Part shown: piece by piece, positions 1 through 58,469 of the stretch | Numbering within the stretch: the stretch's first letter is position 1 | How the letters are laid out: each line of letters begins with the position of its first letter | Origin: Clostridia bacterium | GTDB lineage: Bacteria; Bacillota; Sulfobacillia; SLMV01 | Assembly: GCA_003551215.1 (NCBI GenBank) | Contig: PUMD01000031.1 | Coordinates: 1-58,469, forward strand | DNA length: 58,469 nucleotides | Reading direction: 5' to 3' | Notes under the pieces: generated by a model | Seen by the model: the letters and a program-made list of their open reading frames with translations, nothing else | The model's database searches: none | Told to the model about the DNA's origin: nothing | Position numbers and translations under genes: made by a program

Positions 1-672
1 AATGTCCGCAAGGTTGGAAGGATCGGCAAAGGCCCGGAACCGTGTCCGCAGTGATCCAAAGGGTCGGCGCAGCGGCAGTCCGGTGCCTCGAACGGGGAGG
101 ATCCGAGGAAACACGGTCAGGTGACGGTGGCCGTAAATTCTCAGACTGCTTCTGAACCAGCCCAGCGGGTCGCATACAGTGACGTCAACTGGACCTAGAC
201 GATAATGACCGTTGTGGTTCAGCACAGTCTCCTGCCGTACCAGTCGGCTCTGCAGCGATGGTACGATGGTTGCCACATTCCATCTGCCTTCTTTTGGATC
301 ACTGCTTCCGGGTATCCTGCTACGCGCCCGCAGGTGAGCTATTGGTAGAAAACCTTCATTGTCAAAGCGCAGCGTGAGGGCTACGCTTTCGCCTCTGGTA
401 AGCTCGGTTCGGTCCGCTTCATAGATGCACTGCAGGTTTTTCCGCATTCCCCGGGTCCACAAAAAGCAGCATGCAGTCAGGACAAGGGTCACCCGCAGTA
501 GAAAATGCAGAAATGACCCTCCGGTTATGCGAGCTGAAAGGTACAGAAACACAAGCAGCACAAGCGGGGTTTTGTCTGCCAGTCGGACAGAAACAGTCTC
601 CTCGTACCATTCGCGCATACCATCAAGCAGCGATGATGAAACCTCATTTGCCCCCCGCTGTGTTGAATTCAT
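1..672 (-). CDS. DUF58 domain-containing protein, truncated by the window edge
   Basis: Manual translation of the minus strand from the ATG at 672 gives MNSTQRG...TPLVLLVFLYLSARITGGSFLHFLLRVTLVLTACCFLW...ELTRGESVALTLRFDNEGFLP...DPLGWF...LTVFPRI, open to the edge. It has an N-terminal TM pair plus an Ig-like segment and lies directly downstream of a MoxR ATPase, the usual DUF58 context. It is absent from the ORF track. Confidence 0.8.
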   Translation of the reverse strand, partial: MNSTQRGANEVSSSLLDGMREWYEETVSVRLADKTPLVLLVFLYLSARITGGSFLHFLLRVTLVLTACCFLWTRGMRKNLQCIYEADRTELTRGESVALTLRFDNEGFLPIAHLRARSRIPGSSDPKEGRWNVATIVPSLQSRLVRQETVLNHNGHYRLGPVDVTVCDPLGWFRSSLRIYGHRHLTVFPRILPVRGTGLPLRRPFGSLRTRFRAFADPSNLADI

Positions 673-757
673 ATTGCCTACCCGGCTGCCTATTGCTGCA
701 GCCTGAGACTTGACCTCCCTTCAGAATCCATGCGCTAACCAGGGGTTTAATGGACGC

Positions 758-1720
758 TCAGCTCAACTGCGCCCCGGGAACCTGAAGCCTGTTCAGTATC
801 GAACCTATTATCTCATCCGGGGAGTGTTCCTCCCACCTTGCTTCTGGTGTAAGGATCAGTCGATGACGGAGCACGTCAGGTGCCATTTCTTTTACATGAT
901 CAGGAAGAAGGTAGTCATCTCCCTGATACAGGGCAAGAGCCTGAGACAGTTTGAGCAAAGTCAGCGAAGCCCTGGGGCTTGCTCCCAGGTAGATGTTATC
1001 CTGATTTCGCGTGGCCTGGGTTATCTTCACCACATATTCGAGTACTGCATCCGAGACGTGAACCTGTTCAACCGAGGATCTCAGCTGCAAAACTTCCTTC
1101 CGTTCAGCTGCCGGCGTCAGTTGATCCAGGGGGTCGGCTCCCCTGCGGACGCGCAGCATCTCCTCTTCCTGGCTGGCCGTAGGATATCCCATCTGCAGCG
1201 ACAGGGCAAATCGGTCCAGCTGTGCTTCCGGCAGGGGGAAGGTGCCCTCGTATTCTATTGGGTTTTGTGTTGCCATCACTAAAAAAGGTTCCGGTAGAGG
1301 ATAGCTTACACCGTCGACTGTGACTTGACCTTCCTGCATGCACTCCAGCAGACTCGACTGGGTCTTGGGTGAAGCCCGGTTAATTTCATCGGCCAGTATG
1401 ACATTGTGAAAAACAGGTCCCTCGCGAAAGCGGAACTCAGAAGAATCGGTGTCCAAAACAGAGGTTCCGGTTATATCCGCAGGCAGCAGATCGGGAGTAA
1501 ACTGTATCCTGCGAAACTGCAGGTCAGTTGATCGAGCCAGAGCCTTGATAAGGGTAGTCTTTCCCACACCGGGAACATCTTCCACCAGCACGTGCCTGCC
1601 TGTGGCCAATGCCAAAACCAGATTTCGTATAACCGACGTCTTGCCGACTATTACCCGGCCTATGTTGTCAACCAGGCTGCGCATAGTTTTGCTGCTTTTA
1701 TGATTTGCTGACAGGGGCAA
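758..1720 (-). CDS. MoxR family AAA+ ATPase
   Basis: EDVPGVGKT, RIQFTPDLLPADITG, LADEINRASPKTQSSLLE and ATQNPIEYEGTFPLPEAQLDRF motifs. Start is uncertain (TTG at 1720 after GAAAGGAG, or ATG at 1684). Confidence 0.95.
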   Translation of the reverse strand: MPLSANHKSSKTMRSLVDNIGRVIVGKTSVIRNLVLALATGRHVLVEDVPGVGKTTLIKALARSTDLQFRRIQFTPDLLPADITGTSVLDTDSSEFRFREGPVFHNVILADEINRASPKTQSSLLECMQEGQVTVDGVSYPLPEPFLVMATQNPIEYEGTFPLPEAQLDRFALSLQMGYPTASQEEEMLRVRRGADPLDQLTPAAERKEVLQLRSSVEQVHVSDAVLEYVVKITQATRNQDNIYLGASPRASLTLLKLSQALALYQGDDYLLPDHVKEMAPDVLRHRLILTPEARWEEHSPDEIIGSILNRLQVPGAQLS

Positions 1721-2023
1721 CTCTCCTTTCCCGTTTTGCTTATTTTTGCAGTATTCTGTTTTGCTCTCAGTTACATATTCCTCAAGACTGTGAGTGTTCC
1801 TTCCGCACATAAAGAGGTGAAAATGGTTTCTGGTGGGAAAGCATAGGCAGAAGCCGATTCTTACACCCTAAGGCAGAATGCAAGCCTTGCGAGATAATAA
1901 ACCTTTGACCGTAGTATGTGCCCTGCATTCTCAGTTGTCAAATACAACCTGCCCTTTGTTATCATCCCGGTTCAATATACACTATGAACAACGAATACTG
2001 ATTTGAAAGAGAGGGGATAGGTC

Positions 2024-3205
2024 ATGGTCTCAGAGAGACTGAAAGCGGTAACTCCCTCGGTTACGCTGGCCATCAATTCACGGGTTCAGGAACTGGAGGC
2101 GGAAGGTAAAGACATAGTCAAGTTTGGGGTGGGTGAACCGGATTACCCCACGCCTGAACACATAAAGGAAGCAGCACGCAAGGCGATAGCACAAGACAAG
2201 ACCCGCTATACTCCGGCGGCCGGGATCCCCCAGCTGCGCGAGGCAGTCGTGGAGAAATTCTCCGAGGAAAACAACCTTCATTATAAAGTATCACAGGTAA
2301 TGGTGTCGGTAGGGGCCAAACAGGCAATTTACAACTCGCTTATGGCGCTGGTAAATCCCGGTGATGAAGTCATTGTTATTGCTCCCTACTGGGTAAGTTA
2401 CCCGGAGCAGGTCAAATTGGCCGGTGGAGTACCGGTTGTGGTTCAGACTACTGAGGATACGAACTTCAAAGTTACCCCGGAAGCCCTGCGCGATGCGATC
2501 TCTCCGCGGACCAGGGCCTTGATCTTGAATACGCCGAATAACCCTACCGGAATAGTCTACTCCTCAGAAGAACTGGCAGCCCTTGGCCAGGTAATGCTCG
2601 AGCATGATATCTGGGCCATATGCGATGATATTTATGAATCACTGGTCTATGACAAAGCTTTACATACGAGCCTGCCCACCGCCTGCCCGGATATGTTTGC
2701 GCGGAGCATCGTGATAAACGGAGTCTCCAAAGCTTATGCTATGACCGGATGGCGCATTGGTTATGCCGGGGGACCCGAGGAGATCATAAGTGCCATGTCC
2801 AGCTGTCAGGGACACGCCACCAGTAACCCAACATCCGTCTCACAGTGGGCAGCCCTGGCCGCTCTGCAGGGGCCCAAAGGGGAAGTCAGAGAGATGGTGC
2901 AGGATTACGGTCAGCGGCGGGACTACATGGCCGAGAGACTGCAGAATATAGCAGGGTTTGAATTTACCAAGCCCAGGGGTGCCTTTTACCTCTTCCCCAA
3001 TGTCAGCGAGCTCATAGGACGCAGCATAAACGGAACAAAGGTCACCGACGTAGAAGTGCTGGCGAAGATCCTCTTGGAAGAGGCACATGTTGCCCTCGTT
3101 CCCGGGAGCGGTTTTGGTGCTCCAGAGAACCTGAGGTTTTCTTATTCAGCAGCCATGGACCGCATAGAAGAGGGAATGGACCGGCTGCAGCAAGCCCTGG
3201 ACTGA
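2024..3205 (+). CDS. aspB: PLP-dependent class I/II aminotransferase (aspartate aminotransferase-like)
   Basis: GEPDYPTP, NTPNNPTG, DDIY and SKAYAMTGWRIGY motifs; RBS GAGGGG upstream. Confidence 0.9.
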   Translation: MVSERLKAVTPSVTLAINSRVQELEAEGKDIVKFGVGEPDYPTPEHIKEAARKAIAQDKTRYTPAAGIPQLREAVVEKFSEENNLHYKVSQVMVSVGAKQAIYNSLMALVNPGDEVIVIAPYWVSYPEQVKLAGGVPVVVQTTEDTNFKVTPEALRDAISPRTRALILNTPNNPTGIVYSSEELAALGQVMLEHDIWAICDDIYESLVYDKALHTSLPTACPDMFARSIVINGVSKAYAMTGWRIGYAGGPEEIISAMSSCQGHATSNPTSVSQWAALAALQGPKGEVREMVQDYGQRRDYMAERLQNIAGFEFTKPRGAFYLFPNVSELIGRSINGTKVTDVEVLAKILLEEAHVALVPGSGFGAPENLRFSYSAAMDRIEEGMDRLQQALD

Positions 3206-3277
3206 AGTTGAAGGTAGAGGTATGTGAGGCGCTGCGGGATGCTCATCCCGCAGCGTCCTGCAAGGGAGAGAGGTTCA

Positions 3278-4765
3278 GTGAGTTTCTCTAGCACAGGATC
3301 AAGTCAGCCTGAGGCCGGGCAGCGGGCAGCCGTGCTGGGCCTGGGGGTAAGCAACCGCGCACTGGCCGGTTACCTGCTGGATGTGGGGCTTGAGGTGTGG
3401 GTGTACGACCAGCAGGCCTCCAGGCATCTTGGCGCTCGCTGGACTGAGATTGCTGACCGAGTAAAAGAATCTGCTTTTGGTGAACAGTATCTTGATGAGT
3501 TCTCACAAGACAGCCGGGATTTTGGTTTCGACTGGGTGTTTGCCACCCCAGGTATGCCCAAAGACCTCCCTCAGATAAGGCAAGCCAGACGCCAGGGGGC
3601 GAACATATCCAGCGAGCTTGCTCTGTTTATGCAGCAGTGCCCGGCCATAATGGTGGGGATAACTGGCAGCTCTGGAAAAACCACGACTACTGCCATGGTG
3701 GGAGATATGCTGCGGGCCGGATTGGACACCAGGGTGTGGGTGGGAGGCAACATAGGGACCACTCTGATCGACCGTCTTGCGGACATATCCCCCGACGATG
3801 TGGTGGTGCTGGAGATATCGAGTTTTCAGCTGGAGCTGGCCACCAGGACCACTGAATACGGCGCTATCCTGAACATAAGCCCCAACCATCTGGATGTCCA
3901 CGGGGACATGGACAGCTACGTGCAGGCCAAAAGCCGACTGCTGATCTGCCAGCCGCCCGGAAGTCTTGCTGTGCTTAACTGGGATTGTGAGCGTACCAGA
4001 CAGCTGTCGTCTCTGGCCCGGGGACGGCTCGCGTACTATTCCATGCAACAGGCTCCTGAATCCTGGGACTCCAGCAGGCCGGGGGAGCTGGCGGGATGGC
4101 AACAGGACGGACATTTGTGGGTGAAACGAAACGGCGAGGTGGTGCGTCTTTGCTCCTGCAGGGATATTCCCCTGCGCGGTCCTCATAATGTGGCAAACAC
4201 TTTGATAGCCGGGCTGGTGAGCTCGGCAGTCGGAGGAAGCATCGAGGGCATGCGGGAGGCTATTTCTGCTTTTTGTGCTGTTCCCCACCGTCTCGAAGAG
4301 GTAACCTGTCGCGACGGTGTTCTTTTCATAAATGATTCCATAGCCACTTCTCCGGACCGCACAGCTGCCGCCCTGGACAGCTTCGACCGCCCCTTGATAT
4401 TGATTATGGGCGGGTACGACAAGGGGATATCATTTGCAGGGCTGGCTGAGAAGCTGGTAAAAGATGCTGCCCATGAGCAGATCAGGGCAGTTGTTCTCAC
4501 AGGAGCAACCTCTTGTGAAATACAAAAGAACCTGTTAGATGCGGCATCTAAGGCAGACGGTTTCAGCTGGGTCGAGGAAGAAAATCCAGAAACGAATTCG
4601 GCGGTGCTGCGCGTTGAATCCGAGTTCGAAAGGGCAGTACGGCTGGCAGGTGACCTTGCCCGCAGAGGCGATATCGTGCTGCTTTCTCCCGCCTGTGCCA
4701 GCTTTGATCAGTTTGATAATTTTATCACAAGAGGACGCAACTTCCGCGATATAGTAACGGGCTGA
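3278..4765 (+). CDS. murD: UDP-N-acetylmuramoyl-L-alanine--D-glutamate ligase
   Basis: GLGVSN, GITGSSGKTTTT, GGNIG, LEISSFQL, NISPNHLD, HRLE, NDSIAT and LLSPACASFDQF motifs; the GTG start at 3278 follows GGAGAGAGG. Confidence 0.93.
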   Translation: MSFSSTGSSQPEAGQRAAVLGLGVSNRALAGYLLDVGLEVWVYDQQASRHLGARWTEIADRVKESAFGEQYLDEFSQDSRDFGFDWVFATPGMPKDLPQIRQARRQGANISSELALFMQQCPAIMVGITGSSGKTTTTAMVGDMLRAGLDTRVWVGGNIGTTLIDRLADISPDDVVVLEISSFQLELATRTTEYGAILNISPNHLDVHGDMDSYVQAKSRLLICQPPGSLAVLNWDCERTRQLSSLARGRLAYYSMQQAPESWDSSRPGELAGWQQDGHLWVKRNGEVVRLCSCRDIPLRGPHNVANTLIAGLVSSAVGGSIEGMREAISAFCAVPHRLEEVTCRDGVLFINDSIATSPDRTAAALDSFDRPLILIMGGYDKGISFAGLAEKLVKDAAHEQIRAVVLTGATSCEIQKNLLDAASKADGFSWVEEENPETNSAVLRVESEFERAVRLAGDLARRGDIVLLSPACASFDQFDNFITRGRNFRDIVTG

Positions 4766-4829
4766 CCTGACAGCCCGGGGCGACCAAGCAGTATTCGATG
4801 CCACTTCTTTACCCGTTCCATCCAACAAC

Positions 4830-4855
4830 AGGAAAAGTGTTTATAGAAGTAGAAT
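4830..4855 (+). promoter_or_regulatory. Putative sigma-H-type promoter of the GlmL-like operon
   Basis: AGGA(4830)-N18-GAAT(4852) matches the Firmicutes sigma-H consensus, about 90 nt upstream of the start at 4944. Confidence 0.4.
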
Positions 4856-4943
4856 ACAATAGTTGCCAGCTGCGTGAGTCGGCAGCTTCAAAAAGGACCC
4901 GGATGATGACTCAACCGGTCGCTTCCGTGGAGGTAGTTAATTC

Positions 4944-6743
4944 ATGCACAATGTCCAGCTTTTGGCACTCGACATAGGCAGCACGACAACCAAGGCCAGA
5001 CTGTTTTGTGTAGATGAGTCAGGAGGGAAGCTGATTGCCGCTGCCGATAGTCCAACAACCGTGGAAGCACCGGAAGAGGACGTAATGGTGGGGGTCATCA
5101 AAGCGGTTGAGTCGATGCAGAGGAAGGCGCCGGGGTCTTTGCTGACTGAGGATGGCGAGATTGCCCGCGGCCCGGATGCAGTAAAGATGCTGACTGCTTC
5201 CTCAAGTGCCGGAGGAGGGCTGCAGGTGCTGGTCACAGGCGTCTGGCGCAAGATGACGGCAGAAAGCGCCCAGAGGGCGGTTCTTGGTGCGGGAGGGGTG
5301 GTTCTTGACGTCCATCACGTCAATGACGGTCGACTATCATCAGAGCGGGTCAAACAGATTCGGGCTGCCAGACCGGATATGATACTGATGACCGGCGGGA
5401 CCGAGGGCGGACAGGTCAGTCAACTGGTAGCCATGGCGGAATGGCTAAGAAGCGCCGACCCACGTCCTCGCTACGGTGACCAGTCACGAATTCCGCTCCT
5501 TTATGCCGGCAACAGCCAGGCACTACCCCTGGTGAGAAAGGCTTTGCAGGACAGCGTCCAGCTGTACGTTTGCGAGAACGTAAGGCCCAAGCCCGGTGAG
5601 GAAAATCTCGAGCCGGTCCGGGACCGCATTCAGCAGTTGTTCATGGAACACGTGATGAGTCACGCTCCCGGATACACCGGGGTGTTGCAGAGGGTTGACG
5701 GTCCGATCCTGCCGACGCCGGGAGCCTTCGGAATCATGATAAAGCAGCTGGCTGAGAAGCTTCGGGCTGATGTGCTCGGGGTCGACATAGGCGGAGCCAC
5801 TACCGACATCTTTTCAGTGATTGGAGGCAAGCTGAACCGTACAGTCAGTGCCAGCCTGGGCATGAGCTACAGCATCTCAAACGTGATCTCGTCTGCTGGA
5901 GAGGAGAACATCGCCCGCTGGCTGCCTTTTGACGTATCCCCGGGTATGCTGCGGGAGTGGGCGGTCAGCAAGATGATAAGGCCCACCACGCTGCCGCAGA
6001 CGCCGTCTGACCTTCTGGTGGAGCATGCTGCAGCCCGGGAGGCGATCCGGCTGGCGCTGCAGCATCACCGCAGGCTGGTGGGTGAGCTCAAGGGGAAAAG
6101 GCGCCCACCTGTTGCCGGCTTACTGAAGGAGCCAACAGCTAGGTCAGAGTTGAGCCTGCCGGATGTGGAGGCAATCATCGCAAGCGGGGGTGTTCTGTCG
6201 CACGCGGGAGATGCACGGAGAGCAATGGGAATGGTGGTTGATGCTCTCTCGCCGGAGGGGCTGACCCGTGTGCTGCTGGACCGGGGGTTCATGATGCCTC
6301 ACCTGGGTGCAATAGCGGACATGGATGAAGATGCCGCTTTGAAGCTGGTCCCACAGGTTCTGGTCAGTGCTGGCTGGTGTCTTTCCCCGACCAAAAATGA
6401 CGCCGCCCCGGGCGAAGTACTGGGAGACGTTCATCTGAGGGGAGAGGGATTTTCCGTCTGCCAGCCGGTTCGCTGCGGTGAGATGAGCATGGTGCAGCTG
6501 CCGTATGGGGTAGTTATCGAGGTCAGCATTGAAGATGGTTCCCGGGTTGACTGGGGGATTCGCGAAGCCCAAGCCACATTGGAATCGCGGAATAAGGGAG
6601 AAGTCCTGCTGCTTGACGGCAGAAAACGGCCGGTGGGAGAGCATATGGGTAACCCACCCCGTCCCGTGCAGCAGGTGAGCCCCTTTGGCTACAATGCAGA
6701 GGTTCTCGAGAACCTGCGGACGGGAGGGGTTTGGGGTGAGTAG
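4944..6743 (+). CDS. Glutamate mutase L (GlmL/MutL)-like ASKHA-fold ATPase, long form
   Basis: Phosphate-1 DIGSTTTK, SSSAGGGL, RPDMILMTGGTEGG, YAGN, ENVRP, PTPGA, phosphate-2 GVDIGGATTDIFS and RTVSASLGMSYS motifs; RBS GGAGGT. Confidence 0.85.
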   Translation: MHNVQLLALDIGSTTTKARLFCVDESGGKLIAAADSPTTVEAPEEDVMVGVIKAVESMQRKAPGSLLTEDGEIARGPDAVKMLTASSSAGGGLQVLVTGVWRKMTAESAQRAVLGAGGVVLDVHHVNDGRLSSERVKQIRAARPDMILMTGGTEGGQVSQLVAMAEWLRSADPRPRYGDQSRIPLLYAGNSQALPLVRKALQDSVQLYVCENVRPKPGEENLEPVRDRIQQLFMEHVMSHAPGYTGVLQRVDGPILPTPGAFGIMIKQLAEKLRADVLGVDIGGATTDIFSVIGGKLNRTVSASLGMSYSISNVISSAGEENIARWLPFDVSPGMLREWAVSKMIRPTTLPQTPSDLLVEHAAAREAIRLALQHHRRLVGELKGKRRPPVAGLLKEPTARSELSLPDVEAIIASGGVLSHAGDARRAMGMVVDALSPEGLTRVLLDRGFMMPHLGAIADMDEDAALKLVPQVLVSAGWCLSPTKNDAAPGEVLGDVHLRGEGFSVCQPVRCGEMSMVQLPYGVVIEVSIEDGSRVDWGIREAQATLESRNKGEVLLLDGRKRPVGEHMGNPPRPVQQVSPFGYNAEVLENLRTGGVWGE

Positions 6744-8088
6744 GACTGCGGAGCAGCACTGGAGGTTGCAGCAGAATGTGACTCTGAGGAGGCGTCGTGC
6801 TGCATCTCTTCCCGGACGGGTAATGGTGCAGGAAGGTGACCTGGTGGAGGCTGGTCAGGAGATAGTCCGCGTGCGTGAGATGTTCAGCGTGCCGCACCTG
6901 GTCAATGTTGCCCGTAGAGTCGAAGAAAGACCGTCCCGCCTAAGCCAGGAAGACTACAATGTCAAAGAGGGGGATCGGGTGAGGGCCGGCGAAACGCTGC
7001 TGGAAGTGAAACGTTCAACCCTGATGGTTTTCCGCAGCATAAGGCGGGCCAAATCTCCCGTAGCCGGTGTGGTAGAGTCCATATATCGGGAGCTGGGTCT
7101 GGTTCTGATCCGGGAAGACAGAAAGCAGGAGACAGCATCGGTCACGCTGGACATAGCAGAAAGGATAGGCTGTTCTGGTGACGACATCACCGACTATCTG
7201 CGAGTAGAGGAAGGTGAGGAGGTGCAGCAGGGACAAATCATCGCTGTCGATCAGGGAGATGTGAGAAGATCTGTTCTCGCTCCTTACGACGGGCAAATTG
7301 GCCGCATCGACCGTCTCAAGGGTGCAGTCGTGCTGCAGCGAAGTGTAACGGGGTTTTCTGTTGATGCTTTTGTGCCCGGTCGTGTTGCTGAAGTGATTCC
7401 CAAAAGAGGTGCGGTAATCGAGTCGCAGATGAATCGCATCTGCGGAATCTACGGTATAGGGGGGGAATGCAGGGGAACGCTGCGGGTGCTCGGTCACGGC
7501 AGTATCGCGTCCAGACTCGACAAATCAATGCATGGTCTGGTGCTGGTGACGGAAGACATAGTAACTGCGGATTTCATCTTTGAGGCCCGGCAGTGCGGAG
7601 TCACGGCTATCATAGCCGCAGGCATGAGAGTAGATTGCCTGTACGATGTGGCCGGCGGTACTCCGGATGTCACCATAGACAGCCCGCACCTGCCTGGCCC
7701 CACAGTGGTACTGACCGAGGGTTTTGGAGAACAACTCAGGATGGACGGCAGGATTTATGCCATGCTCTCGAAATTTGATGGAGAGCAAGCATATCTTGAT
7801 GGTACCACGCAGATCAGGGCTGGAGTGGTAAGACCGGAAATCCTTCTGCCCGCTGAGGACGATTGCACTGGGGAAGGTGCCCTCCGCAAAGCACAGGGAG
7901 AGTTGAAGTCAGGAGACAGGGTGGTTGTTCTTCGTGGTCCTCAGTTCATGCGCAGAGGGATCATCATCAGGGTGTTGCACCGGAACGTTCAGCTGGGCTT
8001 CGGAATATCCGGCCCTGCCGCCAGGGTTCGGCTTGATGGCGGAGGAGAGGTGGTTGCACTGCAAGCCAACCTGGAGCGCGAGGTATGA
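6736..8088 (+). CDS. Hypothetical partner of the GlmL-like ATPase with repeated biotinyl/lipoyl-like barrel-sandwich motifs and a C-terminal KOW-like motif
   Basis: Repeats VQEGDLVEAGQEI, VKEGDRVRAGETL and VEEGEEVQQGQII, with SPVAGVV, APYDGQI and AFVPGRV; also LTEGFG, GTTQIRAGVVRPEI and the KOW-like GDRVVVLRGP. The GTG start overlaps the end of the upstream gene. Confidence 0.8.
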   Translation: MSRTAEQHWRLQQNVTLRRRRAASLPGRVMVQEGDLVEAGQEIVRVREMFSVPHLVNVARRVEERPSRLSQEDYNVKEGDRVRAGETLLEVKRSTLMVFRSIRRAKSPVAGVVESIYRELGLVLIREDRKQETASVTLDIAERIGCSGDDITDYLRVEEGEEVQQGQIIAVDQGDVRRSVLAPYDGQIGRIDRLKGAVVLQRSVTGFSVDAFVPGRVAEVIPKRGAVIESQMNRICGIYGIGGECRGTLRVLGHGSIASRLDKSMHGLVLVTEDIVTADFIFEARQCGVTAIIAAGMRVDCLYDVAGGTPDVTIDSPHLPGPTVVLTEGFGEQLRMDGRIYAMLSKFDGEQAYLDGTTQIRAGVVRPEILLPAEDDCTGEGALRKAQGELKSGDRVVVLRGPQFMRRGIIIRVLHRNVQLGFGISGPAARVRLDGGGEVVALQANLEREV

Positions 8089-8097
8089 ACGCCCGGC

Positions 8098-8730
8098 TCA
8101 ATCTCCCGGCAGGTGATCCGTGTAATTGAGAGAAGAAATCTGCCACCCGCGGGAAGTCAGTCTGACCACACTCAGTGACCCGTTGGCAATGTCCATTCGC
8201 CATTTCTCCTTCAGCGGCGCAGATAAGATCCAGCTCAGAAGAGACTTGATTGTTCCTCCGTGACTCACCACAACAACCGACTGGTTGGGGTGACGACGGG
8301 CTATATGCCTCAGACCATCTGCGGCCCGCTTCTGCACAGCGGTGGTGGGTTCGCCTCCCGGCGGGAGGCATTCTCTTCCGCTGGTGCGTTCCTGGTGGTA
8401 GTCGGGAAGCCTCTCAGCAGCTTCCTCCCAGGTGAGACCGGCCAGTTTGCCCAGGTCAACCTCAAGCCAACGCTCATCCCGTACAAGTGGTATTTCGAGC
8501 CTGCTTGCGGCAGGGCGGGCAGTATCCAGTGCTCGTGACAGCGGACTGCTGTATATGCATACAGGATTCCAGCGATGCAATGCAGAAGCCAGGGACCGTG
8601 CCTGGCTGACTCCTTGCTCGTCAAGAGGTACATCCTTCTGTCCCATAAAGCGGCCGGATGCGTTAAAATCTGTGCGTCCGTGGCGAATCAGCAGTATCGT
8701 GATCAACTGGTTTTGGCGTTCTTCGCTCAT
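8098..8730 (-). CDS. Histidine phosphatase (phosphoglycerate mutase / CobC / PhoE family)
   Basis: LIRHGRT, YSSPLSRA, EVDLG and VVSHGG motifs. Confidence 0.92.
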   Translation of the reverse strand: MSEERQNQLITILLIRHGRTDFNASGRFMGQKDVPLDEQGVSQARSLASALHRWNPVCIYSSPLSRALDTARPAASRLEIPLVRDERWLEVDLGKLAGLTWEEAAERLPDYHQERTSGRECLPPGGEPTTAVQKRAADGLRHIARRHPNQSVVVVSHGGTIKSLLSWILSAPLKEKWRMDIANGSLSVVRLTSRGWQISSLNYTDHLPGD

Positions 8731-9437
8731 GCAGTACCCCTTTTTGTGTATTTGGTTCCGCACAGCCTGAGACGAAAGCCGGCGTTCCAGACAGATGACA
8801 AAAACATGGAAATCACCTGAAAAACATGACGCATGGGCCCGATCTGAGTAGCCAGATGTCGGCTGCCTGACCCCAGGTTGCTGGACAATGTCCTCCAGGT
8901 TCGCTTCATCGAAAGCCTGATGCTGCTGATGTGAGATGTTTTTTATCCGTCAGCCCGTTGGGTTGTTCCTCGCTGTGAGTCCTGTATGGCCTTGTCATTT
9001 ATCTCTTCATCTTCTGTCAGAAAGGTTTACCGACAAAGCGCACAGTGTTGGATTGTGCCTACCGCCAGAGTGAGTCTAGAGGGCAACGAGAGGGCCACAA
9101 CGAAACAGCCCGCTGAATGCTGCAGACGGAGGAACAACTGGTCGTTGGTCTATGCAGTGTGATATGTGTGCTGCCCCTGCCCTTGTTCTCCTTTTTGATC
9201 TTATGTTTTCGGTGTTCGAAATATGGATTTGGCCAAGAGTATGATCTGGCAGGCCATTTATGAACATATCTTTTGCGAAACAGTGCGGTTTTCCTCCCCT
9301 GCTGCATGCTGTAAGGAGGAGTCTGCAGGCTCCTGCAAGAAGTGAAGTTTGCAAAAGGAAGGGAAATCCTTTATGGTGACATGTTTGACAATCGGACAGA
9401 CAGCTGTCAAAATACAGGATTCGGGAGGCGAAATCAA

Positions 9438-10121
9438 TTGGAGCTGACCAGAACTGGCCTGCAGGACATTGCCCAGGAACTGAAGAATCATTACAATCAG
9501 GTGTCCGTTTACCGGGAAGATCCCCCAGCATCTGCCTTGCCTGACAGCGTCCTGGGTGTGCTTGTCAGCACAGTTTTGTCGCAGGCCAGCAATGACATTC
9601 GCACAAAGCAAATATATCTGCAGCTGCGCGCTCAATATCCCGCCTGGGAGCAGCTCGCAGATGAGGATGAGGCAGAGATCAGGCAGGTGCTCAAAAAAGG
9701 AGGCCTGTCCAGACAGAAGGCCGGCTACATCAAGGAAATTCTGCGGAGACTGAAAGACCGCTTCGGGGAATACTCGCTGGATGTTTTGCAGGATTGGGAT
9801 GATGAAGGGTGCTACAGCTACCTGACTGACCTTCCCGGAGTGGGACCTAAGACTGCTGCCTGCGTAATGCTCTTTGGTCTTGGACGTGATGTGTTGCCGG
9901 TGGATACTCATGTGGCGAGGATAAGCCGTAGGCTCGGTCTGGTAAGCGAAGGGGCAGCCCCGCAGCAGATTCAAAAGGAGCTGGCAGACTTCGTTCCCTG
10001 TGGATGGAGCCTGTCGCTTCACCTCGATATGCTTCACCACGGACGCAGCGTGTGCACAGCAATGAACCCAATGTGCGAGGAGTGTATCCTGGAGAGATGG
10101 TGCGACAAGCAGGGAGTCTGA
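9438..10121 (+). CDS. nth: Endonuclease III (HhH-GPD DNA glycosylase with a 4Fe-4S cluster)
   Basis: VLSQ, LPGVGPKTA (HhH), PVDTHV and the C-X6-C-X2-C-X5-C motif CTAMNPMCEECILERWC; the TTG start follows GGAGG. Confidence 0.85.
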   Translation: MELTRTGLQDIAQELKNHYNQVSVYREDPPASALPDSVLGVLVSTVLSQASNDIRTKQIYLQLRAQYPAWEQLADEDEAEIRQVLKKGGLSRQKAGYIKEILRRLKDRFGEYSLDVLQDWDDEGCYSYLTDLPGVGPKTAACVMLFGLGRDVLPVDTHVARISRRLGLVSEGAAPQQIQKELADFVPCGWSLSLHLDMLHHGRSVCTAMNPMCEECILERWCDKQGV

Positions 10122-10156
10122 GGCCTGCGATGCGTTCCCTAGGAGGTGACGGCCTT

Positions 10157-10921
10157 GTGAAACACAGCGCAATAAATCGTCAGCCAAGGGAAATCCAAGG
10201 GGAGCCAGAAAAGCTTCTGCTTGAGTATGCCCGAAGTGAAGACCCCGATCTCAAACGCGAAATAGCCAGCCATTACCAGGGGCTGGTGGTACATCTGGCC
10301 AAGGGATTTCTCGGTCGAGGTGAGGCCCTCGAAGATCTGATTCAGCAGGGTTACATCGGGCTTCTTAAGGCCATCGAGCGCTTCGATCCCGATCGCGGCG
10401 TGAAATTTACGACCTACGCCACACCCACAATTAACGGTGAGATCCGCCGCTATTTCAGAGACAAAGGCTGGGATCTGCACGTTCCTCGCGGTGTTAAGGA
10501 ACGGCAGTTAAGAGTCAAAGCTGCAAAAGAGAAGCTGATGGGACTCGGGGAGACAGATCCGAGTGCAGCTCAGATCGCCGAATATCTGCAGGAAGAACAG
10601 GGCGACGTTGAGAAGGCGCTCCTGGCTCGACGTGCCTACAACTCCTATTCCCTTCACAGTACTCTTTGGGATCAGGAAAACCTTCAACTCATGGAGGTAG
10701 TCGGGCAGGATGATGATGGCTACGAGCAGGTTATGAACTGTCAGGATATCGCTCAGGCTATAAGGCAGCTGCCCGAGCGTGAGCAGAAGATAGTCCAGTG
10801 GCGGTTTTTCGGCGATCTGACACAAAAAGAAGTTGGAGAGCGACTGGGTATATCTCAGATGCACGTAAGCAGACTTGAACGTCGGGCCCTCAAGACCATG
10901 CGAAAGCAGATGGTAGCCTAG
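10157..10921 (+). CDS. SigB/SigF/SigG family RNA polymerase sigma factor (SigB-like)
   Basis: DLIQQGYIGLLKAIERFDP, FTTYATPTINGEIRRYFRDKGW and region 4 LTQKEVGERLGISQMHVSRLE; the GTG start follows AGGAGGTG. Confidence 0.92.
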   Translation: MKHSAINRQPREIQGEPEKLLLEYARSEDPDLKREIASHYQGLVVHLAKGFLGRGEALEDLIQQGYIGLLKAIERFDPDRGVKFTTYATPTINGEIRRYFRDKGWDLHVPRGVKERQLRVKAAKEKLMGLGETDPSAAQIAEYLQEEQGDVEKALLARRAYNSYSLHSTLWDQENLQLMEVVGQDDDGYEQVMNCQDIAQAIRQLPEREQKIVQWRFFGDLTQKEVGERLGISQMHVSRLERRALKTMRKQMVA

Positions 10922-11388
10922 CGTGATTGCTTGTCATCCTGCAGACTCACGTCAATAAAGAAATGGGTGGTAGGAGCTATTACCACAGTCTCAACCCGCA
11001 GCAGATAGCGGCTGTCCTGGTGGGTGATTTCCCGGTTATGATACAGGCTTTTGGCCATATCGGGATCAATATCATCGATCATTTGCCCGACCATTCCGTC
11101 TGATACCGACCTGAGTCTTTCCGTCAACTCAATCTGCACAGTTTCTGTTTTGCCATCGGGCAGGCCGGACAGGTGTATCTTGACTGTCTCTATCGCCGGG
11201 CGCGTCTGAAACTCCTGCAGCTGTTGTCTTAACTGCTGCATCTGCTGCCTCTGGTCGGTGGCGATGCTGCGAAAGAGGTCTCTTTGCACGGTCGCGCTTT
11301 CCAGCTGGGCGGCAGTCAGCATGGTTACCCCCGCTGCACCAACAATTACTCCCAGGGTAAAGGCGGCGAGAAATCTGCGGATGTTCAC
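10918..11388 (-). CDS. ytrI: Sporulation membrane protein YtrI-like
   Basis: N-terminal TM (RRFLAAFTLGVIVGAAG), then a coiled coil and an alpha/beta C-terminal domain; GTGA overlap with ytrH; ytrH-ytrI sits next to dnaE as in Bacillus. Confidence 0.7.
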   Translation of the reverse strand: MNIRRFLAAFTLGVIVGAAGVTMLTAAQLESATVQRDLFRSIATDQRQQMQQLRQQLQEFQTRPAIETVKIHLSGLPDGKTETVQIELTERLRSVSDGMVGQMIDDIDPDMAKSLYHNREITHQDSRYLLRVETVVIAPTTHFFIDVSLQDDKQSR

Positions 11389-11708
11389 GGTGAGCCGGCC
11401 ATCCATTCAACAAGCAGGTAGCCCAGCTGAGCTCCGCCAAAGGCCGCGACCACCAGACTCATGTGTCGGAAGATGGCTGCTGTCTGCTGCCCCCATAAAA
11501 CGGAGTCAATCATTTTGATGGTGGCGAAGGTGCCGCCTAGCGCGGCCACGGCAGCCCAGGTCTTGAGCTGGTCGGCCAGATCCAGCATAGTGGTAGCAGG
11601 GTAGCCACCGGCCAGCAGAGCTCCCAGTGCACCCAGGACTGAACCGCCAAGCAGCATTCCGAGTGACATAAAAAAGGAAAGGACCATCTGCATCCAGAAA
11701 TCGTCCAT
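11385..11708 (-). CDS. ytrH: Sporulation protein YtrH family
   Basis: FFMSLGMLLGGSVLGALG...LADQLKTWAAVAALGGTF...AAFGGAQLG is typical of YtrH; RBS GAGGAG; divergent from dnaE. Confidence 0.85.
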   Translation of the reverse strand: MDDFWMQMVLSFFMSLGMLLGGSVLGALGALLAGGYPATTMLDLADQLKTWAAVAALGGTFATIKMIDSVLWGQQTAAIFRHMSLVVAAFGGAQLGYLLVEWMAGSP

Positions 11709-11805
11709 AGGTAGTTTTCTCCTCAGAACAGTGTTGCCCTTTTTGTTAGCGGTACCGTTTGAAGTCTTATTCACTGAGGTCAGAGGATATGTGGGGAGGT
11801 TCATA

Positions 11806-14800
11806 TTGCTAGACGGAAAATCAAGTTTCACTCATCTGCACAACCACACCGAATACAGCCTGCTGGATGGAGCCGCCCGAATCGAGGAGCTGATCCAGCG
11901 AACAAAAGAGCTGGGGATGAATTCAGTTGCCATCACAGATCACGGAGTTATGTATGGAGTGGTGGATTTTTACCGCAGGGCCAAGGCTGCCAATGTGCAT
12001 CCCATAGTGGGATGCGAGGTCTATGTGGCGAGGCGTTCACGCCATGATAAGGATGCATCCCGGGACAGGGACCCCTACCACCTGGTGCTGCTGGCTGAGA
12101 ATCAAACCGGATATCAAAACCTGATGCGACTGGTCAGCCGTTCTTATGTGGAGGGGCTTTACTACCGGCCCCGCTGCGATAAAGAGCTGCTTTCTCAGTA
12201 CAGTGAGGGACTCATAGCCCTTTCGGGCTGCGTTTCAGGCGAGGTTCCTCAGCTCATCCTAAACGGCCAGATGGAGGAGACCCGCGATGCTGTGCGATGG
12301 CATCGCGACACCTTCGGGCAGGACAGCTACTTTCTGGAGATGCAGGATCACGGAATGGACAGAGAGCGACAGGTCAATGAAGCCCTCGTCCAACTGGCCG
12401 ATGAGTTTGGTCTTGGACTGGTTGCTACCAACGACACCCACTACCTGACTCAGCAAGACGCTTCTGCTCATGACGTTTTGTTGTGCATTCAGACAGGCAA
12501 ATCCCTGGATGATGAAAACAGGCTGCAGTTTCCCAACGACCGCTTTTATCTTCGTCCTCCCGAGGAGATGAAGGAGCTGTTTTCCGAGCATCCGGAAGCC
12601 ATAGCCAATACCGCAAGGATAGCTCAGAGATGTCAGGTGGATTTTGATTTCAATCAGCTGCACCTGCCGGAGTTTGATATTCCTGATGAATTTGCTTCCC
12701 CCCACGCTTACCTGACCCACTTGTGCCGTCGGGGCCTGCAGGAACGCTACGTAGAGCCGTCTGATGAAGAAGATCAGCGGCTGGCCTACGAGCTCAACAT
12801 GATAGAGGAGATGGGGTATTCGGGATATTTTCTGATAGTGTGGGATTTCATCCGTTTCGCCCGTGAGCGGGATATTCCCGTGGGACCCGGAAGGGGTTCT
12901 GCTGCTTCAAGTCTTGTGTCATACGTGCTGGGCATAACCAACATTGACCCGATCGCCTACGATCTGGTGTTTGAGCGGTTTCTCAATCCAGAGCGGGTGA
13001 GTATGCCTGACATCGACATAGATTTTTGCTATGAACGGCGCGATGAGGTAATAGATTACGTGGTCGATAAGTACGGTGAGTCCTGCGTTGCCCAGATAAT
13101 CACCTTTGGAACCATGGCGGCCAGAGCGGTCCTGCGAGACGTGGGGCGTGCCCTGGATATGCCGTACAGTCGGGTAGATAAGATAGCCAAGATGGTACCG
13201 GCTCAGATAGGAATAGATCTTGAGGAGGCCCTTGAGACTTCTGCTGAACTCAACGATGCGTACAATGAAGATGATGAAGTGCGCATGCTGGTGGATATTG
13301 CTGGTGCCCTTGAGGGACTTCCCCGTCACGCCTCAGTTCACGCGGCTGGAGTAGTAATAACTGAAGAAGAGCTGACGGAGTATATTCCCCTGCAGAAGAT
13401 GGGTGACGGGTCGATCGTGACTCAGTTCCCCATGGGAGTTCTCGAGGACCTGGGGCTTTTGAAGATGGACTTCCTCGGTCTGCGCACGCTCACTGTGATT
13501 GACGAGACAGTAAATATAATAAGGCAAAACCAGGATGAGAGTTTCTCAATTGATGAGATCCCCATGCGGGATAAAAAGACTTTCGAGCTTATTTCCCGGG
13601 GCGATACGGACGGTGTGTTTCAGCTGGAATCTTCCGGCATGAGGGAACTTCTTCGCGACCTGAAACCCTCGGCCTTCGAGGAAGTCATTGCAGCGGTGGC
13701 GCTGTTCAGGCCGGGTCCCATGGAGAACATACCAACGTTTCTGGAAAATAAACACAACCCGGAGGAGATAGAGTACCTGCATCCCGACCTCGAACCAATA
13801 CTTGAGGAGACATACGGAGTTATGGTCTATCAGGAACAGGTCATGCAGGTGGCATCTACCATGGCCGGCTTCAGCCTGGGACAAGCAGACATTCTGCGCA
13901 GGGCTATGGGTAAAAAGGACCCCGAGGAACTCGCTTCGATGAAAGAGGAATTCATAGGGGGATGTCTGCAGAAGGGGCATGAGCGCCAGGTGGCGGAGAA
14001 GCTGTTCGGTTTCATAGAAAAGTTTGCCCACTACGGGTTTAACAAGGGGCATACAACACCCTATGCACTGCTGGCCTATCAAACTGCTTACCTCAAGGCG
14101 AACCACCCGGTCCCATTTATGGCGGCTCTGCTTACCAGCATTATGGATGACAGTGATAAGGTAGCCAAGTATGTACAGGAATGCCGTCGCATGGGTATAG
14201 AGGTATCATCTCCTGATGTCAACCGCAGCAATCACAATTTCACCGTAGACAAAGATGTGATTCTGTTTGGGATGGCAGCCATCAAGAACCTCGGCTCTGC
14301 AAGCATTGAGGCGATAGTACAGCAGCGCAATCAGGAGGGCGAATACACCTCCTTTAGGGAATTTTGTGAGCGAGTTGATGCCGACAAGCTCAATCGCAGG
14401 GCTGTTGAATCCATGGTAAAGGCGGGAGCATTCGACTCGCTGTGTGAAAACCGGGCCAGCCTGCTTGCTGGTTATGAAAAGGTTCTGGCTTCAGCTCAGA
14501 GCGTGCAGAAAAGGAAAAAATCCGGTCAGGTATCAATATTCGATATGGTCGACGATGAAGAGGAAATATCCATGTCTCGACAGTCACTGCCGGATGTAGA
14601 ACCTTTAGACCCACCCGAAGCACTTGCCATGGAAAAGGAGGTTCTTGGAGTGTATGTCTCCGGTCATCCGCTCGAACAGTGGCGCGATGATCTCGAGCAG
14701 GAAATAACAGCCACATCTTCCCAGCTGCAGGACCTCACCGATGGCACCCATGTGGCGCTGGGAGGGTTGATAGTCGAGCAGTCGCGCATTCTTACAAAGG

Positions 14801-15240
14801 GCGGCGAGACTATGGCTTTTGTGACCGTGGAAGATATCGACGGTCGTTTGGAGGTAGTTGTATTTCCATCGGTGTTCTCAGACAATGCCGAGCTGCTGGT
14901 GGAGGAGAACGTGGTAGTAGTGACAGGTGAGGTATCCCACCGCGACGAGGATGTCAGCCTCATAGCCGAGACGATTCGGATACCTGGGGAAAACGGTCGA
15001 GTATATATCGAGATACCTCCGGGTACGCAGGATGCGGAGACTATTGAGCAGCTGAAATATATTCTTACCCAGCACTCGGGTGACACTCCGGTGTATCTGT
15101 GCCTGCACGAGTGCGACTGTGTTCTTCTGACTGGGAGTCGATTTCATGTTGACCCGGGTACGACGCTGCGCAAAGCCGTGCACAGAGTTGTAGGGCAGGG
15201 TGCATTTCACTACATCGATGCCGAACGAGAGGGCGCGTGA
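11806..15240 (+). CDS. dnaE: DNA polymerase III subunit alpha (DnaE1 type)
   Basis: PHP motif HLHNHTEYSLLDG, GPGRGSAASS, catalytic MPDIDIDF, KMDFLGLRTL, YGFNKGH, clamp-binding QVSIF and an OB fold; the TTG start follows GGGGAGG. Confidence 0.97.
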   Translation: MLDGKSSFTHLHNHTEYSLLDGAARIEELIQRTKELGMNSVAITDHGVMYGVVDFYRRAKAANVHPIVGCEVYVARRSRHDKDASRDRDPYHLVLLAENQTGYQNLMRLVSRSYVEGLYYRPRCDKELLSQYSEGLIALSGCVSGEVPQLILNGQMEETRDAVRWHRDTFGQDSYFLEMQDHGMDRERQVNEALVQLADEFGLGLVATNDTHYLTQQDASAHDVLLCIQTGKSLDDENRLQFPNDRFYLRPPEEMKELFSEHPEAIANTARIAQRCQVDFDFNQLHLPEFDIPDEFASPHAYLTHLCRRGLQERYVEPSDEEDQRLAYELNMIEEMGYSGYFLIVWDFIRFARERDIPVGPGRGSAASSLVSYVLGITNIDPIAYDLVFERFLNPERVSMPDIDIDFCYERRDEVIDYVVDKYGESCVAQIITFGTMAARAVLRDVGRALDMPYSRVDKIAKMVPAQIGIDLEEALETSAELNDAYNEDDEVRMLVDIAGALEGLPRHASVHAAGVVITEEELTEYIPLQKMGDGSIVTQFPMGVLEDLGLLKMDFLGLRTLTVIDETVNIIRQNQDESFSIDEIPMRDKKTFELISRGDTDGVFQLESSGMRELLRDLKPSAFEEVIAAVALFRPGPMENIPTFLENKHNPEEIEYLHPDLEPILEETYGVMVYQEQVMQVASTMAGFSLGQADILRRAMGKKDPEELASMKEEFIGGCLQKGHERQVAEKLFGFIEKFAHYGFNKGHTTPYALLAYQTAYLKANHPVPFMAALLTSIMDDSDKVAKYVQECRRMGIEVSSPDVNRSNHNFTVDKDVILFGMAAIKNLGSASIEAIVQQRNQEGEYTSFREFCERVDADKLNRRAVESMVKAGAFDSLCENRASLLAGYEKVLASAQSVQKRKKSGQVSIFDMVDDEEEISMSRQSLPDVEPLDPPEALAMEKEVLGVYVSGHPLEQWRDDLEQEITATSSQLQDLTDGTHVALGGLIVEQSRILTKGGETMAFVTVEDIDGRLEVVVFPSVFSDNAELLVEENVVVVTGEVSHRDEDVSLIAETIRIPGENGRVYIEIPPGTQDAETIEQLKYILTQHSGDTPVYLCLHECDCVLLTGSRFHVDPGTTLRKAVHRVVGQGAFHYIDAEREGA

Positions 15241-15246
15241 ACACCG

Positions 15247-15630
15247 ATGTTTTACTGGTTTTGGAGAATACTGGCCTTACTTGCGTTGGTCCCGCTGGTT
15301 GAACTGGCACTGCTTTTGGAGGTAGGGCGTCTGATTGGAACATGGAGAACTGTAGCAATAGTGATTGTCACCGCCATAATAGGTTCTTACCTTACCAGTC
15401 GTGAGGGAACCAGGGTGCTCGGCAGGATAAAAGAGCAGCTTACCCATGGCACCGTTCCCTCCGATGCGCTTTTTGATGCAGCCCTGATTGGGGGAGCTGG
15501 CCTGCTGCTTTTGACCCCGGGTCTGTTAACGGACGTGATGGGATTTCTGTGCCTCATTCCTGCCACACGCACTGTCATACAGCGCTGGATAGCCAGGAGG
15601 GCGGAATCCTTCATAATGGATCGTTATTGA
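15247..15630 (+). CDS. fxsA: FxsA family membrane protein
   Basis: PLVELALLLEVG and GLLLLTPGLLTDVMGFLCLIP signatures. Confidence 0.9.
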   Translation: MFYWFWRILALLALVPLVELALLLEVGRLIGTWRTVAIVIVTAIIGSYLTSREGTRVLGRIKEQLTHGTVPSDALFDAALIGGAGLLLLTPGLLTDVMGFLCLIPATRTVIQRWIARRAESFIMDRY

Positions 15631-15640
15631 ACAAAAAATG

Positions 15641-15725
15641 TGCCGAGGGTGGGATTCGAACCCACAAGGGGCAAAGCCCCATGCGATTTTGAGTCGCACG
15701 CGTAGGCCAATTCCGCCACCTCGGC
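15641..15725 (-). tRNA. tRNA-Leu(CAA)
   Basis: Reverse complement GCCGAGG...TGCGA-CT-CAA-AA-TCGCA, long variable arm, GGTTCGAATCC T-loop, acceptor stem closing CCTCGGCA; no encoded CCA. Confidence 0.93.
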
Positions 15726-15741
15726 ACTTTTCATGAGACAC

Positions 15742-15770
15742 ATTATATCAAAGCTCCTTATAGGCGTCCA
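15742..15770 (-). promoter_or_regulatory. Sigma-A promoter of tRNA-Leu(CAA)
   Basis: Minus strand TGGACG-N17-TATAAT just upstream of the tRNA. Confidence 0.65.
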
Positions 15771-15916
15771 ACGATAATGCAATCACTGTTGAAAGGATGC
15801 AGGTTATCAGCTTGCAGAACGGTTTTCGCTGTTTTGGCTGCTCAGGTCTTGGGAGTCTGACAGCTGGTTGTCAAGTTTTTCTGCTTTCACAGCCCCTTCC
15901 TTCTGAACGATAATCA

Positions 15917-15943
15917 CATAATCCTCGGGTGGATGCATAGCAT
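15917..15943 (+). promoter_or_regulatory. Possible mother-cell (sigma-E/K-like) promoter
   Basis: CATA-N15-CATAGCAT upstream of the L,D-transpeptidase start; resembles the sigma-E/K -10 element CATAnnnT. Confidence 0.3.
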
Positions 15944-15980
15944 ACCAAAGACACACTATCAATCGCAGTAGAGGAATGAT

Positions 15981-17528
15981 ATGGTCATGAAATGTCTGAG
16001 GATTGCATTTGTGGGCTTGCTATGTCTTGCATTAGCGCTGTTGTCACTCCCTTTGTCTGTTTGTGCAGACAGTACTGAATCTGAACAGGGACGGCACCCG
16101 GATGCTTGCACTGCTGATCTATGCGACATGCAGGGAGTGCTGCCCGCTGAATATCACGAAAACGGTCTGCTCATCAATATACCGGGCCGTTATCTTGTGG
16201 TAATTCAGCAAGGCGAGGTCCTCAGGCGGTACCCAATTGCCGCGGGCAGTCCTCAAACGCCGACTCCGCAGGGGCAGTTTGAGGTTATCAATGCAGTGAG
16301 GGATCCGTGGTGGTACCCCAATGACAGGCAGCCCGTTCCTGCTGGACCCGATAACCCGCTTGGTCCCTGGTGGCTGGGTCTTAATTTGCGGGGTTACGGC
16401 ATTCACGGCAACAACAATCCTTCCTCCATAGGGAGTCTAGTTTCGCAGGGATGCATAAGGATGGCCAACCCGGACATAGCCGAACTGGTTGAACTCGTCG
16501 AAAGAGGAACGGTAGTGAACATAGTATACGAGACCGTAACACCCGTGCCGGTTGCAGACGGTGAGGAGATAGAGTGGCATCTGGGTGTATATACTGATGA
16601 CTACGGCAGGGATAACTCGTCCGTCTACAGCCGTGTAGACGACCTGCTGAAAGACTCAGGCCTTTATCTACCCCCCGAGTCGATGGTTGCATTGCAGCAG
16701 GTACAACAGGAGGCAGACAGCTCTGTATCTCTGGAGGTACCGCTGGGTTATCTACCCGCGGATGCAAAAGAGTGGGCCTTTTCTGAAGGTCTGCCATGGT
16801 TTTTCAACGGCAATCTGATGACATCACCGGCAGTGCTGCGGGGGGATGATGAGTTGCATGTCCCCCTGGGGGAATTTCTTCAGCCTCTTTGTGAGCTTAC
16901 CGGAGAGTTTCCCGACATTGAAGTAACAGTACAGGATACAGAAAAAGTCAAAAAGCCGATAGTCTGTCAGATTAAAGGAAAGAGCCTGATAAGTCTTGAT
17001 AGTTCAGAGGAGATCAGCTGGTCTGCCTTGTCAGAGCAGGCGGAGTCAGATGGTGACACTCATCAAGATCCGGACAAAGCACCTTCTCTGACAGCAACGG
17101 TCAGGTTATCTGATAGCCCGGGATTGAGTGTTTTTTCGGAGCGGGACGTAAAACTGCATGGAATATTATATCGTGACGAGGTATACGTGCCGTTTTTCGA
17201 CGCCGTGGGTGAGATGAATGTGGCTGCCGATAGTACCGAATTGGGGGCGTGGTATCGGGCCACCACCCTCTACCTCTCCGAGCAGTTGGTGGCCGTTTTC
17301 CCACCCTTCCCGGGCGATGAGTCAGGTCGTATACCGGCTTCAGTGCTGAAGGATGTCTTCGGCAGGAGGATCATTGTCAGAGATGACAAGGTTGCCTTTC
17401 TGCGCAACACCCTTCAGGACGTCGAATGGATTGACCAACAGCCCTGGATCAGCGCCGAAGAGGTGGCCGACATTATTGGATGGGATAGTGAAGTAAGTGA
17501 GGTTTCTATCAAATTGCTGCCCAGATAA
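15981..17528 (+). CDS. Secreted L,D-transpeptidase (YkuD family) with a long C-terminal extension
   Basis: Signal peptide, RRYPIAAG, TPTPQGQF, NPLGPWWLGL and the catalytic motif GIHGNN...SQGCIRM. Confidence 0.88.
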   Translation: MVMKCLRIAFVGLLCLALALLSLPLSVCADSTESEQGRHPDACTADLCDMQGVLPAEYHENGLLINIPGRYLVVIQQGEVLRRYPIAAGSPQTPTPQGQFEVINAVRDPWWYPNDRQPVPAGPDNPLGPWWLGLNLRGYGIHGNNNPSSIGSLVSQGCIRMANPDIAELVELVERGTVVNIVYETVTPVPVADGEEIEWHLGVYTDDYGRDNSSVYSRVDDLLKDSGLYLPPESMVALQQVQQEADSSVSLEVPLGYLPADAKEWAFSEGLPWFFNGNLMTSPAVLRGDDELHVPLGEFLQPLCELTGEFPDIEVTVQDTEKVKKPIVCQIKGKSLISLDSSEEISWSALSEQAESDGDTHQDPDKAPSLTATVRLSDSPGLSVFSERDVKLHGILYRDEVYVPFFDAVGEMNVAADSTELGAWYRATTLYLSEQLVAVFPPFPGDESGRIPASVLKDVFGRRIIVRDDKVAFLRNTLQDVEWIDQQPWISAEEVADIIGWDSEVSEVSIKLLPR

Positions 17529-17646
17529 ACGGCTGCTGTGTGACGTCGGTGCCGCGACAGGCCAGCTGAGCACTTTGATTTTGAATCTGACCTGCAAACC
17601 AGTGTGGCGGGACCTTCCCGTACGACGAGGATCCCGCCTGCTTTGT

Positions 17647-18060
17647 TCAGACCGAAAACCAGCCGCCGTCTATGTATATCACCTGTAACTGCAGGCAGCT
17701 GATGCCAAAAGTAGAAAGACTCAGTCAAGCTCGCCTTTCCGTCCGGTGCGCTGCACGGGACACTGATGGTTGACGAATTCCTCAAACTCCGGCAGTGCAT
17801 TACATCTTCGGTCATCTCGGTAAAGACAACCCCCCGGGGGCCGATGGCATTGACGGTTTTATTGTGCCTTGCCCATTCTGCACCCACTGCGTGGTGAAGG
17901 TGTTGAGCCACCTTTGGATGCTTGATAAGCGGATGCCGGCATGTAGATATTTTCCACCGCACCGTACATGGAAGAAATATAGATGATCTTTCCGTGTTCC
18001 TGCCTGATTATCACCATTGCTTCGTATAGTGTGAAGAGAAAGACGTCGATAAGATTAAGG
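17647..18060 (-). pseudogene. Degraded SDR-family oxidoreductase remnant
   Basis: Collinear fragments spread over shifting frames: NLIDVFLFT...GKIIYISSMYG...AYQASKGG (YxxxK), then AEWARHNKTVNAIGP...TEMTE, then PVQRTGRKGELD*VFLLLAS and VIYIDGGWFSV*. No N-terminal Rossmann motif found. Confidence 0.8.
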
Positions 18061-18490
18061 GTCGATCGGAGACGGAGAGCTCTTCTGGGGGATGCCACAC
18101 TGACAGAAAACTGAAGAACTACTCTTTGACAACGTATCGACTCATCAGGATGCCTGAGTATTTTTAGATTGCCATTTTGGGGATCAGCGGCTTGCCAAAA
18201 GCAATCAGCGGTACAGTATTCACAGCTGACGTCAGAGCCCCTGATGTTGTCTGCTGCTTTCTTTCTGTTTTTTTGTTCAGAAGGTGCTATTGTGCTGAGA
18301 GCGCCGAACACCAGGCAAAGGCAGACATGTTTGGCCTATCCTGGGCAGGTCCAGTCGTCTGATACCGACGCTGTCCGATAGCCGGCCTTTTTTGTTATAC
18401 TTACTAATTGGACAGCTGATTGGGTGTGCTTGGTCAGGTATTGTTTGTGGAAAGTTTACTGCATAGCTGGGGATAGCGGGAGGAAAGAGC

Positions 18491-19108
18491 ATGACATCCA
18501 AGGATGCCGAGCTTGTGCAGCAGTGCAAGCTCGGTGACATCTCAGCCTTTGAAAAACTGCTGGATGAATATGAGGGTAAAATATATAACATGGCCTATCG
18601 CATGTTGGGTGATCGGCAGGATGCAGAGGACGCTACTCAGGAGACATTCATGAAGGCTTATACCAGCCTCGACGGCTTCCGCGGGGATTCCTCTTTTTCC
18701 ACCTGGTTGTACCGTATTGCGAAGAACGTCTGCCTGGATGAGATCCGCAGAAGGCAGAGAAAGCCCGTATACCATCTGGATGAGCCTGTTACAACTCCGA
18801 CGGGGCAGATACAGCGGCAGCTGCCCGACGAATCTCCTGCGCCGGATGAAGTGGTGGTAGAGCACGAAAAAAGGCGTGCTATAGAGGAGGCGCTCGGAAA
18901 GCTCCCCCCACATCATCGCACAGTCATAGTCCTAAGAGATATCCAGGGACTAAGCTACAACGAGATAGCCGAGATTCTAAAAGTAAAACTCGGCACGGTC
19001 AAATCCCGCCTTTACCGGGCGCGCAGTTCCATGAGTGCAGTTCTGCAGGAGATGGAACTTTTCCGTAGGCAGGGCGTCAGGCAAGGCGAGAGGAGGGAAG
19101 AAACTTGA
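18491..19108 (+). CDS. ECF RNA polymerase sigma factor (SigW/RpoE-like)
   Basis: DAEDATQETFMKAY, FSTWLYRIAKNVCLD and LSYNEIAEILKVKLGTVKSRLYRAR motifs. Confidence 0.95.
   Translation: MTSKDAELVQQCKLGDISAFEKLLDEYEGKIYNMAYRMLGDRQDAEDATQETFMKAYTSLDGFRGDSSFSTWLYRIAKNVCLDEIRRRQRKPVYHLDEPVTTPTGQIQRQLPDESPAPDEVVVEHEKRRAIEEALGKLPPHHRTVIVLRDIQGLSYNEIAEILKVKLGTVKSRLYRARSSMSAVLQEMELFRRQGVRQGERREET
19054..19078 (+). promoter_or_regulatory. Putative ECF-type promoter inside the 3' end of the sigma gene
   Basis: GGAAC(19054)-N16-CGTC(19075), ending 27 nt before the anti-sigma TTG start. Confidence 0.5.
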
Positions 19109-20157
19109 ACCCGCGTTCCTGCGATTTTCCCGGAAAACTGCTTTCTGCGTATCTGGATGATGAAGTTAGCGAAGCTGAACGTGAGCGGGTCGAGCGCCAT
19201 ATTGCTCAATGCACCACGTGTCGCCTGCGTCTTGATGAGTTGCGCGGGGTCAGCCAGATGCTGTCGCAAATTCCGCAGGAAACCCCTTCTTCCTCTTTCC
19301 GCAAGCAGCTTAGGGATTCGCTGGTTGATGATGTTTCTCCCACCCGGAGCCAGTCCAGTACGAAAGGCTTTTTGTCCGGTTTGCCCCTGGGTCGGCCGGC
19401 ATTGGCTGCAGTCATCATCCTCCTGTTAATAGTGCCCCTTGCAGCATTGATTACCGGTATTCAGATGACCGGCCGAATGGCATCTGACGAGGCACTCCTT
19501 CCCGAGGCGGTTTCACCTTACGCTGAGGAAGGAGAAATAATGACCGAAGCGGATGAGCCGGAAGAAGCCCCCGACGAAGCTTCTGAGGAGTACATCGAGT
19601 TTGCTGCCCGCGCCGAACAGCAGACTTCTGTGGCTGTAAGGGCTACTTTTGAGCTGGAGGTTGAGGACCTGCTGGCTGCCAGGCGCGATCTTCTGCAGCT
19701 GGCCGCAGAACTGGATCTGACCGTACATGAAGAAACGCTGCGGGAGTCAGTCGATCTGCAGCAGTATTTGTTGGTCTTGGATGTGCCGTCAGTTTCAGAT
19801 GAGCTTCGGAAGCGGATTGAAGATTTAGGTGCCTTCCGCCAGTATCAGATCCAGCGTGAATACCATCCCGCTCTGCCGCTGAGCATTGAGGACGTCGAGG
19901 ATGTAGAAGAGGTGGCTTCGGTATCGGAAAGCCGCCTTGAGATCATCGCCAGTGAGCCATTGCCTCCACATCTTGATTCCGATTCTTTACCAGGTGACGG
20001 TTTTTGGCCTATGATCTATTCAGCCTTGAGTAGTTCCTGGCACAGGTTTGGCTCCCACGTGGCAGGTGCCGTCCTGTGGATGGCTGCTCATGCAGTACAC
20101 GTGCTCTTTGCTGTGCTGGTGGTGCTGGGAGCATATTTCGTATGCCGGATGAGGTGA
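19105..20157 (+). CDS. Zinc-binding (zf-HC2) membrane anti-sigma factor with a DUF4349-like extracellular region
   Basis: LLSAYLDDEV...HIAQCTTC (HxxxCxxC), a central TM, an acidic extracytoplasmic region and a C-terminal TM; TTGA overlap with the sigma gene. Confidence 0.88.
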   Translation: MNPRSCDFPGKLLSAYLDDEVSEAERERVERHIAQCTTCRLRLDELRGVSQMLSQIPQETPSSSFRKQLRDSLVDDVSPTRSQSSTKGFLSGLPLGRPALAAVIILLLIVPLAALITGIQMTGRMASDEALLPEAVSPYAEEGEIMTEADEPEEAPDEASEEYIEFAARAEQQTSVAVRATFELEVEDLLAARRDLLQLAAELDLTVHEETLRESVDLQQYLLVLDVPSVSDELRKRIEDLGAFRQYQIQREYHPALPLSIEDVEDVEEVASVSESRLEIIASEPLPPHLDSDSLPGDGFWPMIYSALSSSWHRFGSHVAGAVLWMAAHAVHVLFAVLVVLGAYFVCRMR

Positions 20158-20235
20158 CCACAGCCTCCCCCCGAAGCTCTCCGCGCCCTGACGGGGCACA
20201 GCCTGTCAGCAACCCAACTACTACTAAAACCGGGA

Positions 20236-22929
20236 GTGGTGCCCTTGGATAATGAAAGATCGGACCGTCTCTGTATGCTGGTGGACGGGACCAGCCTGAT
20301 GTACCGAGCCTTTTTCGCCATGCCTAATCTTACTGATGCGCGCGGTCGGGTGACCAATGCAGCCTACGGTTTTACCAGCATGCTGCTGCGGCTGCTGCAA
20401 GACTACGATCCCGACTATCTGGTAGTGGCCTTCGACCGGGGTAAACCCGAGTACCGCCTGGAGATCTACCCGGAATACAAGGGTCACCGCCCGGATATGC
20501 CCGATGATCTGAGACCTCAGTTCAATATGGTTAAAGATGTCCTTGATGCCATGGGCATCGCTCACATAGAGCAAGAAGGGGTAGAGGCTGACGATCTTCT
20601 CGGTGTCATGGCCAGAGCATATGCCGATTCATCTCACAAGGTGACTATAGTAACCGGGGACAAGGATATGCTTCAGCTGGTGGACGGGCGCATTCGAGTT
20701 GAGGTTACCAAACGCGGCATAACTGATACCGTAGTCTACGACCCGAAAAAGGTGAAGGAGGAATTTGGCCTCCCTCCCCACCTTCTGGCCGACATGAAAG
20801 GGTTAATGGGAGACAGTTCGGATAATATCCCCGGGGTCCCTGGAGTAGGAAAAGTTCGGGCACGGAGGTTGCTCAACGAATTCGGTACGATCGAAGGCGT
20901 CCTGCAGAACGTTGATCAGATTGGAGGCAAGAAGCTTCCGCAGTCTCTGCGTGAGCACGCTGATGTAGCCCGCATGAGCAAAGAGCTTGCAGTCATCCGC
21001 GATGACCTGAATATCGGGTTGAAGCTGCCAGAATGCTCAATCGAGGAGCCCGACCCGGCGGCAGTCGGGAGGGTGTTCTCTGAGCTGGGGTTTGAGAGTA
21101 TTTTGGAGCGCATGGGCATCTCCGCAGCTTCTGATTCCTTCTCCCCCGGGGCCCAAACAGAAGTCGACATGAGCTTATCGCGGGACCCTGACGAAAAACA
21201 GCTGGTGCGGTTGATCGGGAAGGTGACCCAAGCGGCTGGCTCGTCACCTGTCGTGATAGACTGGCTTTTGGAGCCAGAGCAGAACCCGCAAACAGCGGAG
21301 TACGTCACGCTGGCAGTTTATTCGCCCAATGGTGGGCAAGCTGTGGTTATTAGCCGCCTGTCTGCCACCCTGATTGGGCAAATCCTCCATCTGTTGGCTG
21401 ATGACAATGATCGAAAGCTCATGGGGCACAATCTGAAAGGGCTGCTGGTGGCGGCCGGCTTGCAGGCCTTCGACTCGCGGCTTTTTGACTGCCGCGTGGC
21501 TGCATATCTGCTGCAGCCCTCGCGTTCAGATTACGACCTGCACTCACTTGGGCAAAAATACCTGAGCCGTTCGGTGCCCAACAGAGAGCACCTGCTGGAT
21601 TCTTCACCCGCTGGTTCCGATCTTGAGGATTTGTTCGCCGCCCGATTGACCGCTATTGACCAGCTTGCAGAAGAGCTTGCAGCCGAGCTTCAGTCAGTCG
21701 GACTGACCCGCCTGTTTGAGGACATGGAGATGCCGCTTGTCCCGCTTCTTGGTGGTATGCAGGTCCGAGGAGTGAAAGTAGAAGCAGGGGTGCTCGAGGA
21801 TCTCGGGCGCGAGCTGCAGCGGGACATAGCTGAACTCGAAGGGGAGATCTGGGAGCTGGCCGGTCGAGAGTTCAACATAAACTCACCTCAGCAGCTTAGT
21901 GAAGTATTGTTTGAAGATCTTGGCCTGCCGGTCATCAAGGAGACGAAGACGGGTTACTCTACCGATTCGGAAGTGCTCAACGAGCTTTCACAGCAACACG
22001 AACTGCCCCGCCGGGTTCTGGATTACCGACAGCTGGTGAAGCTGCGCGGGACGTACGTCTCTGGACTGCTTGATGAAATCTCCCCTGACACCGGACGGGT
22101 GCATACCACCTTCCATCAGTGCGTCACCGCAACCGGACGTCTTTCAAGTTCTGATCCCAATCTGCAGAACATACCCATTCGGGAGGAGAGGGGACGGCAG
22201 CTCCGCCGTGCCTTTACAGCCCCTGAAGGGTGGGTGCTGCTGGCAGCAGACTACTCTCAGATTGAACTGCGTATACTGGCCCATCTGGCTGGTGATGAGA
22301 AGCTGCAGGAGGCATTTCGCGAGGGCAGGGACATTCACGTGCAGACAGCAAGTGAGGTTTTCAATGTACCTCCAGGGGAGGTTACCGAGGAGATGCGGGA
22401 ACGAGCCAAAGCGGTCAACTTCGGGATAATATACGGAATCAGCGGATACGGCCTGTCCAGGAATCTGGGGATTGATCAGCAGCAATCCCAGGAATACATA
22501 GACAGATATCTTGACCGCATGCCCGGAGTCAGCAGATATTTAGAGCAGGTCGTCGAGGAGGCCAAGGAGGCAGGTCACGTCCGCACCCTGTTTGGCCGCA
22601 TCCGCTATCTACCCGATCTGCATCACCGGGTATGGCACCGCCGGCAGTTTGCTGAACGGGCGGCTCTGAACACCACGATTCAGGGTACGGCGGCTGACAT
22701 AATAAAGAAAGCCATGGTAAAGGTGCAGAAGGTGGCAGCCAGCAGAGATATCAGGTGTCATCTCCTTCTGCAGGTGCACGACGAGCTCATCTGGGAAGTT
22801 GTCGAGGAGGATCTCAGCAGGCTGGCTGACTCAGCCCGTGAGGTGATGGAGGACGTAGTCTCGCTTGATGTGCCTCTGCGGGTTGATCTGAAGGCGGGAA
22901 CAGACTGGTACAATATGAGCCGGCTTTAG
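20236..22929 (+). CDS. polA: DNA polymerase I
   Basis: 5'-3' exonuclease motifs VDGTSLMYRAFFA, EADD and GDSSDNIPGVPGVG; polymerase motifs ADYSQIELR, AKAVNFGIIYG and QVHDEL. Confidence 0.97.
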   Translation: MVPLDNERSDRLCMLVDGTSLMYRAFFAMPNLTDARGRVTNAAYGFTSMLLRLLQDYDPDYLVVAFDRGKPEYRLEIYPEYKGHRPDMPDDLRPQFNMVKDVLDAMGIAHIEQEGVEADDLLGVMARAYADSSHKVTIVTGDKDMLQLVDGRIRVEVTKRGITDTVVYDPKKVKEEFGLPPHLLADMKGLMGDSSDNIPGVPGVGKVRARRLLNEFGTIEGVLQNVDQIGGKKLPQSLREHADVARMSKELAVIRDDLNIGLKLPECSIEEPDPAAVGRVFSELGFESILERMGISAASDSFSPGAQTEVDMSLSRDPDEKQLVRLIGKVTQAAGSSPVVIDWLLEPEQNPQTAEYVTLAVYSPNGGQAVVISRLSATLIGQILHLLADDNDRKLMGHNLKGLLVAAGLQAFDSRLFDCRVAAYLLQPSRSDYDLHSLGQKYLSRSVPNREHLLDSSPAGSDLEDLFAARLTAIDQLAEELAAELQSVGLTRLFEDMEMPLVPLLGGMQVRGVKVEAGVLEDLGRELQRDIAELEGEIWELAGREFNINSPQQLSEVLFEDLGLPVIKETKTGYSTDSEVLNELSQQHELPRRVLDYRQLVKLRGTYVSGLLDEISPDTGRVHTTFHQCVTATGRLSSSDPNLQNIPIREERGRQLRRAFTAPEGWVLLAADYSQIELRILAHLAGDEKLQEAFREGRDIHVQTASEVFNVPPGEVTEEMRERAKAVNFGIIYGISGYGLSRNLGIDQQQSQEYIDRYLDRMPGVSRYLEQVVEEAKEAGHVRTLFGRIRYLPDLHHRVWHRRQFAERAALNTTIQGTAADIIKKAMVKVQKVAASRDIRCHLLLQVHDELIWEVVEEDLSRLADSAREVMEDVVSLDVPLRVDLKAGTDWYNMSRL

Positions 22930-22945
22930 TGAGGACGTGGTCCAT

Positions 22946-23806
22946 TTGCCCGAACTCCCGGAAGTGGAAACGATCAGAAAAACCCTGCAGCCCTGGCTGT
23001 CCGGCCGAAAGATAACGGAGGCTGTCTTTCGCCGGGACGACATGATAGAAGTGTGTGATGGGCAGCACCCGCCTGAAGGCGCCATGTGTGATTCGGCGGA
23101 GTCTTTTTGCACCGGTTCTGTCATACAGGAGATTGACCGCAGGGGCAAGTATCTGCTGCTGCGATTTTCTGAGGGCGGTGGATGGGCAGTTCATTTTGGT
23201 ATGTCGGGTTCTATGTTCCGGGCGGATAAAGATGAGCCAGTAGACAAACATACACATGTGGTCTGGAGCCTGGATGATGGAGGGCAGGTCAGGTATCGGG
23301 CTCCGCGTAGGTTCGGAAAGTGGGTGCTGACCGAGACTGACCCTGTTTGCGCGCTCACTTCCCGCGTGGGCGTTGACGCACTGGATAACAGCCTGGATGC
23401 GGATGAGTTCAAACAGATCCTCAACGGCAGCCGCAGGCGGATCAAGGCACGGCTTCTGGATCAGCGATTAATTGCCGGATTGGGGAACATTTATGCCGAT
23501 GAGGCGCTGTTTGGCGCCGGTGTGCACCCTGCCCGCAGGACAGACTCACTGCGTGCTGGTGAGTGGGGGAATCTCTTTGAAGCCACGCGAGCAGTTCTTC
23601 TGCAAGCGGTAGAGCACTGCGGCACCACGTTCAACAGCTTTCGCGATGGCTGCGGACGACCTGGCGAGAATGAGGCAAATCTTAGAGTTTACGGGCGAGG
23701 AGGCGAGGGATGCCTGCGGTGTTCGGAAAAGATACGGAAAATCAGGTTAGAAGGCCGCGGCACCCATTTCTGCCCTGGCTGTCAGAGCCATAAAAGTGTT
23801 AATTGA
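22946..23806 (+). CDS. mutM: Formamidopyrimidine-DNA glycosylase
   Basis: N-terminal PELPEVE (TTG start at 22946), RRGKY, H2TH GLGNIYADE and zinc finger CLRC...CPGCQ. Confidence 0.95.
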   Translation: MPELPEVETIRKTLQPWLSGRKITEAVFRRDDMIEVCDGQHPPEGAMCDSAESFCTGSVIQEIDRRGKYLLLRFSEGGGWAVHFGMSGSMFRADKDEPVDKHTHVVWSLDDGGQVRYRAPRRFGKWVLTETDPVCALTSRVGVDALDNSLDADEFKQILNGSRRRIKARLLDQRLIAGLGNIYADEALFGAGVHPARRTDSLRAGEWGNLFEATRAVLLQAVEHCGTTFNSFRDGCGRPGENEANLRVYGRGGEGCLRCSEKIRKIRLEGRGTHFCPGCQSHKSVN

Positions 23807-23860
23807 TCATACTCGGTTCCGGAGGTGAGATGAGGCGCCCCCGTGGGGCGGTCAAAACTT

Positions 23861-24067
23861 ATGTATTCTTTCATAATGGAGTTTGAGGACAGGGAGCAAT
23901 ACGCCGAATGTACCGAGCTGTTGCGTAAGCGATATTCCTTTACCGGAGAGATATCGCTCCGACCAACCGACGATGGGAAATGGCGGATGATTGCGCATGC
24001 GGAGAAGCGATTTCGCAGCAGCACCTTCGAAAAGCTGCCGGGAAAGCGGGTTGATGATGAACAGTGA
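23861..24067 (+). CDS. Small hypothetical protein (68 aa)
   Basis: Fills the mutM-coaE gap and overlaps the coaE start by GTGA; globular, protein-like composition. Confidence 0.65.
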   Translation: MYSFIMEFEDREQYAECTELLRKRYSFTGEISLRPTDDGKWRMIAHAEKRFRSSTFEKLPGKRVDDEQ

Positions 24068-24714
24068 ATGATGACTGCTGCAGTCGGCGGCCATCGCTGG
24101 TACTGGGAATAACCGGCGGTCTGGGTACAGGCAAGTCAACAGGGACCGGGATGCTGAGGGCCAAGACTGACGCGGTGTTGGATGCAGACGTCATGGTCCA
24201 TCAGTTTTTGCAGCCCGGAACTTGTGTTTACGATCGGGTGGTGGACCGCTTTGGCTCACAAGTATTGAAGGGTGACGGAACAATAGACCGCCCGAAGCTC
24301 GGCAAGATTGTGTTTGGCGATGCAGACGCACGAGGAGATCTTGAGCGTATAGTCCATCCCGCCGTCACAGCCAGCATTAAGCAGAAGCTGCACGAGTTTG
24401 CCTGCGGTGGCTATGATGTGACAGTATTAGATGTTCCTCTTCTTTATGAAGCGGGCGTTCATGAGCTCTGTGATGAAGTATGGGTGGTGTGGTGTCAACC
24501 CAGGCAGCAGATCGTGCGGGTTACTTGCCGTAGTGGTCTGGATGTCCGGCAGGCGAAAGATCGGATGAAGGCTCAGATGCCGCTTGAGGAGAAGGTGAAA
24601 CGGGCCGATCTGGTGTTGGATAATTCTGGGTCTCTATCAGACCTGCAGGATGAGGTTGATCGACAGTGGAGCAGGCTTCAGAAAAAGGTCAAATGCTGTT
24701 TAGACGGAGGGTAG
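24064..24714 (+). CDS. coaE: Dephospho-CoA kinase
   Basis: GITGGLGTGKS, DAD, IDRPKLG, HPAV, DVPLLYE and DNSG motifs; polA-mutM-coaE synteny. Confidence 0.95.
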   Translation: MNDDCCSRRPSLVLGITGGLGTGKSTGTGMLRAKTDAVLDADVMVHQFLQPGTCVYDRVVDRFGSQVLKGDGTIDRPKLGKIVFGDADARGDLERIVHPAVTASIKQKLHEFACGGYDVTVLDVPLLYEAGVHELCDEVWVVWCQPRQQIVRVTCRSGLDVRQAKDRMKAQMPLEEKVKRADLVLDNSGSLSDLQDEVDRQWSRLQKKVKCCLDGG

Positions 24715-24718
24715 ATTA

Positions 24719-25297
24719 TTGAGGCGGGGATGTTTTAAGTGGTTCCTACTGGCAGCACTGACCTCACTGCTGGGAGGAGTATTTCTTGGCGGTTGGCTGA
24801 CTGCCCGGGTATTTCCCTTCGAGCACCGCGATATCATCCATCGGGAGGCGGCTGCCCACGATCTCGACCCGTATCTTGTGGCCGCCGTGATTCGGGAGGA
24901 AAGCCGGTTCCGGCCAGAGGCGCTGTCTTCAAAGGGGGCAGTGGGGTTGATGCAGCTTATGCCAAAGACAGCCCGGTGGGTGGCAGATGAGACGGGCATG
25001 AGCGACTTCTCCGAGGTGAATCTTTACGAGCCGACCATTAACGTCTCCTTGGGCTGTTGGTATCTGCGGCATCTACTGGATTGCTTTGATAATTCGGTGC
25101 CGCAGGCCCTGGCTGCGTACAATGGTGGCCGGGGACGGGTACAGCGCTGGCTGCATGAAGGGACATGGTCAGGATCACCGGATGATATACCTGACATACC
25201 GGCGGAAGAGACGCGCAAATTCGTGCGCAGGGTGCTGTTCAGCCACAGGCTTTATCGAGAGATTTACGGGCGGATTGATCGGTGGACTGGTAAGTAA
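24719..25297 (+). CDS. Lytic transglycosylase (SLT domain)
   Basis: AVIREESRF, GAVGLMQLMPKTA, LAAYNGG and ETRKFV motifs; N-terminal TM anchor; usual position after coaE. Confidence 0.93.
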   Translation: MRRGCFKWFLLAALTSLLGGVFLGGWLTARVFPFEHRDIIHREAAAHDLDPYLVAAVIREESRFRPEALSSKGAVGLMQLMPKTARWVADETGMSDFSEVNLYEPTINVSLGCWYLRHLLDCFDNSVPQALAAYNGGRGRVQRWLHEGTWSGSPDDIPDIPAEETRKFVRRVLFSHRLYREIYGRIDRWTGK

Positions 25298-25348
25298 AAG
25301 CGCTGCGGTGGACAGGCTACCGTGCTGCTATAACCGGGGGGAGTAGAC

Positions 25349-25615
25349 ATGAGCAGCAGCGAGGACGAAAAACGAGATGAAAATTGCGCACCTGCCAGCA
25401 ACGATCCTCAACAGACCGTATACCATCTGTTTGAGGATCAGCCGCAGGTTCAGCATGCCGCTGCTGAAGAGGAGGAAGACCGGCACGAATTCGACTGGCT
25501 TGACGTGCTGGCTTTCATAATCGCAGCCTATCAGATAATTTTTCCTCTGCTGGGAATTGCCTTTGCTGTTTTTCTCGGCCTCTGGGGTATTCTCTGGTTG
25601 TTGAGCATGCTGTGA
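25349..25615 (+). CDS. Small membrane protein with an acidic N-terminus
   Basis: RBS GGGGAG and a hydrophobic C-terminal segment DVLAFIIAAYQIIFPLLGIAF. Confidence 0.7.
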   Translation: MSSSEDEKRDENCAPASNDPQQTVYHLFEDQPQVQHAAAEEEEDRHEFDWLDVLAFIIAAYQIIFPLLGIAFAVFLGLWGILWLLSML

Positions 25616-25687
25616 GAAATTGCCCGAGGATTCACGCGCAGGGTGTGACAGCGTAAGATCTTGATAGGGGAGTCATCCGCGTTAGGG

Positions 25688-25717
25688 TTGATTCGATTTT
25701 GCGCGTTGTGCTAGAAT
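25688..25717 (+). promoter_or_regulatory. Sigma-A promoter of tRNA-Leu(CAG)
   Basis: TTGATT-N18-TAGAAT with a TG extension. Confidence 0.55.
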
Positions 25718-25737
25718 CCTAAATGACAACACAACGG

Positions 25738-25821
25738 GCCGAAGTGGTGGAACTGGCAGACACGCGGTGTTCAGGGCGCCGTGGGCGAATGCCCATGTGG
25801 GTTCGAATCCCACCTTCGGCA
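25738..25821 (+). tRNA. tRNA-Leu(CAG)
   Basis: GCCGAAG acceptor, GGAACTGGCAGAC D-loop, CGGTG-TT-CAG-GG-CGCCG anticodon arm, long variable arm, GGTTCGAATCC; no encoded CCA. Confidence 0.95.
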
Positions 25822-25831
25822 CAGGGTAGGT

Positions 25832-25869
25832 GACGCCGGTGGCCCAAGAGGCAGCCGGCATCGTTTTTT
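25832..25869 (+). terminator. Intrinsic terminator after tRNA-Leu(CAG)
   Basis: GACGCCGG...CCGGCATC hairpin followed by a T tract. Confidence 0.65.
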
Positions 25870-25911
25870 ATGCGATCACGGCATCCATCGGCAGGTGATG
25901 CCGGTTGATGC

Positions 25912-25940
25912 TTGTTGCCGCAGGACCCCTTTAGTATAAT
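25912..25940 (+). promoter_or_regulatory. Sigma-A promoter of the yqhY-nusB...recN operon
   Basis: TTGTTG-N17-TATAAT upstream of RBS GGAGGAG. Confidence 0.55.
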
Positions 25941-25981
25941 AATATCGATTGTTTAGACCCCTTCCGGAAGGGAGGAGCGAC

Positions 25982-26452
25982 GTGACACTCGAGGGTCTCA
26001 CAGAAAGCTCTATGTCCGATAAGAATAGTCTCGATGACCTGTCAGAAATGTTCAAGGCAGTCAGCGAGGAAGACGGCTCTGTGCGTATAGCCGATGAGGT
26101 TCTGGCAGTGATAGCCGGAGTAGCCACCGCAGAGATCGAGGGCGTAGAGGGTATGATGGGCAGTTTTGTCGAGAACCTCTCCGAGAGGCTGGGTCGTCCC
26201 GAGCTGCGACGGGGAGTCAAGGTGCAGACTGATGAACAAGGGGTGCTGGTGGATCTGTTCATTACTGTGGAATACGGCCGCAATATACCGAAGGTGGCCC
26301 GTTCCATCCAGGAAAACGTGAAGGGTGCCATAGAGAACATGACCGACCTTGCAGTTGCCGAGGTCAACGTGCATGTTCAGGAGGTGGCCTTCCCCGGTGA
26401 GGAATTAGATGAAACCATTACACCCTCTGACGTTTCAGGGGGCGGTGATTAG
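25982..26452 (+). CDS. Asp23/Gls24 family protein (YqhY-like)
   Basis: GSVRIADEVLAVIAG, RGVKV, VEYGRNIPKVARSIQENVK and EVNVHV motifs; upstream of nusB. Confidence 0.92.
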   Translation: MTLEGLTESSMSDKNSLDDLSEMFKAVSEEDGSVRIADEVLAVIAGVATAEIEGVEGMMGSFVENLSERLGRPELRRGVKVQTDEQGVLVDLFITVEYGRNIPKVARSIQENVKGAIENMTDLAVAEVNVHVQEVAFPGEELDETITPSDVSGGGD

Positions 26453-26933
26453 CATCTCGAGGTCAGAGGAGACGTCATCCATCGAGCAGATGGCTCATGA
26501 GCAACTAAAAGGAGACAATAGTACTGAACAGGCCGACCCTTCGCCCCTCCTGAGGGGTATTATATGGGGCGGTTTTTTAACTGTTGGCGCAGCTTTGGTT
26601 CTCCTCGGGGTGCGCCGTATGCAGAAACAGGAGATGGTCTTCAACGGCGAACTCGGAAGCATACGTATCTCTCAGAGTGCGCTGGAGAAGCTGATGTCCA
26701 GCCACTGCGAGAAAATATCAGGGGTCGCCGACGTTGAATGTAGGGTGAAGATCAAGCGTAACGGTGCAGAGGTCACCCTGAACGCCTGCCTGCAACCCGA
26801 CTGTGACCCCGCCTCGGTCATGGGACAGATGGTATCCGGGGTCTACAAGCGGCTGGGAGGCTTGCTGTCTCTTACCCCGGAAGGTCTGAGCGTATCAGTC
26901 AGAGAAGTGAAGATGCAGCAGATGGGTGGTTGA
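26445..26933 (+). CDS. AmaP-like membrane anchor protein (Asp23-related)
   Basis: A single TM followed by GELGSIRISQSALEKL and an Asp23-like alpha/beta domain; lies between yqhY and nusB. Start uncertain. Confidence 0.6.
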   Translation: MISISRSEETSSIEQMAHEQLKGDNSTEQADPSPLLRGIIWGGFLTVGAALVLLGVRRMQKQEMVFNGELGSIRISQSALEKLMSSHCEKISGVADVECRVKIKRNGAEVTLNACLQPDCDPASVMGQMVSGVYKRLGGLLSLTPEGLSVSVREVKMQQMGG

Positions 26934-26946
26934 CTGGTGAGATATC

Positions 26947-27372
26947 ATGAATAGGAGGAGCGCCCGAAAGGCGGTTTTGCAGACGCTGTTTCAGATTGAC
27001 TCGCGTGACATGGAGCCGCCGTCGGCTGAGGGGTTGCTGGATATATGCAGAGAATCATTGGACAGAAACGAAGTCAGGGCAGCCGGACTACGCGAGTTTG
27101 CCGAAGAACTCGCTGCGACCGTCTACAGCAATCAGGTCAGACTGGACCGGGCGATTCAGGACAGCTCAGAGAAGTGGCGCTTGGACCGGATCGGTCGAGT
27201 GGAGAGAGCGATTCTGCGTATGGCGCTGGCTGAGATGTGGTGGATGGATACTCCCTCTCCGGTGGCCATCGATGAATCTATCGAGCTGACCAAGATCTAC
27301 GCGGGTCCGCAGGCTGCGTCCTTTGTCAACGGAGTGCTCGGCTCGTTTGTGGGTCAGGAACATGAAGGCTGA
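26947..27372 (+). CDS. nusB: Transcription antitermination factor NusB
   Basis: MNRRSARKAVLQTLFQ, WRLDRIGRVERAILR, VAIDESIEL and FVNGVLG motifs. Confidence 0.95.
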   Translation: MNRRSARKAVLQTLFQIDSRDMEPPSAEGLLDICRESLDRNEVRAAGLREFAEELAATVYSNQVRLDRAIQDSSEKWRLDRIGRVERAILRMALAEMWWMDTPSPVAIDESIELTKIYAGPQAASFVNGVLGSFVGQEHEG

Positions 27373-27463
27373 ATGATTCAGGTAGTGTTGATGTGATATG
27401 AGATGCTGCAGGGAGAGGAAGTTAAACAATCAACAGACAGACTGAGGGGAAGAGGTGTAGCAA

Positions 27464-28330
27464 GTGTATCCCATTGTCAAAAAGCGCGACCTCACGTCGG
27501 TAACCAAGCTTTTTGAGGTTGAGGCCCCCATGGCAGCCAGAAGAGCTGAGGCTGGTCATTTTGTTATAGTACGCGTGGACGAAAAAGGGGAAAGGATCCC
27601 GCTGACAATTGCCGATTTCGACCGTGATGCTGGCACCATCACTATAGTTGTACAGGAAGTAGGCAAGACGTCAGCCATGGTCAACCGCATGGAACCGGGC
27701 GATGCGTTTGCCGATTTCGTCGGTCCTCTGGGTGAACCTGCTCCCATACGACAGGACGGTCACGTTGTCTGCCTGGGTGGAGGCTTCGGTATCGCTCCTG
27801 TGTATCCGGTAGCAAGAGAACTGCAGGACAACGGGGTCAGGGTGACGTCGATAATAGGAGCGCGTTCCGCTGACCTGTTAATACTGCCCGAAGAAATGCA
27901 GAGCGTCAGCGATGAGCTTTTGATCGCAACCGACGACGGCTCCCTTGGGCATCACGGTTTCGTTACCGAGGTGCTGCGTGAGATGATAGATGATTCTGCT
28001 GAGATAGACGAAGTTATCTCCATAGGGCCCCTGCCCATGATGCGTGCCACCGCCGAGGTGACCAGGCCGCATGGGTTGAAGACCTGGGTCAGCCTTGATT
28101 CTATAATGGTTGACGGAACCGGTATGTGTGGAGCCTGCCGGGTGACCGTAGGTGAAGAGACTCAGTTCTGCTGTGTTGATGGACCGTTTTTCGATGCCCA
28201 TCTGGTCGATTTTGATGAGGCTGCCAAACGCGGTGACATGTATGTAGAAAAGGAACAGCTGGCCTACGAGCGGTTCAAAGAGAACACAGATGACAGTCGA
28301 TGCAGTTGTGGAGGTGAAACCAGTGGCTGA
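27464..28330 (+). CDS. nfnA: NfnA/SudB-type FAD/NAD-binding 2Fe-2S subunit of the electron-bifurcating transhydrogenase
   Basis: GERIPLTIAD, GPLG, GGGFGIAP, TDDGS, IGPLPMM and MVDGTGMCGACRV...CVDGP motifs. Confidence 0.9.
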   Translation: MYPIVKKRDLTSVTKLFEVEAPMAARRAEAGHFVIVRVDEKGERIPLTIADFDRDAGTITIVVQEVGKTSAMVNRMEPGDAFADFVGPLGEPAPIRQDGHVVCLGGGFGIAPVYPVARELQDNGVRVTSIIGARSADLLILPEEMQSVSDELLIATDDGSLGHHGFVTEVLREMIDDSAEIDEVISIGPLPMMRATAEVTRPHGLKTWVSLDSIMVDGTGMCGACRVTVGEETQFCCVDGPFFDAHLVDFDEAAKRGDMYVEKEQLAYERFKENTDDSRCSCGGETSG

Positions 28331-29723
28331 GCGAGATGATCGCTGGGAAAAGGTTGCAATGGAAGAGCTGCCGGCCGATGAGAGGGTCAAGGGTTTTCAA
28401 GAAGTAGCCCTTGGCTATACAGCCGAAGAGATGCTGAAGGAAGCGGAGCGCTGCCTGGGCTGCAAGGTGCCTCAGTGTGAGGATGGCTGTCCGGTAGATG
28501 TTCCCATCGGGGCTTTCATAGAGAAGACAGTGGAAGGTGATCTGCAAGAGGCGGCCCGCCTGATTCTTTCCACAAACAGCCTGCCTGCTATCTGCGGTCG
28601 CGTATGTCCGCAGGAGGAGCAGTGTGAGCTAGAGTGCGTGATGGGAAAGCGCGGCGATTCGATAGCAATCGGGCGACTGGAGAGGTACATAGCCGATTGG
28701 GCCATGGAACAGGGCCTGGACTTCACCGAAGTGTCAGAATCGAAGGGGAAAAGGGTCGCCGTTGTGGGCTCAGGACCGGCCGGGCTCACTGCCGCTGGAG
28801 ACCTGGCACGTATGGGCTATGATGTAACGATATACGAAGCATTCCACGTTCCCGGCGGTGTGTTGATGTACGGGATCCCCGAGTTCCGTCTTCCCAACGA
28901 ACTAGTTCAGGAAGAGATTGAAAACCTCAGAGAGTTGGGTGTGCAGATAGAGACGAATGTGATCGTGGGAAAGACGATCACTGTCGATGAAATGTTCGAT
29001 GAGATGGGCTTTGAGGCTGTGTTCATTGGTTCGGGTGCTGGGCTGCCTACATTCCTGGGACTTCCCGGCGAGAACCTTCTCGGGGTATACTCGGCCAACG
29101 AGTTTTTGACCCGCATAAATCTCATGAATGCGGACAAATTCCCTGAATATGACACTCCAGTCAGAGTGGGAGATAAGGTGGCCGTCATAGGTGCGGGAAA
29201 CACGGCGATGGACGCTGCGCGCACATCGCTGCGGGCAGGTGCCCAAGAGGTACACATAGTCTACAGGCGTTCGGAAGATGAAATGACAGCGCGTATTGAA
29301 GAATACCATCACGCCATCGAAGAGGGAATCAATTTCAACTGGTTGACCAATCCAGTCGAATTTCTGGGCGACGAGGAGGGATGGCTGCGGGCCATGAGAG
29401 TTGTAGAGATGGAACTTGGTGAACCCGATGCTTCTGGCAGGCCCCGTCCCATCCCCATAGAGGGTTCCGAATTTGAAATAGAAGTTGACACAGTAATTAT
29501 GGCCGTTGGTACCAGTCCCAACCCGGTAGTATCAAGCGCTACTCCAGGTCTCGATACGCATTTTTGGGGCGGTATCATTGTCGACGAGGAAACTGGAGAA
29601 ACCACCCGAGAGGGAGTATTCGCAGGTGGTGATGCGGTTACCGGAGCAGCAACGGTAATCCAGGCCATGGGAGCAGGGAAAACAGCGGCCCGCGCTATGG
29701 ACGAGTATCTGCAGGACGACTGA
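28323..29723 (+). CDS. nfnB: NfnB/SudA-type (GltD-like) NADPH-dependent flavoprotein subunit
   Basis: EAERCLGCK...C...CP, ICGRVCPQEEQCE, GSGPAGL, YGIPEFRLP, GAGNTAMD and FAGGDAVTG motifs; translationally coupled to nfnA; no gltB nearby. Confidence 0.88.
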   Translation: MAERDDRWEKVAMEELPADERVKGFQEVALGYTAEEMLKEAERCLGCKVPQCEDGCPVDVPIGAFIEKTVEGDLQEAARLILSTNSLPAICGRVCPQEEQCELECVMGKRGDSIAIGRLERYIADWAMEQGLDFTEVSESKGKRVAVVGSGPAGLTAAGDLARMGYDVTIYEAFHVPGGVLMYGIPEFRLPNELVQEEIENLRELGVQIETNVIVGKTITVDEMFDEMGFEAVFIGSGAGLPTFLGLPGENLLGVYSANEFLTRINLMNADKFPEYDTPVRVGDKVAVIGAGNTAMDAARTSLRAGAQEVHIVYRRSEDEMTARIEEYHHAIEEGINFNWLTNPVEFLGDEEGWLRAMRVVEMELGEPDASGRPRPIPIEGSEFEIEVDTVIMAVGTSPNPVVSSATPGLDTHFWGGIIVDEETGETTREGVFAGGDAVTGAATVIQAMGAGKTAARAMDEYLQDD

Positions 29724-29787
29724 GTTGGCCATCGCAGGGATTACGGATTGATCCGAAATCCCTGATCACAACCAGGGAGGAGATCAT

Positions 29788-30645
29788 ATGTCTGCTGAAA
29801 GAATTGACGGAAAGAAAGCGGCAGCAGATCTTCGCAAGGAGATCGGCGCGGAAGTCAAGAAATTGAAGGAGGAGCACGGGGTTACTCCCGGGCTGGCTGT
29901 TGTGCTGGTCGGAGAGGACCCGGCTTCACAGGTTTACGTCCGCAACAAGCACCGTGCATGCAAAAACGCGGGAATCGAATCACGGGATATTCGTCTTCCC
30001 GAGGACACCCCTCACAGCGAAGTGGTAGCAAAGGTCAAGGAACTAAACGAAGATCCCCAAGTCCACGGAATACTGGTACAGCTTCCCACCCCTGAGCAGG
30101 TTGACGATGAAGAAATAATCAACACCATAGCTCCCGAAAAGGATGTTGACGGATTCCATCCGGTCAACATGGGTAAACTGCTGTCCGGCCAGCCGGAGAT
30201 GGTACCCTGTACTCCCAAAGGGGTAATGCACCTGTTGGATGTCACCGGCGTTGAGCTGGAAGGCAAGGAAGCCACAATAGTAGGCAGAAGTAACATAGTT
30301 GGCAAACCGCAGGCCATGCTTCTTCTTTATGAGCACTGCACCGTCACAATGTGCCACTCGCGCACTAGGGACCTGTCCGAGCACACCTCCCGGGCGGATA
30401 TCCTGGTCTCTGCTGTTGGAGTGCCGGGGTTGATCACTGCCGATATGGTCAAGGAAGGAGCGGTGGTTATTGACGTGGGCATCAACCGTCTGGATGATGG
30501 CTCACTGGCCGGAGATGTTGCCTATGATGAGGTCAAGGAAGTCGCCGGTGCCGTCACTCCGGTTCCGGGTGGAGTTGGCCCGATGACGATAGCAATGCTG
30601 CTGCGCAACACCCTGGAGGCAACGAAACGCTCGCTTGAACACTGA
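29788..30645 (+). CDS. folD: Bifunctional methylenetetrahydrofolate dehydrogenase/cyclohydrolase
   Basis: [33 protein letters not shown] and [11 protein letters not shown] motifs. Confidence 0.97.
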
Positions 30646-30682
30646 GAGTGATTTAGCGCAATGACGAGGGGGTGAAGAGGCA

Positions 30683-31918
30683 GTGCCCCAACTGGACAGT
30701 ATCGACGGTCAGCAGGTGAGGGTTTGGACAGTCTCTGAGCTGACTGCTGAGATACGCGACACACTATTCTCCAGGCCTGAACTGAGGCAACTGTGGGTGG
30801 CTGGCGAAGTGTCAAATATGAGCACGCCAGCTTCTGGGCACTGTTACTTCACCCTCAAAGATTCATCATCTTCTATAAGATGCGTCATGTTTCGCAGGCA
30901 TGCCAGCAGTCTTACTTTCGAGCTGGACGACGGCATGGATGTGGTGGCGTTCGGCAACATCGATGTTTACGAGCGGCACGGACAGTATCAGTTGTATGTC
31001 AGGGAAGTGGAACCCTCTGGAGTGGGTTCACTTTATATCGCCTTTCAGCAGCTTCGCCATCGATTGACGGAAGAAGGCTTGTTTGATGCAGAGAGAAAGA
31101 GACCGCTGCCTGCTATGCCGCAGAATGTTGGGGTGGTCACTTCCCGCTACTCGGCCGCCTTCAGGGACATTGTTAAGGTGATACAGCGTCGTGATCCCGG
31201 GTGCAATATTCTGCTCAGCCACTCAACCGTGCAGGGGGATTCCGCCCCCGCGCAGCTGGTATCAGCACTGCATCTTGTGCAGCGCTGCGAGGAAGTTGAA
31301 GTAATCATTATCGCCCGTGGGGGAGGTAGTCTTGAGGACCTGCAGCCATTCAATGATGAGGAGGTAGTCCGGGCAGTTGTCCAGTCTTCGGTTCCGATTG
31401 TAGCCGGCGTGGGGCATGAGACGGATGTGACGCTTTGCGGGCTGGCAGCAGACTCCCGTGCTGCCACCCCCTCTGCTGCAGCTGAACTGGTCGTCACTGA
31501 CCGCAAGCAGGTTGCAGCAGATCTGTGTTCAGTCTCAGCCAAGATCGTCAGGCGGCTTGAGCGGCTAATACTTGATAAACGAGCCCGGCTGAAAGGAATA
31601 TTATCCCGCCGCTCGCTTCAGCGCCCCGAGGATATCCTGACCGGACGCAGGCAGACGCTGGATGCGCTTGCAGACAGTATTATGAGCTCGCAGAAACACA
31701 ACGTGAGGGACCACCGTCACCGTGTGGTGACATTGACACAAAGGCTGCAAGCCCTCAATCCTGCTTCCGTTCTCCGTCGTGGATACAGTATAGTTCGAGA
31801 CGACAGCGGGCAAGTATTGCGCAATGCCGAAGACGTAGAGGTATCGGACCACATTCTTATTGAGCTGCAAAACGGAGAACTGGATGCAGAGGTGCTGCGA
31901 ACTCATCACAAGCAGTAA
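30683..31918 (+). CDS. xseA: Exodeoxyribonuclease VII large subunit
   Basis: GEVSN, SGHCYFTLKD, ARGGGSLEDL, GVGHETD and ATPSAAAE motifs. Confidence 0.96.
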   Translation: MPQLDSIDGQQVRVWTVSELTAEIRDTLFSRPELRQLWVAGEVSNMSTPASGHCYFTLKDSSSSIRCVMFRRHASSLTFELDDGMDVVAFGNIDVYERHGQYQLYVREVEPSGVGSLYIAFQQLRHRLTEEGLFDAERKRPLPAMPQNVGVVTSRYSAAFRDIVKVIQRRDPGCNILLSHSTVQGDSAPAQLVSALHLVQRCEEVEVIIIARGGGSLEDLQPFNDEEVVRAVVQSSVPIVAGVGHETDVTLCGLAADSRAATPSAAAELVVTDRKQVAADLCSVSAKIVRRLERLILDKRARLKGILSRRSLQRPEDILTGRRQTLDALADSIMSSQKHNVRDHRHRVVTLTQRLQALNPASVLRRGYSIVRDDSGQVLRNAEDVEVSDHILIELQNGELDAEVLRTHHKQ

Positions 31919-31948
31919 GGTTCAACTCCCCCAGCGAGGTGAGGGAAC

Positions 31949-32227
31949 TTGCAAAAGCAGCCGCATGAGCAGGCCGATTGCGCCAAAAAGGATGCTGAGT
32001 TGGATTTTGAAAAGTCTCTTCAGAGGCTCGAGGAGATTGCAGATGTTCTCGATTCGGGTAACATAAGCTTGGAGAAATCTCTTCAGCTCTTCGAAGAAGG
32101 GATGGACCTGGTGAAGACCTGCCAGAGAATACTGGATGAGGCAGAAGGCAAGATACAGGAGTTGATTGAACTCAATGAGGATACCATGGACCGCATCTCG
32201 TTGGAAGACGAATCGTTTCATCAGTGA
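31949..32227 (+). CDS. xseB: Exodeoxyribonuclease VII small subunit
   Basis: FEKSLQRLEEI...SLEKSLQLFEEG...CQRILDEAE. Confidence 0.95.
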   Translation: MQKQPHEQADCAKKDAELDFEKSLQRLEEIADVLDSGNISLEKSLQLFEEGMDLVKTCQRILDEAEGKIQELIELNEDTMDRISLEDESFHQ

Positions 32228-32257
32228 AACAACAGGCGTCAGCGTGGTGGCCTCTGT

Positions 32258-33160
32258 ATGAGCGAAATGCCGATCCCCGAAGCACACCCGCCCAAGTGCG
32301 TATCTGAATTGAGACCTGTTGTCGAGGAGCAGCTGTGCCGGTGGCTTCCATCAGCAGACGATGTGCCTGCACGTCTGGCTGAAGCGATGCACTACAGCGT
32401 TTTCAGCGGAGGCAAGAGGATCAGACCGATACTCGCCCTGCTCAGCTGCCGGATGATCTCCTCGGATACGGCTCCTGCATTGCCGGCTGCCTGTGCCGTG
32501 GAGTTTATTCACACCTATTCGTTGATTCATGATGATCTTCCATGTATGGATGATGATGACGTGCGCCGCGGCAAGCCCACATGCCACGTGGCTTTTGGCG
32601 AGGCACTGGCGGTGCTGGCAGCAGACGGTCTGCAGGCTTTGGCATACGAAGTCCTCAGCCGCGCTGATTATCCGCCCGGGCCCGCAGTGAAAATGGTGAG
32701 GGAGCTGTCCTCAGCTTCTGGTCCTTCAGGCATGGTAGGAGGGCAGGTAATGGATATAAGTCAGTCGAACCGGAAGGCTGCTCCTGAGGAGCTTCGTGCC
32801 CTGCATGCAGCCAAGACGGGGGCCCTCATACGTGCTTCGGTAAACGTGGGAGCAATTGCAGCCGGGGCGACCGATGAGCAACTGCAGCACCTTGACGAGT
32901 ATGGCAGGCAATTCGGCCTGGCTTTTCAGATCACAGATGACATTCTTGATGTGGTCGGAGATCCCGAAAAGACCGGGCGTTACCGTGGTTCGGACCAGCA
33001 ATCAGACCGCTTCACCTATCCCCGCCTGTATGGAGTGAAGCGCTCTCGTCAGAAAGCCCGTGCTGCCGTAGAAAGGGGCAGAGAAGCATTACGCTGTTTT
33101 GGCAGCAGGTCAGACGAGCTTGTGAATCTGCTTGAGTTTGTTATTGCCCGGGACAGGTGA
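32258..33160 (+). CDS. ispA: Farnesyl/geranylgeranyl diphosphate synthase
   Basis: GGKRIRP, HTYSLIHDDLPCMDDDDVRRGKP, GGQVMD, KTG and FQITDDILD motifs. Confidence 0.95.
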   Translation: MSEMPIPEAHPPKCVSELRPVVEEQLCRWLPSADDVPARLAEAMHYSVFSGGKRIRPILALLSCRMISSDTAPALPAACAVEFIHTYSLIHDDLPCMDDDDVRRGKPTCHVAFGEALAVLAADGLQALAYEVLSRADYPPGPAVKMVRELSSASGPSGMVGGQVMDISQSNRKAAPEELRALHAAKTGALIRASVNVGAIAAGATDEQLQHLDEYGRQFGLAFQITDDILDVVGDPEKTGRYRGSDQQSDRFTYPRLYGVKRSRQKARAAVERGREALRCFGSRSDELVNLLEFVIARDR

Positions 33161-33279
33161 TACAGCACTGTACTGGACAGGTGCAGAGTCCTCTGTTACG
33201 ATTAGCATCGGATAAACACCATGATGATAAGCTCCGGTGGTATTTTACTCTTATGATTTGGTCAACATTTACCGCCCAT

Positions 33280-33847
33280 CTGCTCTGGGGCGGGGAGCAG
33301 TATCCTAGTCGGTTTCGCAGTGTCTCAAAACGGGCCTAAAAACCCGTTTCGGGCACATCGATGAAGCCTGTGGTGCTGGCTGCTGACGCCCAGTCAGGAG
33401 CTTGTGCTGGAGGAAAGTGAGCTGGGGAGCCCTGCAATGGCATGCAGGCTCCTTCCCTAGTTCATGCTGAGGCCCGGTTGCGTGGTTGGTCAGTTCTCGC
33501 ACTGCTGCTACGGGCCGGGGACAACCTGCATGCGGGATGACTGTGTGCAGCGTAGCCCGTCCTGAGTGAAGTGCGGTGGAGGTTTGTGCATATTGCTGAA
33601 ACCGTCTTTGCAAAAAGGACTAGGACACCGGCGAGCTGTTGAGGAAAACTCCTAGGCTGCTCACCTGCGTGAGGCTCAGCGGGGATTGAAGTGTGTGCTG
33701 AGTGGCGATCCAGTTTCGGCCCCGGTGACGGACCGAGGTGGAACCTAAGGGGTAACCGTTGCCCGGCAACGGGCAGTGTTCCACCGGGAAATCCTACTGG
33801 ACCTAAGTCACAGGATTTACCCGCCAGGCTTCCCCGACCCAGAGCAG
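33280..33847 (+). ncRNA. ole: OLE RNA (ornate, large, extremophilic RNA)
   Basis: A ~570-nt stretch with no credible protein gene between ispA and oapA-dxs, the canonical OLE position. Closing helix 33280-33298/33828-33847; TCCTAGTC(33303)/GACTAGGA(33618) pairing; blocks recalled from the OLE consensus: CCTAAAAACCCG, GGGCACATCGATGAAG, GCAATGGCATGC, GCGTAGCC, TTGAGGAAAACTCCTAG, CTGAGTGGCGATCCAG and GGGAAATCCTACTGGACCTAAG. Confidence 0.9.
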
Positions 33848-33971
33848 CGGCTTTTGGGACTGCCGTATATACTGACGCAGGTAAGAGGCGAACACCTGCG
33901 ATTTTGTGTTATTATGCTGAGTGTGTCCCGCTGTTTGGATGTGTTGTGCTCAGACATGTACGTTTGGAGTG

Positions 33972-34562
33972 ATGCGATTGGCTGGGAGCCCCAACTCCAG
34001 GCACAGAAATTCTCTGCGCCGCGGCATGGCCTTTGCCCTTCTCAGTTTTGTTCTTACTGTAATCATAGTGGTGCCTTCCCGTCATGCAACTCAGCAGTTA
34101 AGCCTGGTTGGCGGACTGCTGGTCATAATTGTGGTGGTGTCATTGGGGGTGGTGGCGGACATGCTGGGGGTTGCAGCTGCAGCGGCTTCGGAAGCCCCCT
34201 TTCATGCTATGGCCGCCCGTAAGATAACCGGCGCCCGCCAGGCGTTGAAAATGGTGCAACATGCTGACCGCGTATCAACTCTTTTTGCTGATGTTATGGG
34301 GGATGTTGCTGGAACAGTAAGTGGGGCAGCCGCTGCTGCAGTAGTCCTGCGGTTTTTTGCCGTTGCTTCTGAGGTGGCTCCGCCCAGGACAATCGTGGAT
34401 GCACTAGTTGTAGCCCTGGCCGCCAGCCTGACTGTGGGAGGCAAGGCTGCTTGCAAGGAGCTGGCCCTCAGGAGATCCACCGATGTTCTGATGGTGGCAG
34501 GGAAGATTATGTGGTGGCTGGAGCACTACCTGCCAGTCTCTATACTGGAAGATGCAGACTGA
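33972..34562 (+). CDS. oapA: OLE-associated protein A (membrane protein)
   Basis: A ~196-aa multi-TM protein with GVVADMLGVA, EAPFHAMAARK, ADVMGDVAGTVSG (DxxxD) and SLTVGGKA; directly downstream of the OLE RNA. Confidence 0.88.
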   Translation: MRLAGSPNSRHRNSLRRGMAFALLSFVLTVIIVVPSRHATQQLSLVGGLLVIIVVVSLGVVADMLGVAAAAASEAPFHAMAARKITGARQALKMVQHADRVSTLFADVMGDVAGTVSGAAAAAVVLRFFAVASEVAPPRTIVDALVVALAASLTVGGKAACKELALRRSTDVLMVAGKIMWWLEHYLPVSILEDAD

Positions 34563-34691
34563 AGGTGATACGGTTAAAATAACGAGTTCGACCTGGGATG
34601 GGTTCAGCTGAATAGGGCATGTTGAATGCGGGTGACTTACTCTTCCGTTGCAGGGGTGATTTTTTAACACGACAAACACGGAGGGAAAAGG

Positions 34692-36587
34692 ATGGAAGGT
34701 AGCGGGCGAACACTGTTGGAGCAAATGGAATCACCTGATCAGCTGCGAGGCCTTCGGATGTCGGAGCTTGACCAGCTGGCAGAGGAAATCAGGCAGTGTA
34801 TTATAACCACTGTGACCGAGACAGGTGGACACTTGGCTTCCAGCCTCGGGGTGGTGGAGCTAACCTTGGCACTGCACCGGGTGTTTGACAGTCCCCACGA
34901 TCGCATAATCTGGGATGTTGGTCACCAGAGCTATGCTCACAAACTGGTGACCGGCAGACTGAAGGAATTCTCCACTCTCAGACAGCGAGACGGCCTGAGT
35001 GGTTTTCCCAAGCCCCAGGAAAGCCCGCACGACCCATTTGCTGCTGGTCATTCCAGCACATCTGTGGCCGCGGGCCTGGGTTTTGCAGTGGCAGAGAAAC
35101 TGCGACATGAGGACCGCGAAGTTGTGGCCGTTATAGGAGACGGGGCCCTGACTGCGGGTATGGCATATGAAGGTCTCAATACCGCAGGCCACCTTGCCCC
35201 GGATCTGGTTGTGGTCTTAAATGACAACAGTATGTCCATCGCTCCGAATGTTGGGGCAATGTCCAACTACCTCACTCGCCTGAGGTCAGAGCCAACCTAC
35301 CAGCGCGTCAAAGAGGATCTGAACGTCATTTTGCAGAACATACCCCGGGTGGGACGCCGCATGGCCGAGAGTCTTGAGCGGGTGAAGGGGAGTTTTAAAT
35401 ATTTGTTCATCCCGGGGATCATTTTTGAGGAACTGGGATTCACTTACCTGGGTCCGGTCAATGGTCATAACATTGAGACTCTGAGTCGTGTGCTTCAAAA
35501 AGCGCGAGATCTTACCGGTCCGGTTCTGGTTCATGCTGTCACTGTGAAAGGCAAGGGCTATCAGCCGGCGGAGACTGAGCCTTCCGAGTTTCATGGAGTA
35601 AGCGGTAACTCCACCGCCAGCTTCAGCCCGCCTGATGGTGCAATGAAATACAGTGAAGTTTTCTCCCGGACGATGGTGCGCCTGGCAGCCGATGACGACC
35701 GGGTAGTTGGCATAACGGCGGCAATGCCCGATGGTACCGGCCTGTCGCGATTAGCTGAGCAGATCCCCCAGCAGTATTTCGATGTCGGAATCGCTGAGCA
35801 GACAGCAGTAACATTCGCCGGCGGTCTGGCTGCAGCGGGATTCCGCCCGGTCGTAGCCATATATTCGACCTTCCTGCAGAGAGCTTACGATCAGGTGATT
35901 CACGACATCGCCCTGCAGGATTTACCAGTAGTGTTTGCCGTGGACAGAGCCGGTATCGTTGGAAAGGATGGCGAAACTCACCAGGGAGCTTTTGACCTGG
36001 CTTTTCTGCGTCACATCCCGAACATGACGGTAATGGCTCCGCGGAATGAAAACCAGCTGGCCCACATGCTGGCCACTGCCGTTGCCTACGATGATGGTCC
36101 GGTTGCAGTGCGTTACCCCCGTGGATATGGCTGGGGGGAGGCACTTCCGGAGCATCCCCGGCATCTCACCATAGGGAAGGGCGAGCTTTTAGCCGACGGC
36201 AACGACGTGGCCATCGTGGGAATCGGTCACGTAGTGACAGCTGCGGTTCAGGCAGCCGATATCCTGGCGCGGGAAGGGCTGTCGGTAGGCGTTGCCGATG
36301 CCCGTTTTGTCAAACCGCTGGATTGTCACCTCCTGCGCAGGATGGCAGCAAAGGTTAAGCTGTTGGTGACAGTTGAGGAAGGTTCAGCGCAGGGGGGATT
36401 CGGCAGCGCAGTACTGGAGATGTTGACCTCAGATATGGCTCCTTCCACGCTGCCGCGCATCCACCTGCATGGACTGCCCGATGAATTTATCCCGCACGGA
36501 GACCAGCAGGGTATGCGCATTGAATATGGTCTTGATGCGGTCAGCATCGCGGACAAAGTCCGGGGACTGCTCAACGGCGCACAGTGA
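34692..36587 (+). CDS. dxs: 1-deoxy-D-xylulose-5-phosphate synthase
   Basis: GGHLASSLG, WDVGHQSY, GDGALTAG, LNDN, FEELG, DVGIAEQ and DRAGIVGKDGETHQG motifs. Confidence 0.97.
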   Translation: MEGSGRTLLEQMESPDQLRGLRMSELDQLAEEIRQCIITTVTETGGHLASSLGVVELTLALHRVFDSPHDRIIWDVGHQSYAHKLVTGRLKEFSTLRQRDGLSGFPKPQESPHDPFAAGHSSTSVAAGLGFAVAEKLRHEDREVVAVIGDGALTAGMAYEGLNTAGHLAPDLVVVLNDNSMSIAPNVGAMSNYLTRLRSEPTYQRVKEDLNVILQNIPRVGRRMAESLERVKGSFKYLFIPGIIFEELGFTYLGPVNGHNIETLSRVLQKARDLTGPVLVHAVTVKGKGYQPAETEPSEFHGVSGNSTASFSPPDGAMKYSEVFSRTMVRLAADDDRVVGITAAMPDGTGLSRLAEQIPQQYFDVGIAEQTAVTFAGGLAAAGFRPVVAIYSTFLQRAYDQVIHDIALQDLPVVFAVDRAGIVGKDGETHQGAFDLAFLRHIPNMTVMAPRNENQLAHMLATAVAYDDGPVAVRYPRGYGWGEALPEHPRHLTIGKGELLADGNDVAIVGIGHVVTAAVQAADILAREGLSVGVADARFVKPLDCHLLRRMAAKVKLLVTVEEGSAQGGFGSAVLEMLTSDMAPSTLPRIHLHGLPDEFIPHGDQQGMRIEYGLDAVSIADKVRGLLNGAQ

Positions 36588-36670
36588 TGAATCTGCCGTG
36601 GGTAGCCTGAGTCTGGTTGTACAGGCTTGTGAGGAAATGGTTGACGTTTGGGAGAGGAGAGATGAGCGAT

Positions 36671-37558
36671 ATGGCATTTGATCTTTGCGGTGTTTATCCG
36701 CCGATATCCACACCATTTGTCGATGGAGAGGTCTCATATGATCACCTGGGGGCCAACGTTCGCAAATGGAATGAGACAGGCCTCAGCGGTCTGGTAGTAT
36801 TGGGGTCCAATGGGGAGTTCCCTCATCTGACCGAAGACGAGATGATGCGGGTCGTTGAGGTGGTAGCAGAGGAGCTTGCCGGCAAAAAGCACGTTGTCGT
36901 AGGGACCGGAGCTCCCGCCACTCACACCACGATCTCGCGAACCCTGCGCGCGCACGATGCCGGGGCTGAAGCGGTCATGGTGATTCCGCCTTACTACTAC
37001 CGCCCGCGGATGGGATACGATGAGCTTTTCAGTCATTACACCGAGGTAGCGGACAGCTCACCGGTTCCGGTGATACTTTACAACATGCCCGCCTTTGCTG
37101 GGCTGGCGCTTGCGGCAGACCTCATCATTGAACTGAGTCAGCATCCCAACATAGTCGGCGTCAAGGACAGCTCAGGAGACGTAACCCAGATGTCGCTGTG
37201 CGTGAGCAGCTGTTCTTCTGATTTTGGGGTTATGGCCGGTTCGGGCAGCTATCTTCTGCCGGGGCTGCTTATGGGATGCGCCGGGGGTGTAATGGCGCTG
37301 GCCAATGTAGCCCCTGATGAATGCGTGCAGCTTCACCGCATGGCCCGCGAGGGCAGATACGACGATGCGGTCGCGCTGCAGCAGCGGCTCATCCCGGTCA
37401 ATCAGGCTGTCACCTCCACCTACAGTATTCCCGGGCTGAAATACGCCATGGACCTGCGCGGATACTTCGGTGGCGAACCACGGAAACCCCTGCTTCCGCT
37501 GGATGAACAGGGACGGAGCGATATACGAAGAATCCTGCAGGAAGCGGACATGCTCTAG
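36671..37558 (+). CDS. DapA/NanA family class I aldolase (4-hydroxy-2-oxoglutarate aldolase-like)
   Basis: GVYPPISTPF, GSNGE (GTTGE in true DapA), PPYYY, LYNMP and the Schiff-base motif GVKDS. Confidence 0.85.
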   Translation: MAFDLCGVYPPISTPFVDGEVSYDHLGANVRKWNETGLSGLVVLGSNGEFPHLTEDEMMRVVEVVAEELAGKKHVVVGTGAPATHTTISRTLRAHDAGAEAVMVIPPYYYRPRMGYDELFSHYTEVADSSPVPVILYNMPAFAGLALAADLIIELSQHPNIVGVKDSSGDVTQMSLCVSSCSSDFGVMAGSGSYLLPGLLMGCAGGVMALANVAPDECVQLHRMAREGRYDDAVALQQRLIPVNQAVTSTYSIPGLKYAMDLRGYFGGEPRKPLLPLDEQGRSDIRRILQEADML

Positions 37559-37627
37559 CCTGTTTTCCGGCGGCCTACTGCATAACGAAGCTGGCCGGAC
37601 TGTTGTGCCTGAAAGGAGTGAGGCGTC

Positions 37628-38779
37628 TTGACCGATGCGGGACATTGCCGTCTGAAGCAGGTTGTCAGGCGCAGAGAAAAGATGCTTGATTTTCTCCGTA
37701 CCCTGGTTAATACTGACTCCCCCAGCACCGAGCCTGAGCTGACCAGCAAGATCAGTCGGATGGTCGGTGACAAGTGCAGGCAGCTGGGTGCCTGCGTTAA
37801 ATACATAAAGGCCGAAGGTGCCGGCGATCATCTCAAGGCTGTATGGAATCCTGGTGGGGATTTCGATGAAAGATTGCTTCTTCTGTGCCACCTCGACACG
37901 GTATGGCCGGAAGGGGAGACAGACAAAAGGCCTTTTGAGCTTGATGGAGACAGGGCTACTGGTCCCGGGATTTTTGACATGAAGGCAGGAGTCGTACAGG
38001 CGCTGTTTGCTGTGGAGGTGCTGTCTGAGTCCGGGCAAATGCCCGACCGGCCCGTTGTTCTTTTCTGTAACACCGATGAGGAAATAGGCAGCGACACTTC
38101 GCGAGACATAATAGAGAATCTGGCTCAGCAGTCCGCCTGCACTTTGGTTTTGGAACCATCGATACCCCCTGATGGAGCACTGAAGACGGCCCGAAAAGGC
38201 GTAGGCCGGTTTACCGTCACAACCTATGGAACGGCGGCACATTCGGGAGCAGACCACCGACAGGGAATAAGTGCAATTGAGGAGATGGCCCGTCAGGTGC
38301 AGTACTTGCATTCGTTGACGGATTATGACCGGGGTACCACCGTGAACGTGGGGGTCATCGAGGGTGGCTCAAGATCCAATGTGGTTGCTGAACAATGCAC
38401 AGCAGAGGTTGATCTGCGCGTGACCACCCCAGAGGAAGGAAAGCAGATGGAAAAGGTCATAATGGGACTGAAGCCCAAGCTGTCTGGGGCGCGAGTTAAG
38501 GTCACGGGAGGTCTGAACCGGCCTCCAATGCAGCGAACCGAGCAGATTGCACAGATGTTCGAAAAGGCCCGTCAGATTGGCGAGGAATTAGGTCTAAAAA
38601 TAGTTGAGGATAGCACCGGCGGGGCCAGCGACGGCAATTTTACCGCCGCTTTGGGAGTGCCCACCATTGACGGGCTGGGAGCTGTGGGTGCGGGCGGTCA
38701 CGCTCGTGATGAATGGATCAGCATAAAGAAGATGATACAGAGGACAGCTTTGCTCGCCGAACTCATTCGAAAATTGTGA
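37628..38779 (+). CDS. M20 family metallopeptidase (glutamate carboxypeptidase-like)
   Basis: HLDTVW, GPGIFDMKAG, DEEIGS, LEP, AAHSG, GGASDGN and GGHARDE motifs. Confidence 0.92.
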   Translation: MTDAGHCRLKQVVRRREKMLDFLRTLVNTDSPSTEPELTSKISRMVGDKCRQLGACVKYIKAEGAGDHLKAVWNPGGDFDERLLLLCHLDTVWPEGETDKRPFELDGDRATGPGIFDMKAGVVQALFAVEVLSESGQMPDRPVVLFCNTDEEIGSDTSRDIIENLAQQSACTLVLEPSIPPDGALKTARKGVGRFTVTTYGTAAHSGADHRQGISAIEEMARQVQYLHSLTDYDRGTTVNVGVIEGGSRSNVVAEQCTAEVDLRVTTPEEGKQMEKVIMGLKPKLSGARVKVTGGLNRPPMQRTEQIAQMFEKARQIGEELGLKIVEDSTGGASDGNFTAALGVPTIDGLGAVGAGGHARDEWISIKKMIQRTALLAELIRKL

Positions 38780-38800
38780 GTACAGACAGGGAGGACCGGT

Positions 38801-39670
38801 GTGCACATAGGTATAATCGGAAACAGATCCAAAGACCCAAGCGGCGCAATAATCAGAAATCTGATTGACTGGCTGAAACAGCGGGGCGTCGGTGTCTCGG
38901 TGGATGAGGAGGCAGCCGGGGTCGCTGGGTTATCTGCTGCTCCCATCTGTCATTGGGATGAGTCTAATATGGATTTCGTGATCGTCTTGGGTGGTGACGG
39001 GACGCTGCTGCGCGCGGCCAAGATGATCTGCGAGTCGAGCATTCCCCTTTTGGGCGTCAATATGGGAAGATTGGGGTTTCTTACCGAGATCGAGGTGAGT
39101 GCTCTGTATGATGTTCTCCCCGAGTTTCTGCAAGGGCGGTACACTCGGGATACCCGACACTTTCTACGTGCTTCGGTGCTCAGAGACGGTGAAGTAATGC
39201 ACGACTTTCTCGCCCTAAACGATGTGGTGATAGGTAAGGGTAGCTTCTCGCGCATGATCTCGGTTAAGATATGGGCCGATGATGCTCTGCTTGGCAGCTA
39301 TCCGGCAGATGGCGTAATTCTGAGCACTGCCACCGGTTCAACCGCCTATTCGCTTTCGGCCGGCGGGCCGGTACTGCATCCGAAGGTTGAAGTTCTTTTG
39401 GCCACCCCGATTTGCCCGCACTCGTTTCACGCGCGCCCGGTGGTACTGGATTCCGAACAGGTTATAACCGTTCGTACTGAGCACCGTCCCGATGTTACCC
39501 CGATGGTTACAGTGGACGGTCAGGAAGGATGCGAGCTGATAGGTAGTGACTTGCTGCGGGCTCATCTTTCGGCAGAAACTGTGACCCTGCTGAGGCGGCC
39601 TGAATGGAACTTCTACCAGGTATTGCGGAAGAAGCTGTTTCACCGTGATGACACAAGAGAGAGGGGGTAA
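38801..39670 (+). CDS. nadK: NAD(+) kinase
   Basis: GGDGTLL, GRLGFL, LND, DG and TATGSTAYSLSAGGP motifs. Confidence 0.95.
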   Translation: MHIGIIGNRSKDPSGAIIRNLIDWLKQRGVGVSVDEEAAGVAGLSAAPICHWDESNMDFVIVLGGDGTLLRAAKMICESSIPLLGVNMGRLGFLTEIEVSALYDVLPEFLQGRYTRDTRHFLRASVLRDGEVMHDFLALNDVVIGKGSFSRMISVKIWADDALLGSYPADGVILSTATGSTAYSLSAGGPVLHPKVEVLLATPICPHSFHARPVVLDSEQVITVRTEHRPDVTPMVTVDGQEGCELIGSDLLRAHLSAETVTLLRRPEWNFYQVLRKKLFHRDDTRERG

Positions 39671-39673
39671 CCC

Positions 39674-41398
39674 TTGCTGGCTCATCTTTCAGTGGAGAAT
39701 TTTGCCCTGCTGGAGAAAATGGAGGTTGAGCTGAGGCCGGGCCTGAACGTGATAACCGGAGAGACCGGGGCCGGTAAGTCGCTGTTTGTTGATGCGGTGG
39801 CGGTTGCACTGGGCGCCCGGGGATCTTCGGAGTACATACGTTCGGGGGCAGACACCACTCATGTCAGTGCGCTGTTTTACTGTTCGGAGTCGGCAGGGGG
39901 CCAAAAGCTGCAGAGGCTTAGCTTTGCTTCCGGGGAAGACTCTGAGGTATTGATTGAGCGTCAACTGCGCAGAGACCAACAGAACAGAGCCTGGGTCAAC
40001 GGACGTCTGAGCAGCGTAAACAGCATCAAGGAGTTTGCCCGGATGATGGTTGACATGCACGGTCAGCATCAACAGCAGGGCCTTTTGCGTCCATCAGAGC
40101 AGCTGCGGATGCTCGACGAGATGGCTGGCAAGCAGGCGCAGTGTGCTGCTGCGACAGTTGCCACCCTGCATCATCAGCTTTCAGGAATACGAGACGAGCT
40201 GCGCGACCTCACCGGGGATGACAAGGAAAGGGCGCGGCGTCTCGATCTGCTCAAGTACCAGCTGCGTGAAATAGATGAGGCTGAACTGGACCCCGAGGAG
40301 GAGCAGGATCTGAAAAACCGACAGAACATACTGGCTAACCTGCAGCAGCTGCGCAGCGGGATAGGTCAGCTCCTTACCCGACTCAATGATGGCTTTCAGG
40401 GCGCCTCGCCGGTTGTTGATGAGGTTGGGCAGATGGCCGAAAGTCTTGGCCGGTTGGCTGATATAGACAACAGCCTAAGAGAAGACGCCGACAGCCTTCG
40501 GGGCGTGCAATATGAGCTGCAGGAGGCTGGCAGGACGCTGAGGCATTACCTGGAGAACCTTGATTACGACCCGGGACAGCTGGAACAGGTACAGCGGCGG
40601 CTGGACGAAATAAGTCAGCTGAAGAGCAAATACGGAAACAGTGTGCAGGAGGTGCTGCAGTATCGGGAGGAAGTAGCCGGGCATATTGAGAGCATTGAGG
40701 GTTCAGAGAAGAGAATTGAAGACCTGAAAAAGCGGCAGGAGGAAGTCAGCCGTCAGCTGGGAGAGGCTGCAAACCAGCTCAGCCAGCTGAGGCAAAAATT
40801 CGCATCAACTTTGCAGACGCGCATGCAGCAGGAGCTGTCTGATCTACACATGGAGGACGCCGAGTTTACTATTGAATTCCAAAGGCAGCCGGACGAAAAT
40901 GGAGTTCCGGTAGGGCAGCAGCGTTATCACTGTACTCCTTTTGGAATAGACACCGTAGAGTTTATGATTGCTCCCAATCCTGGCGAACCCATGATGAAAC
41001 TGCGGAATATAGCCTCCGGAGGAGAGCTGGCCAGACTGATGCTGGCTTTGAAAAATGTAGCCGCCGGTGCTGGCTCGACTCCTGTGCTCATATTTGACGA
41101 GATAGACGCTGGGGTTGGAGGTAAAGCAGGCCGGGCAATTGCACAGAAGCTTGACTCCATTGCCAAAAATCACCAGGTGCTCAGCGTTACCCACCTCCCT
41201 CAGGTTGCCGCTGCCGCCGATGCGCATTTTCTGCTGCACAAGGAAAGCGTTGCGGGTCGGACAGTTAGCAAACTGACTCCAGTGAGTGATGAAGTTCGGG
41301 TCCGGGAAATCGCCCGCATGTTGGGCGGAAGTCCGGAAGACGCGGCAGCCAAACGACACGCGCGTCAGCTTCTTCAAATGACCACTGACGGTGGATAG
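39674..41398 (+). CDS. recN: DNA repair protein RecN
   Basis: GETGAGKS, HGQH, a coiled coil, ASGGELAR, FDEIDAG and THLPQVA motifs. Confidence 0.96.
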   Translation: MLAHLSVENFALLEKMEVELRPGLNVITGETGAGKSLFVDAVAVALGARGSSEYIRSGADTTHVSALFYCSESAGGQKLQRLSFASGEDSEVLIERQLRRDQQNRAWVNGRLSSVNSIKEFARMMVDMHGQHQQQGLLRPSEQLRMLDEMAGKQAQCAAATVATLHHQLSGIRDELRDLTGDDKERARRLDLLKYQLREIDEAELDPEEEQDLKNRQNILANLQQLRSGIGQLLTRLNDGFQGASPVVDEVGQMAESLGRLADIDNSLREDADSLRGVQYELQEAGRTLRHYLENLDYDPGQLEQVQRRLDEISQLKSKYGNSVQEVLQYREEVAGHIESIEGSEKRIEDLKKRQEEVSRQLGEAANQLSQLRQKFASTLQTRMQQELSDLHMEDAEFTIEFQRQPDENGVPVGQQRYHCTPFGIDTVEFMIAPNPGEPMMKLRNIASGGELARLMLALKNVAAGAGSTPVLIFDEIDAGVGGKAGRAIAQKLDSIAKNHQVLSVTHLPQVAAAADAHFLLHKESVAGRTVSKLTPVSDEVRVREIARMLGGSPEDAAAKRHARQLLQMTTDGG

Positions 41399-41415
41399 AT
41401 GCACAGTCTTGTGGG

Positions 41416-41446
41416 TTGACCTTACGGACCGTGCTGGTGCTATAAT
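41416..41446 (+). promoter_or_regulatory. Sigma-A promoter (extended -10) of tRNA-Leu(GAG)
   Basis: TTGACC...TGcTATAAT; the spacer is long (19 nt) but the TG extension is present. Confidence 0.5.
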
Positions 41447-41478
41447 TGAATAGCAGTGGAGAAAAATATTTCGTACAT

Positions 41479-41563
41479 GCGGAAGTGCTGGAACTGGCAG
41501 ACAGGCATGGTTGAGGGCCATGTGGCCTCAATGGTCGTGCGGGTTCGAATCCCGCCTTCCGCA
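41479..41563 (+). tRNA. tRNA-Leu(GAG)
   Basis: GCGGAAG acceptor, CATGG-TT-GAG-GG-CCATG anticodon arm, long variable arm, GGTTCGAATCC; no encoded CCA. Confidence 0.95.
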
Positions 41564-41566
41564 CAC

Positions 41567-41589
41567 GGGACAGTTTCTGTCCCTTTTTT
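41567..41589 (+). terminator. Intrinsic terminator after tRNA-Leu(GAG)
   Basis: GGGACAG-TTT-CTGTCCC followed by TTTTTT. Confidence 0.75.
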
Positions 41590-42469
41590 ACTTGCAGGGT
41601 TTGCGGGCGACCACTCCCATACACTCGCTATTTTTTGTCAGGCGGGTTCCCTGCAGGTCACCAAAAATACCATCAACCTGCAGGCCGTGCTCCCTGATTA
41701 GGGTAGCAATACTCCGCGGGGAATAGGTTCGTTCCCAGATGCGGTAGACCGTGGCCTGGCTTTTTTCATCAAGTACCACATACTGATCGAGAAAAATTCC
41801 GCCGTCATATTCAAATTGCTTTGTCAAAAGTAGATGCTTGCCGGGATGCCAGAAACCCTCTGGACGGACCTCCCATGATGACTCATCCAGATGTCGACGG
41901 TTTTTCGGGGTATGTACATCGAAAAAGAAGTAGCCTCCGGGCACCAGGAATTTTTCGATTTTTTCCATGAGCATATCTCGCTTTATGTCCGACAGGGCCC
42001 CAAAGTCACAGTATATGAGACATATGATATCAAATCGCCGGTTCACCTCCAGGCTAGTGTAGTCACAGCAGATGTACTCAATGTTCAGGTTCTCTTTCCT
42101 TGCTTGACGCCGTGCGTATTTGAGCGAGTTGGACGAAATATCGACACCGACGACCCTCGCTCCCAACCTGGCGAACCTCTGGGCGTACAATCCGGGTCCG
42201 CAGCCAAGATCAAGTAACCTGCCGCCCGAAACCAGTTTTTTGCCCGCTTGTGCGGCTATCCACTTTACGGTGCCAACCACCGTGGGAATCCTCCTGCTGG
42301 CTGCATCACTTTGCTGATCCAGATGGGCAGCCAGAAGCTGCTCAGAAAGGTGGGGATCATCCCAAAACGGTGCGCCCTGGGAGAAAAGCGGTGGTCTTTC
42401 GGACAGATTTATCAACTTCTCGACTTGAAGTTCACCTTCTGTAGAGAGGAGCCTTAGCTGTGACATCAT
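41588..42469 (-). CDS. Class I SAM-dependent methyltransferase
   Basis: FWDDPH, LDLGCGPG, GVDIS, YCDFGAL and LVPGGYFFFD motifs. Confidence 0.9.
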   Translation of the reverse strand: MMSQLRLLSTEGELQVEKLINLSERPPLFSQGAPFWDDPHLSEQLLAAHLDQQSDAASRRIPTVVGTVKWIAAQAGKKLVSGGRLLDLGCGPGLYAQRFARLGARVVGVDISSNSLKYARRQARKENLNIEYICCDYTSLEVNRRFDIICLIYCDFGALSDIKRDMLMEKIEKFLVPGGYFFFDVHTPKNRRHLDESSWEVRPEGFWHPGKHLLLTKQFEYDGGIFLDQYVVLDEKSQATVYRIWERTYSPRSIATLIREHGLQVDGIFGDLQGTRLTKNSECMGVVARKPCK

Positions 42470-42594
42470 TCCCTCCATTCTCTCTTTTGGCTGCGAAGGG
42501 TAGGTTGATTATCCCTGTGACCGTCACGGCCTGTCAACTTCCTTCTGCCTGCCGAGTTTGATGATTTTGTGTTGTGTTTATCGCAGAGTGATTG

Positions 42595-42623
42595 TTCACA
42601 GCTGTGCAGGCTAGTGTTATAAT
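42595..42623 (+). promoter_or_regulatory. Sigma-A promoter of the decarboxylase beta-subunit gene
   Basis: TTCACA-N17-TATAAT with a TG extension, upstream of RBS AAAGGAGG. Confidence 0.55.
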
Positions 42624-42655
42624 ACTGGAGAATTGCAGATGAAAGGAGGGACGCC

Positions 42656-43786
42656 TTGCTCGCACAGTTTTCTTCGTTTTTGGACAGCATGGGATTTTTA
42701 CATATGACGCTCGGACAGGCTGGCATGATTCTTTTGGGTCTGGGACTCGTGTATCTGGCCGTTGTCAAGAAATATGAGCCCCTGCTTCTTTTGCCCATTG
42801 GATTCGGCATTATTCTCGGGAACATGCCTCTAGCTAACCTAATGGCACCGCCTGCAGACGGAGCAGTCGGAGGATTGCTGTGGTATCTTTACCAGGGCGT
42901 TGATCTGGCCATATTTCCGCCACTTATCTTTTTGGGGATAGGTGCCATGACCGACTTTACGCCGCTTATTGCAAATCCAATTACCGTGCTTTTGGGAGCT
43001 GGTGCTCAGGCAGGCATTTTTACCAGTTTCCTGGGAGCTATGTATCTGGGGTTCACCCCTGCTCAGGCGGGTTCTATAGGAATTATTGGCGGAGCTGACG
43101 GCCCGACTGCCGTGTTTCTTACCGCAAATCTTGCTCCTGAATTGATGGGACCGATTGCAGTCGCGGCTCACTCATACATGGCGCTGGTGCCGATCATCCA
43201 GCGTCCGGTTATTTACCTGCTCACTTCCGCCGAAGAGCGGGCTATAGAGATGCCCAAGCTGCGGTCCATACCCCAGACAGAGAAGATATTGTTCCCCATA
43301 ATTATTACACTTTTGGTCGGGTTGATAATCCCGCAGGCACTACCGCTGGTGGGCATGCTGATGCTGGGTAACCTGATGCGAGAATCCGGTGTTGTTGACA
43401 GGCTGGCTGATGCTGCAGCTAACGAGCTGACCAACATAGTGACGATTTTCCTCGCTCTCACGGTAGGGGCAACAGCCAGTGCCGATCGGTTTTTTACCAC
43501 GGAATTTCTATCAATCCTGGCTTTAGGCCTGGCAGCCTTTGCCGTCAGTACGGCAGCAGGCCTACTGCTGGCGAAATTGGCTAACTGGGCTACTGCCGGC
43601 AAGATAAACCCGCTGATTGGAGGAGCCGGTGTTTCGGCCGTCCCGCAGGCGGCAAGAGTGGCTCAACAGGTGGGTAAAGAAGCCAACCCCAACAACTATC
43701 TGCTGATGCACGCGATGGGTCCGAATGTTGCCGGGGTCATCGGGTCAGCGGTTGCTGCCGGGGTACTGTGGGCCCTTTTGGGATAG
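42656..43786 (+). CDS. oadB: Na+-translocating decarboxylase beta subunit (OadB/MmdB/GcdB family)
   Basis: YEPLLLLPIGFG, FPPLIFLGIGAMTDF, GIIGGADGPTA, SYMALVP and HAMGPNVAGVIGS motifs. Confidence 0.93.
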   Translation: MLAQFSSFLDSMGFLHMTLGQAGMILLGLGLVYLAVVKKYEPLLLLPIGFGIILGNMPLANLMAPPADGAVGGLLWYLYQGVDLAIFPPLIFLGIGAMTDFTPLIANPITVLLGAGAQAGIFTSFLGAMYLGFTPAQAGSIGIIGGADGPTAVFLTANLAPELMGPIAVAAHSYMALVPIIQRPVIYLLTSAEERAIEMPKLRSIPQTEKILFPIIITLLVGLIIPQALPLVGMLMLGNLMRESGVVDRLADAAANELTNIVTIFLALTVGATASADRFFTTEFLSILALGLAAFAVSTAAGLLLAKLANWATAGKINPLIGGAGVSAVPQAARVAQQVGKEANPNNYLLMHAMGPNVAGVIGSAVAAGVLWALLG

Positions 43787-44249
43787 GACTGCGGACTGGC
43801 ATCGTAGATAAGATATGATTTCTTTTAGGCGGGCAGCTGACTTCCGCTGCTCGCTTTCGTATGTCAGACTCCGGCGCATGGATGCGAACGCAGGTGTGTG
43901 CAGACTGCCCAGATGCTGCAGAATCTCTGCGGGGATGTGTTCTCCCGGAACATGGACAAAAGCGTACTGGCCGTTTTTCACATGCAGCATCAGATGTTCG
44001 GCTTGCTTTAGTCTGGGGTCTTAATAGTGTGGTTGCTGCTTTGATGAAGGCGACATTGCTTGCAAGTCGATGATTCCCCAAGGCGCAGCCGGTGATGGCC
44101 GCATAGTGAGTATCAGGCCAATTGTCAGGTAATGGTGTGCGTATGTACAGGCCCGATGGAGCCTTCTTTTGCCATATTGAGCAGCAGCAGTTGAACGGGA
44201 GTTATCAGCTGTCCTCGCTGACAGCTGACAACCCCCGGTTGTTAATTGA

Positions 44250-45962
44250 TCAATCCAGCATCGGCCGGATAATCGAGCGCCAGACCCGGGTGTTCTCCTG
44301 TCCCAAGCGCCAGAAGGCTACGCCAGCTACCCCAAATTCGTCGAGCAGCTTCAGTCTGGCTTTCAGGATGTGTTCATCCTCAAAATACACTATTCGTTCG
44401 GTCCCATCCTCGGCTGTGTAGCGGAAATAAGGGGTGTAGTGAAGTCGGTCGGGTTCTCCCAGTTCGTGCTCCTCAAGGAGCTGCTCAGCCCTCGGCCACG
44501 TTATTCCCCTTGCCTGATTTGCTTCTTCTTTGTCCTTCCAGTCGTACCCGTAAAAGGGAGCGCCCATCAGAACCTTGTCGCGGGGAACAGCTGCAGTGGT
44601 GTAGGACATAACTGACCTTACCCATTCCAGTGATGCCACCGGCCCGGGGCGACTTGTGCTCCAGTGCTGATCATAGGCCATGATGATCATGTAATCTAAG
44701 TAAGGATGAAGTGCCCGGTAGTCGAAGGCACCTGACCATCCATGCTGCGGATTATCGTAAAGCTTGGCCGGGACAGCCATGGTTATCAGGTAGTCGTCGC
44801 CCATCTCGTGCCATACCTCTGCCACAAACTCAGTCAGGACATCACGGTCCTCCGGTCGAACAGCTTCGAGATTGATGTTGACCCCGCTGTACGGCTTCTC
44901 CCTTAGTTCGCTTTCAATAAGCTGCACAGCCCGCTGGCGTTTCTGTTCATCATTGAGGATTTCTGACGCCACATCGGGGCAAAAACCAGCATTAGTGAAA
45001 CGTACAAGGGCTTCCTGGTTGGGATGAGCTGCCGCCTGTTCAAAAACGAAGTCGCTATCGTAGCCGCTGCTTTTTACTTCGCCGTCGTCTCCGATATCCA
45101 GAGAGTAGGTTGCCATTATCACCATGTTTACTCGAGAACCGGCCTCCTGTAGAGACTGATAGGAAGCCCCCCTGTACTGATCTCGGCCCATGTAGTAGCC
45201 GGCCACCAGATAGCGGTCGGGAGGAGCAACATCGGTCGGTGGTGGCTGCACGAGGTCTTCTGTGTCTAGTTCTGATAGCGTCTGCATGAATCGTTGCAGC
45301 ATGACAGTGGCTTCAGCCCGCGTGGTGGGTTCGAAAGGAGCAAATTCGTAAAATGGCTGACGCCCCACGATCAACCTCTCTTTAACTGCCGCGGCTGCTG
45401 GATCAGCCCAATCGGGAATGAGGTGACCATCCTTGTCAAAGACCGTGAAGAGCCTCCGGTCGGCGCGGACGCCCAGCCTCACCAGAACCCTACCCAAAAC
45501 AGTAGCCATCTGCACCCGGGTTACTGTCTTATACGGTCGAAAGGTTCCGTCGGGATATCCTTCGATTAGTTCGTTTTCCACAGCGGTACCGACCTCTGCC
45601 CGGGCCTCATCCGGTATCAAGTCAACATCTTCAAAGTCCATATCGGGAATGTCTTCCTCGGCAAGCAGCCCGACTGCACGAACCAACCAGCGGGTAAAAT
45701 CCAGCCGACTCACCTCTTTGTCTGGGGCAAATTCACCCTCGTCTGCTTCGGATACTACTCCGGATCGGTACATTACTTCGATAATGTCCTGTGCCCAGTG
45801 TTCCTCTACATCATCAAACCTGAAACTGAACTCCGGCTTCTGTTGAGCCCCTGCGTCTCGGGCTGCCGCAAGTACGCAAAGGGATATCATTGCCACTGTA
45901 ACTGTTACAGCAAGAACGTGTCTTGAGTTCATGTGGATTGTCGCCCGGGCTGCCTCTAGCAT
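44250..45962 (-). CDS. SLH-domain GH18 glycoside hydrolase (spore YaaH/YdhD-like)
   Basis: Signal peptide; SLH repeats (FDDVEEHWA...FAPDKEVSR; GYPDGTFRP..VTR; FAPFEPTTRAEA); GH18 GVNINLE, IMAYD and AFWRLG. Start uncertain (45962 or 45932). Confidence 0.88.
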   Translation of the reverse strand: MLEAARATIHMNSRHVLAVTVTVAMISLCVLAAARDAGAQQKPEFSFRFDDVEEHWAQDIIEVMYRSGVVSEADEGEFAPDKEVSRLDFTRWLVRAVGLLAEEDIPDMDFEDVDLIPDEARAEVGTAVENELIEGYPDGTFRPYKTVTRVQMATVLGRVLVRLGVRADRRLFTVFDKDGHLIPDWADPAAAAVKERLIVGRQPFYEFAPFEPTTRAEATVMLQRFMQTLSELDTEDLVQPPPTDVAPPDRYLVAGYYMGRDQYRGASYQSLQEAGSRVNMVIMATYSLDIGDDGEVKSSGYDSDFVFEQAAAHPNQEALVRFTNAGFCPDVASEILNDEQKRQRAVQLIESELREKPYSGVNINLEAVRPEDRDVLTEFVAEVWHEMGDDYLITMAVPAKLYDNPQHGWSGAFDYRALHPYLDYMIIMAYDQHWSTSRPGPVASLEWVRSVMSYTTAAVPRDKVLMGAPFYGYDWKDKEEANQARGITWPRAEQLLEEHELGEPDRLHYTPYFRYTAEDGTERIVYFEDEHILKARLKLLDEFGVAGVAFWRLGQENTRVWRSIIRPMLD

Positions 45963-46331
45963 AAAGAGGCAGTCTGGGACCTGTGCCTCCTTTCGTGGTG
46001 AGGGCCGCAGTTTCATCGGTAATAATTGGGCCTGCAAGTGAAGCCGAAATGGCCATACCCCCACCGCCAACTGACCGCTTTAGATCCACTGCCGCCCACC
46101 TGTGCTGTCTGTTTTGGTTCTTTGATGCTGATTTCTCCGTGCATCCCGTCGTATCCTGTCGGCGAACAGCTGATGAGGCAATAAGTCACATAATCTTAAC
46201 GGAAGGCGGTGGGGTTCTTCAGTGCTCTTCGAATAATTTGAGCCTTCACAGGCAGGAATTTACCGTTTCTGCTGGGAAATTGACAAGGAGGGAATCAGCT
46301 GGGCACAAAAATCAGTCCTGGAGGTATGTAT

Positions 46332-47093
46332 ATGAGTAGAGAAGACACCGGGGAAGCGCGATCGCTTTTGCTGAACCGTATGAGCTGGCAGGAAGTCAGG
46401 CAGCGGAAGGAAGAAGGAATGGAAATTGTGTTGGTTCCGGTTGGCTCCACGGAGCAGCACGGCCCCAACGGAACCTTTGGAGTAGATTCCGGGCGGGCGG
46501 AAGGGTTCGTACAGCGGCTGGCTGAAAGATTGTATCCTCGTGCCCTGGCCGTGCCGACCGTTGCTTATGGAATATCGCCCCATCACATGAATTTTCCTGG
46601 TACCATTACACTGCAGCCGGAAACCTTTCTTCGGGTGCTGGAGGACATTACCGACAGTATGTACCAGCACGGTTTCCGCAGGTTTTTCTATGCCAACGGG
46701 CACGGAGGCAATCGGGCTGCTCTCACTCTCCTGATGGGCAAGCTCAAGGCCAATTATCCCGATGTCAGGGCCGCCTGGGCCTCGTTTACTTCGGTGGCAG
46801 GTGATGTGGTGCAGGAAAACGTCGAGTCTGAGGTTCACGGGCATGCCTGTGAAGGAGAGATGTCACAGGCTATGTATCTGGCGCCATGGTCGGTTAAACA
46901 CGACCGGCAGCCCGGGAAAGTAAGGACAGAAGCCCTACAGGCCCGCAGAAAAGGCATAAATGAAGCATCAACTTTTGACGAGATCACAAAAAACGGTGCA
47001 CTTGGAGATGCCTCGCGGGCCAGCTGGGATCTTGGCGAGAAAATCATAGAGACCGGACTTGATCGCGTGGTCGAGTATCTTGAAGAATTTTGA
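46332..47093 (+). CDS. Creatininase/creatinine amidohydrolase family protein
   Basis: PVGSTEQHGP, SPHHMNFPGT, NGHGGN and HACEGE motifs. Confidence 0.92.
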   Translation: MSREDTGEARSLLLNRMSWQEVRQRKEEGMEIVLVPVGSTEQHGPNGTFGVDSGRAEGFVQRLAERLYPRALAVPTVAYGISPHHMNFPGTITLQPETFLRVLEDITDSMYQHGFRRFFYANGHGGNRAALTLLMGKLKANYPDVRAAWASFTSVAGDVVQENVESEVHGHACEGEMSQAMYLAPWSVKHDRQPGKVRTEALQARRKGINEASTFDEITKNGALGDASRASWDLGEKIIETGLDRVVEYLEEF

Positions 47094-47163
47094 AGGATAA
47101 GCTTGGCAAGAGATACCATTTTGCCCTGCAAGTAGAAACCAAAGTCTCAGGAGGTGAACTCCG

Positions 47164-47583
47164 GTGCAGGATGCCCAGCAGTATATTGAAAAAGGAGCCG
47201 CATCTACCATCGTCGACGAGGTAACGACAGGCAATACTGCCAGCAGCTGCGGAAGCGGTCAGATTGACGTATACGCGACCCCGTTTATGATAGCTGCTAT
47301 GGAAAGGGCTGCCGTATCAGCGGTCGATCACCAGCTTCCGGATGGCTGGATTACGGTGGGAATCTCGGTTGATATTCAGCACCTGGCTGCTACTCCGGTG
47401 GGAGGAGAGGTTGAGGTGCTGGCCAGGCTTACAGAGGTTGATGGTAAGCGTCTGGTTTTCGCTGTGCGGGCCGAGGATAATGAGGAGGAAGTGGGAAGAG
47501 GCACCCATCAGCGATACTGTGTCCATCGGGAGTCCTTTGTCAGGCAGGTAGAGGATAAGGTCTGCCGCAGAGGCGAAAACTGA
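47164..47583 (+). CDS. Hotdog-fold thioesterase (fluoroacetyl-CoA thioesterase FlK family)
   Basis: GSG..VYATPFMIAAME, TVG, HLAATPVG and GTHQR motifs. Confidence 0.9.
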   Translation: MQDAQQYIEKGAASTIVDEVTTGNTASSCGSGQIDVYATPFMIAAMERAAVSAVDHQLPDGWITVGISVDIQHLAATPVGGEVEVLARLTEVDGKRLVFAVRAEDNEEEVGRGTHQRYCVHRESFVRQVEDKVCRRGEN

Positions 47584-47596
47584 GGGGGTATGGAAT

Positions 47597-48601
47597 GTGA
47601 CAGAACTGTTCAGTTCAGTGCAGATAAGCGGATTAGCATTTGCCAACCGGCTGGTAATGCCGCCTATGGCAACCAACAACGCCACCTGTTCGGGTGAGGT
47701 AACCGAGGACATATTGGAGCACTATCAGAAGAGGGCGGCCGCCGAAGTGGGCACTATAATTGTCGAACACACCTATGTGCGCCCGGACGGGCGTGTCAAC
47801 GATAGGCAGCTCGGCCTTCATCGCGATGAGCTCACCGACGGTATGAGTCAGCTGGCAGCTGCTATTCAGCAGCACGGCTGCAGGGCTGTGCTGCAGCTTA
47901 CCCATGCCGGTGCCGCGGCATTGAGGGGGGATGAAACAGCTTTGCAGGCTGTGGGAACTCGACCTCTACCTGGTTCAGATACTGTCGCAGAGCCCATGAC
48001 ACCCGGATATATAGCCAAGATAAAGCGTTGCTTCGTTCAGGCCGCTGAGCGCTGTGTGGAGGCGGGATTTGATGGAGTGCAGCTGCACGGTGCCCACGGA
48101 TATTTGCTCAACCAGTTTTTGTCCCCCTTGACGAATGATCGGGACGACGAGTACGGAGGAGATGAGCGGAGGCGCTGGCAATTTCCCCTTGAAGTGGTGA
48201 GAGAGGTACGCCAGGTGACGGAAGATTCACTGCTTTTGTATTATCGGCTCGGTGCCGATGACCTGATCGAGGGCGGCCTTACCGTTCGGGATACCGCACC
48301 GTTTGCCCAGCAGCTGGTGTCAGAAGGCGTAGAAGTTTTGGATATCTCTGGTGGGTTGGGCGGTGCCAGTCCTGAGAATGAACATTGCGAGGCCTACTTC
48401 CTTCCGCAGGCCGAACAGATAGCCAAAGAGGTGGGGAAACAGGCAGCTGTAGTGGTTACCGGCGGTATAGTTAATGCATGCACTGCCGACCGGGTGGCGC
48501 GAGACTCGGCCGTCGACTTTGTTGGGGTTGGTCGTGCTCTGCTTATGGATCCTTACTGGGCAATTAAAGCCAGGCAAGCCCTGCAAAAGACTGCCCTGTG
48601 A
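47597..48601 (+). CDS. NADH:flavin oxidoreductase (old yellow enzyme family)
   Basis: NRLVMPPM, QLTHAG, GFDGVQLHGAHGYLLNQFLSP, RDDEYGG and VGRALL motifs. Confidence 0.93.
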   Translation: MTELFSSVQISGLAFANRLVMPPMATNNATCSGEVTEDILEHYQKRAAAEVGTIIVEHTYVRPDGRVNDRQLGLHRDELTDGMSQLAAAIQQHGCRAVLQLTHAGAAALRGDETALQAVGTRPLPGSDTVAEPMTPGYIAKIKRCFVQAAERCVEAGFDGVQLHGAHGYLLNQFLSPLTNDRDDEYGGDERRRWQFPLEVVREVRQVTEDSLLLYYRLGADDLIEGGLTVRDTAPFAQQLVSEGVEVLDISGGLGGASPENEHCEAYFLPQAEQIAKEVGKQAAVVVTGGIVNACTADRVARDSAVDFVGVGRALLMDPYWAIKARQALQKTAL

Positions 48602-48635
48602 GGGCAGTGCGTTGAAACAGGAAAGGTGGGCTGAC

Positions 48636-49787
48636 ATGAAGCTCGATAGCATCAAGGAGGATTTTCCTGCTGCACAGCGAGTTAGCTATCTGAACACTGG
48701 AACGGTTGGCATTATGCCGGGACCAGTCCAGGAGAAACTTTTCAGTGCTGTTCGTTGGTACTATGATTACGGACCTGCTTTGCCCGAGGCCCGGGAGCGA
48801 TACCGTAAAGACCTACAGTGGGCACGGCGAGTATTGACTGAGTTTATTGATGCTGAGGAAGAGGAAGTGGAATTTGTCCCTGACACGACCGCCGGGATGA
48901 ATGCAGTAATCGGCAGTCTGCAGCTGGAAGCAGGAGATGAAATTATTGTGAGTGATGTAGAGCATTACGTAGGTCGGGTGCTGTGGGAGTATGCTGCCAG
49001 CCATCGTGACATCAAGATACTGGTGGCAAAGGCAGAGTCAGGGCGAATAACTCCGGCAGAAATAGAGCCTCTGTTGAGTGACCGGACCAGGGTGATATCG
49101 CTCAGTCATGTCAGCTTCTCTACCGGAGGTCGTCTGGATATACCCAACATAGCAAAAATGGCTCGAAACCGAGACATTTTCGTCTTGGTTGATGGCGCTC
49201 AGTCTGCTGGAGCGCTCGACATCAGTGTGGCAGACCTGAAATGTCACGCATTCGCCTTTCCGGGTTACAAGTGGTGCTTGGGGCCGGAGGGGAGCGGAGG
49301 TCTTTATGTAGACCGGTCTGTCTGGGATCAGCTGAACCCACCCACGGTAGCGCTGGGGGGGACGGATGATATAGACTTAGATGGAAATTATAATTTGACA
49401 AAAGGAGCCAGACTGTACGCTCCTTCCACGCAGGGTTACATGGATACTATGGGATTGGCGTATGCCCTGCAGTACCTGAATGATATAGGAATGGATGCAG
49501 TTGAGCGGCGGATTCGCCAGCTCACCGGGCAGTTTTACCGCGAAGCTGAAGGCATACCGCGGGTAAATGTTGTGACCCCGCGGGAGTTCGAACAGCGGGC
49601 AGGATTGATATCTTTCAGCCTTGAGGGCAGAGGCGATGCTGAGTCAATGAGGAAAATGGCTGCTGGTTTTCTGCAAAGCGGCGTACATGTGAGGGTGGTG
49701 CCGCGTCCCTTGGCATTCCGTGCTTCATTTCACGTGTACAATGATGAGGCTGACGTGGAGTCTCTCTTAAGCTTGCTTGCAGGATAG
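48636..49787 (+). CDS. Class V PLP-dependent enzyme (C-S lyase / isopenicillin N epimerase-like)
   Basis: YLNTG, EH, SHV, VDGAQSAG, PGYKWCLGP and RASFHVYN motifs; lacks the C-terminal catalytic Cys motif of IscS/SufS. Confidence 0.88.
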   Translation: MKLDSIKEDFPAAQRVSYLNTGTVGIMPGPVQEKLFSAVRWYYDYGPALPEARERYRKDLQWARRVLTEFIDAEEEEVEFVPDTTAGMNAVIGSLQLEAGDEIIVSDVEHYVGRVLWEYAASHRDIKILVAKAESGRITPAEIEPLLSDRTRVISLSHVSFSTGGRLDIPNIAKMARNRDIFVLVDGAQSAGALDISVADLKCHAFAFPGYKWCLGPEGSGGLYVDRSVWDQLNPPTVALGGTDDIDLDGNYNLTKGARLYAPSTQGYMDTMGLAYALQYLNDIGMDAVERRIRQLTGQFYREAEGIPRVNVVTPREFEQRAGLISFSLEGRGDAESMRKMAAGFLQSGVHVRVVPRPLAFRASFHVYNDEADVESLLSLLAG

Positions 49788-49810
49788 AAAAACCGCGAGA
49801 GGACGTGCCC

Positions 49811-50593
49811 ATGTACATCGAAGATCCAAATCCCTTTGTCTTTCGCATAGGAGGATTCGGCGTTCGCTGGTATGGCCTGCTCCTCGCCATATCGATAGGT
49901 GTTGGAGTATGGTATATCCTGAGCGAGAGCAACAGACGCGGGTGGGACGAAGACGCTATGCTCACGGCCATTTTATCGGGTCTGCTGGCTGGAATCGCCG
50001 GCGCTAGAGCCATATTTGTGCTCACAAACTGGTCGGTGTACTCGCAGATCCCCGCAGAGATAATCCGTATCGACCGCGGCGGGCTATCCTGGCACGGTGC
50101 GTTACTGGGGGGCATTATCGCTGCATGGATCTATCTCCGTCGGAAGAGTTTTAACTTCGGGGCAGTACTGGATACCTCAGTCCCGGGTCTGTCCCTGGGA
50201 TATACATTGGTCCGCATAGCAAACATCTTCAACCAGGAAGTGCTGGGTCGCTATTCTGAGCTGCTGGGGACCCGACATCCGGCACAGATTTACGGCTCCT
50301 TGATTGGTCTTTTGCTGCTGCTTCGATATTTTTGGCTTCAGCGCCGGGATATCGACCTTCCTCATGGGTATCAATTCTGGTCCTACTTCTGGTGGTATTC
50401 AATACTGCGGGCCGTTGTCGAGGAGACCGTTCGGGCCAACCCCCTTTATCTTGTCCAGTACATCGATGAGTACTGGGGGATCGGGTTCTTTACCCTGACT
50501 CACTTGCTCACCCCGGCTATGTTGCTTGTTACCTGGTATTTTTTGGATCTCATCCGACATGATTCCCCCGGATTAGACCGGCAAGGTGGTTGA
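49811..50593 (+). CDS. lgt: Prolipoprotein diacylglyceryl transferase
   Basis: VRWYG, GAR, GGLSWHG, RIANIFNQEVLG and HPAQIY motifs. Confidence 0.92.
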   Translation: MYIEDPNPFVFRIGGFGVRWYGLLLAISIGVGVWYILSESNRRGWDEDAMLTAILSGLLAGIAGARAIFVLTNWSVYSQIPAEIIRIDRGGLSWHGALLGGIIAAWIYLRRKSFNFGAVLDTSVPGLSLGYTLVRIANIFNQEVLGRYSELLGTRHPAQIYGSLIGLLLLLRYFWLQRRDIDLPHGYQFWSYFWWYSILRAVVEETVRANPLYLVQYIDEYWGIGFFTLTHLLTPAMLLVTWYFLDLIRHDSPGLDRQGG

Positions 50594-50663
50594 GTGATAT
50601 AGGCTTTTGACCCTAAGGGCTAGCTACTAGGAAAGTGGCAAGATAGGTCCGGGACCCCATGCA

Positions 50664-50748
50664 GAAGCCGCCTGGGAGTTGTTAACCTAGCTGTAGTTTC
50701 AGAAAGAAACAGTACTGGACGCAAGCAGTTCCGCTAGGAGGCGGTTTC
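50664..50748 (+). promoter_or_regulatory. Branched RNA leader sequestering the RBS of a small ORF
   Basis: GAAGCCGCCT(50664-50673) pairs with AGGCGGTTTC(50739-50748); CCTAGC(50686-50691) pairs with GCTAGG(50733-50738); internal hairpins GTTTC/GAAAC and ACTG/CAGT. Confidence 0.5.
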
Positions 50749-50749
50749 G

Positions 50750-50887
50750 ATGGAATGGATACCAGTTGCACTTTTCGCAGTTGCGATTGTAATTTTCGGT
50801 ATGTCGGCACTCAGTAATGCTGACAATGTGGTAGACGAAGATGACATTCAGCCTCAGGAAAATGAAGAGCGCAGGGCTGCTAATTGA
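50750..50887 (+). CDS. 45-aa single-TM small protein (not in the ORF track)
   Basis: RBS AGGAGG 8 nt upstream; translation MEWIPVALFAVAIVIFGMSALSNADNVVDEDDIQPQENEERRAAN*. Confidence 0.7.
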   Translation: MEWIPVALFAVAIVIFGMSALSNADNVVDEDDIQPQENEERRAAN

Positions 50888-51059
50888 GAGATTTTGCGTG
50901 AGTTAGCACACGAGGAATGCGGGCCGGTGCTGCAATCTGATGCATCAGACTGAGTAGCTGACACCGACTGTAAACTGCACTCTATGCTGCACTGTAAGTT
51001 GTACTGGATAAAGCATCTCATAAAAAGGCAGCACGCCCCCTCAGAACAACCTCGTTGCA

Positions 51060-51087
51060 AAGGAGTCGGCCTTGAGCCGGCTCCTTA
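51060..51087. terminator. Stem-loop, probable terminator
   Basis: AAGGAGTCGGC-CTTGA-GCCGGCTCCTT hairpin with only weak T tracts. Confidence 0.45.
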
Positions 51088-51205
51088 AGTATATGTGGGT
51101 GCGGCCATGGGCGATGGCTGCAAGGTACTTGGGCTTTTGCTCTTAATATATGTTAAGATCTACCCACATCAGGCCAATTCCTAGCAATGCAGGGGGCATT
51201 TTAAA

Positions 51206-52591
51206 ATGGGGTTTCCGGTGAAACAGGGCCAGCGGATGGAGGTTCGGGTTGAGGACCTTGGTCATAAAGGAGACGGAGTGGCCCGGCATGATGACTACGT
51301 GATTTTTGTTCCTGGTGCTTTACCGGGTGAAGTTCTCGAGGTTGAGGTCACCTCTGTGGGCAGCTCCTTTGCTCGCGGCAGGCCGGTGCATATCCTGTGC
51401 AGTGCACCTGCTCGCATCTCGCCTCCATGCGAAGTCTTTGACCGCTGCGGTGGTTGCCAGCTGCAGCATTTGAAGTACAGTGCTCAACTGGGCTACAAGA
51501 TGCAGTGGGTCAAACAAGCACTGGCCAAAATCGCCGGAGTCAAAGCGACAGAACTGAACGATACTCTACCCTCGCACAGTCCCTATGCTTACCGCACCCG
51601 GATGCGTTTCTCTCTCGACTACGAACAGGGTCCCGTTTTGGGGTTCTATCAGGCTGGAGGGAAAAGGGTGATAGATGTTGAGCAATGTCCCCTTCAATCA
51701 ACGAGAGCTAACCACCTTCTTTGCTGTCTGCGTCGGCATATTTTGCAGCGTGTCACCCGCGAAAAAACAGTCCAAATCATCGAGCAGACCCGTGATATTT
51801 CCATCAGGAACCTTGGCAGGCAGTGTATGGTGGTACTGAGGTTGCGGAACAACACCGCGCAGGCTGCCGCGGGAGAGTTGGCTGACAGACTGTGGGGCTC
51901 AGCTCCCGACTACCTGACATCAGTTACCCTGCTGAGAGATTTGCCTTCTGGAGAGCCCGAGATTGTGAGTGTCAGGGGGGCTGAACGCGTCCACTGGCGT
52001 TTTGCAGGGCTGCAGGTAGTAACGTCCCCTTCGGCTTTTACGCAGGTCAATGTGGAAACCGCGAGACAACTGTATGATCTAATCTTACAAGAAGCGGGTT
52101 TCTTGCCCGAAGATGAGGTTATCGAGCTTTACAGCGGAACAGGTCTGTTGACAGCATTGATGGCACCGTTGGTCTCGCGCATATATGCAGTTGATGCGGA
52201 AAAGGCAGCAGTAGCGGATGCTCGGGAAATAGCCAGGACAAATGGTGTCGATGATACAGTGTCGTTTTACCCCGCTGATGCGGCTGAAGGATTTTCCCGT
52301 CTGCTGAGGAGAGGGGTTAGTCCCAATATTGTTGTGCTCGACCCACCACGGGCAGGGTGTGCTGGTGCAGTCAGAAAACAGCTTGCCAGCTGTGCGGCGA
52401 GGAAGATCATCTACGTATCCTGCAACTTCGGTACCTGGGCTCGGGACGTCGGGGAACTGGTTGATGCCGGTTGGTCCCTAGACAGTGTGTTTCCGGTAGA
52501 TATGTTCCCACAGACATGTAACGTTGAAATAGTATCATTTCTTGTCAGACCTCGCTCTGACGAAAAATCAAACGATTCCCCCCTTGTGTAG
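51206..52591 (+). CDS. rlmD: 23S rRNA (uracil-5)-methyltransferase RlmD/RlmCD
   Basis: TRAM domain (GDGVAR..VIFVPGALPGE), C...CGGC Fe-S motif, FTQVN, LYSGTG, LDPPRAG, YVSCN and DMFPQT. Confidence 0.93.
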   Translation: MGFPVKQGQRMEVRVEDLGHKGDGVARHDDYVIFVPGALPGEVLEVEVTSVGSSFARGRPVHILCSAPARISPPCEVFDRCGGCQLQHLKYSAQLGYKMQWVKQALAKIAGVKATELNDTLPSHSPYAYRTRMRFSLDYEQGPVLGFYQAGGKRVIDVEQCPLQSTRANHLLCCLRRHILQRVTREKTVQIIEQTRDISIRNLGRQCMVVLRLRNNTAQAAAGELADRLWGSAPDYLTSVTLLRDLPSGEPEIVSVRGAERVHWRFAGLQVVTSPSAFTQVNVETARQLYDLILQEAGFLPEDEVIELYSGTGLLTALMAPLVSRIYAVDAEKAAVADAREIARTNGVDDTVSFYPADAAEGFSRLLRRGVSPNIVVLDPPRAGCAGAVRKQLASCAARKIIYVSCNFGTWARDVGELVDAGWSLDSVFPVDMFPQTCNVEIVSFLVRPRSDEKSNDSPLV

Positions 52592-52619
52592 GGTATGGCA
52601 ATGGTGCTTATAATAAGGG

Positions 52620-53768
52620 TTGCAGATGATAAATGAGCGACGTTTGTCCGCATCCAATAAGATCAAATGGGTTACCGCACCAGTCAGACGCCTAGAGGAG
52701 ACAAAAAGACGGCTGCAGCGGCGTAGATTACTGGGGCTTTATCCTCCGTTTGTTCCATATACACCCGAGGAACGTACCAACCCCGAGACGGTCATGCAGG
52801 ATGCCAAAAGCACATTAGTGATAGCGGTACCGTACTGGCATCCCTCCGGAGAAGCAGACCAGGAAAGCTGGACAAACCACAACTATCCAATTAGCAGGAG
52901 CGCCTGGGGAGCAGACTATCATCAAGTGGTCCTTGACATCTTGCAGGCACTGCTGGTAGAGATGATTGGCCCGAAGGCGGCTGACAGAGCCCATGTTCAG
53001 GTGGATTCAGGTCCCCTGCAGGAGCGTGCCTTTGCCCAGTCGCTCGACCTGGGGATCCTTAAGGCCAACGGTTGCATTTACGTTGAACCCTTTGGTTCGT
53101 GGGTCTTTTTGGGTATAGCTGTGACTGACCGACCGCTTATAATTGAGGGCAATGCAACTTGGCTGGAATCTGAGACAAACTGCTATGACTGCCAAAAATG
53201 CATTGCAGCCTGTCCTACTGGCGCGCTTGTCGCTCCATATCGCATAAACTGGTACAGGTGCCTATCTTACCTTACTCAGAAACGCGGTTTTCTTCCCAGG
53301 GCCCTGCGTCGAGCCATAGGCGGTCGCCTGTTTGGCTGTGACACGTGTCAGCTGGTCTGTCCCGACAACCGTTCTGATACGCAGGGTTTGGTCGCATTTG
53401 CTCCGGATGAGAGTGATATCCGACCTGAGCTGACCGATATTCTAAAGATGAACGACAGCCAGTTCAAAAAAGCCTATGGAAACAAGAGTTTTGCATGGCG
53501 CGGCCGGAGAACACTTCAGCGGAACGCACTCATTGCTTTGGGAAATACCGCAGGCGCAGAATGTTTGCAGCAGATCGCTGCGTGTCTTAGCGACAGACGG
53601 CCCGTAATCCGAGGACATGCCGCGTGGGCCCTAGGTAGAATTGCTGAGAGAAACTGCCGCAGCCTTGGTGCCAAAATCTCGCGACAAATATCGGCGCTTG
53701 CATGCTCCGATGAAGATCGGCAGGTCAGGAAGGAAGCCGAAGCGGTTGCAGATATTCTGGCTACATGA
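52620..53768 (+). CDS. queG: tRNA epoxyqueuosine reductase
   Basis: AWGADYH, VDSGPLQERAFA, GSWVFLG, two Fe-S motifs (CYDCQKCIAACP and GCDTCQLVCP) and a HEAT-like RGHAAWALG. Confidence 0.92.
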   Translation: MQMINERRLSASNKIKWVTAPVRRLEETKRRLQRRRLLGLYPPFVPYTPEERTNPETVMQDAKSTLVIAVPYWHPSGEADQESWTNHNYPISRSAWGADYHQVVLDILQALLVEMIGPKAADRAHVQVDSGPLQERAFAQSLDLGILKANGCIYVEPFGSWVFLGIAVTDRPLIIEGNATWLESETNCYDCQKCIAACPTGALVAPYRINWYRCLSYLTQKRGFLPRALRRAIGGRLFGCDTCQLVCPDNRSDTQGLVAFAPDESDIRPELTDILKMNDSQFKKAYGNKSFAWRGRRTLQRNALIALGNTAGAECLQQIAACLSDRRPVIRGHAAWALGRIAERNCRSLGAKISRQISALACSDEDRQVRKEAEAVADILAT

Positions 53769-53911
53769 CTGGGTTAATCAGTAGTGAAATTGTCATGACT
53801 GCCGTTTTACTGTCGGTTAAATCGCTGTCCAGCTCAGCTGCAGATCATCCTGTTTTGCCGGATGGATCAATTAACATTCGCTAACTCCCGCGCGGTCTGG
53901 TGAGGGCAGCA

Positions 53912-53936
53912 AGGATACGATTCGCTGAAGTGGAAT
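53912..53936 (+). promoter_or_regulatory. Putative sigma-H-type promoter upstream of the AAA operon
   Basis: AGGA(53912)-N17-GAAT(53933) in the context GTGGAATTG. Confidence 0.35.
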
Positions 53937-54111
53937 TGAAAAGTACAGTGGCGCATAACTGTTCACCACTGTCATCTGGCATAATATTCTCAGCGGGAAA
54001 TATGCCGGATGAGCTTTTACTGAGGCGCGCGTCAGGATACATTAATGAAGTACAATGAAGTATCTGGTGGTACGGCCTTTGCTTGTTTAGTCTGATCTCT
54101 TGACTAAAAAG

Positions 54112-54120
54112 TGGTATAAT
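54112..54120 (+). promoter_or_regulatory. Extended -10 sigma-A promoter of the AAA operon
   Basis: TGgTATAAT about 43 nt before the ATG at 54163; no good -35 at the expected spacing. Confidence 0.5.
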
Positions 54121-54162
54121 TGAAACAAGCCGTGAGGAAAAAAGATCGGGAGGGCTGAATCG

Positions 54163-54975
54163 ATGGCTATCATTGTGGTGGGCGTGGCGGCCATACTGCT
54201 GGTAACTTACCTGGCAGTAGACTACGTTGCCACCCGATACCGCCATAGTCGGAAGTCTATCATGCTCCTTGGCGCCGAGGCAGTATTATCTCTCCTGCTG
54301 GGGCTGTTTCTGGCTCTGAGCCTGGTGGAGCTTCCCTGGTATTACCACGTTGTCTTTGGTCTGGTGATTGCGCTGCCCACGTATGCAGTGTTATCCCTGG
54401 TGACCGTTGAGACGTGGCGCATGTTGAAGCAGGGAAATTCAGATACTGAGCTGAGCCAGATGAGGACCCGTCTGCAGGAGCTGCAGGATGAAGCTGATCG
54501 TCTCGCCTGGCAAATCGATAACCTACGGCGCAAGAAAAAGGCTCTGGAGCAGGAGCACGATGAGGATCTGTTCCGGCAGCGAAAATTGAAAAACGAGATA
54601 GAGCAGTGGCAAAGCGGTGGGGGAATGGAACGCATCCGGAGCCTCCGAGTTGAGGACTGGAATTCGGAACTCTCTCAGCTGTCCACAGATCAGCTGCAGA
54701 AGAGAAAAAAGGAATTGGAATATGAGATTAATAAACCCAAAAACAGCGATCAGTACGATTCTTTGAAGGTTCAGATCGCGCTGGTAGATCTGGAGCTTTT
54801 AAACCGCAAGATGAGAGAACCAAATAAGGAACTTCGCGAGCTGAAGGAATCCGTTGAAAAGAGGGAGTCTCGCAGAAGTGAGGTAAATGGTGAAATACAG
54901 CAGCTGGATCAGCAGATCAGAGTGACGGTTCGGGACAGAGGAAGCACCTCAAGGAAAAAAGTGGAGCTAAAATAG
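54163..54975 (+). CDS. Membrane protein (about 3 TM) with a long C-terminal coiled coil
   Basis: Three hydrophobic segments in residues 1-85, then about 180 aa of E/K/Q/L-rich heptad pattern; RBS GGAGG. Confidence 0.85.
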   Translation: MAIIVVGVAAILLVTYLAVDYVATRYRHSRKSIMLLGAEAVLSLLLGLFLALSLVELPWYYHVVFGLVIALPTYAVLSLVTVETWRMLKQGNSDTELSQMRTRLQELQDEADRLAWQIDNLRRKKKALEQEHDEDLFRQRKLKNEIEQWQSGGGMERIRSLRVEDWNSELSQLSTDQLQKRKKELEYEINKPKNSDQYDSLKVQIALVDLELLNRKMREPNKELRELKESVEKRESRRSEVNGEIQQLDQQIRVTVRDRGSTSRKKVELK

Positions 54976-55023
54976 ACAGGGAAGGGAGGGTACTGACCAG
55001 ACAGTATAGCTGGTCAGGCTATC

Positions 55024-55464
55024 ATGAGTCATATCAGCACTTACAGCACGGACCTTCAGCTAAATCCTGTTAAAGGAGAGAGAGCAGCCAAGAATGATAC
55101 TTCCTGGCAGCTGTTCCGGGAAGCCTTGGAATCAGTTGCTGAGGAACATGGCGGCTACGTTGATGAGAAGATCTCCAACTACTTTGGCCATGAACGAGAA
55201 TGTACCTTTGCCCTTCGTGTTCCCCAGTTTCAGTATGGGCTTGGTATCGATGTTGATGAAAACACCGGCCGCGTTTCCTTTCTCTACGATTCGTATGGAG
55301 TGCGTGATGAGATCATCGAAACGCTCAAGGATGATGTAAAGCAGACCTTCACCACCCTGGCTGTCAGCCAGGCGCTGAATGACCTGAACTACTCGGTAGA
55401 ATTCGAGGAACAGGTCGATGACGAGACCGAAAGAAAGCGAATTTTGGTAAGAGGGGTGATGTGA
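55024..55464 (+). CDS. DUF1257 (Ycf35)-like protein
   Basis: N-terminal MSHISTY, G-I-x-V...F.YDSY, KQTF...A..L..YSV and a terminal beta strand match the DUF1257 layout; adjacent to DUF2997-like and AAA genes. Confidence 0.7.
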   Translation: MSHISTYSTDLQLNPVKGERAAKNDTSWQLFREALESVAEEHGGYVDEKISNYFGHERECTFALRVPQFQYGLGIDVDENTGRVSFLYDSYGVRDEIIETLKDDVKQTFTTLAVSQALNDLNYSVEFEEQVDDETERKRILVRGVM

Positions 55465-55703
55465 TGCCCCGCCAGGTTGATGTTGAAATAACCAGCGATG
55501 GTAAACTGCATCTTGAGTTCACCGGTTTTCCGGGAGAAGAATGTTTCGATGAGGCAGAGAAAATTCAGAAACTCCTGGCAGGTCTTGGTGTGCATGTAAA
55601 CGTTGATGATATACAGCGCAAGCCGGGTGGACAGATCGAGGCCGAAATAGGTCTCGATGAGAAAAGGGAGGAGAAGATTCCCACACAGGAGGGAAAGAAC
55701 TGA
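55464..55703 (+). CDS. DUF2997 family protein
   Basis: VEITSDGKLHLEFTGFPGEEC...IQKLL..LG signature; TGATG coupling to the upstream gene. Confidence 0.78.
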   Translation: MPRQVDVEITSDGKLHLEFTGFPGEECFDEAEKIQKLLAGLGVHVNVDDIQRKPGGQIEAEIGLDEKREEKIPTQEGKN

Positions 55704-55719
55704 CCCGGGAGGGGATGAA

Positions 55720-55935
55720 ATGCCTGCCCGCAGCGGTAGCGCCAAACAAACAAATGCTCTACTGCGTTCTCTGACCGGAGATGAGCAGAGTATGCTGGAG
55801 ATTACAGTAAGCAAGGATGGGACCTTGCATATCTACGAAGCCTATTCACAGCACGAAACTGAACAGTTGATAGCCAGGCTCAAAAACATGGGTATACAGG
55901 TGGAGATATTGTCCTCACCTTCACCCTGTGGCTGA
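55720..55935 (+). CDS. Small DUF2997-like protein ending in SPCG
   Basis: RBS GGAGGGG; LEITVSKDGTLHI...LKNMGIQVEI parallels the preceding protein. Confidence 0.65.
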   Translation: MPARSGSAKQTNALLRSLTGDEQSMLEITVSKDGTLHIYEAYSQHETEQLIARLKNMGIQVEILSSPSPCG

Positions 55936-55964
55936 GCTGTCGATAGAAGGGGGGTCGTACGGTA

Positions 55965-57683
55965 GTGAGTGTTCCTGATATCCAAGGACTGGATGACGGG
56001 TGGATATCGGAGGGGTTGCTGAAAAGACGCAGCAATTATTCACCAGTTATCCTTTTCGAGACTACCGACCCCAAGCGACTGGAGCAACTTAAGAGGTTTG
56101 TCCTCACCCGGGAATCGTGCAAGGACTACTCCAGGGTTATGGTCTATGACCAGTGGCGCGGCCTGTTTAAGCTGGAGGAGGAGGGTGGACAGCTGGTCAG
56201 TACAGACTATCAGCGCCAGCAACCAGATACTGCTTTGGGTCGACGGGTGGTAGGTGGAGGTGACGGTTCCACGAGCCGCCAACAGCTGGCGCATGTGAAA
56301 TCGGTCCTCAAGGAAGTTGATGGAAAACTGAAAGAAGAAAAAACCTTGTTTATCATACAGAACCTGTCGGAAAACCGGGAGTGGGAAACGGGACTGCAGG
56401 CTGCCTTACGCTCATGGGCCACAGACAGTGAACTTATAACCAAGGGTTCTACGATTTTTCTGCAGACCGCAGATGTGGATTCACTTCTGGACGAGTTCAC
56501 CAAGGAACTTGTGGTGGTTCTGGACGTCGACCCTTCCTCAGAAGCTGAACGAAGATACATCATAGAAACAATAGCCCGGGAGCTCGATATCGAGCTTTAT
56601 CATCAGAAGCTGGCTGAGCTTGTCCTGGCCACAGCTGGTTTGAACTTGCATCAACTGGAGAGCATCATCCTGGAGTCCTATTTTTCCGAACATCAGTTCA
56701 ATGTGGGTAAAGTCAAAGATCTGAAATCTGAGCTGGTCAAGAAATCAGGAACCCTGGAAATAAGGGAACCGCAGTACAGCTTCCTCGATGTGGGTGGTTA
56801 TCAGGTTATTAAGGACTTTGTTCGCAAGTATATCATAAACGTCCTGGAGAATACGGAAAGAGCAGATCATTTTTCTCTTCCCCTGCCTAAAGGTATATTG
56901 TTCTTTGGGCCTCCGGGAACGGGCAAGAGTCTTTTCGCCAATGCCCTTGCCAGCGAAATTCAGCTGCCGTTTATCCGGCTGCTCACGGAGAACATTTACT
57001 CAAAATGGTTCGGTGAATCGGGGCAACGCATGAAGAACGCTATTCAGATGGCGGAGAAGATGTCTCCGGCTATCGTGTTCATAGATGAGATAGACCGATT
57101 CGGCAAGCGTTCATCCGGTTATGGGGACTCGGCCAGCGCAGAGAGTAAAAGAGTCTTCTCCCAATTTCTCGAGTGGCTTGGTGAGCCAGACAGGCAGGCC
57201 ATAGTGGTGGGGACGACGAATGTAACCGAGCAGCTGGATGAGGCTTTCTTGCGGACAGGCAGGTTTGATTACAAGATTCCATTTCTGTATCCCGGTGATG
57301 AGGCCCGTATAGAGGTTCTGGCGGTCCATTTGGGCTTGATGGATGGAAGCACTAAGAAGAAGGCTCCGGTGGCTCTGGATGATGAAGAGGTAGTCGAATT
57401 TCTCCGCGAGGAGATAGTTCCCAGGACTCAGCATTTTTCCTGCGCAGAGCTTGAAGAGCTGGTCCTGCGGGCAAAGCGGATTTCCTTTGATAGAGATACC
57501 TCTGCGCTGGAACCGAAGGATTTCATAGAAGCTGCCAGGACCTTTCGGATAGATCAGCGCCAGAGAAAGCGGACAATTCGCGACATGATGTCTCAGGCTC
57601 AGAGTTTCACCGATGATCAGCAGTTTCTCGATACGCTGGAAGAAGAGATGGAGGTTTCTGTGGAAATAGTGTCTGATGATTAG
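55965..57683 (+). CDS. AAA family ATPase (Ycf46-like layout: degenerate N-terminal module plus active AAA)
   Basis: DVGG, Walker A GPPGTGKS, pore loop SKWFGES, Walker B FIDEID, SRH TTN..LDEAFLRTGRFD and FSCAELE; the N-terminal ~250 aa has no intact Walker A. Confidence 0.92.
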   Translation: MSVPDIQGLDDGWISEGLLKRRSNYSPVILFETTDPKRLEQLKRFVLTRESCKDYSRVMVYDQWRGLFKLEEEGGQLVSTDYQRQQPDTALGRRVVGGGDGSTSRQQLAHVKSVLKEVDGKLKEEKTLFIIQNLSENREWETGLQAALRSWATDSELITKGSTIFLQTADVDSLLDEFTKELVVVLDVDPSSEAERRYIIETIARELDIELYHQKLAELVLATAGLNLHQLESIILESYFSEHQFNVGKVKDLKSELVKKSGTLEIREPQYSFLDVGGYQVIKDFVRKYIINVLENTERADHFSLPLPKGILFFGPPGTGKSLFANALASEIQLPFIRLLTENIYSKWFGESGQRMKNAIQMAEKMSPAIVFIDEIDRFGKRSSGYGDSASAESKRVFSQFLEWLGEPDRQAIVVGTTNVTEQLDEAFLRTGRFDYKIPFLYPGDEARIEVLAVHLGLMDGSTKKKAPVALDDEEVVEFLREEIVPRTQHFSCAELEELVLRAKRISFDRDTSALEPKDFIEAARTFRIDQRQRKRTIRDMMSQAQSFTDDQQFLDTLEEEMEVSVEIVSDD

Positions 57684-57721
57684 GGTAAAGGTCCAGCCAG
57701 TCTGGCGGCTGGACCTTTACC
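57684..57721 (+). terminator. Strong hairpin ending the AAA operon
   Basis: Perfect 15-bp inverted repeat GGTAAAGGTCCAGCC / GGCTGGACCTTTACC immediately after the stop codon. Confidence 0.7.
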
Positions 57722-58400
57722 TCGCAGCGGTGAATAGGTCTCATCCCAGCAATGTCCAGGTCAGGGTTTGAGGGGATACTCCAAACTCGCTTCAAACTTC
57801 AACGAGCTGCCTTCCTTGCCAGCCATGCTCATATTGACATTGATCTGGGAGGTATCTCTGGTCGCCAGTTTATCGCTGCTTTGCTCGAGGATCTCGCATA
57901 TGCCATCTCCCTGGCAGTTTCCAGGAACACTCATTTGCTGGCCTTTTCTTATGCATTCACCGTCTTCGGTGAGATTACACTTGGAAAGTAGTAGACTTCT
58001 CCACTGCTACCATCCTCTCTGACCGGCTCTGGCGCCGGGGAAAACGAGCAAGATTTTGACGGCAAATCCATCTCAACTTCGTCGGTCCCGGGGGTCTACG
58101 GGCCCTTGAGTTTGCTGCCGACGCAATACTGAGTCTCTAAAACGGTGACCAGCCTGCCGCAGCAGACGACAAACGCCTATGCCTGCCCATCTGGCAGGAG
58201 TGAGTCTTCCCATCGACTGCCCGATACTTGCCGGTTAACCGATCTTCACCCCCCTATAAAAGCTGAATAGCCGCATAACAAGGGGCCAGATGGCCTTTTT
58301 TGTGATAATACCTTGTCTAATGACATATATCCTATATCCCCTTGTAATGCTATCATATTGAGGATATAATTGTCTCAGTACCCGGATTGGAGTGATACTC

Positions 58401-58469
58401 GTGTTCGTCAAAAAGTCCTGGAGCGAATACAACGGCAAAAAGTACGTCTCCCATCACATCGCCCGCGGC
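58401..58469 (+). mobile_element. N-terminus of a CDS running off the window, possibly an IS1634-family transposase
   Basis: GGAG RBS, GTG start, translation MFVKKSWSEYNGKKYVSHHIARG, which resembles the MF(I/V)K...GK.Y.. start of IS1634 transposases; preceded by an AT-rich stretch with TATAAT. Only 23 codons are visible. Confidence 0.4.

Follow-up and report, generated by a model that had tools for sequence, protein, structure and literature searches.

GlmL/MutL and Or-4 (PF13941) are accessory proteins of B12 mutases; the characterised GlmL/MutL proteins are putative reactivases with genes next to that of an adenosylcobalamin mutase or aminomutase. The diol dehydratase reactivase DdrA/DdrB and EutA combine an actin-fold ATPase, a swiveling-type domain and a second subunit in an ATP-dependent system. 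The hydantoinase A-type systems, represented here by acetone and acetophenone carboxylase (beta subunits) and caprolactamase (alpha subunit), are also two-subunit and ATP-dependent. To our knowledge, no actin-fold ATPase powers a transporter. The gene pair described below lies in a stretch of 58,469 nucleotides from Clostridia bacterium (GCA_003551215.1 PUMD01000031.1:1-58469; the window), and encodes a long-form ATPase of the same Pfam family as GlmL and Or-4 together with a partner protein. No paper on this ATPase/partner family was found. The pair has the following features:

4830..4856, plus strand: match to a sigma-H-like promoter pattern (AGGAAAAG ... GAATA), 88 nt 5' of ATG 4944 (pattern only)
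4929..4933, plus strand: ribosome-binding site GGAGG of the ATPase gene, 10 nt 5' of ATG 4944 (sequence reading)
4944..6743, plus strand: ATPase gene (P0001), long-form MutL/GlmL-family ASKHA; ORF of 599 aa, start ATG 4944
4962..6356, plus strand: MutL (PF13941) domain with nucleotide-binding motifs (family match coordinates)
6363..6740, plus strand: long-form-specific, beta-rich C-terminal extension, residues ~474-599, ~125 aa (alignment and model)
6722..6729, plus strand: ribosome-binding site GGGAGGGG of the partner gene, within the 3' end of the ATPase gene (sequence reading)
6736..8088, plus strand: partner gene (P0003); ORF of 450 aa from GTG 6736 (TTG 6685, also in frame, would give 467 aa)
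6766..7365, plus strand: hybrid-motif (barrel-sandwich) beta domains, residues ~11-210 (Pfam, VIA, Foldseek)
7378..7860, plus strand: swiveling beta/beta/alpha core, residues ~215-375, with motifs GIYGIGGE, LTEGFG and GTTQIRAGVVRPE (VIA-wide)
7891..8085, plus strand: KOW/SH3-like C-terminal domain, residues ~386-450 (profile, Pfam, VIA)

The initial annotation had described two overlapping genes behind a sigma-H-like promoter, the first encoding a 599-aa ATPase with a C-terminal extension, and this description holds. The two reading frames share 8 nt, from the partner GTG at 6736 to the end of the ATPase stop codon TAG (6741-6743); the form of the partner recorded on the contig is the 450-aa one. 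The pattern AGGAWWW-N11-15-GAATW, which we take to be the sigma-H-like consensus, matches the window only once, at the putative promoter site upstream of the pair; of 100 shuffles of the window, 31 contain at least one match. No sigma-70-type site was found between positions 4600 and 8500.

The ATPase matches the Pfam MutL family over residues 7-471 (profile positions 2-448 of 450) with an E-value of 1.1e-110 and 371 bits, the cut-off being 27. It has the actin-type fold and the nucleotide-binding motifs of GlmL and Or-4: DIGSTTTKA, DIGGATTD and SGGVLSHA vary little or not at all across 33 aligned sequences. The AF2 model (pLDDT 85.6, pTM 0.84) has the two-lobed actin fold which, with the phosphate-1, phosphate-2 and adenosine motifs, places the protein among the ASKHA ATPases. 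The actin-fold proteins matched by the model are FtsA (Z 13.8), EutJ (Z 12.4), type III pantothenate kinase (Z 12.2) and PilM (Z 12.1). An insert at residues ~90-240 resembles flavodoxin/CheY-like folds (Z about 10-11). The C-terminal extension lies outside the MutL domain, forms seven beta strands in the model and matches no Pfam family. It is kept in the long forms of alignment A4 and missing from the canonical Or-4 row; the long-form ATPases, with this C-terminal beta domain, are about 125-190 aa longer than GlmL and Or-4.

The ATPase scores below the NCBIfam cut-offs for GlmL (NF040745, 215.3 vs 475), Or-4 (NF040744, 212.8 vs 600) and glmL_fam (TIGR01319, 135.8 vs 204.05), and its paralogues on contig C88 likewise fall under all three. 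In a midpoint-rooted tree from a quick search, 25 long forms are separated by a branch with an SH-aLRT of 100 from 12 short and 2 giant forms. The short forms stand next to OraE or another B12-binding protein at 7 of the 12 loci examined, and a partner homologue occurs at 0 of the 12, whereas the long forms come with the partner and adjoin no B12 mutase. Judged by sequence, the long-form ATPase family is a clade apart from the B12-mutase accessory proteins GlmL and Or-4.

The earlier reading that the window encodes no B12 mutase is borne out, as neither PF02310 nor tblastn with five B12-enzyme queries gives a match there, and the ATPase of the window does not lie beside an adenosylcobalamin mutase or aminomutase. 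Elsewhere in the genome a B12 aminomutase is encoded. PF02310 is found at 3 places, none of them on the window's contig; the aminomutase cluster, oraS/oraE, has its own canonical short GlmL-type MutL gene adjoining it, and no partner gene. An ORF of 547 aa gives further weak matches, of B12-binding and GlmE-like type. The pair might serve as a cobalamin-enzyme reactivase in trans, with oraSE or another B12 enzyme of the genome as its target, comparable to GlmL/MutL or the two-subunit diol dehydratase reactivase. The Pfam assignment of the ATPase and the presence of these candidate enzymes would agree with such a role, and an actin-fold ATPase combined with a swiveling domain presumably recalls the alpha subunit of the diol dehydratase reactivase. 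We consider this role very unlikely. The oraSE genes already have a short GlmL-type gene, candidate mutases number two at most against five ATPase-partner modules in the genome, the long forms group apart as their own clade, and the pairs co-occur with a membrane protein gene, DUF6754, and not with mutases. Pair loci totalling 982,407 bases, together with the window, yielded no OraE, OraS, MGM-like or GlmE-like homologue, while positive controls gave hits, and no B12-binding-domain gene lies near the pair in two complete chromosomes. Unlike DdrA/DdrB and EutA, the present system has its swivel on a protein of its own, along with hybrid-motif and KOW domains; no gene for a dehydratase or a lyase was found near the pair, and no DdrA structure is among the matches listed.

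The partner (AF2 model, pLDDT 85.5) belongs to a family of 1367 clusters (50% identity) at E <= 1e-30. Its parts resemble three groups of known proteins: the hybrid domain of RnfC/NqrA, the swivel of Enzyme I and rifampin phosphotransferase and the KOW domain of NusG/Spt5 (Z 8.3, 9.6 and 8.2, respectively). The order of its domains as a whole is matched by no PDB entry in profile, Foldseek and VIA comparisons. In the hybrid-motif region, Pfam reports NQRA_N (2.9e-11), Biotin_lipoyl (2.2e-10) and RnfC_N (1.6e-8). Residues 133-205 superimpose on the N-terminal domains of RnfC/NqrA with an rmsd of 2.2, and residues 51-130 are similar to BCCP/HlyD lipoyl-like domains at Z 7.3-7.8, although a VIA Z under about 8 may just mean a common arrangement. 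Foldseek matches these domains to the hybrid inserts of RNA polymerase beta'. The protein is not RnfC or NqrA itself: it scores 16-34 bits vs cut-offs of 246-505, only the N-terminal hybrid domain matches, and flavin and Fe-S domains are missing, whereas RnfC and NqrA continue after the hybrid domain with a Rossmann-like NADH/FMN domain, SLBB and, in RnfC, Fe-S domains. A biotinyl/lipoyl carrier (PF00364) was also rejected, since the fold and motif match but a conserved acceptor lysine is lacking.

The swivel core matches Enzyme I best in the VIA-wide comparison (2wqd, rmsd 2.6, 106 residues aligned), followed by rifampin phosphotransferase (5hv1, Z 9.3) and RraA (3c8o, Z 9.2). Weaker matches are the small subunit of aconitase X (Z 8.0) and, in the range of common arrangements, the C-terminal domain of pyruvate kinase (2e28, Z 7.5). 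The core motif columns (GIGGE, TEGFG, TQIRAG) are invariant or nearly so in 43 sequences. The partner shares the swiveling fold of the PEP-utilising mobile domains and lacks their phospho-accepting histidine, there being no His in the conserved columns of these 43 sequences and no PEP-utilizers family among the 25 Pfam families listed at E <= 1. The C-terminal tail has both the motif and the fold of KOW/SH3-like domains: NusG/Spt5 PDB profiles match at E 2e-4 to 1e-2, 15 of the 43 members have a Pfam KOW match at E <= 1 (best E 4.3e-5), and the Spt5/NusG KOW domains superimpose at Z 8.0-8.2 and rmsd 1.3-2.5. Most of what had been read from the partner sequence alone, namely the LTEGFG/TQIRAG core (LTEGFG and TTQIRAG are both found), the KOW-like tail and the missing biotin/lipoate lysine motif (no Lys among the invariant or 90%-conserved columns of the 43-sequence alignment), is in line with these results. 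Three VxEGDxVxxG repeats had been claimed; three are present (VQEGDLVEAG, VKEGDRVRAG, VEEGEEVQQG), the third with EGE in place of EGD. The alignment contains no invariant His, Cys, Lys, Asp or Ser, and the lack of a conserved His, Cys or Lys as a hint of group transfer was counted against the energy coupling considered below.

In Foldseek, the ATPase model matches best (E 1.4e-10 to 2e-7) to the acetophenone carboxylase core (5l9w_B, 1.4e-10), N-methylhydantoinase (9h03_A, 9.6e-10), acetone carboxylase beta (5svc_B, 5m45_B) and caprolactamase (6yra_A). These matches raise the possibility of a hydantoinase/oxoprolinase/acetone-carboxylase-type enzyme whose substrate would be a small amide, lactam or ketone, phosphorylated or activated by the ATPase. 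The partner would be its second subunit, with the swivel to carry or shield the intermediate, as swiveling domains are known in the intermediate-shuttling Enzyme I and rifampin phosphotransferase. The Pfam families Hydantoinase_A and Hydant_A_N match weakly as well. However, the TM-scores are low (0.28-0.37), Hydantoinase_A (PF01968) reaches 18.3 bits, under its cut-off of 22.9, and the partner, which lacks any invariant His, Cys, Lys, Asp or Ser, is unrelated to Hydantoinase B/AcxA. No HyuB/AcxA- or Hydantoinase_B-type subunit was seen in the pair flanks scanned.

The pair of the window is one of five ATPase-partner modules in this 2.8 Mb genome (92.6% complete). Two of the others are arranged in tandem on contig C88, and one is a fused gene of 1017 aa on C41. 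The window pair is a divergent, fast-evolving satellite copy of a large family that extends across Bacteria and Archaea, with identities of 54-74% from Bacillota to Bathyarchaeia. A long MutL gene lies upstream on the same strand at 55 of 80 partner loci from many phyla, with a gap of at most 300 nt in 42. It is missing within at least 1900 nt at 19 of the 80 loci, and the flank is too short to judge at 6. Some phyla (Armatimonadota, Poribacteria, part of WOR-3) have the partner away from the ATPase. Of 5 genomes tested in which the two are unlinked, 4 carry a long MutL at another place, at 57-66% identity. ATPase-then-partner fusions recur (G000 C41, G007, G039, P0078, P0167). Among 41 related genomes, which are not independent of each other, 25 have the long form and all 25 have the partner; in the 16 without the long form, the partner is absent from 15 and matches weakly in one. 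The conserved order, the repeated fusions and this phylogenetic profile agree with the two-protein system proposed at the outset.

These observations suggest that the ATPase and the partner co-evolve and probably associate physically. In complex prediction the two proteins score 0.60 vs 0.00 for the best control, with a contact agreement between runs of at least 61% and a partner pLDDT of at least 79. The verdict is weak support: of the solved complexes 116 of 157 pass the mark, of the mismatched pairs 2 of 215 do, and passing scores of 0.60 or under belong to 18 of the 157 solved complexes and to both passing mismatched pairs.

In an orthologous pair from the same genus, both proteins are conserved (56% and 50% identity) while the flanking genes differ. 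This movement of a window-type pair as a unit between non-syntenic contexts, together with the multi-gene, uncharacterised, paralogous nature of the system and its patchy occurrence across phyla, would fit an anti-phage defence or mobile-element cassette. Such an origin is extremely improbable in view of the housekeeping genes found as neighbours, the very high conservation across domains of life, and Pfam scans of the flanks that contain no integrase, transposase or nuclease.

Judged from adjacency and from co-occurrence in Bacillota and an archaeal class, a membrane cassette is apparently linked to the core copies of the pair. The cassette has four genes in the order DUF6754-c5-c4-c6, and encodes DUF6754, two polytopic membrane proteins and a protein with one large domain between two membrane anchors. 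None of the four matches a known transporter family. At 25 of 80 partner loci the flanks include DUF6754, which is present in 21 of 26 partner-positive vs 0 of 15 partner-negative related genomes. In a sample of 51 genomes of the archaeal class, the partner and DUF6754 are found in 11 genomes each, and both in 10. The sole DUF6754 gene found in the present genome lies next to the a and b pairs in tandem on contig C88. The window pair has the partner directly downstream of the long MutL and no cassette in its flanks (Pfam scan). The initial annotation's "stand-alone unit" does not hold for the family, whose core copies are tied to the cassette, and in this genome the window pair is one of five paralogous modules.

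The cassette is present in several copies in some genomes. An Amidohydro_1/3 or M20 peptidase gene occurs within three ORFs at 8 of 17 cassette loci examined (a raw count with no background rate), GntR regulators occur at 3 of the 17, and creatininase is also found in the neighbourhood. For a hydantoinase-type enzyme these amidohydrolases, creatininase and M20 peptidases would be expected company, and the cassette would merely import the substrate. On the other hand, the pairs track the cassette and not the hydrolase genes, which flank cassette copies without the ATPase, and we regard such an enzyme as unlikely.

The initial annotation had proposed that the two proteins form an uncharacterised ATP-dependent system of their own, with a client other than a mutase. 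This is supported by the clade of its own, the scores below the cut-offs, the co-occurrence with the partner, the fusions and the lack of adjoining B12 enzymes. We think it somewhat more probable than all other readings taken together that the pair is an uncharacterised ATPase-adaptor module, and no cobalamin reactivase, which probably works with the DUF6754 membrane complex. The ATPase is the actin-fold component, with intact nucleotide-binding motifs, the flavodoxin-like insert and the C-terminal beta domain, and the partner, which consists only of mobile-type domains (the hybrid-motif domains, the swivel and the KOW/SH3-like tail), would be the adaptor. The core copies occur as two tandem pairs, and one type of their ATPases has a basic amphipathic C-terminal tail. 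ATP binding and hydrolysis would then move the swinging domains of the adaptor, which would act on the membrane complex. The latter behaves in genomes like a substrate-specific uptake module. The satellite pair of the window may supply this machinery with an alternative motor or a regulatory module, or may serve another client. One DUF6754 gene is found for five ATPase modules, which makes for a poor fit to a shared-motor model. Also counted against the proposed explanation were the lack of a cassette near the window pair, the non-adjacent partner in some phyla, the weak complex prediction and the lack of any actin-fold ATPase known to drive a transporter.

The ATPase might instead be a membrane-associated actin-like scaffold or cytomotive protein that organises a membrane complex in the manner of FtsA or PilM, with the partner as an adaptor. 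FtsA (Z 13.8, 13.4) and PilM (Z 12.1, 11.8) are its top VIA matches, and a basic amphipathic tail (...KKGGFLSRLFRR and similar), which we take to resemble the membrane-targeting helices of MinD and FtsA, ends 4 of 4 a-type ATPase rows of A4 and no other row. The very high conservation from Bacillota to Bathyarchaeia is also consistent with a scaffold. The tail is missing from the window ATPase, however, and the fold matches are middling (rmsd 5-7 Å); the flavodoxin-like insert occupies the position of the FtsA 1C domain, and the C-terminal beta domain is a further difference. There is no sign of polymerisation, and the pair neighbourhoods scanned contain no cell-division or pilus genes. A scaffold of this kind seems to us quite unlikely, more so than the hydantoinase-type enzyme.

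If the ATPase-adaptor module does work with the DUF6754 complex, the whole system would be comparable to the ABC/ECF importers in its organisation, with two paralogous cytoplasmic ATPase units, two polytopic membrane proteins and an anchored large-domain protein. The DUF6754 membrane modules, multi-copy and in catabolic neighbourhoods, are a further likeness. In contrast to these importers, the ATPase has an actin fold and no P-loop ABC domain, and transport is putative. We put forward as a tentative conjecture, possible rather than probable, that the long MutL and its adaptor are the cytoplasmic motor of an unrecognised membrane uptake system, powered by an actin-fold ATPase and built from DUF6754-c5-c4-c6, in many uncultivated bacterial phyla, Bathyarchaeia and other archaea. 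Such a system would combine two paralogous motor units with membrane modules that are exchangeable, multi-copy and sited in amide/peptide catabolic operons, and satellite pairs like that of the window would be its alternative motor or regulatory modules.

The long-form MutL/GlmL-family ATPase and its partner constitute a real, conserved two-gene module, and the ATPase falls in a branch of its own within the MutL family. In the window, the module is organized as follows:

4830-4856, putative sigma-H-like promoter pattern, the single match within the window to the consensus
10 nt 5' of ATG 4944, + strand, ribosome-binding site GGAGG of the ATPase gene, identified by sequence inspection
4944-6743, + strand, long-form ATPase gene, 599 aa, ATG start, TAG stop
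6736-8088, + strand, partner gene in a different frame, GTG start, 450 aa (the start on record, P0003)

The partner start overlaps the ATPase TAG by 8 nt. GGGAGGGG precedes GTG 6736, and an alternative in-frame start, TTG 6685, would give 467 aa. As a Mur-ligase family gene ends upstream at 4765 and a convergent histidine phosphatase gene ends downstream at 8098, the pair is a bicistronic unit. A promoter scan of 4600-8500 found no sigma-70-type site. Further along the window, an HhH-GPD glycosylase ORF (9342-10121, + strand) overlaps a sigma-70-family ORF (10004-10921, + strand) by ~118 nt when each is counted from its first start codon; the true start of the latter is probably further downstream.

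Residues 7-471 of the ATPase match Pfam MutL (PF13941) with 371 bits, and the nucleotide-binding motifs are conserved in the alignment. The curated NCBIfam cut-offs are missed widely (215 vs 475 for GlmL, 213 vs 600 for Or-4 and 136 vs 204 for glmL_fam). Residues ~474-599 form a beta-rich extension, assigned to no Pfam family, which the alignment shows to be kept in all long forms and missing from the canonical short form. A sequence search of the PDB with the ATPase gave no match. The AF2 model (pLDDT 85.6, pTM 0.84) has an actin-type fold with a flavodoxin-like insert at about residues 90-240 by structure comparison, and resembles FtsA (Z 13.8), EutJ (12.4), PilM (12.1) and BcrAD-type activators (12.2-12.8). 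A scaffold of the FtsA/PilM kind would be compatible with these Z scores and is quite improbable. The top Foldseek ranks are occupied by ATP-dependent carboxylase/hydantoinase subunits (E 1.4e-10 to 2e-7) at a TM of about 0.3, and it is unlikely, if conceivable, that the ATPase is part of an ATP-dependent enzyme of this type.

In the tandem pairs found in some genomes, two ATPase types, a and b, can be distinguished. All four a-type rows of alignment A4 (L013 9159-11075, L113 8546-10498, L064 251-2182 and L072 273-2168) have an acidic stretch and, after it, a basic amphipathic C-terminal tail (e.g. ...GEKKGGFLSRLFRR), which is absent from the b-type, window-type and every other row of A4. The tail looks like a membrane-targeting helix, presumably comparable to those of MinD and FtsA. 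The b-type ATPases of Bathyarchaeia/Culexarchaeia (L030, L045, L079) are 54-58% identical over about 610 residues to their counterpart in the window's own genome (L013 12915-14792), an unusually high identity across domains of life that suggests inter-domain transfer or very strong constraint.

The motifs ascribed to the partner by the initial annotation, namely barrel-sandwich repeats, a TQIRAG core and a KOW-like tail, are all present in its sequence. The alignment of 43 partner sequences has invariant or near-invariant columns at GIFGIGGE, TEGFG and G-x-TQIRAG-x-x-RPE, and contains no conserved Lys, His or Cys. The AF2 model (pLDDT 85.5) has the following domains:

residues 51-130, hybrid-motif beta domain, as in BCCP/HlyD, Z 7.3-7.8
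residues 133-205, hybrid-motif beta domain, as in the N-terminal domains of RnfC/NqrA, Z 8.3
residues 232-374, swiveling beta/beta/alpha domain, as in Enzyme I (Z 9.6, rmsd 2.6, 106 aligned), rifampin phosphotransferase (9.3) and RraA (9.2)
residues 386-450, KOW/SH3-like barrel, as in Spt5/NusG, Z about 8

Sequence profiles concur with the structure for the hybrid and KOW parts. Foldseek with the whole model gives low TM-scores, about 0.11, because the model is multi-domain. A likeness of the partner to the ZNRF3 PA domain (TMt 0.34-0.40) was dropped, as swivel domains score higher by VIA. This domain make-up is unique; every named homologue on record is a 'hypothetical protein', as are the ESM Atlas clusters.

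The ATPase is tied to the partner by gene order, co-occurrence and fusion. The partner profile, run against 1.84 billion 50%-identity clusters, retrieves 3920 representatives at E <= 1e-3 and 1367 at E <= 1e-30; species-representative genomes encode the partner at no fewer than 588 loci. The linkage counts rest on the best 80 of these loci, retrieved with the narrow alignment A3 and biased to the short b-type partner, since the wider alignments A1 and A2 had no sufficiently conserved stretch. The 80 loci span Bacillota, Zixibacteria, WOR-3, Latescibacterota, Fermentibacteria, Ignavibacteria, Armatimonadota, Poribacteria, Bathyarchaeia, Culexarchaeia and others. In 55 of them a long MutL gene precedes the partner on the same strand, at a distance of <=300 nt in 42, with one gene between in 12, and 1874 nt away in 1. 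No long MutL is present within a flank of at least 1900 nt in 19 loci, and the flank is too short to judge adjacency in 6. Four of five genomes of the unlinked class encode a long MutL (57-66% identity) elsewhere. At eleven loci of Ignavibacteria and Zixibacteria type (L027, L036, L049, L052, L053, L059, L067, L075, L078, L084, L091), a gene of 265 aa that belongs to no Pfam family stands between ATPase and partner, and ExbB/ExbD/TonB/TolB-like genes often come after.

The association between the long form and the partner also holds across 41 genomes of the same class, in counts that come from our own reading of the search results and are not independent because the genomes are related: the partner occurs in 25/25 genomes with the long form, and of the 16 without it, 15 lack the partner and 1 has a weak match. 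ATPase-then-partner fusions occur in the window's own genome (G000), in the relatives G007 and G039 and in two b-type database proteins. In a quick maximum-likelihood tree, a branch with SH-aLRT 100 sets all 25 long forms apart; the tree also groups the window's ATPase with those of G001 and G007, and makes the G007 fusion sister to that of G000. An orthologous pair of the same genus is only 56% and 50% identical, with differing flanks; judged by these comparisons, the two genes travel together and diverge quickly.

It is likely from these ties that the ATPase and the partner bind each other. The supposition that they act as a two-protein system receives weak support from the predicted complex, which scores 0.60 against 0.00 for the best control; the mark is reached by 116/157 solved complexes and 2/215 mismatched pairs, and at scores of 0.60 or under by just 18/157 solved complexes, plus both passing mismatches. 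The predicted contacts agree between runs in at least 61%, with a partner pLDDT of at least 79.

Neither position nor co-occurrence links the long-form branch to B12 mutases. The statement that the window encodes no B12 mutase was upheld by tblastn with five B12-enzyme queries. These queries (OraE, OraS, a 618-aa B12 protein, a GlmE-like ORF and a B12 radical-SAM protein) matched nothing in 982,407 bases, made up of the 80 loci, eight more pair loci and the window in full; the positive controls matched. In two complete chromosomes, the genes for B12-binding domains are far from the pair. Counts of this domain in five pair-carrying genomes do not discriminate because the domain is common, and positions alone were used.

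The genome of the window (2.83 Mb, 210 contigs, 92.6% complete) carries five ATPase-partner modules: the window's pair (contig C76), two in tandem on C88, one on C186, and one fused, of 1017 aa, on C41. A sixth MutL gene is a canonical short form, split over the ends of C72 and C97, in an ord-ortA-ortB-oraS-oraE-[MutL]-racemase cluster without a partner. The presence of oraS/oraE counts against the proposal that the module has no mutase client, and the short GlmL-type gene in that cluster, separate from the long forms, counts for it. As the oraS/oraE cluster has its own short MutL and no partner, the genome serves as an internal control: its B12 aminomutase comes with a GlmL-type protein of its own, to which the long forms are additional. 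A cobalamin reactivase acting in trans would fit the family membership and the aminomutase elsewhere in the genome; with this arrangement of genes, it is very improbable.

The C72 end (L017 4203-9671) and the C97 start (L016 2-2239) together hold a complete ornithine-fermentation cluster, encoding 2,4-diaminopentanoate dehydrogenase, OrtA, an OrtB-like PALP enzyme, OraS, OraE, the short MutL/Or-4 and an alanine-racemase-fold racemase; since it is split across two contig ends, the contigs are probably adjacent. Also related to B12 are a gene for a B12-binding radical-SAM protein and an ORF of 547 aa (C157, L117 178-1821, - strand) adjoining an octopine-dehydrogenase-family gene. The ORF matches a B12-binding domain weakly at its N terminus (27 bits, below cut-off), is weakly GlmE-like at its C terminus (27.6 bits, just above cut-off) and may be a distant fused B12 mutase. 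No member of the methylmalonyl-CoA-mutase family was found in this genome.

Among 12 short-form control loci, 6 adjoin OraE, 1 adjoins a 618-aa B12-binding protein with PrpF, and 5 have a housekeeping context; none has a partner homologue. Since these 5 stand beside no B12 enzyme, not every short form is mutase-linked. They are of a third kind, 462-482 aa (L127, L133, L134, L137 and L139, in G030, G003, G020, G013 and G006), in a conserved setting with Amidase_3, DUF5698/DUF2179 and sometimes glutamate racemase before MutL, and RNase PH and Ham1 after it. There are also giant proteins of 1169-1265 aa with a C-terminal MutL domain (L141 88-3597, L142 4-3801 and L143 26-3559, in G026, G038 and G030), which include a long-branched pair among the short forms in the tree; one has a weak N-terminal B12-binding match, and an Amidohydro_3 gene follows in two cases.

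At the family level, the module is tied to a cassette of four membrane genes. Clustering of the ORFs of the 80 loci gives the recurrent order [c8][c2][ATPase][partner][DUF6754][c5][c4][c6], where the c numbers denote ORF clusters, and DUF6754 occurs in 25 of these loci. In the window's genome, C88 has the same membrane set immediately upstream of its tandem pairs. The cassette consists of exactly four genes, and hydropathy marks its products as membrane proteins: in DUF6754, two outer membrane segments flank a central region; the c5 and c6 proteins are polytopic; and a domain of about 210 aa in c4 is framed by N- and C-terminal anchors. Of 41 genomes of the window's class, 26 have the partner and 21 DUF6754, all 21 inside the partner set and none among the 15 partner-negative genomes. 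DUF6754 is missing from all of 14 control genomes. In a sample of one archaeal class (51 genomes), 11 have the partner and 11 DUF6754, with 10 common to both. PDB sequence searches gave no relative for DUF6754 or c4, NCBIfam has no name for any accessory protein, and the c4 clusters in the ESM Atlas are only 'hypothetical protein'. In eight FCB-group loci (L022, L026, L037, L055, L060, L061, L080, L097), genes for GcvH and two GcvP subunits lie directly upstream of c8-c2-ATPase-partner and a TonB-dependent receptor gene downstream of the cassette, which may be functional or inherited synteny.

Some genomes carry the cassette many times over: G022 has 11 copies, and two archaeal genomes have 9-10. 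Of 17 cassette loci, 8 have a gene for Amidohydro_1/3 or an M20 peptidase no more than three ORFs away and 3 have GntR regulators, these being raw counts; creatininase, PALP enzymes and others are also present. A defence cassette is scarcely credible. Copy number and neighbours together make the membrane complex look like a substrate-specific uptake module. In the favoured model, ATP-driven motion of the ATPase would be passed via the swinging domains of the adaptor to this complex. Against such coupling stand the absence of a cassette beside the window's pair, the five ATPase modules vs one cassette seen in its genome, and an adaptor in which nothing hints at a chemical relay. A bolder, tentative reading takes the module and cassette as a new type of membrane system powered by an actin-fold ATPase.

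The ATPase family (PF13941) itself is already known. Searches of a literature library found no paper on DUF6754, PF20539 or PF13941, only general papers on GlmL, ASKHA proteins and reactivases, and none of the papers returned describes the long-form branch, the partner architecture or the DUF6754-type membrane link. A new actin family is the subject of PMC12645912; it is the ParM-like FcmB and is unrelated. In a table of PMC11633334, 'GlmL-related ornithine degradation protein' is used as an annotation.

In routine annotation, PF13941 proteins are named as accessory proteins of glutamate mutase or of ornithine degradation. A large separate branch that has no tie to B12 mutases in position or co-occurrence corrects, at the least, a systematic mis-annotation. 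The link of this branch to four uncharacterised membrane proteins in Bacteria and Archaea alike outlines a multi-protein system that can be put to the test, in lineages dominant in anoxic sediments (Zixibacteria, WOR-3, Latescibacterota, Bathyarchaeia and many Bacillota). Should this link be one of energy coupling, the system would represent a new way to power a membrane process.

What the first reader, a model, noticed from the sequence alone, without database searches (positions are those of the whole stretch)
33280..34562. OLE RNA and oapA hidden between ispA and dxs
Seen: about 570 nt enclosed by a long GC-rich closing helix (CTGCTCTGGGGCGGGGAGC / GCTTCCCCGACCCAGAGCAG), with many GNRA-like or GGCAAC/GGTGAC hairpins, followed by a membrane protein with a DxxxD motif (ADVMGD). 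Established: OLE RNA is one of the largest structured bacterial ncRNAs, forms a membrane RNP with OapA, sits in the nusB-folD-xseAB-ispA-ole-oapA-dxs-nadK-recN operon, and its biochemical function is still unresolved. The class is known, but ORF-based annotation misses it, and this GC-rich, slightly short variant should be informative for covariation analysis.
Basis: partly seen in the sequence, partly recalled or inferred. Interest (0 to 1): 0.72.

Follow-up and report, generated by a model that had tools for sequence, protein, structure and literature searches.

The report
OLE RNA gene with oapA partner
This is a genuine copy of the large membrane-bound OLE noncoding RNA with its partner gene oapA, an ordinary member of a known class that has lost the tip of one long stem.

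Summary
The finding holds. Rfam's OLE model (RF01071) matches window 33276-33851 (+) over its full length at 388.8 bits (cut-off 50, E 9.6e-111). It is the only copy in the genome.

- **Closing helix:** it pairs 33280-33296 with 33831-33847 (16 pairs plus one G.A). It sits in the same register in 33 of 38 relatives, with compensatory changes.
- **Downstream ORF:** best start 33972, end 34562. It is OapA by four tests:
  - 78 of 80 homologue loci carry OLE directly upstream, and 19 of 20 were confirmed by Rfam.
  - The DxxxD motif is invariant in 89 sequences.
  - The fold is CNNM-like (Z 13.0 to MtCorB).
  - A homodimer is predicted.
- **Other partners:** OapB and OapC candidates lie elsewhere in the genome.

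OLE occurs in 39 of 41 sampled genomes of this class, so this locus is a routine member. Its 59.7% GC is mid-range for the class. Its short length (576 nt, median 613.5) comes from losing the tip of stem P9, including the GGCC self-pairing loop seen in about 68 of 89 OLE RNAs. Expression was not shown.

The parts
32258..33160 (+). ispA (farnesyl diphosphate synthase), the upstream neighbour
   Evidence: NF045485 FPPsyn at 341.5 bits and PF00348 at 209.1 bits.
33174..33202 (+). Promoter-like site (TGGACA, 17 nt spacer, TACGAT, with TG extension) between ispA and ole. A candidate only.
   Evidence: Consensus scan: 2 sites found in the region against 1.0 +/- 0.9 in shuffles, so not above chance.
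33276..33851 (+). OLE RNA gene (Rfam RF01071 match). The structured core is 33280-33847.
   Evidence: 388.8 bits, E 9.6e-111, model 1-616 of 616. Single copy in the genome. Fold z-score -5.21.
33280..33296 (+). 5' arm of the terminal closing helix (published P1/P2 region)
   Evidence: Pairs with 33831-33847 as 16 pairs plus one G.A. The register is the same in 33 of 38 relatives, at 8-19 pairs with compensatory changes. Nine of 12 members of the own family have 15-19 pairs.
33329..33348 (+). Hairpin with the conserved A-rich loop CCUAAAAA (P4 by the published description)
   Evidence: Aligned to the model hairpin at positions 54-73. The P4 A-rich loop is a dimer contact in cryo-EM according to PMC12265935 section 4.
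33388..33392 (+). GCCCA loop (P5.1 by order of stems), same sequence as the consensus
   Evidence: cmscan alignment. The stem name is my inference from PMC12265935.
33437..33442 (+). AUGGCA loop (P6.1 by order of stems), same sequence as the consensus
   Evidence: cmscan alignment. The stem name is my inference.
33559..33620 (+). Stem P9, with its tip truncated (apex about 33583-33595) and no GGCC loop
   Evidence: Model positions 311-356 (46 nt) are replaced by 9 nt. A 39-column gap separates it from four family members. The GTAGCC-to-TGAAAC span is 45 nt against a median of 84, sixth shortest of 89. No palindromic apical loop was found.
33716..33736 (+). P13 hairpin: GUGA tetraloop (33725-33728) and a single bulged C (33721). 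This is the OapB docking-site type.
   Evidence: Aligned to model <<<<<-<<<____>>>>>>>>. The requirement for a GNRA loop plus a one-nucleotide bulge comes from PMC7936274 passages.
33766..33769 (+). GCAA tetraloop of the second GNRA hairpin (P14.1 by the published description)
   Evidence: cmscan alignment and PMC7936274 passages.
33972..34562 (+). oapA, 196 aa from ATG 33972. The longest frame starts at GTG 33921, and the database version starts at ATG 34026 (178 aa).
   Evidence: - 343 homologues of about 190-205 aa.
- The six closest homologues aligned (P0003-P0006, P0008, P0009) start at the position aligned to M at 33972.
- OLE lies upstream of 78 of 80 homologue loci.
- AF2 pLDDT 85.7.
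- CNNM fold, Z 13.0.
- Dimer ipSAE 0.52 against 0.00 for the best control.
34290..34304 (+). Codons of the DxxxD motif (D107-V-M-G-D111, numbered from 33972)
   Evidence: D107, G110 and D111 are invariant in 89 aligned homologues. DxxxD is named a distinctive OapA feature in PMC11332333. Both residues lie in the predicted dimer interface.
34692..36587 (+). dxs (1-deoxy-D-xylulose-5-phosphate synthase), the downstream neighbour
   Evidence: TIGR00204 at 830.9 bits.

Best explanation
Window 33276-33851 encodes an OLE (ornate, large, extremophilic) RNA, and 33972-34562 encodes its membrane partner OapA. Both lie on the + strand between ispA and dxs in a Bacillota genome.

**Shown here**
- The RNA matches the OLE covariance model end to end.
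- It keeps these features:
  - the terminal closing helix;
  - the A-rich P4 loop;
  - the P5.1 and P6.1 loops;
  - the region where the OapC k-turn forms;
  - the P13 GUGA hairpin with its single-base bulge.
- The downstream protein belongs to the protein family that sits directly behind OLE genes. It has the invariant DxxxD and TVGGK motifs, four long helices, and a CNNM-type transmembrane fold without CBS or CorC domains. It is predicted to form a symmetric dimer with those motifs in the interface.
- The genome also encodes an OapB-like KOW protein and a YbxF/OapC-like L7Ae protein.
- No CNNM/MpfA gene was found in the genome.

**Inferred from published work on Halalkalibacterium halodurans and two Clostridium OLE RNAs**
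- The RNA is transcribed with the surrounding operon and folds into two domains.
- It dimerises through loop contacts and is held at or in the membrane by OapA. OapB sits on P13 and OapC on the k-turn.
- The particle helps the cell cope with Mg2+, cold, alcohol and carbon-source stress.
- The most likely division of labour is that OapA supplies a CNNM-like divalent-cation pathway. The RNA would then replace the cytoplasmic regulatory domains of MpfA-type transporters.

**Particular to this copy and its genus**
- The tip of P9 and its GGCC kissing loop are missing.
- The terminal helix is long, as in the rest of the family.
For: **RNA identity**
- RF01071 at 388.8 bits against a gathering score of 50, E 9.6e-111, full model.
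- One copy in the 2.83 Mb, 92.6%-complete genome.
- Fold z-score -5.21.
- Present in 39 of 41 genomes of the class sample, the own genome included. All 12 genomes of the own family, the window's included, have it.
- Terminal helix of 16 pairs. The register is the same in 33 of 38 relatives, with different sequences.

**OapA**
- 343 homologues at E <= 0.001.
- OLE lies directly upstream on the same strand in 78 of 80 homologue loci by my nhmmer profile. Rfam confirmed it above the gathering score in 19 of 20 tested.
- D107, G110, D111 and T154-K158 are invariant in 89 sequences.
- AF2 model at pLDDT 85.7.
- Best solved folds:
  - MtCorB 7m1t, Z 13.0, rmsd 2.8 A over 133 residues;
  - 7m1u, Z 12.6;
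  - CorC 7cff, Z 11.6;
  - 7cfg, Z 11.3;
  - next unrelated row, Z 8.7.
- The four MtCorB chains also top the Foldseek list at probability 0.97-1.00.
- Homodimer prediction:
  - ipSAE 0.52, best of 3 controls 0.00.
  - The mark was reached by 20 of 30 proteins solved as pairs of one chain and by 1 of 23 solved as single chains.
  - The runs agree in at least 95% of contacts, and partner pLDDT is at least 75.
  - My own alignment was used, so these counts hold only roughly.
  - CNNM dimers are solved, so the pass may reflect likeness to them.

**Other partners**
- OapB candidate: G000 C165, locus L013 1136-1441, between map and infA. Its best PDB sequence hit is OLE-associated protein B (7k9b), E 2.6e-4.
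- OapC candidate: G000 C146, locus L002 1501-1800, between rpoC and rpsL. Its best PDB hits are the B. subtilis L7Ae-like protein and YbxF, at 1.5e-15 and 1.8e-15.
- PF01595 has no match in the own genome. That fits the published anticorrelation between OLE and MpfA (PMC11332333 passages).

**Context and RNA libraries**
- Synteny: nusB, folD, xseA, xseB, ispA, ole, oapA, dxs, nadK, recN.
- Contigs from two RNA libraries lie on 33280-33476 (197 nt, 9 other letters and 2 gaps), 33295-33445 (151 nt, 7 other letters) and 33613-33825 (213 nt, 11 other letters).
Against: - **No transcript shown:** the RNA-library records are assembled contigs. Most are only 90-95% alike and fit only in part, so they come mainly from relatives. 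They show neither strand, ends nor level. The tool also warns that DNA can be present in such libraries.
- **Weak family and sequence scores for OapA:** it has no Pfam or NCBIfam match at E <= 0.001, nor PF01595 at E <= 1, and no PDB match by sequence. Its Foldseek E-values to CorB are only 0.019-0.32.
- **Weak partner scores:** the OapB match is weak (24.9 bits, residues 5-57 only). The OapC candidate scores 98.3 bits, below NF010125's cut-off of 113.
- **Low OLE score for the sample:** 388.8 bits ranks 36th of the 38 full-length hits.
- **Missing dimer contact:** the P9 tip is one of the four dimer contacts seen by cryo-EM (PMC12265935 section 4), and it is absent here.
- **Function is borrowed:** every statement about function comes from other species.
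Confidence: 0.93

Rival explanations
1. The locus is a decaying OLE gene. The sequence is still recognisable, but the RNA no longer forms a working particle because it has lost the P9 tip and its kissing loop.
For: - The score of 388.8 bits is third lowest of the 38 full-length hits in the class sample.
- The P9 apex and GGCC loop are absent.
- Defective OLE genes are reported as rare cases in PMC11332333.
Against: - The reported defective genes occur where OapA is absent. Here oapA is intact, with all invariant residues.
- OapB and OapC candidates are present.
- The same-genus genome G001 keeps an OLE (407.1 bits) with a similarly short P9. This suggests the short form is inherited and kept.
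- All other conserved loops and the closing helix are intact.
- About nine of 89 OLE RNAs from other lineages also have short P9 spans.
Confidence: 0.04
2. The 570-nt element acts only in cis, as a structured leader or processing signal for oapA-dxs, and is not a stable RNA of its own.
For: - No terminator-like site lies between the element and oapA.
- It is on the same strand as both neighbours.
- No transcript ends were seen.
Against: - Published work on the family shows a stable RNA that binds OapA, OapB and OapC and localises to membranes (PMC11332333, PMC7936274, PMC9723947 and PMC12265935).
- The protein docking sites are conserved here.
- The terminal helix pairs the two ends of the element, as expected for a discrete folded RNA.
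Confidence: 0.02
3. The short P9 is an assembly artefact, for example a chimera of related strains joined at conserved OLE segments. The organism would really carry a full-length P9. This rival concerns only the sub-claim about the P9 tip.
For: - The genome is a 210-contig, metagenome-style assembly with 4.7% contamination.
- In the DNA run, two contigs overlap only at 33539-33553.
- Several related OLE sequences are present in the same runs.
Against: - The truncated apex (about 33583-33595) lies inside one DNA contig that runs from 33539 to 34700 with one differing letter. That run may be the source of the window.
- The two DNA contigs have similar depth, 8.75 and 7.84.
- A separately assembled same-genus genome shows a similar truncation.
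Confidence: 0.05

Closest known systems
Full-length OLE RNA (Rfam RF01071), studied in Halalkalibacterium halodurans, with cryo-EM structures from Clostridium species
   Same: - Full-length match to the model.
- Same position ahead of oapA and between ispA and dxs.
- Conserved P4, P5.1 and P6.1 loops, the P13 GNRA hairpin with bulge, and the terminal helix.
- Partner genes present.
   Different: - The P9 apex and its GGCC self-complementary loop are missing.
- The terminal helix has 16 pairs. Non-family relatives have a median of 10 pairs and range from 7 to 18.
- GC is 59.7%.
- The surrounding operon holds four additional genes.
[quoted passage not shown]
   Same: P9 is shortened, as in variant 1.
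   Different: - P7 (model 198-244) and P8 (model 252-280) are present at about normal length, so this is neither variant as defined.
- The OapB site on P13, often lost in variant 1, is kept.
- OapB and OapC candidates are present, whereas those clades largely lack them.
- The genome is 2.83 Mb, and the best DNA holder is labelled a salt lake metagenome. The variant clades are reduced-genome gut organisms.
MpfA / CorB / CorC (CNNM-domain Mg2+ transporters)
   Same: The OapA model superposes on the CNNM transmembrane domain (7m1t Z 13.0, 7cff Z 11.6) and is predicted to dimerise.
   Different: - OapA has an extra N-terminal helix (residues 8-42 lie outside the aligned range 43-192).
- It has no CBS or CorC domains.
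- It carries DxxxD, which CNNM domains lack according to PMC11332333.
- It does not reach PF01595.
Other large ornate bacterial RNAs (GOLLD, ROOL)
   Same: They are large structured noncoding RNAs that form homo-oligomers. I saw only the abstract listing of PMC12286853.
   Different: No sequence or model relationship. Only RF01071 and three tRNAs reach the gathering score in the window.

Membership tests
OLE RNA (RF01071) | Score above the curated gathering score of the covariance model, over the whole model | tested here: met
   388.8 bits against 50, model 1-616 of 616, not truncated. The same result came from the whole-genome search.
OLE RNA (RF01071) | oapA gene immediately downstream on the same strand | tested here: met
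   ORF 33972-34562 (+) starts 121 nt after the Rfam match ends. OLE lies upstream of 78 of 80 homologue loci.
OLE RNA (RF01071) | Terminal helix joining the 5' and 3' ends (P1/P2), supported by covariation | tested here: met
   16 pairs plus one G.A. The register is the same in 33 of 38 relatives, at 8-19 pairs with differing sequences. Native partners average 11.95 pairs against 8.4 for mismatched partners, a weak control because the inner pairs are conserved.
OLE RNA (RF01071) | [quoted passage not shown] | tested here: met
   GUGA loop at 33725-33728 and bulged C at 33721, aligned to the model hairpin. The requirement comes from PMC7936274.
OLE RNA (RF01071) | Long P9 stem ending in a self-complementary (GGCC-type) kissing loop | tested here: not met
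   The apex is cut to 9 nt where the model has 46. A GGCC-centred palindrome is present in about 68 of 89 OLE RNAs, and any palindrome of 4 nt or more in 77 of 89. None was found in the window or in same-genus G001. This feature is common but not universal in the family, so membership stands.
OLE RNA (RF01071) | Host in Bacillota | tested here: met
   The closest named OapA homologues and loci are labelled Bacillota bacterium, Limnochordia, Symbiobacteriaceae and Bacillaceae. The class itself was not named by any tool.
OLE RNA (RF01071) | Expressed as a stable RNA of about 600 nt | tested here: inconclusive
   RNA-library contigs about 95% alike lie on parts of the element. They are contigs from relatives and carry no strand or end information.
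OLE variant 1 / variant 2 (PMC11332333) | Shortened P7, P8 and P9 (variant 1), or P7 and P8 absent (variant 2) | tested here: not met
   P7 and P8 align over model 198-244 and 252-280 with only small gaps. Only P9 is shortened.
OapA | DxxxD motif | tested here: met
   D107-V-M-G-D111. Both Asp residues are invariant in 89 homologues. The motif is named distinctive in PMC11332333.
OapA | Four transmembrane helices, CNNM-like fold, no CBS or CorC domains | tested here: met
   The AF2 model has long helices at 8-42, 45-71, 98-134 and 139-167. Z is 13.0 to MtCorB and 11.6 to the CorC transmembrane domain over residues 43-192. The protein is 196 aa with no Pfam domain. Membrane insertion itself is inferred.
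OapA | Forms a dimer | tested here: met
   Prediction only. ipSAE 0.52 against a best control of 0.00. The mark was reached by 20 of 30 solved homodimers and 1 of 23 solved monomers. Contact agreement is at least 95% and pLDDT at least 75. The pass may reflect likeness to solved CNNM dimers.
OapA | Binds OLE RNA and brings it to the membrane | not testable with these tools
   This needs binding and localisation experiments.
OapB (YbzG) | Small KOW-motif protein similar to the solved OapB | tested here: met
   A 101-aa ORF (L013 1136-1441) has OLE-associated protein B (7k9b) as its best PDB hit, E 2.6e-4, residues 5-57. The Pfam KOW model did not find it. The similarity is weak.
OapC (YbxF) | L7Ae-family k-turn binding protein of the YbxF type | tested here: met
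   A 99-aa ORF between rpoC and rpsL. PF01248 scores 40.9 bits. The best PDB hits are B. subtilis L7Ae-like protein and YbxF at 1.5e-15 and 1.8e-15. NF010125 scores 98.3 bits, below its cut-off of 113.

The most novel reading that the evidence does not exclude
This genus carries a working OLE particle whose RNA has lost the P9 arch and its GGCC kissing loop, one of the four dimer contacts seen by cryo-EM. All other contacts and protein sites are kept.

If so, the arch is dispensable for OLE function in a free-living organism. Dimerisation would rest on the P4 and P5.1/P6.1 contacts. It might be helped by the remaining 9-nt loop UGUGCAUAU, which contains self-complementary UGCA, or by the long terminal helix of this family.
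Probability: 0.4. Interest if true: 0.45.

Novelty: new member of a known kind. Interest (0 to 1): 0.3.

Why it matters
OLE is one of the largest structured bacterial RNAs without an established biochemical function. Recent structural work proposes that it spans the membrane as a dimer.

This locus adds no new kind of element. OLE is near-universal in this class (39 of 41 sampled genomes).

It has two practical uses:

- **Natural test of the P9 arch:** with its same-genus relative, this locus forms a minority (about nine of 89) that lacks the P9 arch tip and GGCC kissing loop. The rest of the RNA and all three partner genes are kept. That is a natural test of whether the fourth dimer contact is needed, and a more compact RNA for structural work.
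- **Covariation data:** GC-rich class members with long terminal helices give clear compensatory changes for helices that the Rfam consensus structure leaves unpaired.

The annotated start of oapA (178 aa form) also probably cuts off conserved N-terminal residues.

Tried and rejected
**Searches on OapA that found nothing**
- Pfam and NCBIfam scans gave no match. Pfam at E <= 1 gave only a meaningless JAB hit.
- The PDB sequence search gave only chance hits at E 0.14 or worse.

**OapB and fold searches**
- The Pfam KOW search of the own genome, even at E <= 10, did not find OapB. I then looked between map and infA, following the B. subtilis gene order. That order is recalled from memory, not taken from a call. 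The candidate was found there.
- Foldseek E-values for the OapA model were weak, with none at or below 0.001. I took a second look with VIA-align.

**Closing-helix measures**
- A first, fixed-register measure failed to anchor 8 of 112 sequences. It gave 0-2 pairs for many others because the anchors slipped.
- I replaced it with a register search on the 38 Rfam-defined sequences only.
- The mismatched-partner control is weak, because the inner six pairs are conserved across many sequences.

**P9 measures**
- The span could be anchored in only 89 of 112 sequences. Three of the shortest spans (L102, L059, L028) look mis-anchored. One search used a stricter anchor, so those three are not in its set.
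- The self-complementary UGCA in the window's remaining P9 loop is not evidence. A 4-nt palindrome in a 9-nt loop is expected by chance about one time in three (my estimate). The same-genus RNA has none, and the minimum-free-energy fold does not place it in the loop.

**RNA and DNA runs**
- No RNA contig lay on ispA, oapA or dxs flanks within 33100-34700. For contigs, absence of cover proves nothing, so I do not use it.

**Other**
- The search of earlier findings returned nothing for this place.
- A search of PMC10898510 for PM1, DxxxD, aspartate and operon found no passages. I therefore make no claim about which OapA residues the PM1 mutant changes.
- I did not name the class of the organism, because no tool gave it.
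Full report
**Observation.**
- The arms at 33280-33296 and 33831-33847 pair over 17 positions, 16 pairs plus one G.A. They enclose 568 nt.
- GNRA hairpins are present, including a GUGA loop at 33725-33728 and a GCAA loop at 33766-33769.
- The frame 33921-34562 is open and encodes FADVMGDVAGT.
- The RNA folds at -273.4 kcal/mol against -234.1 +/- 7.5 for 100 shuffles, z -5.21, with none folding as well.

**Identity of the RNA.**
- Rfam's OLE model RF01071 matches 33276-33851 (+) at 388.8 bits. The gathering score is 50, E is 9.6e-111, and model positions 1-616 are covered without truncation.
- The only other Rfam matches above threshold in the window are three tRNAs.
- The own genome (210 contigs, 2.83 Mb, 92.6% complete, 4.7% contamination) holds this one copy.
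- Four ORFs that overlap the element have no Pfam match at E <= 1.

**Surroundings.** All genes below are on the + strand:
- nusB 26947-27372
- an FAD/NAD-binding subunit 27464-28330
- a gltA-like NADPH-dependent glutamate synthase 28290-29723
- folD 29788-30645
- xseA 30683-31918
- xseB 31949-32227
- ispA 32258-33160
- ole
- oapA
- dxs 34692-36587
- a dapA-like gene 36617-37558
- an M20 peptidase 37628-38779
- nadK 38801-39670
- recN 39674-41398

A promoter-like site at 33174-33202 is no more than chance gives, and no terminator-like site lies between ole and oapA.

**The protein.**
- It has no Pfam or NCBIfam match and no PDB match by sequence.
- It has 343 homologues at E <= 0.001. Those listed are mostly 190-205 aa, and those that carry a name are mostly labelled Bacillota. 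A few carry a weak precomputed PF01595 hit.
- In 80 homologue loci from species genomes, a profile built from 38 Rfam-defined OLE RNAs finds OLE directly upstream on the same strand in 78. The misses are L117, where only 21 nt of upstream sequence exist, and L057, a real miss.
- Rfam itself confirms OLE above the gathering score in 19 of 20 loci tested. The miss is again L057.
- So this is the OLE-adjacent protein family, which the literature calls OapA (PMC11332333 passages).
- D107, G110, D111 and T154-V-G-G-K158, numbered from the ATG at 33972, are invariant in 89 sequences. DxxxD is given as a distinctive OapA feature in PMC11332333.
- The six closest homologues aligned (P0003-P0006, P0008, P0009) begin at the position aligned to the Met at 33972. 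The conserved RRG segment lies upstream of the Met at 34026, which the 178-aa database version uses. The best start is therefore 33972, although its GGAG lies only 2 nt ahead of the ATG.

**Fold of the protein.**
- An AlphaFold2 model built with the 89-row alignment has pLDDT 85.7 and pTM 0.77. Its long helices are at 8-42, 45-71, 98-134 and 139-167.
- Foldseek ranks the four MtCorB CNNM chains first, at probability 0.97-1.00 but E only 0.019-0.32.
- VIA-align gives:
  - 7m1t: Z 13.0, rmsd 2.8 A over 133 residues;
  - 7m1u: Z 12.6;
  - CorC transmembrane domains 7cff and 7cfg: Z 11.6 and 11.3;
  - next row: Z 8.7.
- The aligned range 43-192 leaves the first helix outside. That fits the published statement that OapA has four transmembrane helices where CorB has three.
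- A two-copy prediction passes:
  - ipSAE 0.52, best of 3 controls 0.00.
  - The mark was reached by 20 of 30 solved homodimers and 1 of 23 solved monomers.
  - Contact agreement is at least 95% and pLDDT at least 75.
  - My own alignment was used, so these counts hold only roughly.
  - The interface includes residues 107, 111 and 147-161, so it takes in both invariant motifs.
  - CNNM dimers are solved, so this may reflect likeness to them.

**Other partners.**
- *OapC candidate:*
  - The L7Ae Pfam model finds one gene in the genome.
  - It is a 99-aa ORF between rpoC and rpsL.
  - Its best PDB hits are the B. subtilis L7Ae-like protein and YbxF, at 1.5e-15 and 1.8e-15.
  - NF010125 scores 98.3 bits, under its cut-off of 113.
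- *OapB candidate:*
  - The KOW model did not find OapB.
  - A 101-aa ORF between map and infA does have OLE-associated protein B (7k9b) as its best PDB hit, E 2.6e-4 over residues 5-57. The map-ybzG-infA gene order is recalled from B. subtilis.
  - The alignment keeps the Gly of GRD and the His of NHLK. By position these probably correspond to G19 and H57, whose mutation abolishes OLE binding (PMC7936274 passages). That assumes a numbering offset of 4, which is my inference.
- *RNA docking site:* the P13 hairpin keeps a GUGA loop and a one-base bulge.
- *MpfA:* PF01595 has no match in the own genome, though it rings in 12 of 14 control genomes. This agrees with the published OLE-MpfA anticorrelation. 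The genome is 92.6% complete.

**How ordinary it is.**
- OLE is found in 39 of 41 genomes of the class sample, the own genome included. All 12 genomes of the own family, the window's included, have it.
- The window's score ranks 36th of the 38 full-length hits.
- Its GC of 59.7% is 14th lowest of 38, in a sample range of 54.3-68.0%.
- Its length of 576 nt is fourth shortest, against a median of 613.5.

**Closing helix.**
- Rfam's consensus structure leaves model positions 1-53 and 596-616 unpaired.
- In 33 of 38 sequences the best terminal helix starts at the same homologous position. It has 8-19 pairs, and the sequences differ by compensatory changes.
- Nine of 12 members of the own family have 15-19 pairs. 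Non-family values run from 7 to 18, with a median of 10.
- This corresponds to the P1/P2 region of the published model (PMC12265935 section 4). The assignment is mine.

**Why it is short.**
- Against four family members the only large gap is 39 columns at the tip of one stem. The same-genus RNA lacks 29 of these columns.
- By stem order and by the description in PMC12265935, this is P9. In cryo-EM structures its long arms end in a symmetrical loop that forms one of four dimer contacts.
- The GTAGCC-to-TGAAAC span is 45 nt here against a median of 84. That is sixth shortest of the 89 sequences that could be anchored, out of 112.
- A palindrome of 4 nt or more sits at the apical P9 loop in 77 of 89. 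About 68 of these are GGCC-centred (UGGCCA, GUGGCCAC, AAGGCCUU and similar). None was found in the window or in the same-genus RNA.
- Most of the other short-P9 RNAs also lack such a loop.
- P7 and P8 are present, so this is neither variant 1 nor variant 2 of PMC11332333 (section 5).
- The P4, P5.1 and P6.1 loops match the consensus.

**Expression.**
- The best DNA holder (share 0.97) is labelled a salt lake metagenome and may be the source of the window. Two RNA libraries from two studies hold small shares.
- Laid at 90% likeness, their contigs lie on 33262-33855. Most are 90-95% alike and fit only in part.
- The longest pieces are 33280-33476, 33295-33445 and 33613-33825, each about 95% alike.
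- One relative's contig carries 75 letters where the window has 40 (33568 to 33609), which indicates a full-length P9 in that relative.
- OLE RNAs of close relatives therefore occur in RNA libraries of such lakes. Transcription of this copy is not shown.

**Verdict.** This is a real ole-oapA locus with OapB and OapC candidates, in a class where OLE is the rule. It is a new member of a known kind. Its one notable trait is the loss of the P9 tip and kissing loop, shared with its genus.

**Papers and what I saw of them**
- PMC11332333: passages and section 5.
- PMC7936274 and PMC9723947: passages.
- PMC12265935: abstract, outline and sections 4 and 6.
- PMC12286853: search listing only.
- PMC10898510: search listing, plus a term search with no hits.
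- No supplements were opened.

Noticed in passing
L057 (named public record, OapA match at 1501-2043): This OapA homologue (40% identity) has no OLE within the 1500 nt upstream, by either my profile or Rfam. It is the only real miss among 80 loci. It could be an OapA without OLE, or an OLE placed elsewhere.
   Followed up: no
window 27464-29723: Two overlapping redox genes are inserted between nusB and folD. One is a sulfide/dihydroorotate dehydrogenase-like FAD/NAD-binding subunit (NF004862, 399.5 bits). The other is a gltA-type NADPH-dependent glutamate synthase (TIGR01316, 596 bits).
   Followed up: no
window 36617-38779: A DHDPS-family gene and an M20 metallo-hydrolase sit between dxs and nadK. 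The DHDPS-family gene scores 197.4 bits on TIGR00674 (dapA), below that model's cut-off of 206.15.
   Followed up: no
L005 556-1659 (G000 C176): A 367-aa NusG-like protein matches the 172-position nusG model across residues 6-367. It therefore carries an insertion of about 190 residues. A second KOW match with an open frame of 235 aa lies on C146; I took it for the ordinary NusG from its place but did not check it.
   Followed up: no
G021 C206 8089-8506: In one same-class genome OLE is found only as two adjoining partial matches, model 279-595 and 191-277, with the 5' third missing. It may be a broken or misassembled copy.
   Followed up: no
G015 and G016 (same class): These are the only two of 41 sampled genomes with no OLE match, although they are 98% and 100% complete. 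Whether they carry MpfA instead was not checked.
   Followed up: no
window 15641-15725 (-), 25738-25821 (+), 41479-41563 (+): Three tRNA genes of 84-85 nt. The one alignment shown, for 15641-15725, has a long variable arm.
   Followed up: no
window 34026: The database version of the window's own OapA (P0002, 178 aa) starts 18 codons downstream of the start supported by homologues. It omits the conserved basic segment ending in RRG.
   Followed up: partly

Follow-up and report, generated by a model that had tools for sequence, protein, structure and literature searches.

The window analysed here, a 58,469-nucleotide stretch from a Clostridia bacterium, carries a real, conserved unit of five genes, here called P1 to P5, and the composition of this cassette is well supported. 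It unites the Ycf46, Ycf35 and DUF2997 families in a compact heterotroph operon, to which a membrane partner has been added. Proteins of the Ycf46, Ycf35 (DUF1257) and DUF2997 families occur widely among cyanobacteria and in the plastids of algae. The association of DUF1257, DUF2997 and AAA genes is already known though uncharacterised; the cassette bearing P1 and P4 is new. We give roughly even chances to the reading that the operon encodes a protein-remodelling AAA+ machine at the membrane, of the Ycf46/Ycf35/DUF2997 type, with P2, P3 and P4 serving as adaptor or substrate.

Composition and Conservation of the Cassette

The five genes are co-directional on the plus strand (54163-57683), as an earlier reading of the sequence alone had described them and as the ORF list agrees. 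The gaps are 48 nt between P1 and P2, 16 nt between P3 and P4 and 29 nt between P4 and P5, and the start of P3 overlaps the stop of P2. The features of the locus are as follows:

54035..54049, plus strand: candidate upstream element GGATACATTAATGAA, about 65 nt 5' of the -10 element, kept in two genera
54112..54120, plus strand: extended -10 element TGgTATAAT, read from the sequence
54163..54975, plus strand: P1, membrane protein, 270 aa (ORF; hydropathy)
55024..55464, plus strand: P2, divergent Ycf35/DUF1257-superfamily protein, 146 aa (ORF; profile comparison)
55461..55703, plus strand: P3, DUF2997-type protein, 80 aa (ORF; PF11211 near cut-off)
55720..55935, plus strand: P4, mini-protein, 71 aa from the likely start at ATG 55720 (Shine-Dalgarno; orthologue alignment)
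55965-57683, plus strand: P5, whole ORF, 572 aa, GTG start (ORF list)
55965..56750, plus strand: P5 N-terminal module, residues 1-262, degenerate AAA+ fold (AlphaFold2 and Foldseek)
56751..57683, plus strand: P5 C-terminal module, classical AAA ATPase with lid (PF00004, E 2.1e-33)
57684-57698/57707-57721, plus strand: closing hairpin, 15-bp stem, 100% complementary, 8-nt loop

The ORF listed for P4 runs from 55657 to 55935 (92 aa); ATG 55720 is the likely start because GGGAGGGG lies 5 nt upstream of it and because the aligned orthologues start close to this position.

A full-length P5 orthologue (E<=1e-190) was present in 24 of 40 related genomes, comprising 10 of 11 from the same family and 14 of 29 from other families of the class. 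The cassette was absent from the other 16 relatives searched and is therefore dispensable. Of the 20 loci retrieved, 18 could be used (L026 is truncated at a contig end and L028 is a paralogue), and all 18 contained P1, P2 and P3, the last found by tblastn in 17 and by eye in L016, while P4 occurred in 17 and was absent from L023. Gene order was constant in all usable loci. The same order was seen in a distant metagenomic lineage, where a P1-like gene stands first (local HMM, E 2e-28) and one extra small membrane gene is present; the linkage of the five genes thus extends across the class and beyond it. The cassette is flanked by housekeeping genes (rlmD-like, queG and lgt). Between families of the class, P5 orthologues share 56-63% identity, and sister genera have the cassette next to queG, a pattern suggestive of vertical inheritance.

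The Small Proteins P2, P3 and P4

The DUF1257-like character first attributed to P2 stands at profile level, although not as a direct match to the Pfam family. PF06868 (DUF1257, gathering cut-off 22.2 bits) did not match the window P2 and matched 2 of 14 orthologues, with a best E of 0.017. A profile of the 14 orthologues retrieved 357 representatives; among 147 scanned for Pfam domains from the best 150 of these, PF06868 was found at E<=0.01 in 41, and no other family occurred in more than two. P2 also aligned from residue 1, over 97 columns, with the DUF1257 protein of an uncultured cyanobacterium, L045 (hhalign prob 86.8, E 4.3e-6), which itself scores 81.4 bits for PF06868. The N-terminus of P2 reads MSH, described as typical of Ycf35 in PMC13060386, and across the P2-family set S2 is kept in 135 of 147 members and H3 in 69. 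Judged by these profiles, P2 is a divergent member of the DUF1257/Ycf35 superfamily.

P3 scored 22.2 bits against PF11211 (E 1.3e-4; 21.4 bits in the genome scan), below the gathering cut-off of 24.1 bits, and all 17 P3 orthologues matched the family at E<=1 (best 3.8e-6). Its earlier assignment as DUF2997-like is upheld by these matches, which mark it as a borderline, divergent member. The loop G-F-x-G-x-x-C, reading TGFPGEEC in the window, has G22, F23 and C28 invariant, and an L034 protein above the cut-off (43.1 bits for PF11211) has the same type of loop, EGFTGTSC. P4, which the sequence-only reading had taken for a second DUF2997-like protein, lacks this loop. No Pfam family was found in any of its 16 orthologues; profile-profile comparison of the P3 and P4 families (hhalign prob 81.6, E 1.1e-5, 38 columns) suggests that P4 may be DUF2997-like. 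P4 ends in Pro-Cys-Gly-COOH, and the terminal Cys and Gly are invariant in 16 of 16 aligned orthologues and in two further ones. In the distant lineage the Pro-Cys is followed by 11-13 more residues, and Cys-Gly is not terminal there.

Natural fusions show which of the small proteins belong together and in what order. At least 13 of the 147 scanned P2-profile matches are P2+P3 fusions and one, P0198, is a P2+P3+P4 fusion that still ends in Cys-Gly; a canonical DUF1257+DUF2997 fusion is carried by G307. The AlphaFold2 model of P0198 has pLDDT >=90 at residues 1-190, corresponding to the P2 and P3 parts, with a pTM of 0.72, and reveals a beta-beta-alpha-beta fold for P3. P2, P3 and P4 are small alpha+beta proteins, apparently related in structure, that elsewhere are fused in that order, and because of these fusions they probably act together as a single working unit. 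Fold matches of the P2-P3 model to the spermine synthase N-domain (Z 11.8) and KA1 domains (Z 8-10) reflect a common alpha+beta arrangement and carry no functional clue.

The invariant cysteines of the P3 loop and of the penultimate position of P4 bring up a reading that we consider improbable, namely a redox or metal (Fe-S) module in which the cysteines of P3, P4 (and P2) carry or sense a cluster or disulfide that the ATPase would load, release or reset. In its favor, DUF2997, ycf35 and the ferredoxin gene fed7 form 'cluster g' in cyanobacteria (PMC4284462), the ycf46 operon is reported to respond to oxidative stress (PMC7496141, PMC13683863, bioRxiv 10.1101/2025.07.21.665879), and in the Gemmatimonadota locus L107 a radical-SAM activase-type gene (Fer4_12) follows the AAA gene. 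However, only 58 of 147 family members have Cys at the position of the P2 cysteine and 42 have Val there, the window proteins have a single conserved Cys each and lack a CxxC pattern, and there is no Fe-S, ferredoxin or thioredoxin gene inside the cassette. The window resembles 'cluster g' in having adjacent DUF1257 and DUF2997 genes (in the order P2-P3, for which fusions are known), but it lacks the ferredoxin, has an AAA ATPase as partner and adds P1 and P4.

The Membrane Protein P1 and the ATPase P5

P1 has three hydrophobic segments by hydropathy (about 1-23, 32-58 and 61-83) and then a charged, helical tail of about 185 residues rich in E/K/R/Q/L, in keeping with the three-TM, long coiled-coil protein first placed at the head of the operon. 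By the positive-inside rule the tail would lie on the cytoplasmic side. It carries a motif, W-x-x-GGG-x-AR-x-R-x-x-KV-x-x-W, and a conserved C-terminal end, [IV]-x-L-x; in an alignment of 17 sequences W149, R157, R159, W166 and L269 do not vary and G154 is almost invariant. The Pfam scan of P1 gave no family above cut-off, including no match to PF04012 (PspA/IM30), and no Pfam domain was found in its homologues.

P5 is a pseudo-tandem AAA+ protein in which a degenerate first module precedes an intact Cdc48-D2-like module. All of the ATPase motifs claimed at the outset were located: Walker A (GPPGTGKS) at 315, the aromatic pore loop KWFG at 347 within SKWFGES, Walker B (IVFIDE) at 370 and TTN...RTGR at 417. 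A C-terminal DD-x-x-F motif is also conserved, with F556 invariant in the nine-sequence family alignment. The N-terminal module, rightly described as degenerate, has no Walker A pattern before residue 315 and no Walker B, and no sequence relative of it was found in the PDB. Its AlphaFold2 model (pLDDT 83, pTM 0.79) gave 110 Foldseek matches to PDB entries at E<=0.001, and all those listed are AAA+ proteins (TM 0.45-0.54), among them RFC, clamp loader, Rpt, Msp1, RuvBL and Rubisco activase. The best PDB sequence matches of the active module are VAT, Cdc48 and p97 D2 (E 2.4e-63 and below). P5 is like Cdc48/p97/VAT in its tandem of two AAA+ folds, in its active module, closest to VAT and p97 D2, and in the shared KWFG pore loop. 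It differs from them in a first module stripped of nucleotide motifs and in that no N-terminal substrate-binding domain was found, the 262-aa N-terminal model giving AAA+ matches only.

Assignment of P5 to three families was rejected: Cdc48/p97 (TIGR01243, 122 bits against a cut-off of 802.65; single Walker A), Vps4/CdvC (NF041006, 100.2 bits against 650, AAA module only; no MIT family) and IetA/IteA (NF042959, 80.4 bits against 510; no protease gene in the cassette).

A special case of the remodelling machine would be an ESCRT-III/Vps4-like pair, in which the P1 tail polymerises on the membrane and P5 disassembles it. The long helical tail with its conserved motif fits such a pair, and another AAA clade of the same overall layout adjoins PspA/IM30 genes in G031 and in an Oscillospiraceae MAG, so that pairs of an AAA protein with a helical membrane protein do occur in Bacillota. 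We nevertheless think this special case quite unlikely, given that P1 compared with the neighboring PspA-like protein of L028 yielded an hhalign prob of 0.17, that the Pfam scan found no MIT domain in P5 and its CdvC score stays far under the cut-off, and that P2-P4 are left unaccounted for.

Relationship to the Cyanobacterial ycf46 Operon

The cyanobacterial ycf46 operon (slr0373-0374-0376 / Synpcc7942_0416-0418) is induced under a wide range of stresses, and the reports that describe it give its function as unknown (PMC7496141, PMC13683863, bioRxiv 10.1101/2025.07.21.665879), as does PMC13060386. It is among the operons of cyanobacteria most strongly induced by stress. It has been published with a copG-like gene followed by Ycf46 (PMC13683863). 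The CopG-like/AAA/DUF1257 layout of L045 resembles this published stress-induced operon.

At L045, genes encode a 119-aa RHH-like protein, a 524-aa AAA protein and a 116-aa PF06868 protein, and we infer from gene order that the AAA gene is probably a true ycf46 orthologue. Of the co-occurrence of DUF1257, Ycf46-type ATPases and DUF2997 that the sequence-only reading had noted, the pairing of DUF1257 with the ATPase can be seen in this locus, and DUF2997-ycf35 clustering is reported in PMC4284462. P5 has the Ycf46-type layout, with one active classical AAA module behind an N-terminal part of 230-260 aa, and the cassette shares with the ycf46 operon an AAA protein of ~520-570 aa, a single active module in its C-terminal half and a DUF1257-type neighbor. 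Over their full length, the P5 family and the L045 AAA protein were matched with an hhalign prob of 99.95, and in a quick tree they were sisters (SH-aLRT 88), with a long branch involved. The P5 N-terminal module (17-sequence alignment) compared with the single L045 N-terminal sequence gave a prob of 0.16 and E 0.36; because homology of this part is undetectable alone, the tie between P5 and Ycf46 rests on the AAA module, the architecture, the DUF1257-type neighbor and the quick tree. Unlike the ycf46 operon, the window cassette has no CopG-like gene, adds P1, a DUF2997 gene and the Cys-Gly mini-protein, has a P2 too diverged for PF06868 and belongs to a non-photosynthetic Bacillota lineage.

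In the quick tree the P5 family fell outside the FtsH/PAN/Cdc48-like clade (SH-aLRT 98; clade labels come from domain layout only), and among 78 loci with a scored AAA ORF, none had a DUF1257-type neighbor beside an FtsH-, PAN- or Cdc48-like AAA gene. Small DUF1257-type proteins adjoin three separate AAA lineages, the cassette included; in L107 a DUF1257-like/DUF2997-like fusion, as identified by local HMMs only, adjoins the AAA gene. The cassette offers a bacterial route to two genes of plastids and cyanobacteria that have long lacked an explanation.

Proposed Mechanism

No mechanism for the cassette was found in the literature, and the one proposed here is inferred. P2, P3 and P4 would assemble into a unit that works with the P5 ring as adaptor or regulated substrate. 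The handle that the ring engages may be either P4's terminal Pro-Cys-Gly or the conserved tail at the C-terminus of P1, with ATP hydrolysis in the second P5 module powering threading. P1 would either anchor the machine at the membrane or be the client that is unfolded or extracted. The analogy to the cyanobacterial ycf46 operon makes stress-linked proteostasis or regulation the likely setting, not defence.

A defence role, as an anti-phage or conflict system in which infection would be sensed by the AAA ATPase and the cell killed or arrested by the membrane protein acting as a holin-like effector, is highly unlikely: PADLOC IetA models (best E 9.4e-28) and the NCBIfam IteA model match P5, but only in the generic AAA module; P1 (PF23778, E 0.044) and a distant P1-like protein (PF07332, E 0.0045) have faint holin-family matches, the distribution is patchy, and the distant lineage has the cassette between an upstream HerA/DUF87 ATPase and a downstream WD40 protein, against which stand the housekeeping flanks, the apparent vertical inheritance, no PADLOC model at E<0.01 for P1-P4, nothing for P2 in 50,697 phage records or 72,556 plasmids, nothing for P2-P5 in PHROGs and no relative of the first P5 module in IMG/VR with the two patterns used, so that nothing in these searches indicated a defence role. 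The likeness to IetAS is confined to the AAA module; the cassette lacks the IetS protease and has other partners and another genomic setting.

A bolder version of the remodelling machine, possible but rather unlikely, would have an alpha+beta platform of P2-P3-P4 feed the Pro-Cys-Gly or the P1 tail into the P5 ring as an undescribed prokaryotic membrane-protein extraction or switching machine, the cassette being the full ancestral form of a system that persists in cyanobacteria and plastids as the orphan genes ycf46 and ycf35. If so, solving the cassette would assign a mechanism to both genes. The cassette, with five proteins, a single Walker B trap and a single C-terminal tail to mutate, makes a testable model system for this old question.

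Promoter and 3' End

The closing hairpin, likely a terminator or 3'-end stabiliser, has the perfect 15-bp stem reported earlier, with an MFE of -32.4 kcal/mol (z = -5.0); none of 200 shuffles folded equally well. It was not listed by the terminator scan, and no U-tract or T-run follows it in the sequence. Upstream of P1, the operon's own candidate extended -10 promoter was likewise found in the sequence; it is unlisted by the consensus promoter scan because it has no -35 match. The extended -10 is also present in the sister genus L029, as TGGTATAAT, and TATAAT occurs at a shifted position in a second sister genus, L032. The element further upstream, a possible regulator site, recurs as GGGTACATTAACGA and GGCTACATTGAATAA in two further genera belonging to the family. 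The intergenic DNA around it is otherwise diverged in those two genera.

Organization and conservation of the gene cassette

Analysis of the window bears out the sequence-only reading of the operon region as five co-directional, closely spaced genes (here P1 to P5, in order) with an extended -10 promoter of their own. The genes and the signals ahead of them are:

54035-54049, candidate operator GGATACATTAATGAA, conserved in three genera
54112-54120, + strand, extended -10 element TGgTATAAT, read in the sequence
54163-54975, + strand, P1, membrane protein, 270 aa
55024-55464, + strand, P2, DUF1257/Ycf35-like protein, 146 aa
55461-55703, + strand, P3, DUF2997-like protein, 80 aa
55657-55935, + strand, P4 ORF as listed, mini-protein ending in Cys-Gly
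55965-57683, + strand, P5, AAA+ ATPase, 572 aa, GTG start

The P2 stop overlaps the P3 start, and the remaining gaps measure 48 nt (P1-P2), 16 nt (P3-P4) and 29 nt (P4-P5). The start of P4 was placed at ATG 55720 because GGGAGGGG lies 5 nt upstream of it and the alignment of P4 orthologues starts just upstream of the conserved core. Directly 3' of the P5 stop is the perfect 15-bp closing hairpin already described from the sequence (8-nt loop, MFE -32.4 kcal/mol, z = -5.0), with no U-tract after it. The extended -10 element, absent from a consensus promoter scan because it has no -35, was seen again in one sister genus (L029), and in a second (L032) TATAAT is present at a shifted position. The candidate operator lies approximately 65 nt 5' of the -10 element, in intergenic DNA that has diverged around it. 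No Rfam family was found in the operon and its surroundings (53600-58469).

An 8-bp inverted repeat (CTGACCAG ... CTGGTCAG, 9-nt loop, 54993-55017) was observed between P1 and P2, directly after a GGGAGGG stretch and directly before the P2 start; it might influence P2 translation or mRNA processing. A 121-aa ORF on the - strand (53881-54246), antisense to the promoter region and the start of P1, matched no Pfam family and is unlikely to be a gene.

A full-length P5 orthologue was present in 24/40 related genomes (56-86% identity, E<=1e-190), comprising 10 of 11 genomes within the family and 14 of 29 in other families of the class. Twenty loci were fetched, of which 18 were usable (L026 is cut at a contig end and L028 holds a paralogue). 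The membrane gene and the Cys-Gly protein stay with the trio described in the sequence-only reading: P1, P2 and P3 were found in 18/18 loci (P3 by tblastn in 17 and by eye in L016) and P4 in 17/18, with none in L023, and the gene order was constant throughout. A queG-like ORF precedes the cassette in the window and in the sister genera, and the flanks differ in other families. When 401 evenly sampled genomes of the phylum were scanned, 5 matched the broad P2 profile, all five of this class; PF06868 itself matched 1/301. Sources of the homologues carry labels such as 'Bacillota bacterium' and 'Thermaerobacterales bacterium'; one sequencing run, salt-lake metagenome DNA, contains the stretch, and no RNA run containing it is listed. 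The cassette is real, conserved and not ordinary.

The ATPase and the membrane protein

The C-terminal half of P5 is a classical AAA module, nearest to VAT and p97 D2, and its Walker A (at residue 315), Walker B (370), aromatic pore loop KWFG (347) and second region of homology (TTN...RTGR, 417) are intact as first described. The N-terminal 262 residues gave a good model (pLDDT 83, pTM 0.79) with 110 PDB fold matches at E<=0.001; the matches listed were exclusively AAA+ proteins, among them RFC, clamp loader, Rpt, Msp1 and RuvBL. No nucleotide motifs were found in this half, in agreement with the degenerate N-terminal module proposed from the sequence. P5 is therefore a pseudo-tandem AAA+ protein, with an AAA+ fold lacking nucleotide motifs ahead of an intact module. 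A search with P5 residues 1-260 gave about 107 clusters, including an archaeal relative (P0176) labelled 'Thermoproteota archaeon'.

Translation of P5 by read-through of the P4 stop was considered and rejected: P5 continues the frame of P4 beyond a single stop in 6 of 15 judgeable loci, close to the one-in-three expected by chance, and the two are not in frame in the window. In three loci (L016, L021 and L023) the stretch from the upstream stop to the ATPase's conserved N-terminal motif lacks ATG, GTG and TTG; each has a CTG 8-9 nt past a G-rich stretch, which is probably the start codon of the P5 orthologue.

P1 has the three membrane segments ascribed to it earlier, as three hydrophobic stretches followed by a charged tail of 185 residues. 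It matched no Pfam or NCBIfam family over cut-off. Its sequence includes an invariant motif, W...G...R.R......W, and a conserved [IV]-x-L-x pattern at the C-terminus.

The small proteins P2, P3 and P4

The sequence-only reading had named one DUF1257-like and two DUF2997-like proteins. For P3 this was sustained: it scored 22.2 bits against PF11211 (DUF2997), slightly below the 24.1 cut-off, and the family was matched at E<=1 by 17/17 P3 orthologues, in whose alignment a G-F-x-G-x-x-C loop is invariant. For P2 it held at the profile level, but the window protein itself had no Pfam match. A profile of 14 P2 orthologues recovered 357 representatives among 1.84 billion proteins; in a Pfam scan of 147 of the best 150, DUF1257 was found in 41 and every other family in at most 2. 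Alignment of P2 with a bona fide DUF1257 protein by hhalign (probability 86.8, E 4.3e-6) runs from a shared MSH N-terminus, a motif given as a hallmark of Ycf35 in a preprint (PMC13060386). The broad P2 alignments are too diverged for pattern scans. P4 had no Pfam match; its alignment with the P3 profile has a probability of 81.6 and an E of 1.1e-5. Its C-terminal end is Cys-Gly in 16/16 aligned orthologues and in two others.

Natural fusions of P2 and P3 (214-258 aa) numbered at least 13 among the 147 scanned profile matches, a canonical DUF1257-DUF2997 fusion is present in one genome (G307), and a single 271-aa protein (P0198) joins P2, P3 and P4 with the Cys-Gly end retained. At the level of sequence, these fusions show that P2, P3 and P4 belong together. 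An AlphaFold2 model of P0198 (pTM 0.72) reached a pLDDT of at least 90 for residues 1-190, the P2 and P3 parts; the P4 part, where alignment depth is nil, was poorly modelled. In this model the P3 part is beta-beta-alpha-beta and the P4 part beta-beta-alpha, and MAFFT (alignment A8) aligned free P3 and P4 onto a beta-hairpin-plus-helix core of P2. The comparison suggests that the three proteins share one structural unit, and hints that DUF1257 holds a DUF2997-like unit and that all three possibly derive from one repeat. The best fold matches of the model, the spermine synthase N-domain (Z 11.8) and KA1-type domains (Z 8-10), reflect a common alpha+beta sandwich and assign no function. Foldseek returned only weak matches to the fusion model (TM <= 0.27), and PDB sequence searches with profiles of P2, P3 and the first module of P5 returned nothing below E 0.02.

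Related loci and comparison with known systems

When metagenomes were scanned with more remote P2 relatives, four loci were obtained (L120-L123). The fullest, L122, opens with a P1-like gene (E 2e-28 by local HMM) and continues, in order, with an extra small membrane gene, P2-like and P3-like genes, a gene in the P4 position and an ATPase of the P5 family (E about 1e-216 by local HMM; first module E 1.7e-59). The gene in the P4 position aligned to P4 with probability 76.8 and keeps the Pro-Cys, followed by 11-13 further residues. Parts of this order are seen in both L120 and L121, L123 being too short. In the distant cassette the extra membrane gene, between the P1-like and P2-like genes, encodes 82-90 aa; upstream lie a 725-aa ATPase of the HerA/DUF87 type and a gene of 213 aa, and downstream a WD40 protein of 532 aa (L120 7-2184; L122 4671-6269).

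Scanning genome contigs with the P5 family alignment through generic Walker A and B patterns gave 80 loci, nearly all generic AAA loci (FtsH-, PAN- or Cdc48-like), which were used as controls; for 78/80 loci an AAA ORF was scored. Only two loci had a DUF1257-type neighbour. In an uncultured cyanobacterium (L045), genes for a 119-aa RHH-like protein, a 524-aa AAA protein and a 116-aa PF06868 protein (81.4 bits) adjoin, consistent with the co-occurrence of DUF1257 and AAA proteins stated in the sequence-only reading. In a Gemmatimonadota locus (L107, 3350-7497), a 326-aa fusion precedes, in this order, a 192-aa gene, a 661-aa AAA gene and a Fer4_12 radical-SAM activase-type gene; the fusion has a coiled-coil N-terminus and no Pfam match, and is DUF1257-like (E 6.5e-6) and DUF2997-like (E 1.5e-4) by local HMMs only. 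The tie of the small proteins to AAA ATPases is general.

An AAA phylogeny was computed as a quick IQ-TREE of 109 AAA modules, with group labels taken from domain layout only. The P5 family formed a single clade (SH-aLRT 97) outside the FtsH/PAN/Cdc48-like clade (98) and sister to the L045 AAA (88), a grouping that is unsure because of a long branch. P5 is a candidate member of the Ycf46 family proper; its first module alone had no detectable similarity to the N-terminal part of the L045 protein. P5 scored far under the NCBIfam cut-offs for IteA, CDC48, CdvC, PAN and FtsH.

The L045 layout (RHH-like, AAA, DUF1257) corresponds to the published ycf46 operon, in which a copG-like gene (Synpcc7942_0416) precedes ycf46 (0417) (PMC13683863). 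Two reports (PMC7496141; bioRxiv 10.1101/2025.07.21.665879) describe the ycf46 operon and Synechocystis slr0373-0374-0376 as responding to many stresses and call their function unknown, and DUF2997 and ycf35 adjoin fed7 in cyanobacteria (PMC4284462). The association of a Ycf46-type ATPase with DUF1257 and DUF2997 is already known from databases and cyanobacterial operons, and uncharacterised. Searches of the full-text literature on these genes and families yielded neither a description of the five-gene cassette nor a mechanism for the DUF2997/DUF1257, ycf46 or ycf35 families. Three things are added by the cassette: a membrane protein (P1), a Cys-Gly protein (P4) and an ATPase of a distinct subfamily, whose first module is degenerate.

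Possible role of the cassette

The analysis shows that the five genes are co-inherited, that the small proteins also occur fused, that the threading-type motor is intact behind a dead first ring, and that the membrane partner carries conserved motifs. We propose that P2, P3 and P4 would form one unit acting with the P5 ring, as an adaptor or a regulated substrate. Either P4, through its free Pro-Cys-Gly end, or P1, through its conserved tail, may supply the handle engaged; P1 itself would be the anchor of the machine or its client, in a putative setting of stress-linked proteostasis or regulation. A complex prediction of P2, P3 and P4 with the first module of P5 gave scores of 0.30, 0.31 and 0.36 against a mark of 0.32, with one control at 0.38, and weighs neither for nor against this proposal.

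A defence system would be an alternative, and PADLOC did return IetA matches, but to the AAA module only. P2 had no match in phage and plasmid collections, P2-P5 had none in PHROGs, and the two patterns used on IMG/VR retrieved no relatives of the P5 first module. The window flanks also argue against defence, being housekeeping genes (GH18/SLH, creatininase, thioesterase, OYE, aminotransferase, lgt, rlmD-like and queG). Against an ESCRT-III-like polymer system, P1 showed no profile similarity to PspA. Redox or metal handling, through a three-Cys metal site built from P2, P3 and P4, was retained as no more than a minor rival, the P2 cysteine not being conserved family-wide.

AAA genes upstream of PspA/IM30 genes

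In two loci a PspA/IM30 gene is immediately preceded by a 562-aa AAA gene of a family different from P5, whose AAA module occupies the C-terminal half. These are L028 (G031:C1, 3431-5119 and 5144-5872), from a complete genome within the same class, and L100 (5653-7341 and 7393-8226), from an Oscillospiraceae MAG. The PF04012 score is 43.5 bits for L100; for L028 it is 30.5 bits, which is below cut-off. In the quick tree the two ATPases cluster with each other. From their sequences, these may represent a Vps4-like/ESCRT-III-like pair in Bacillota.
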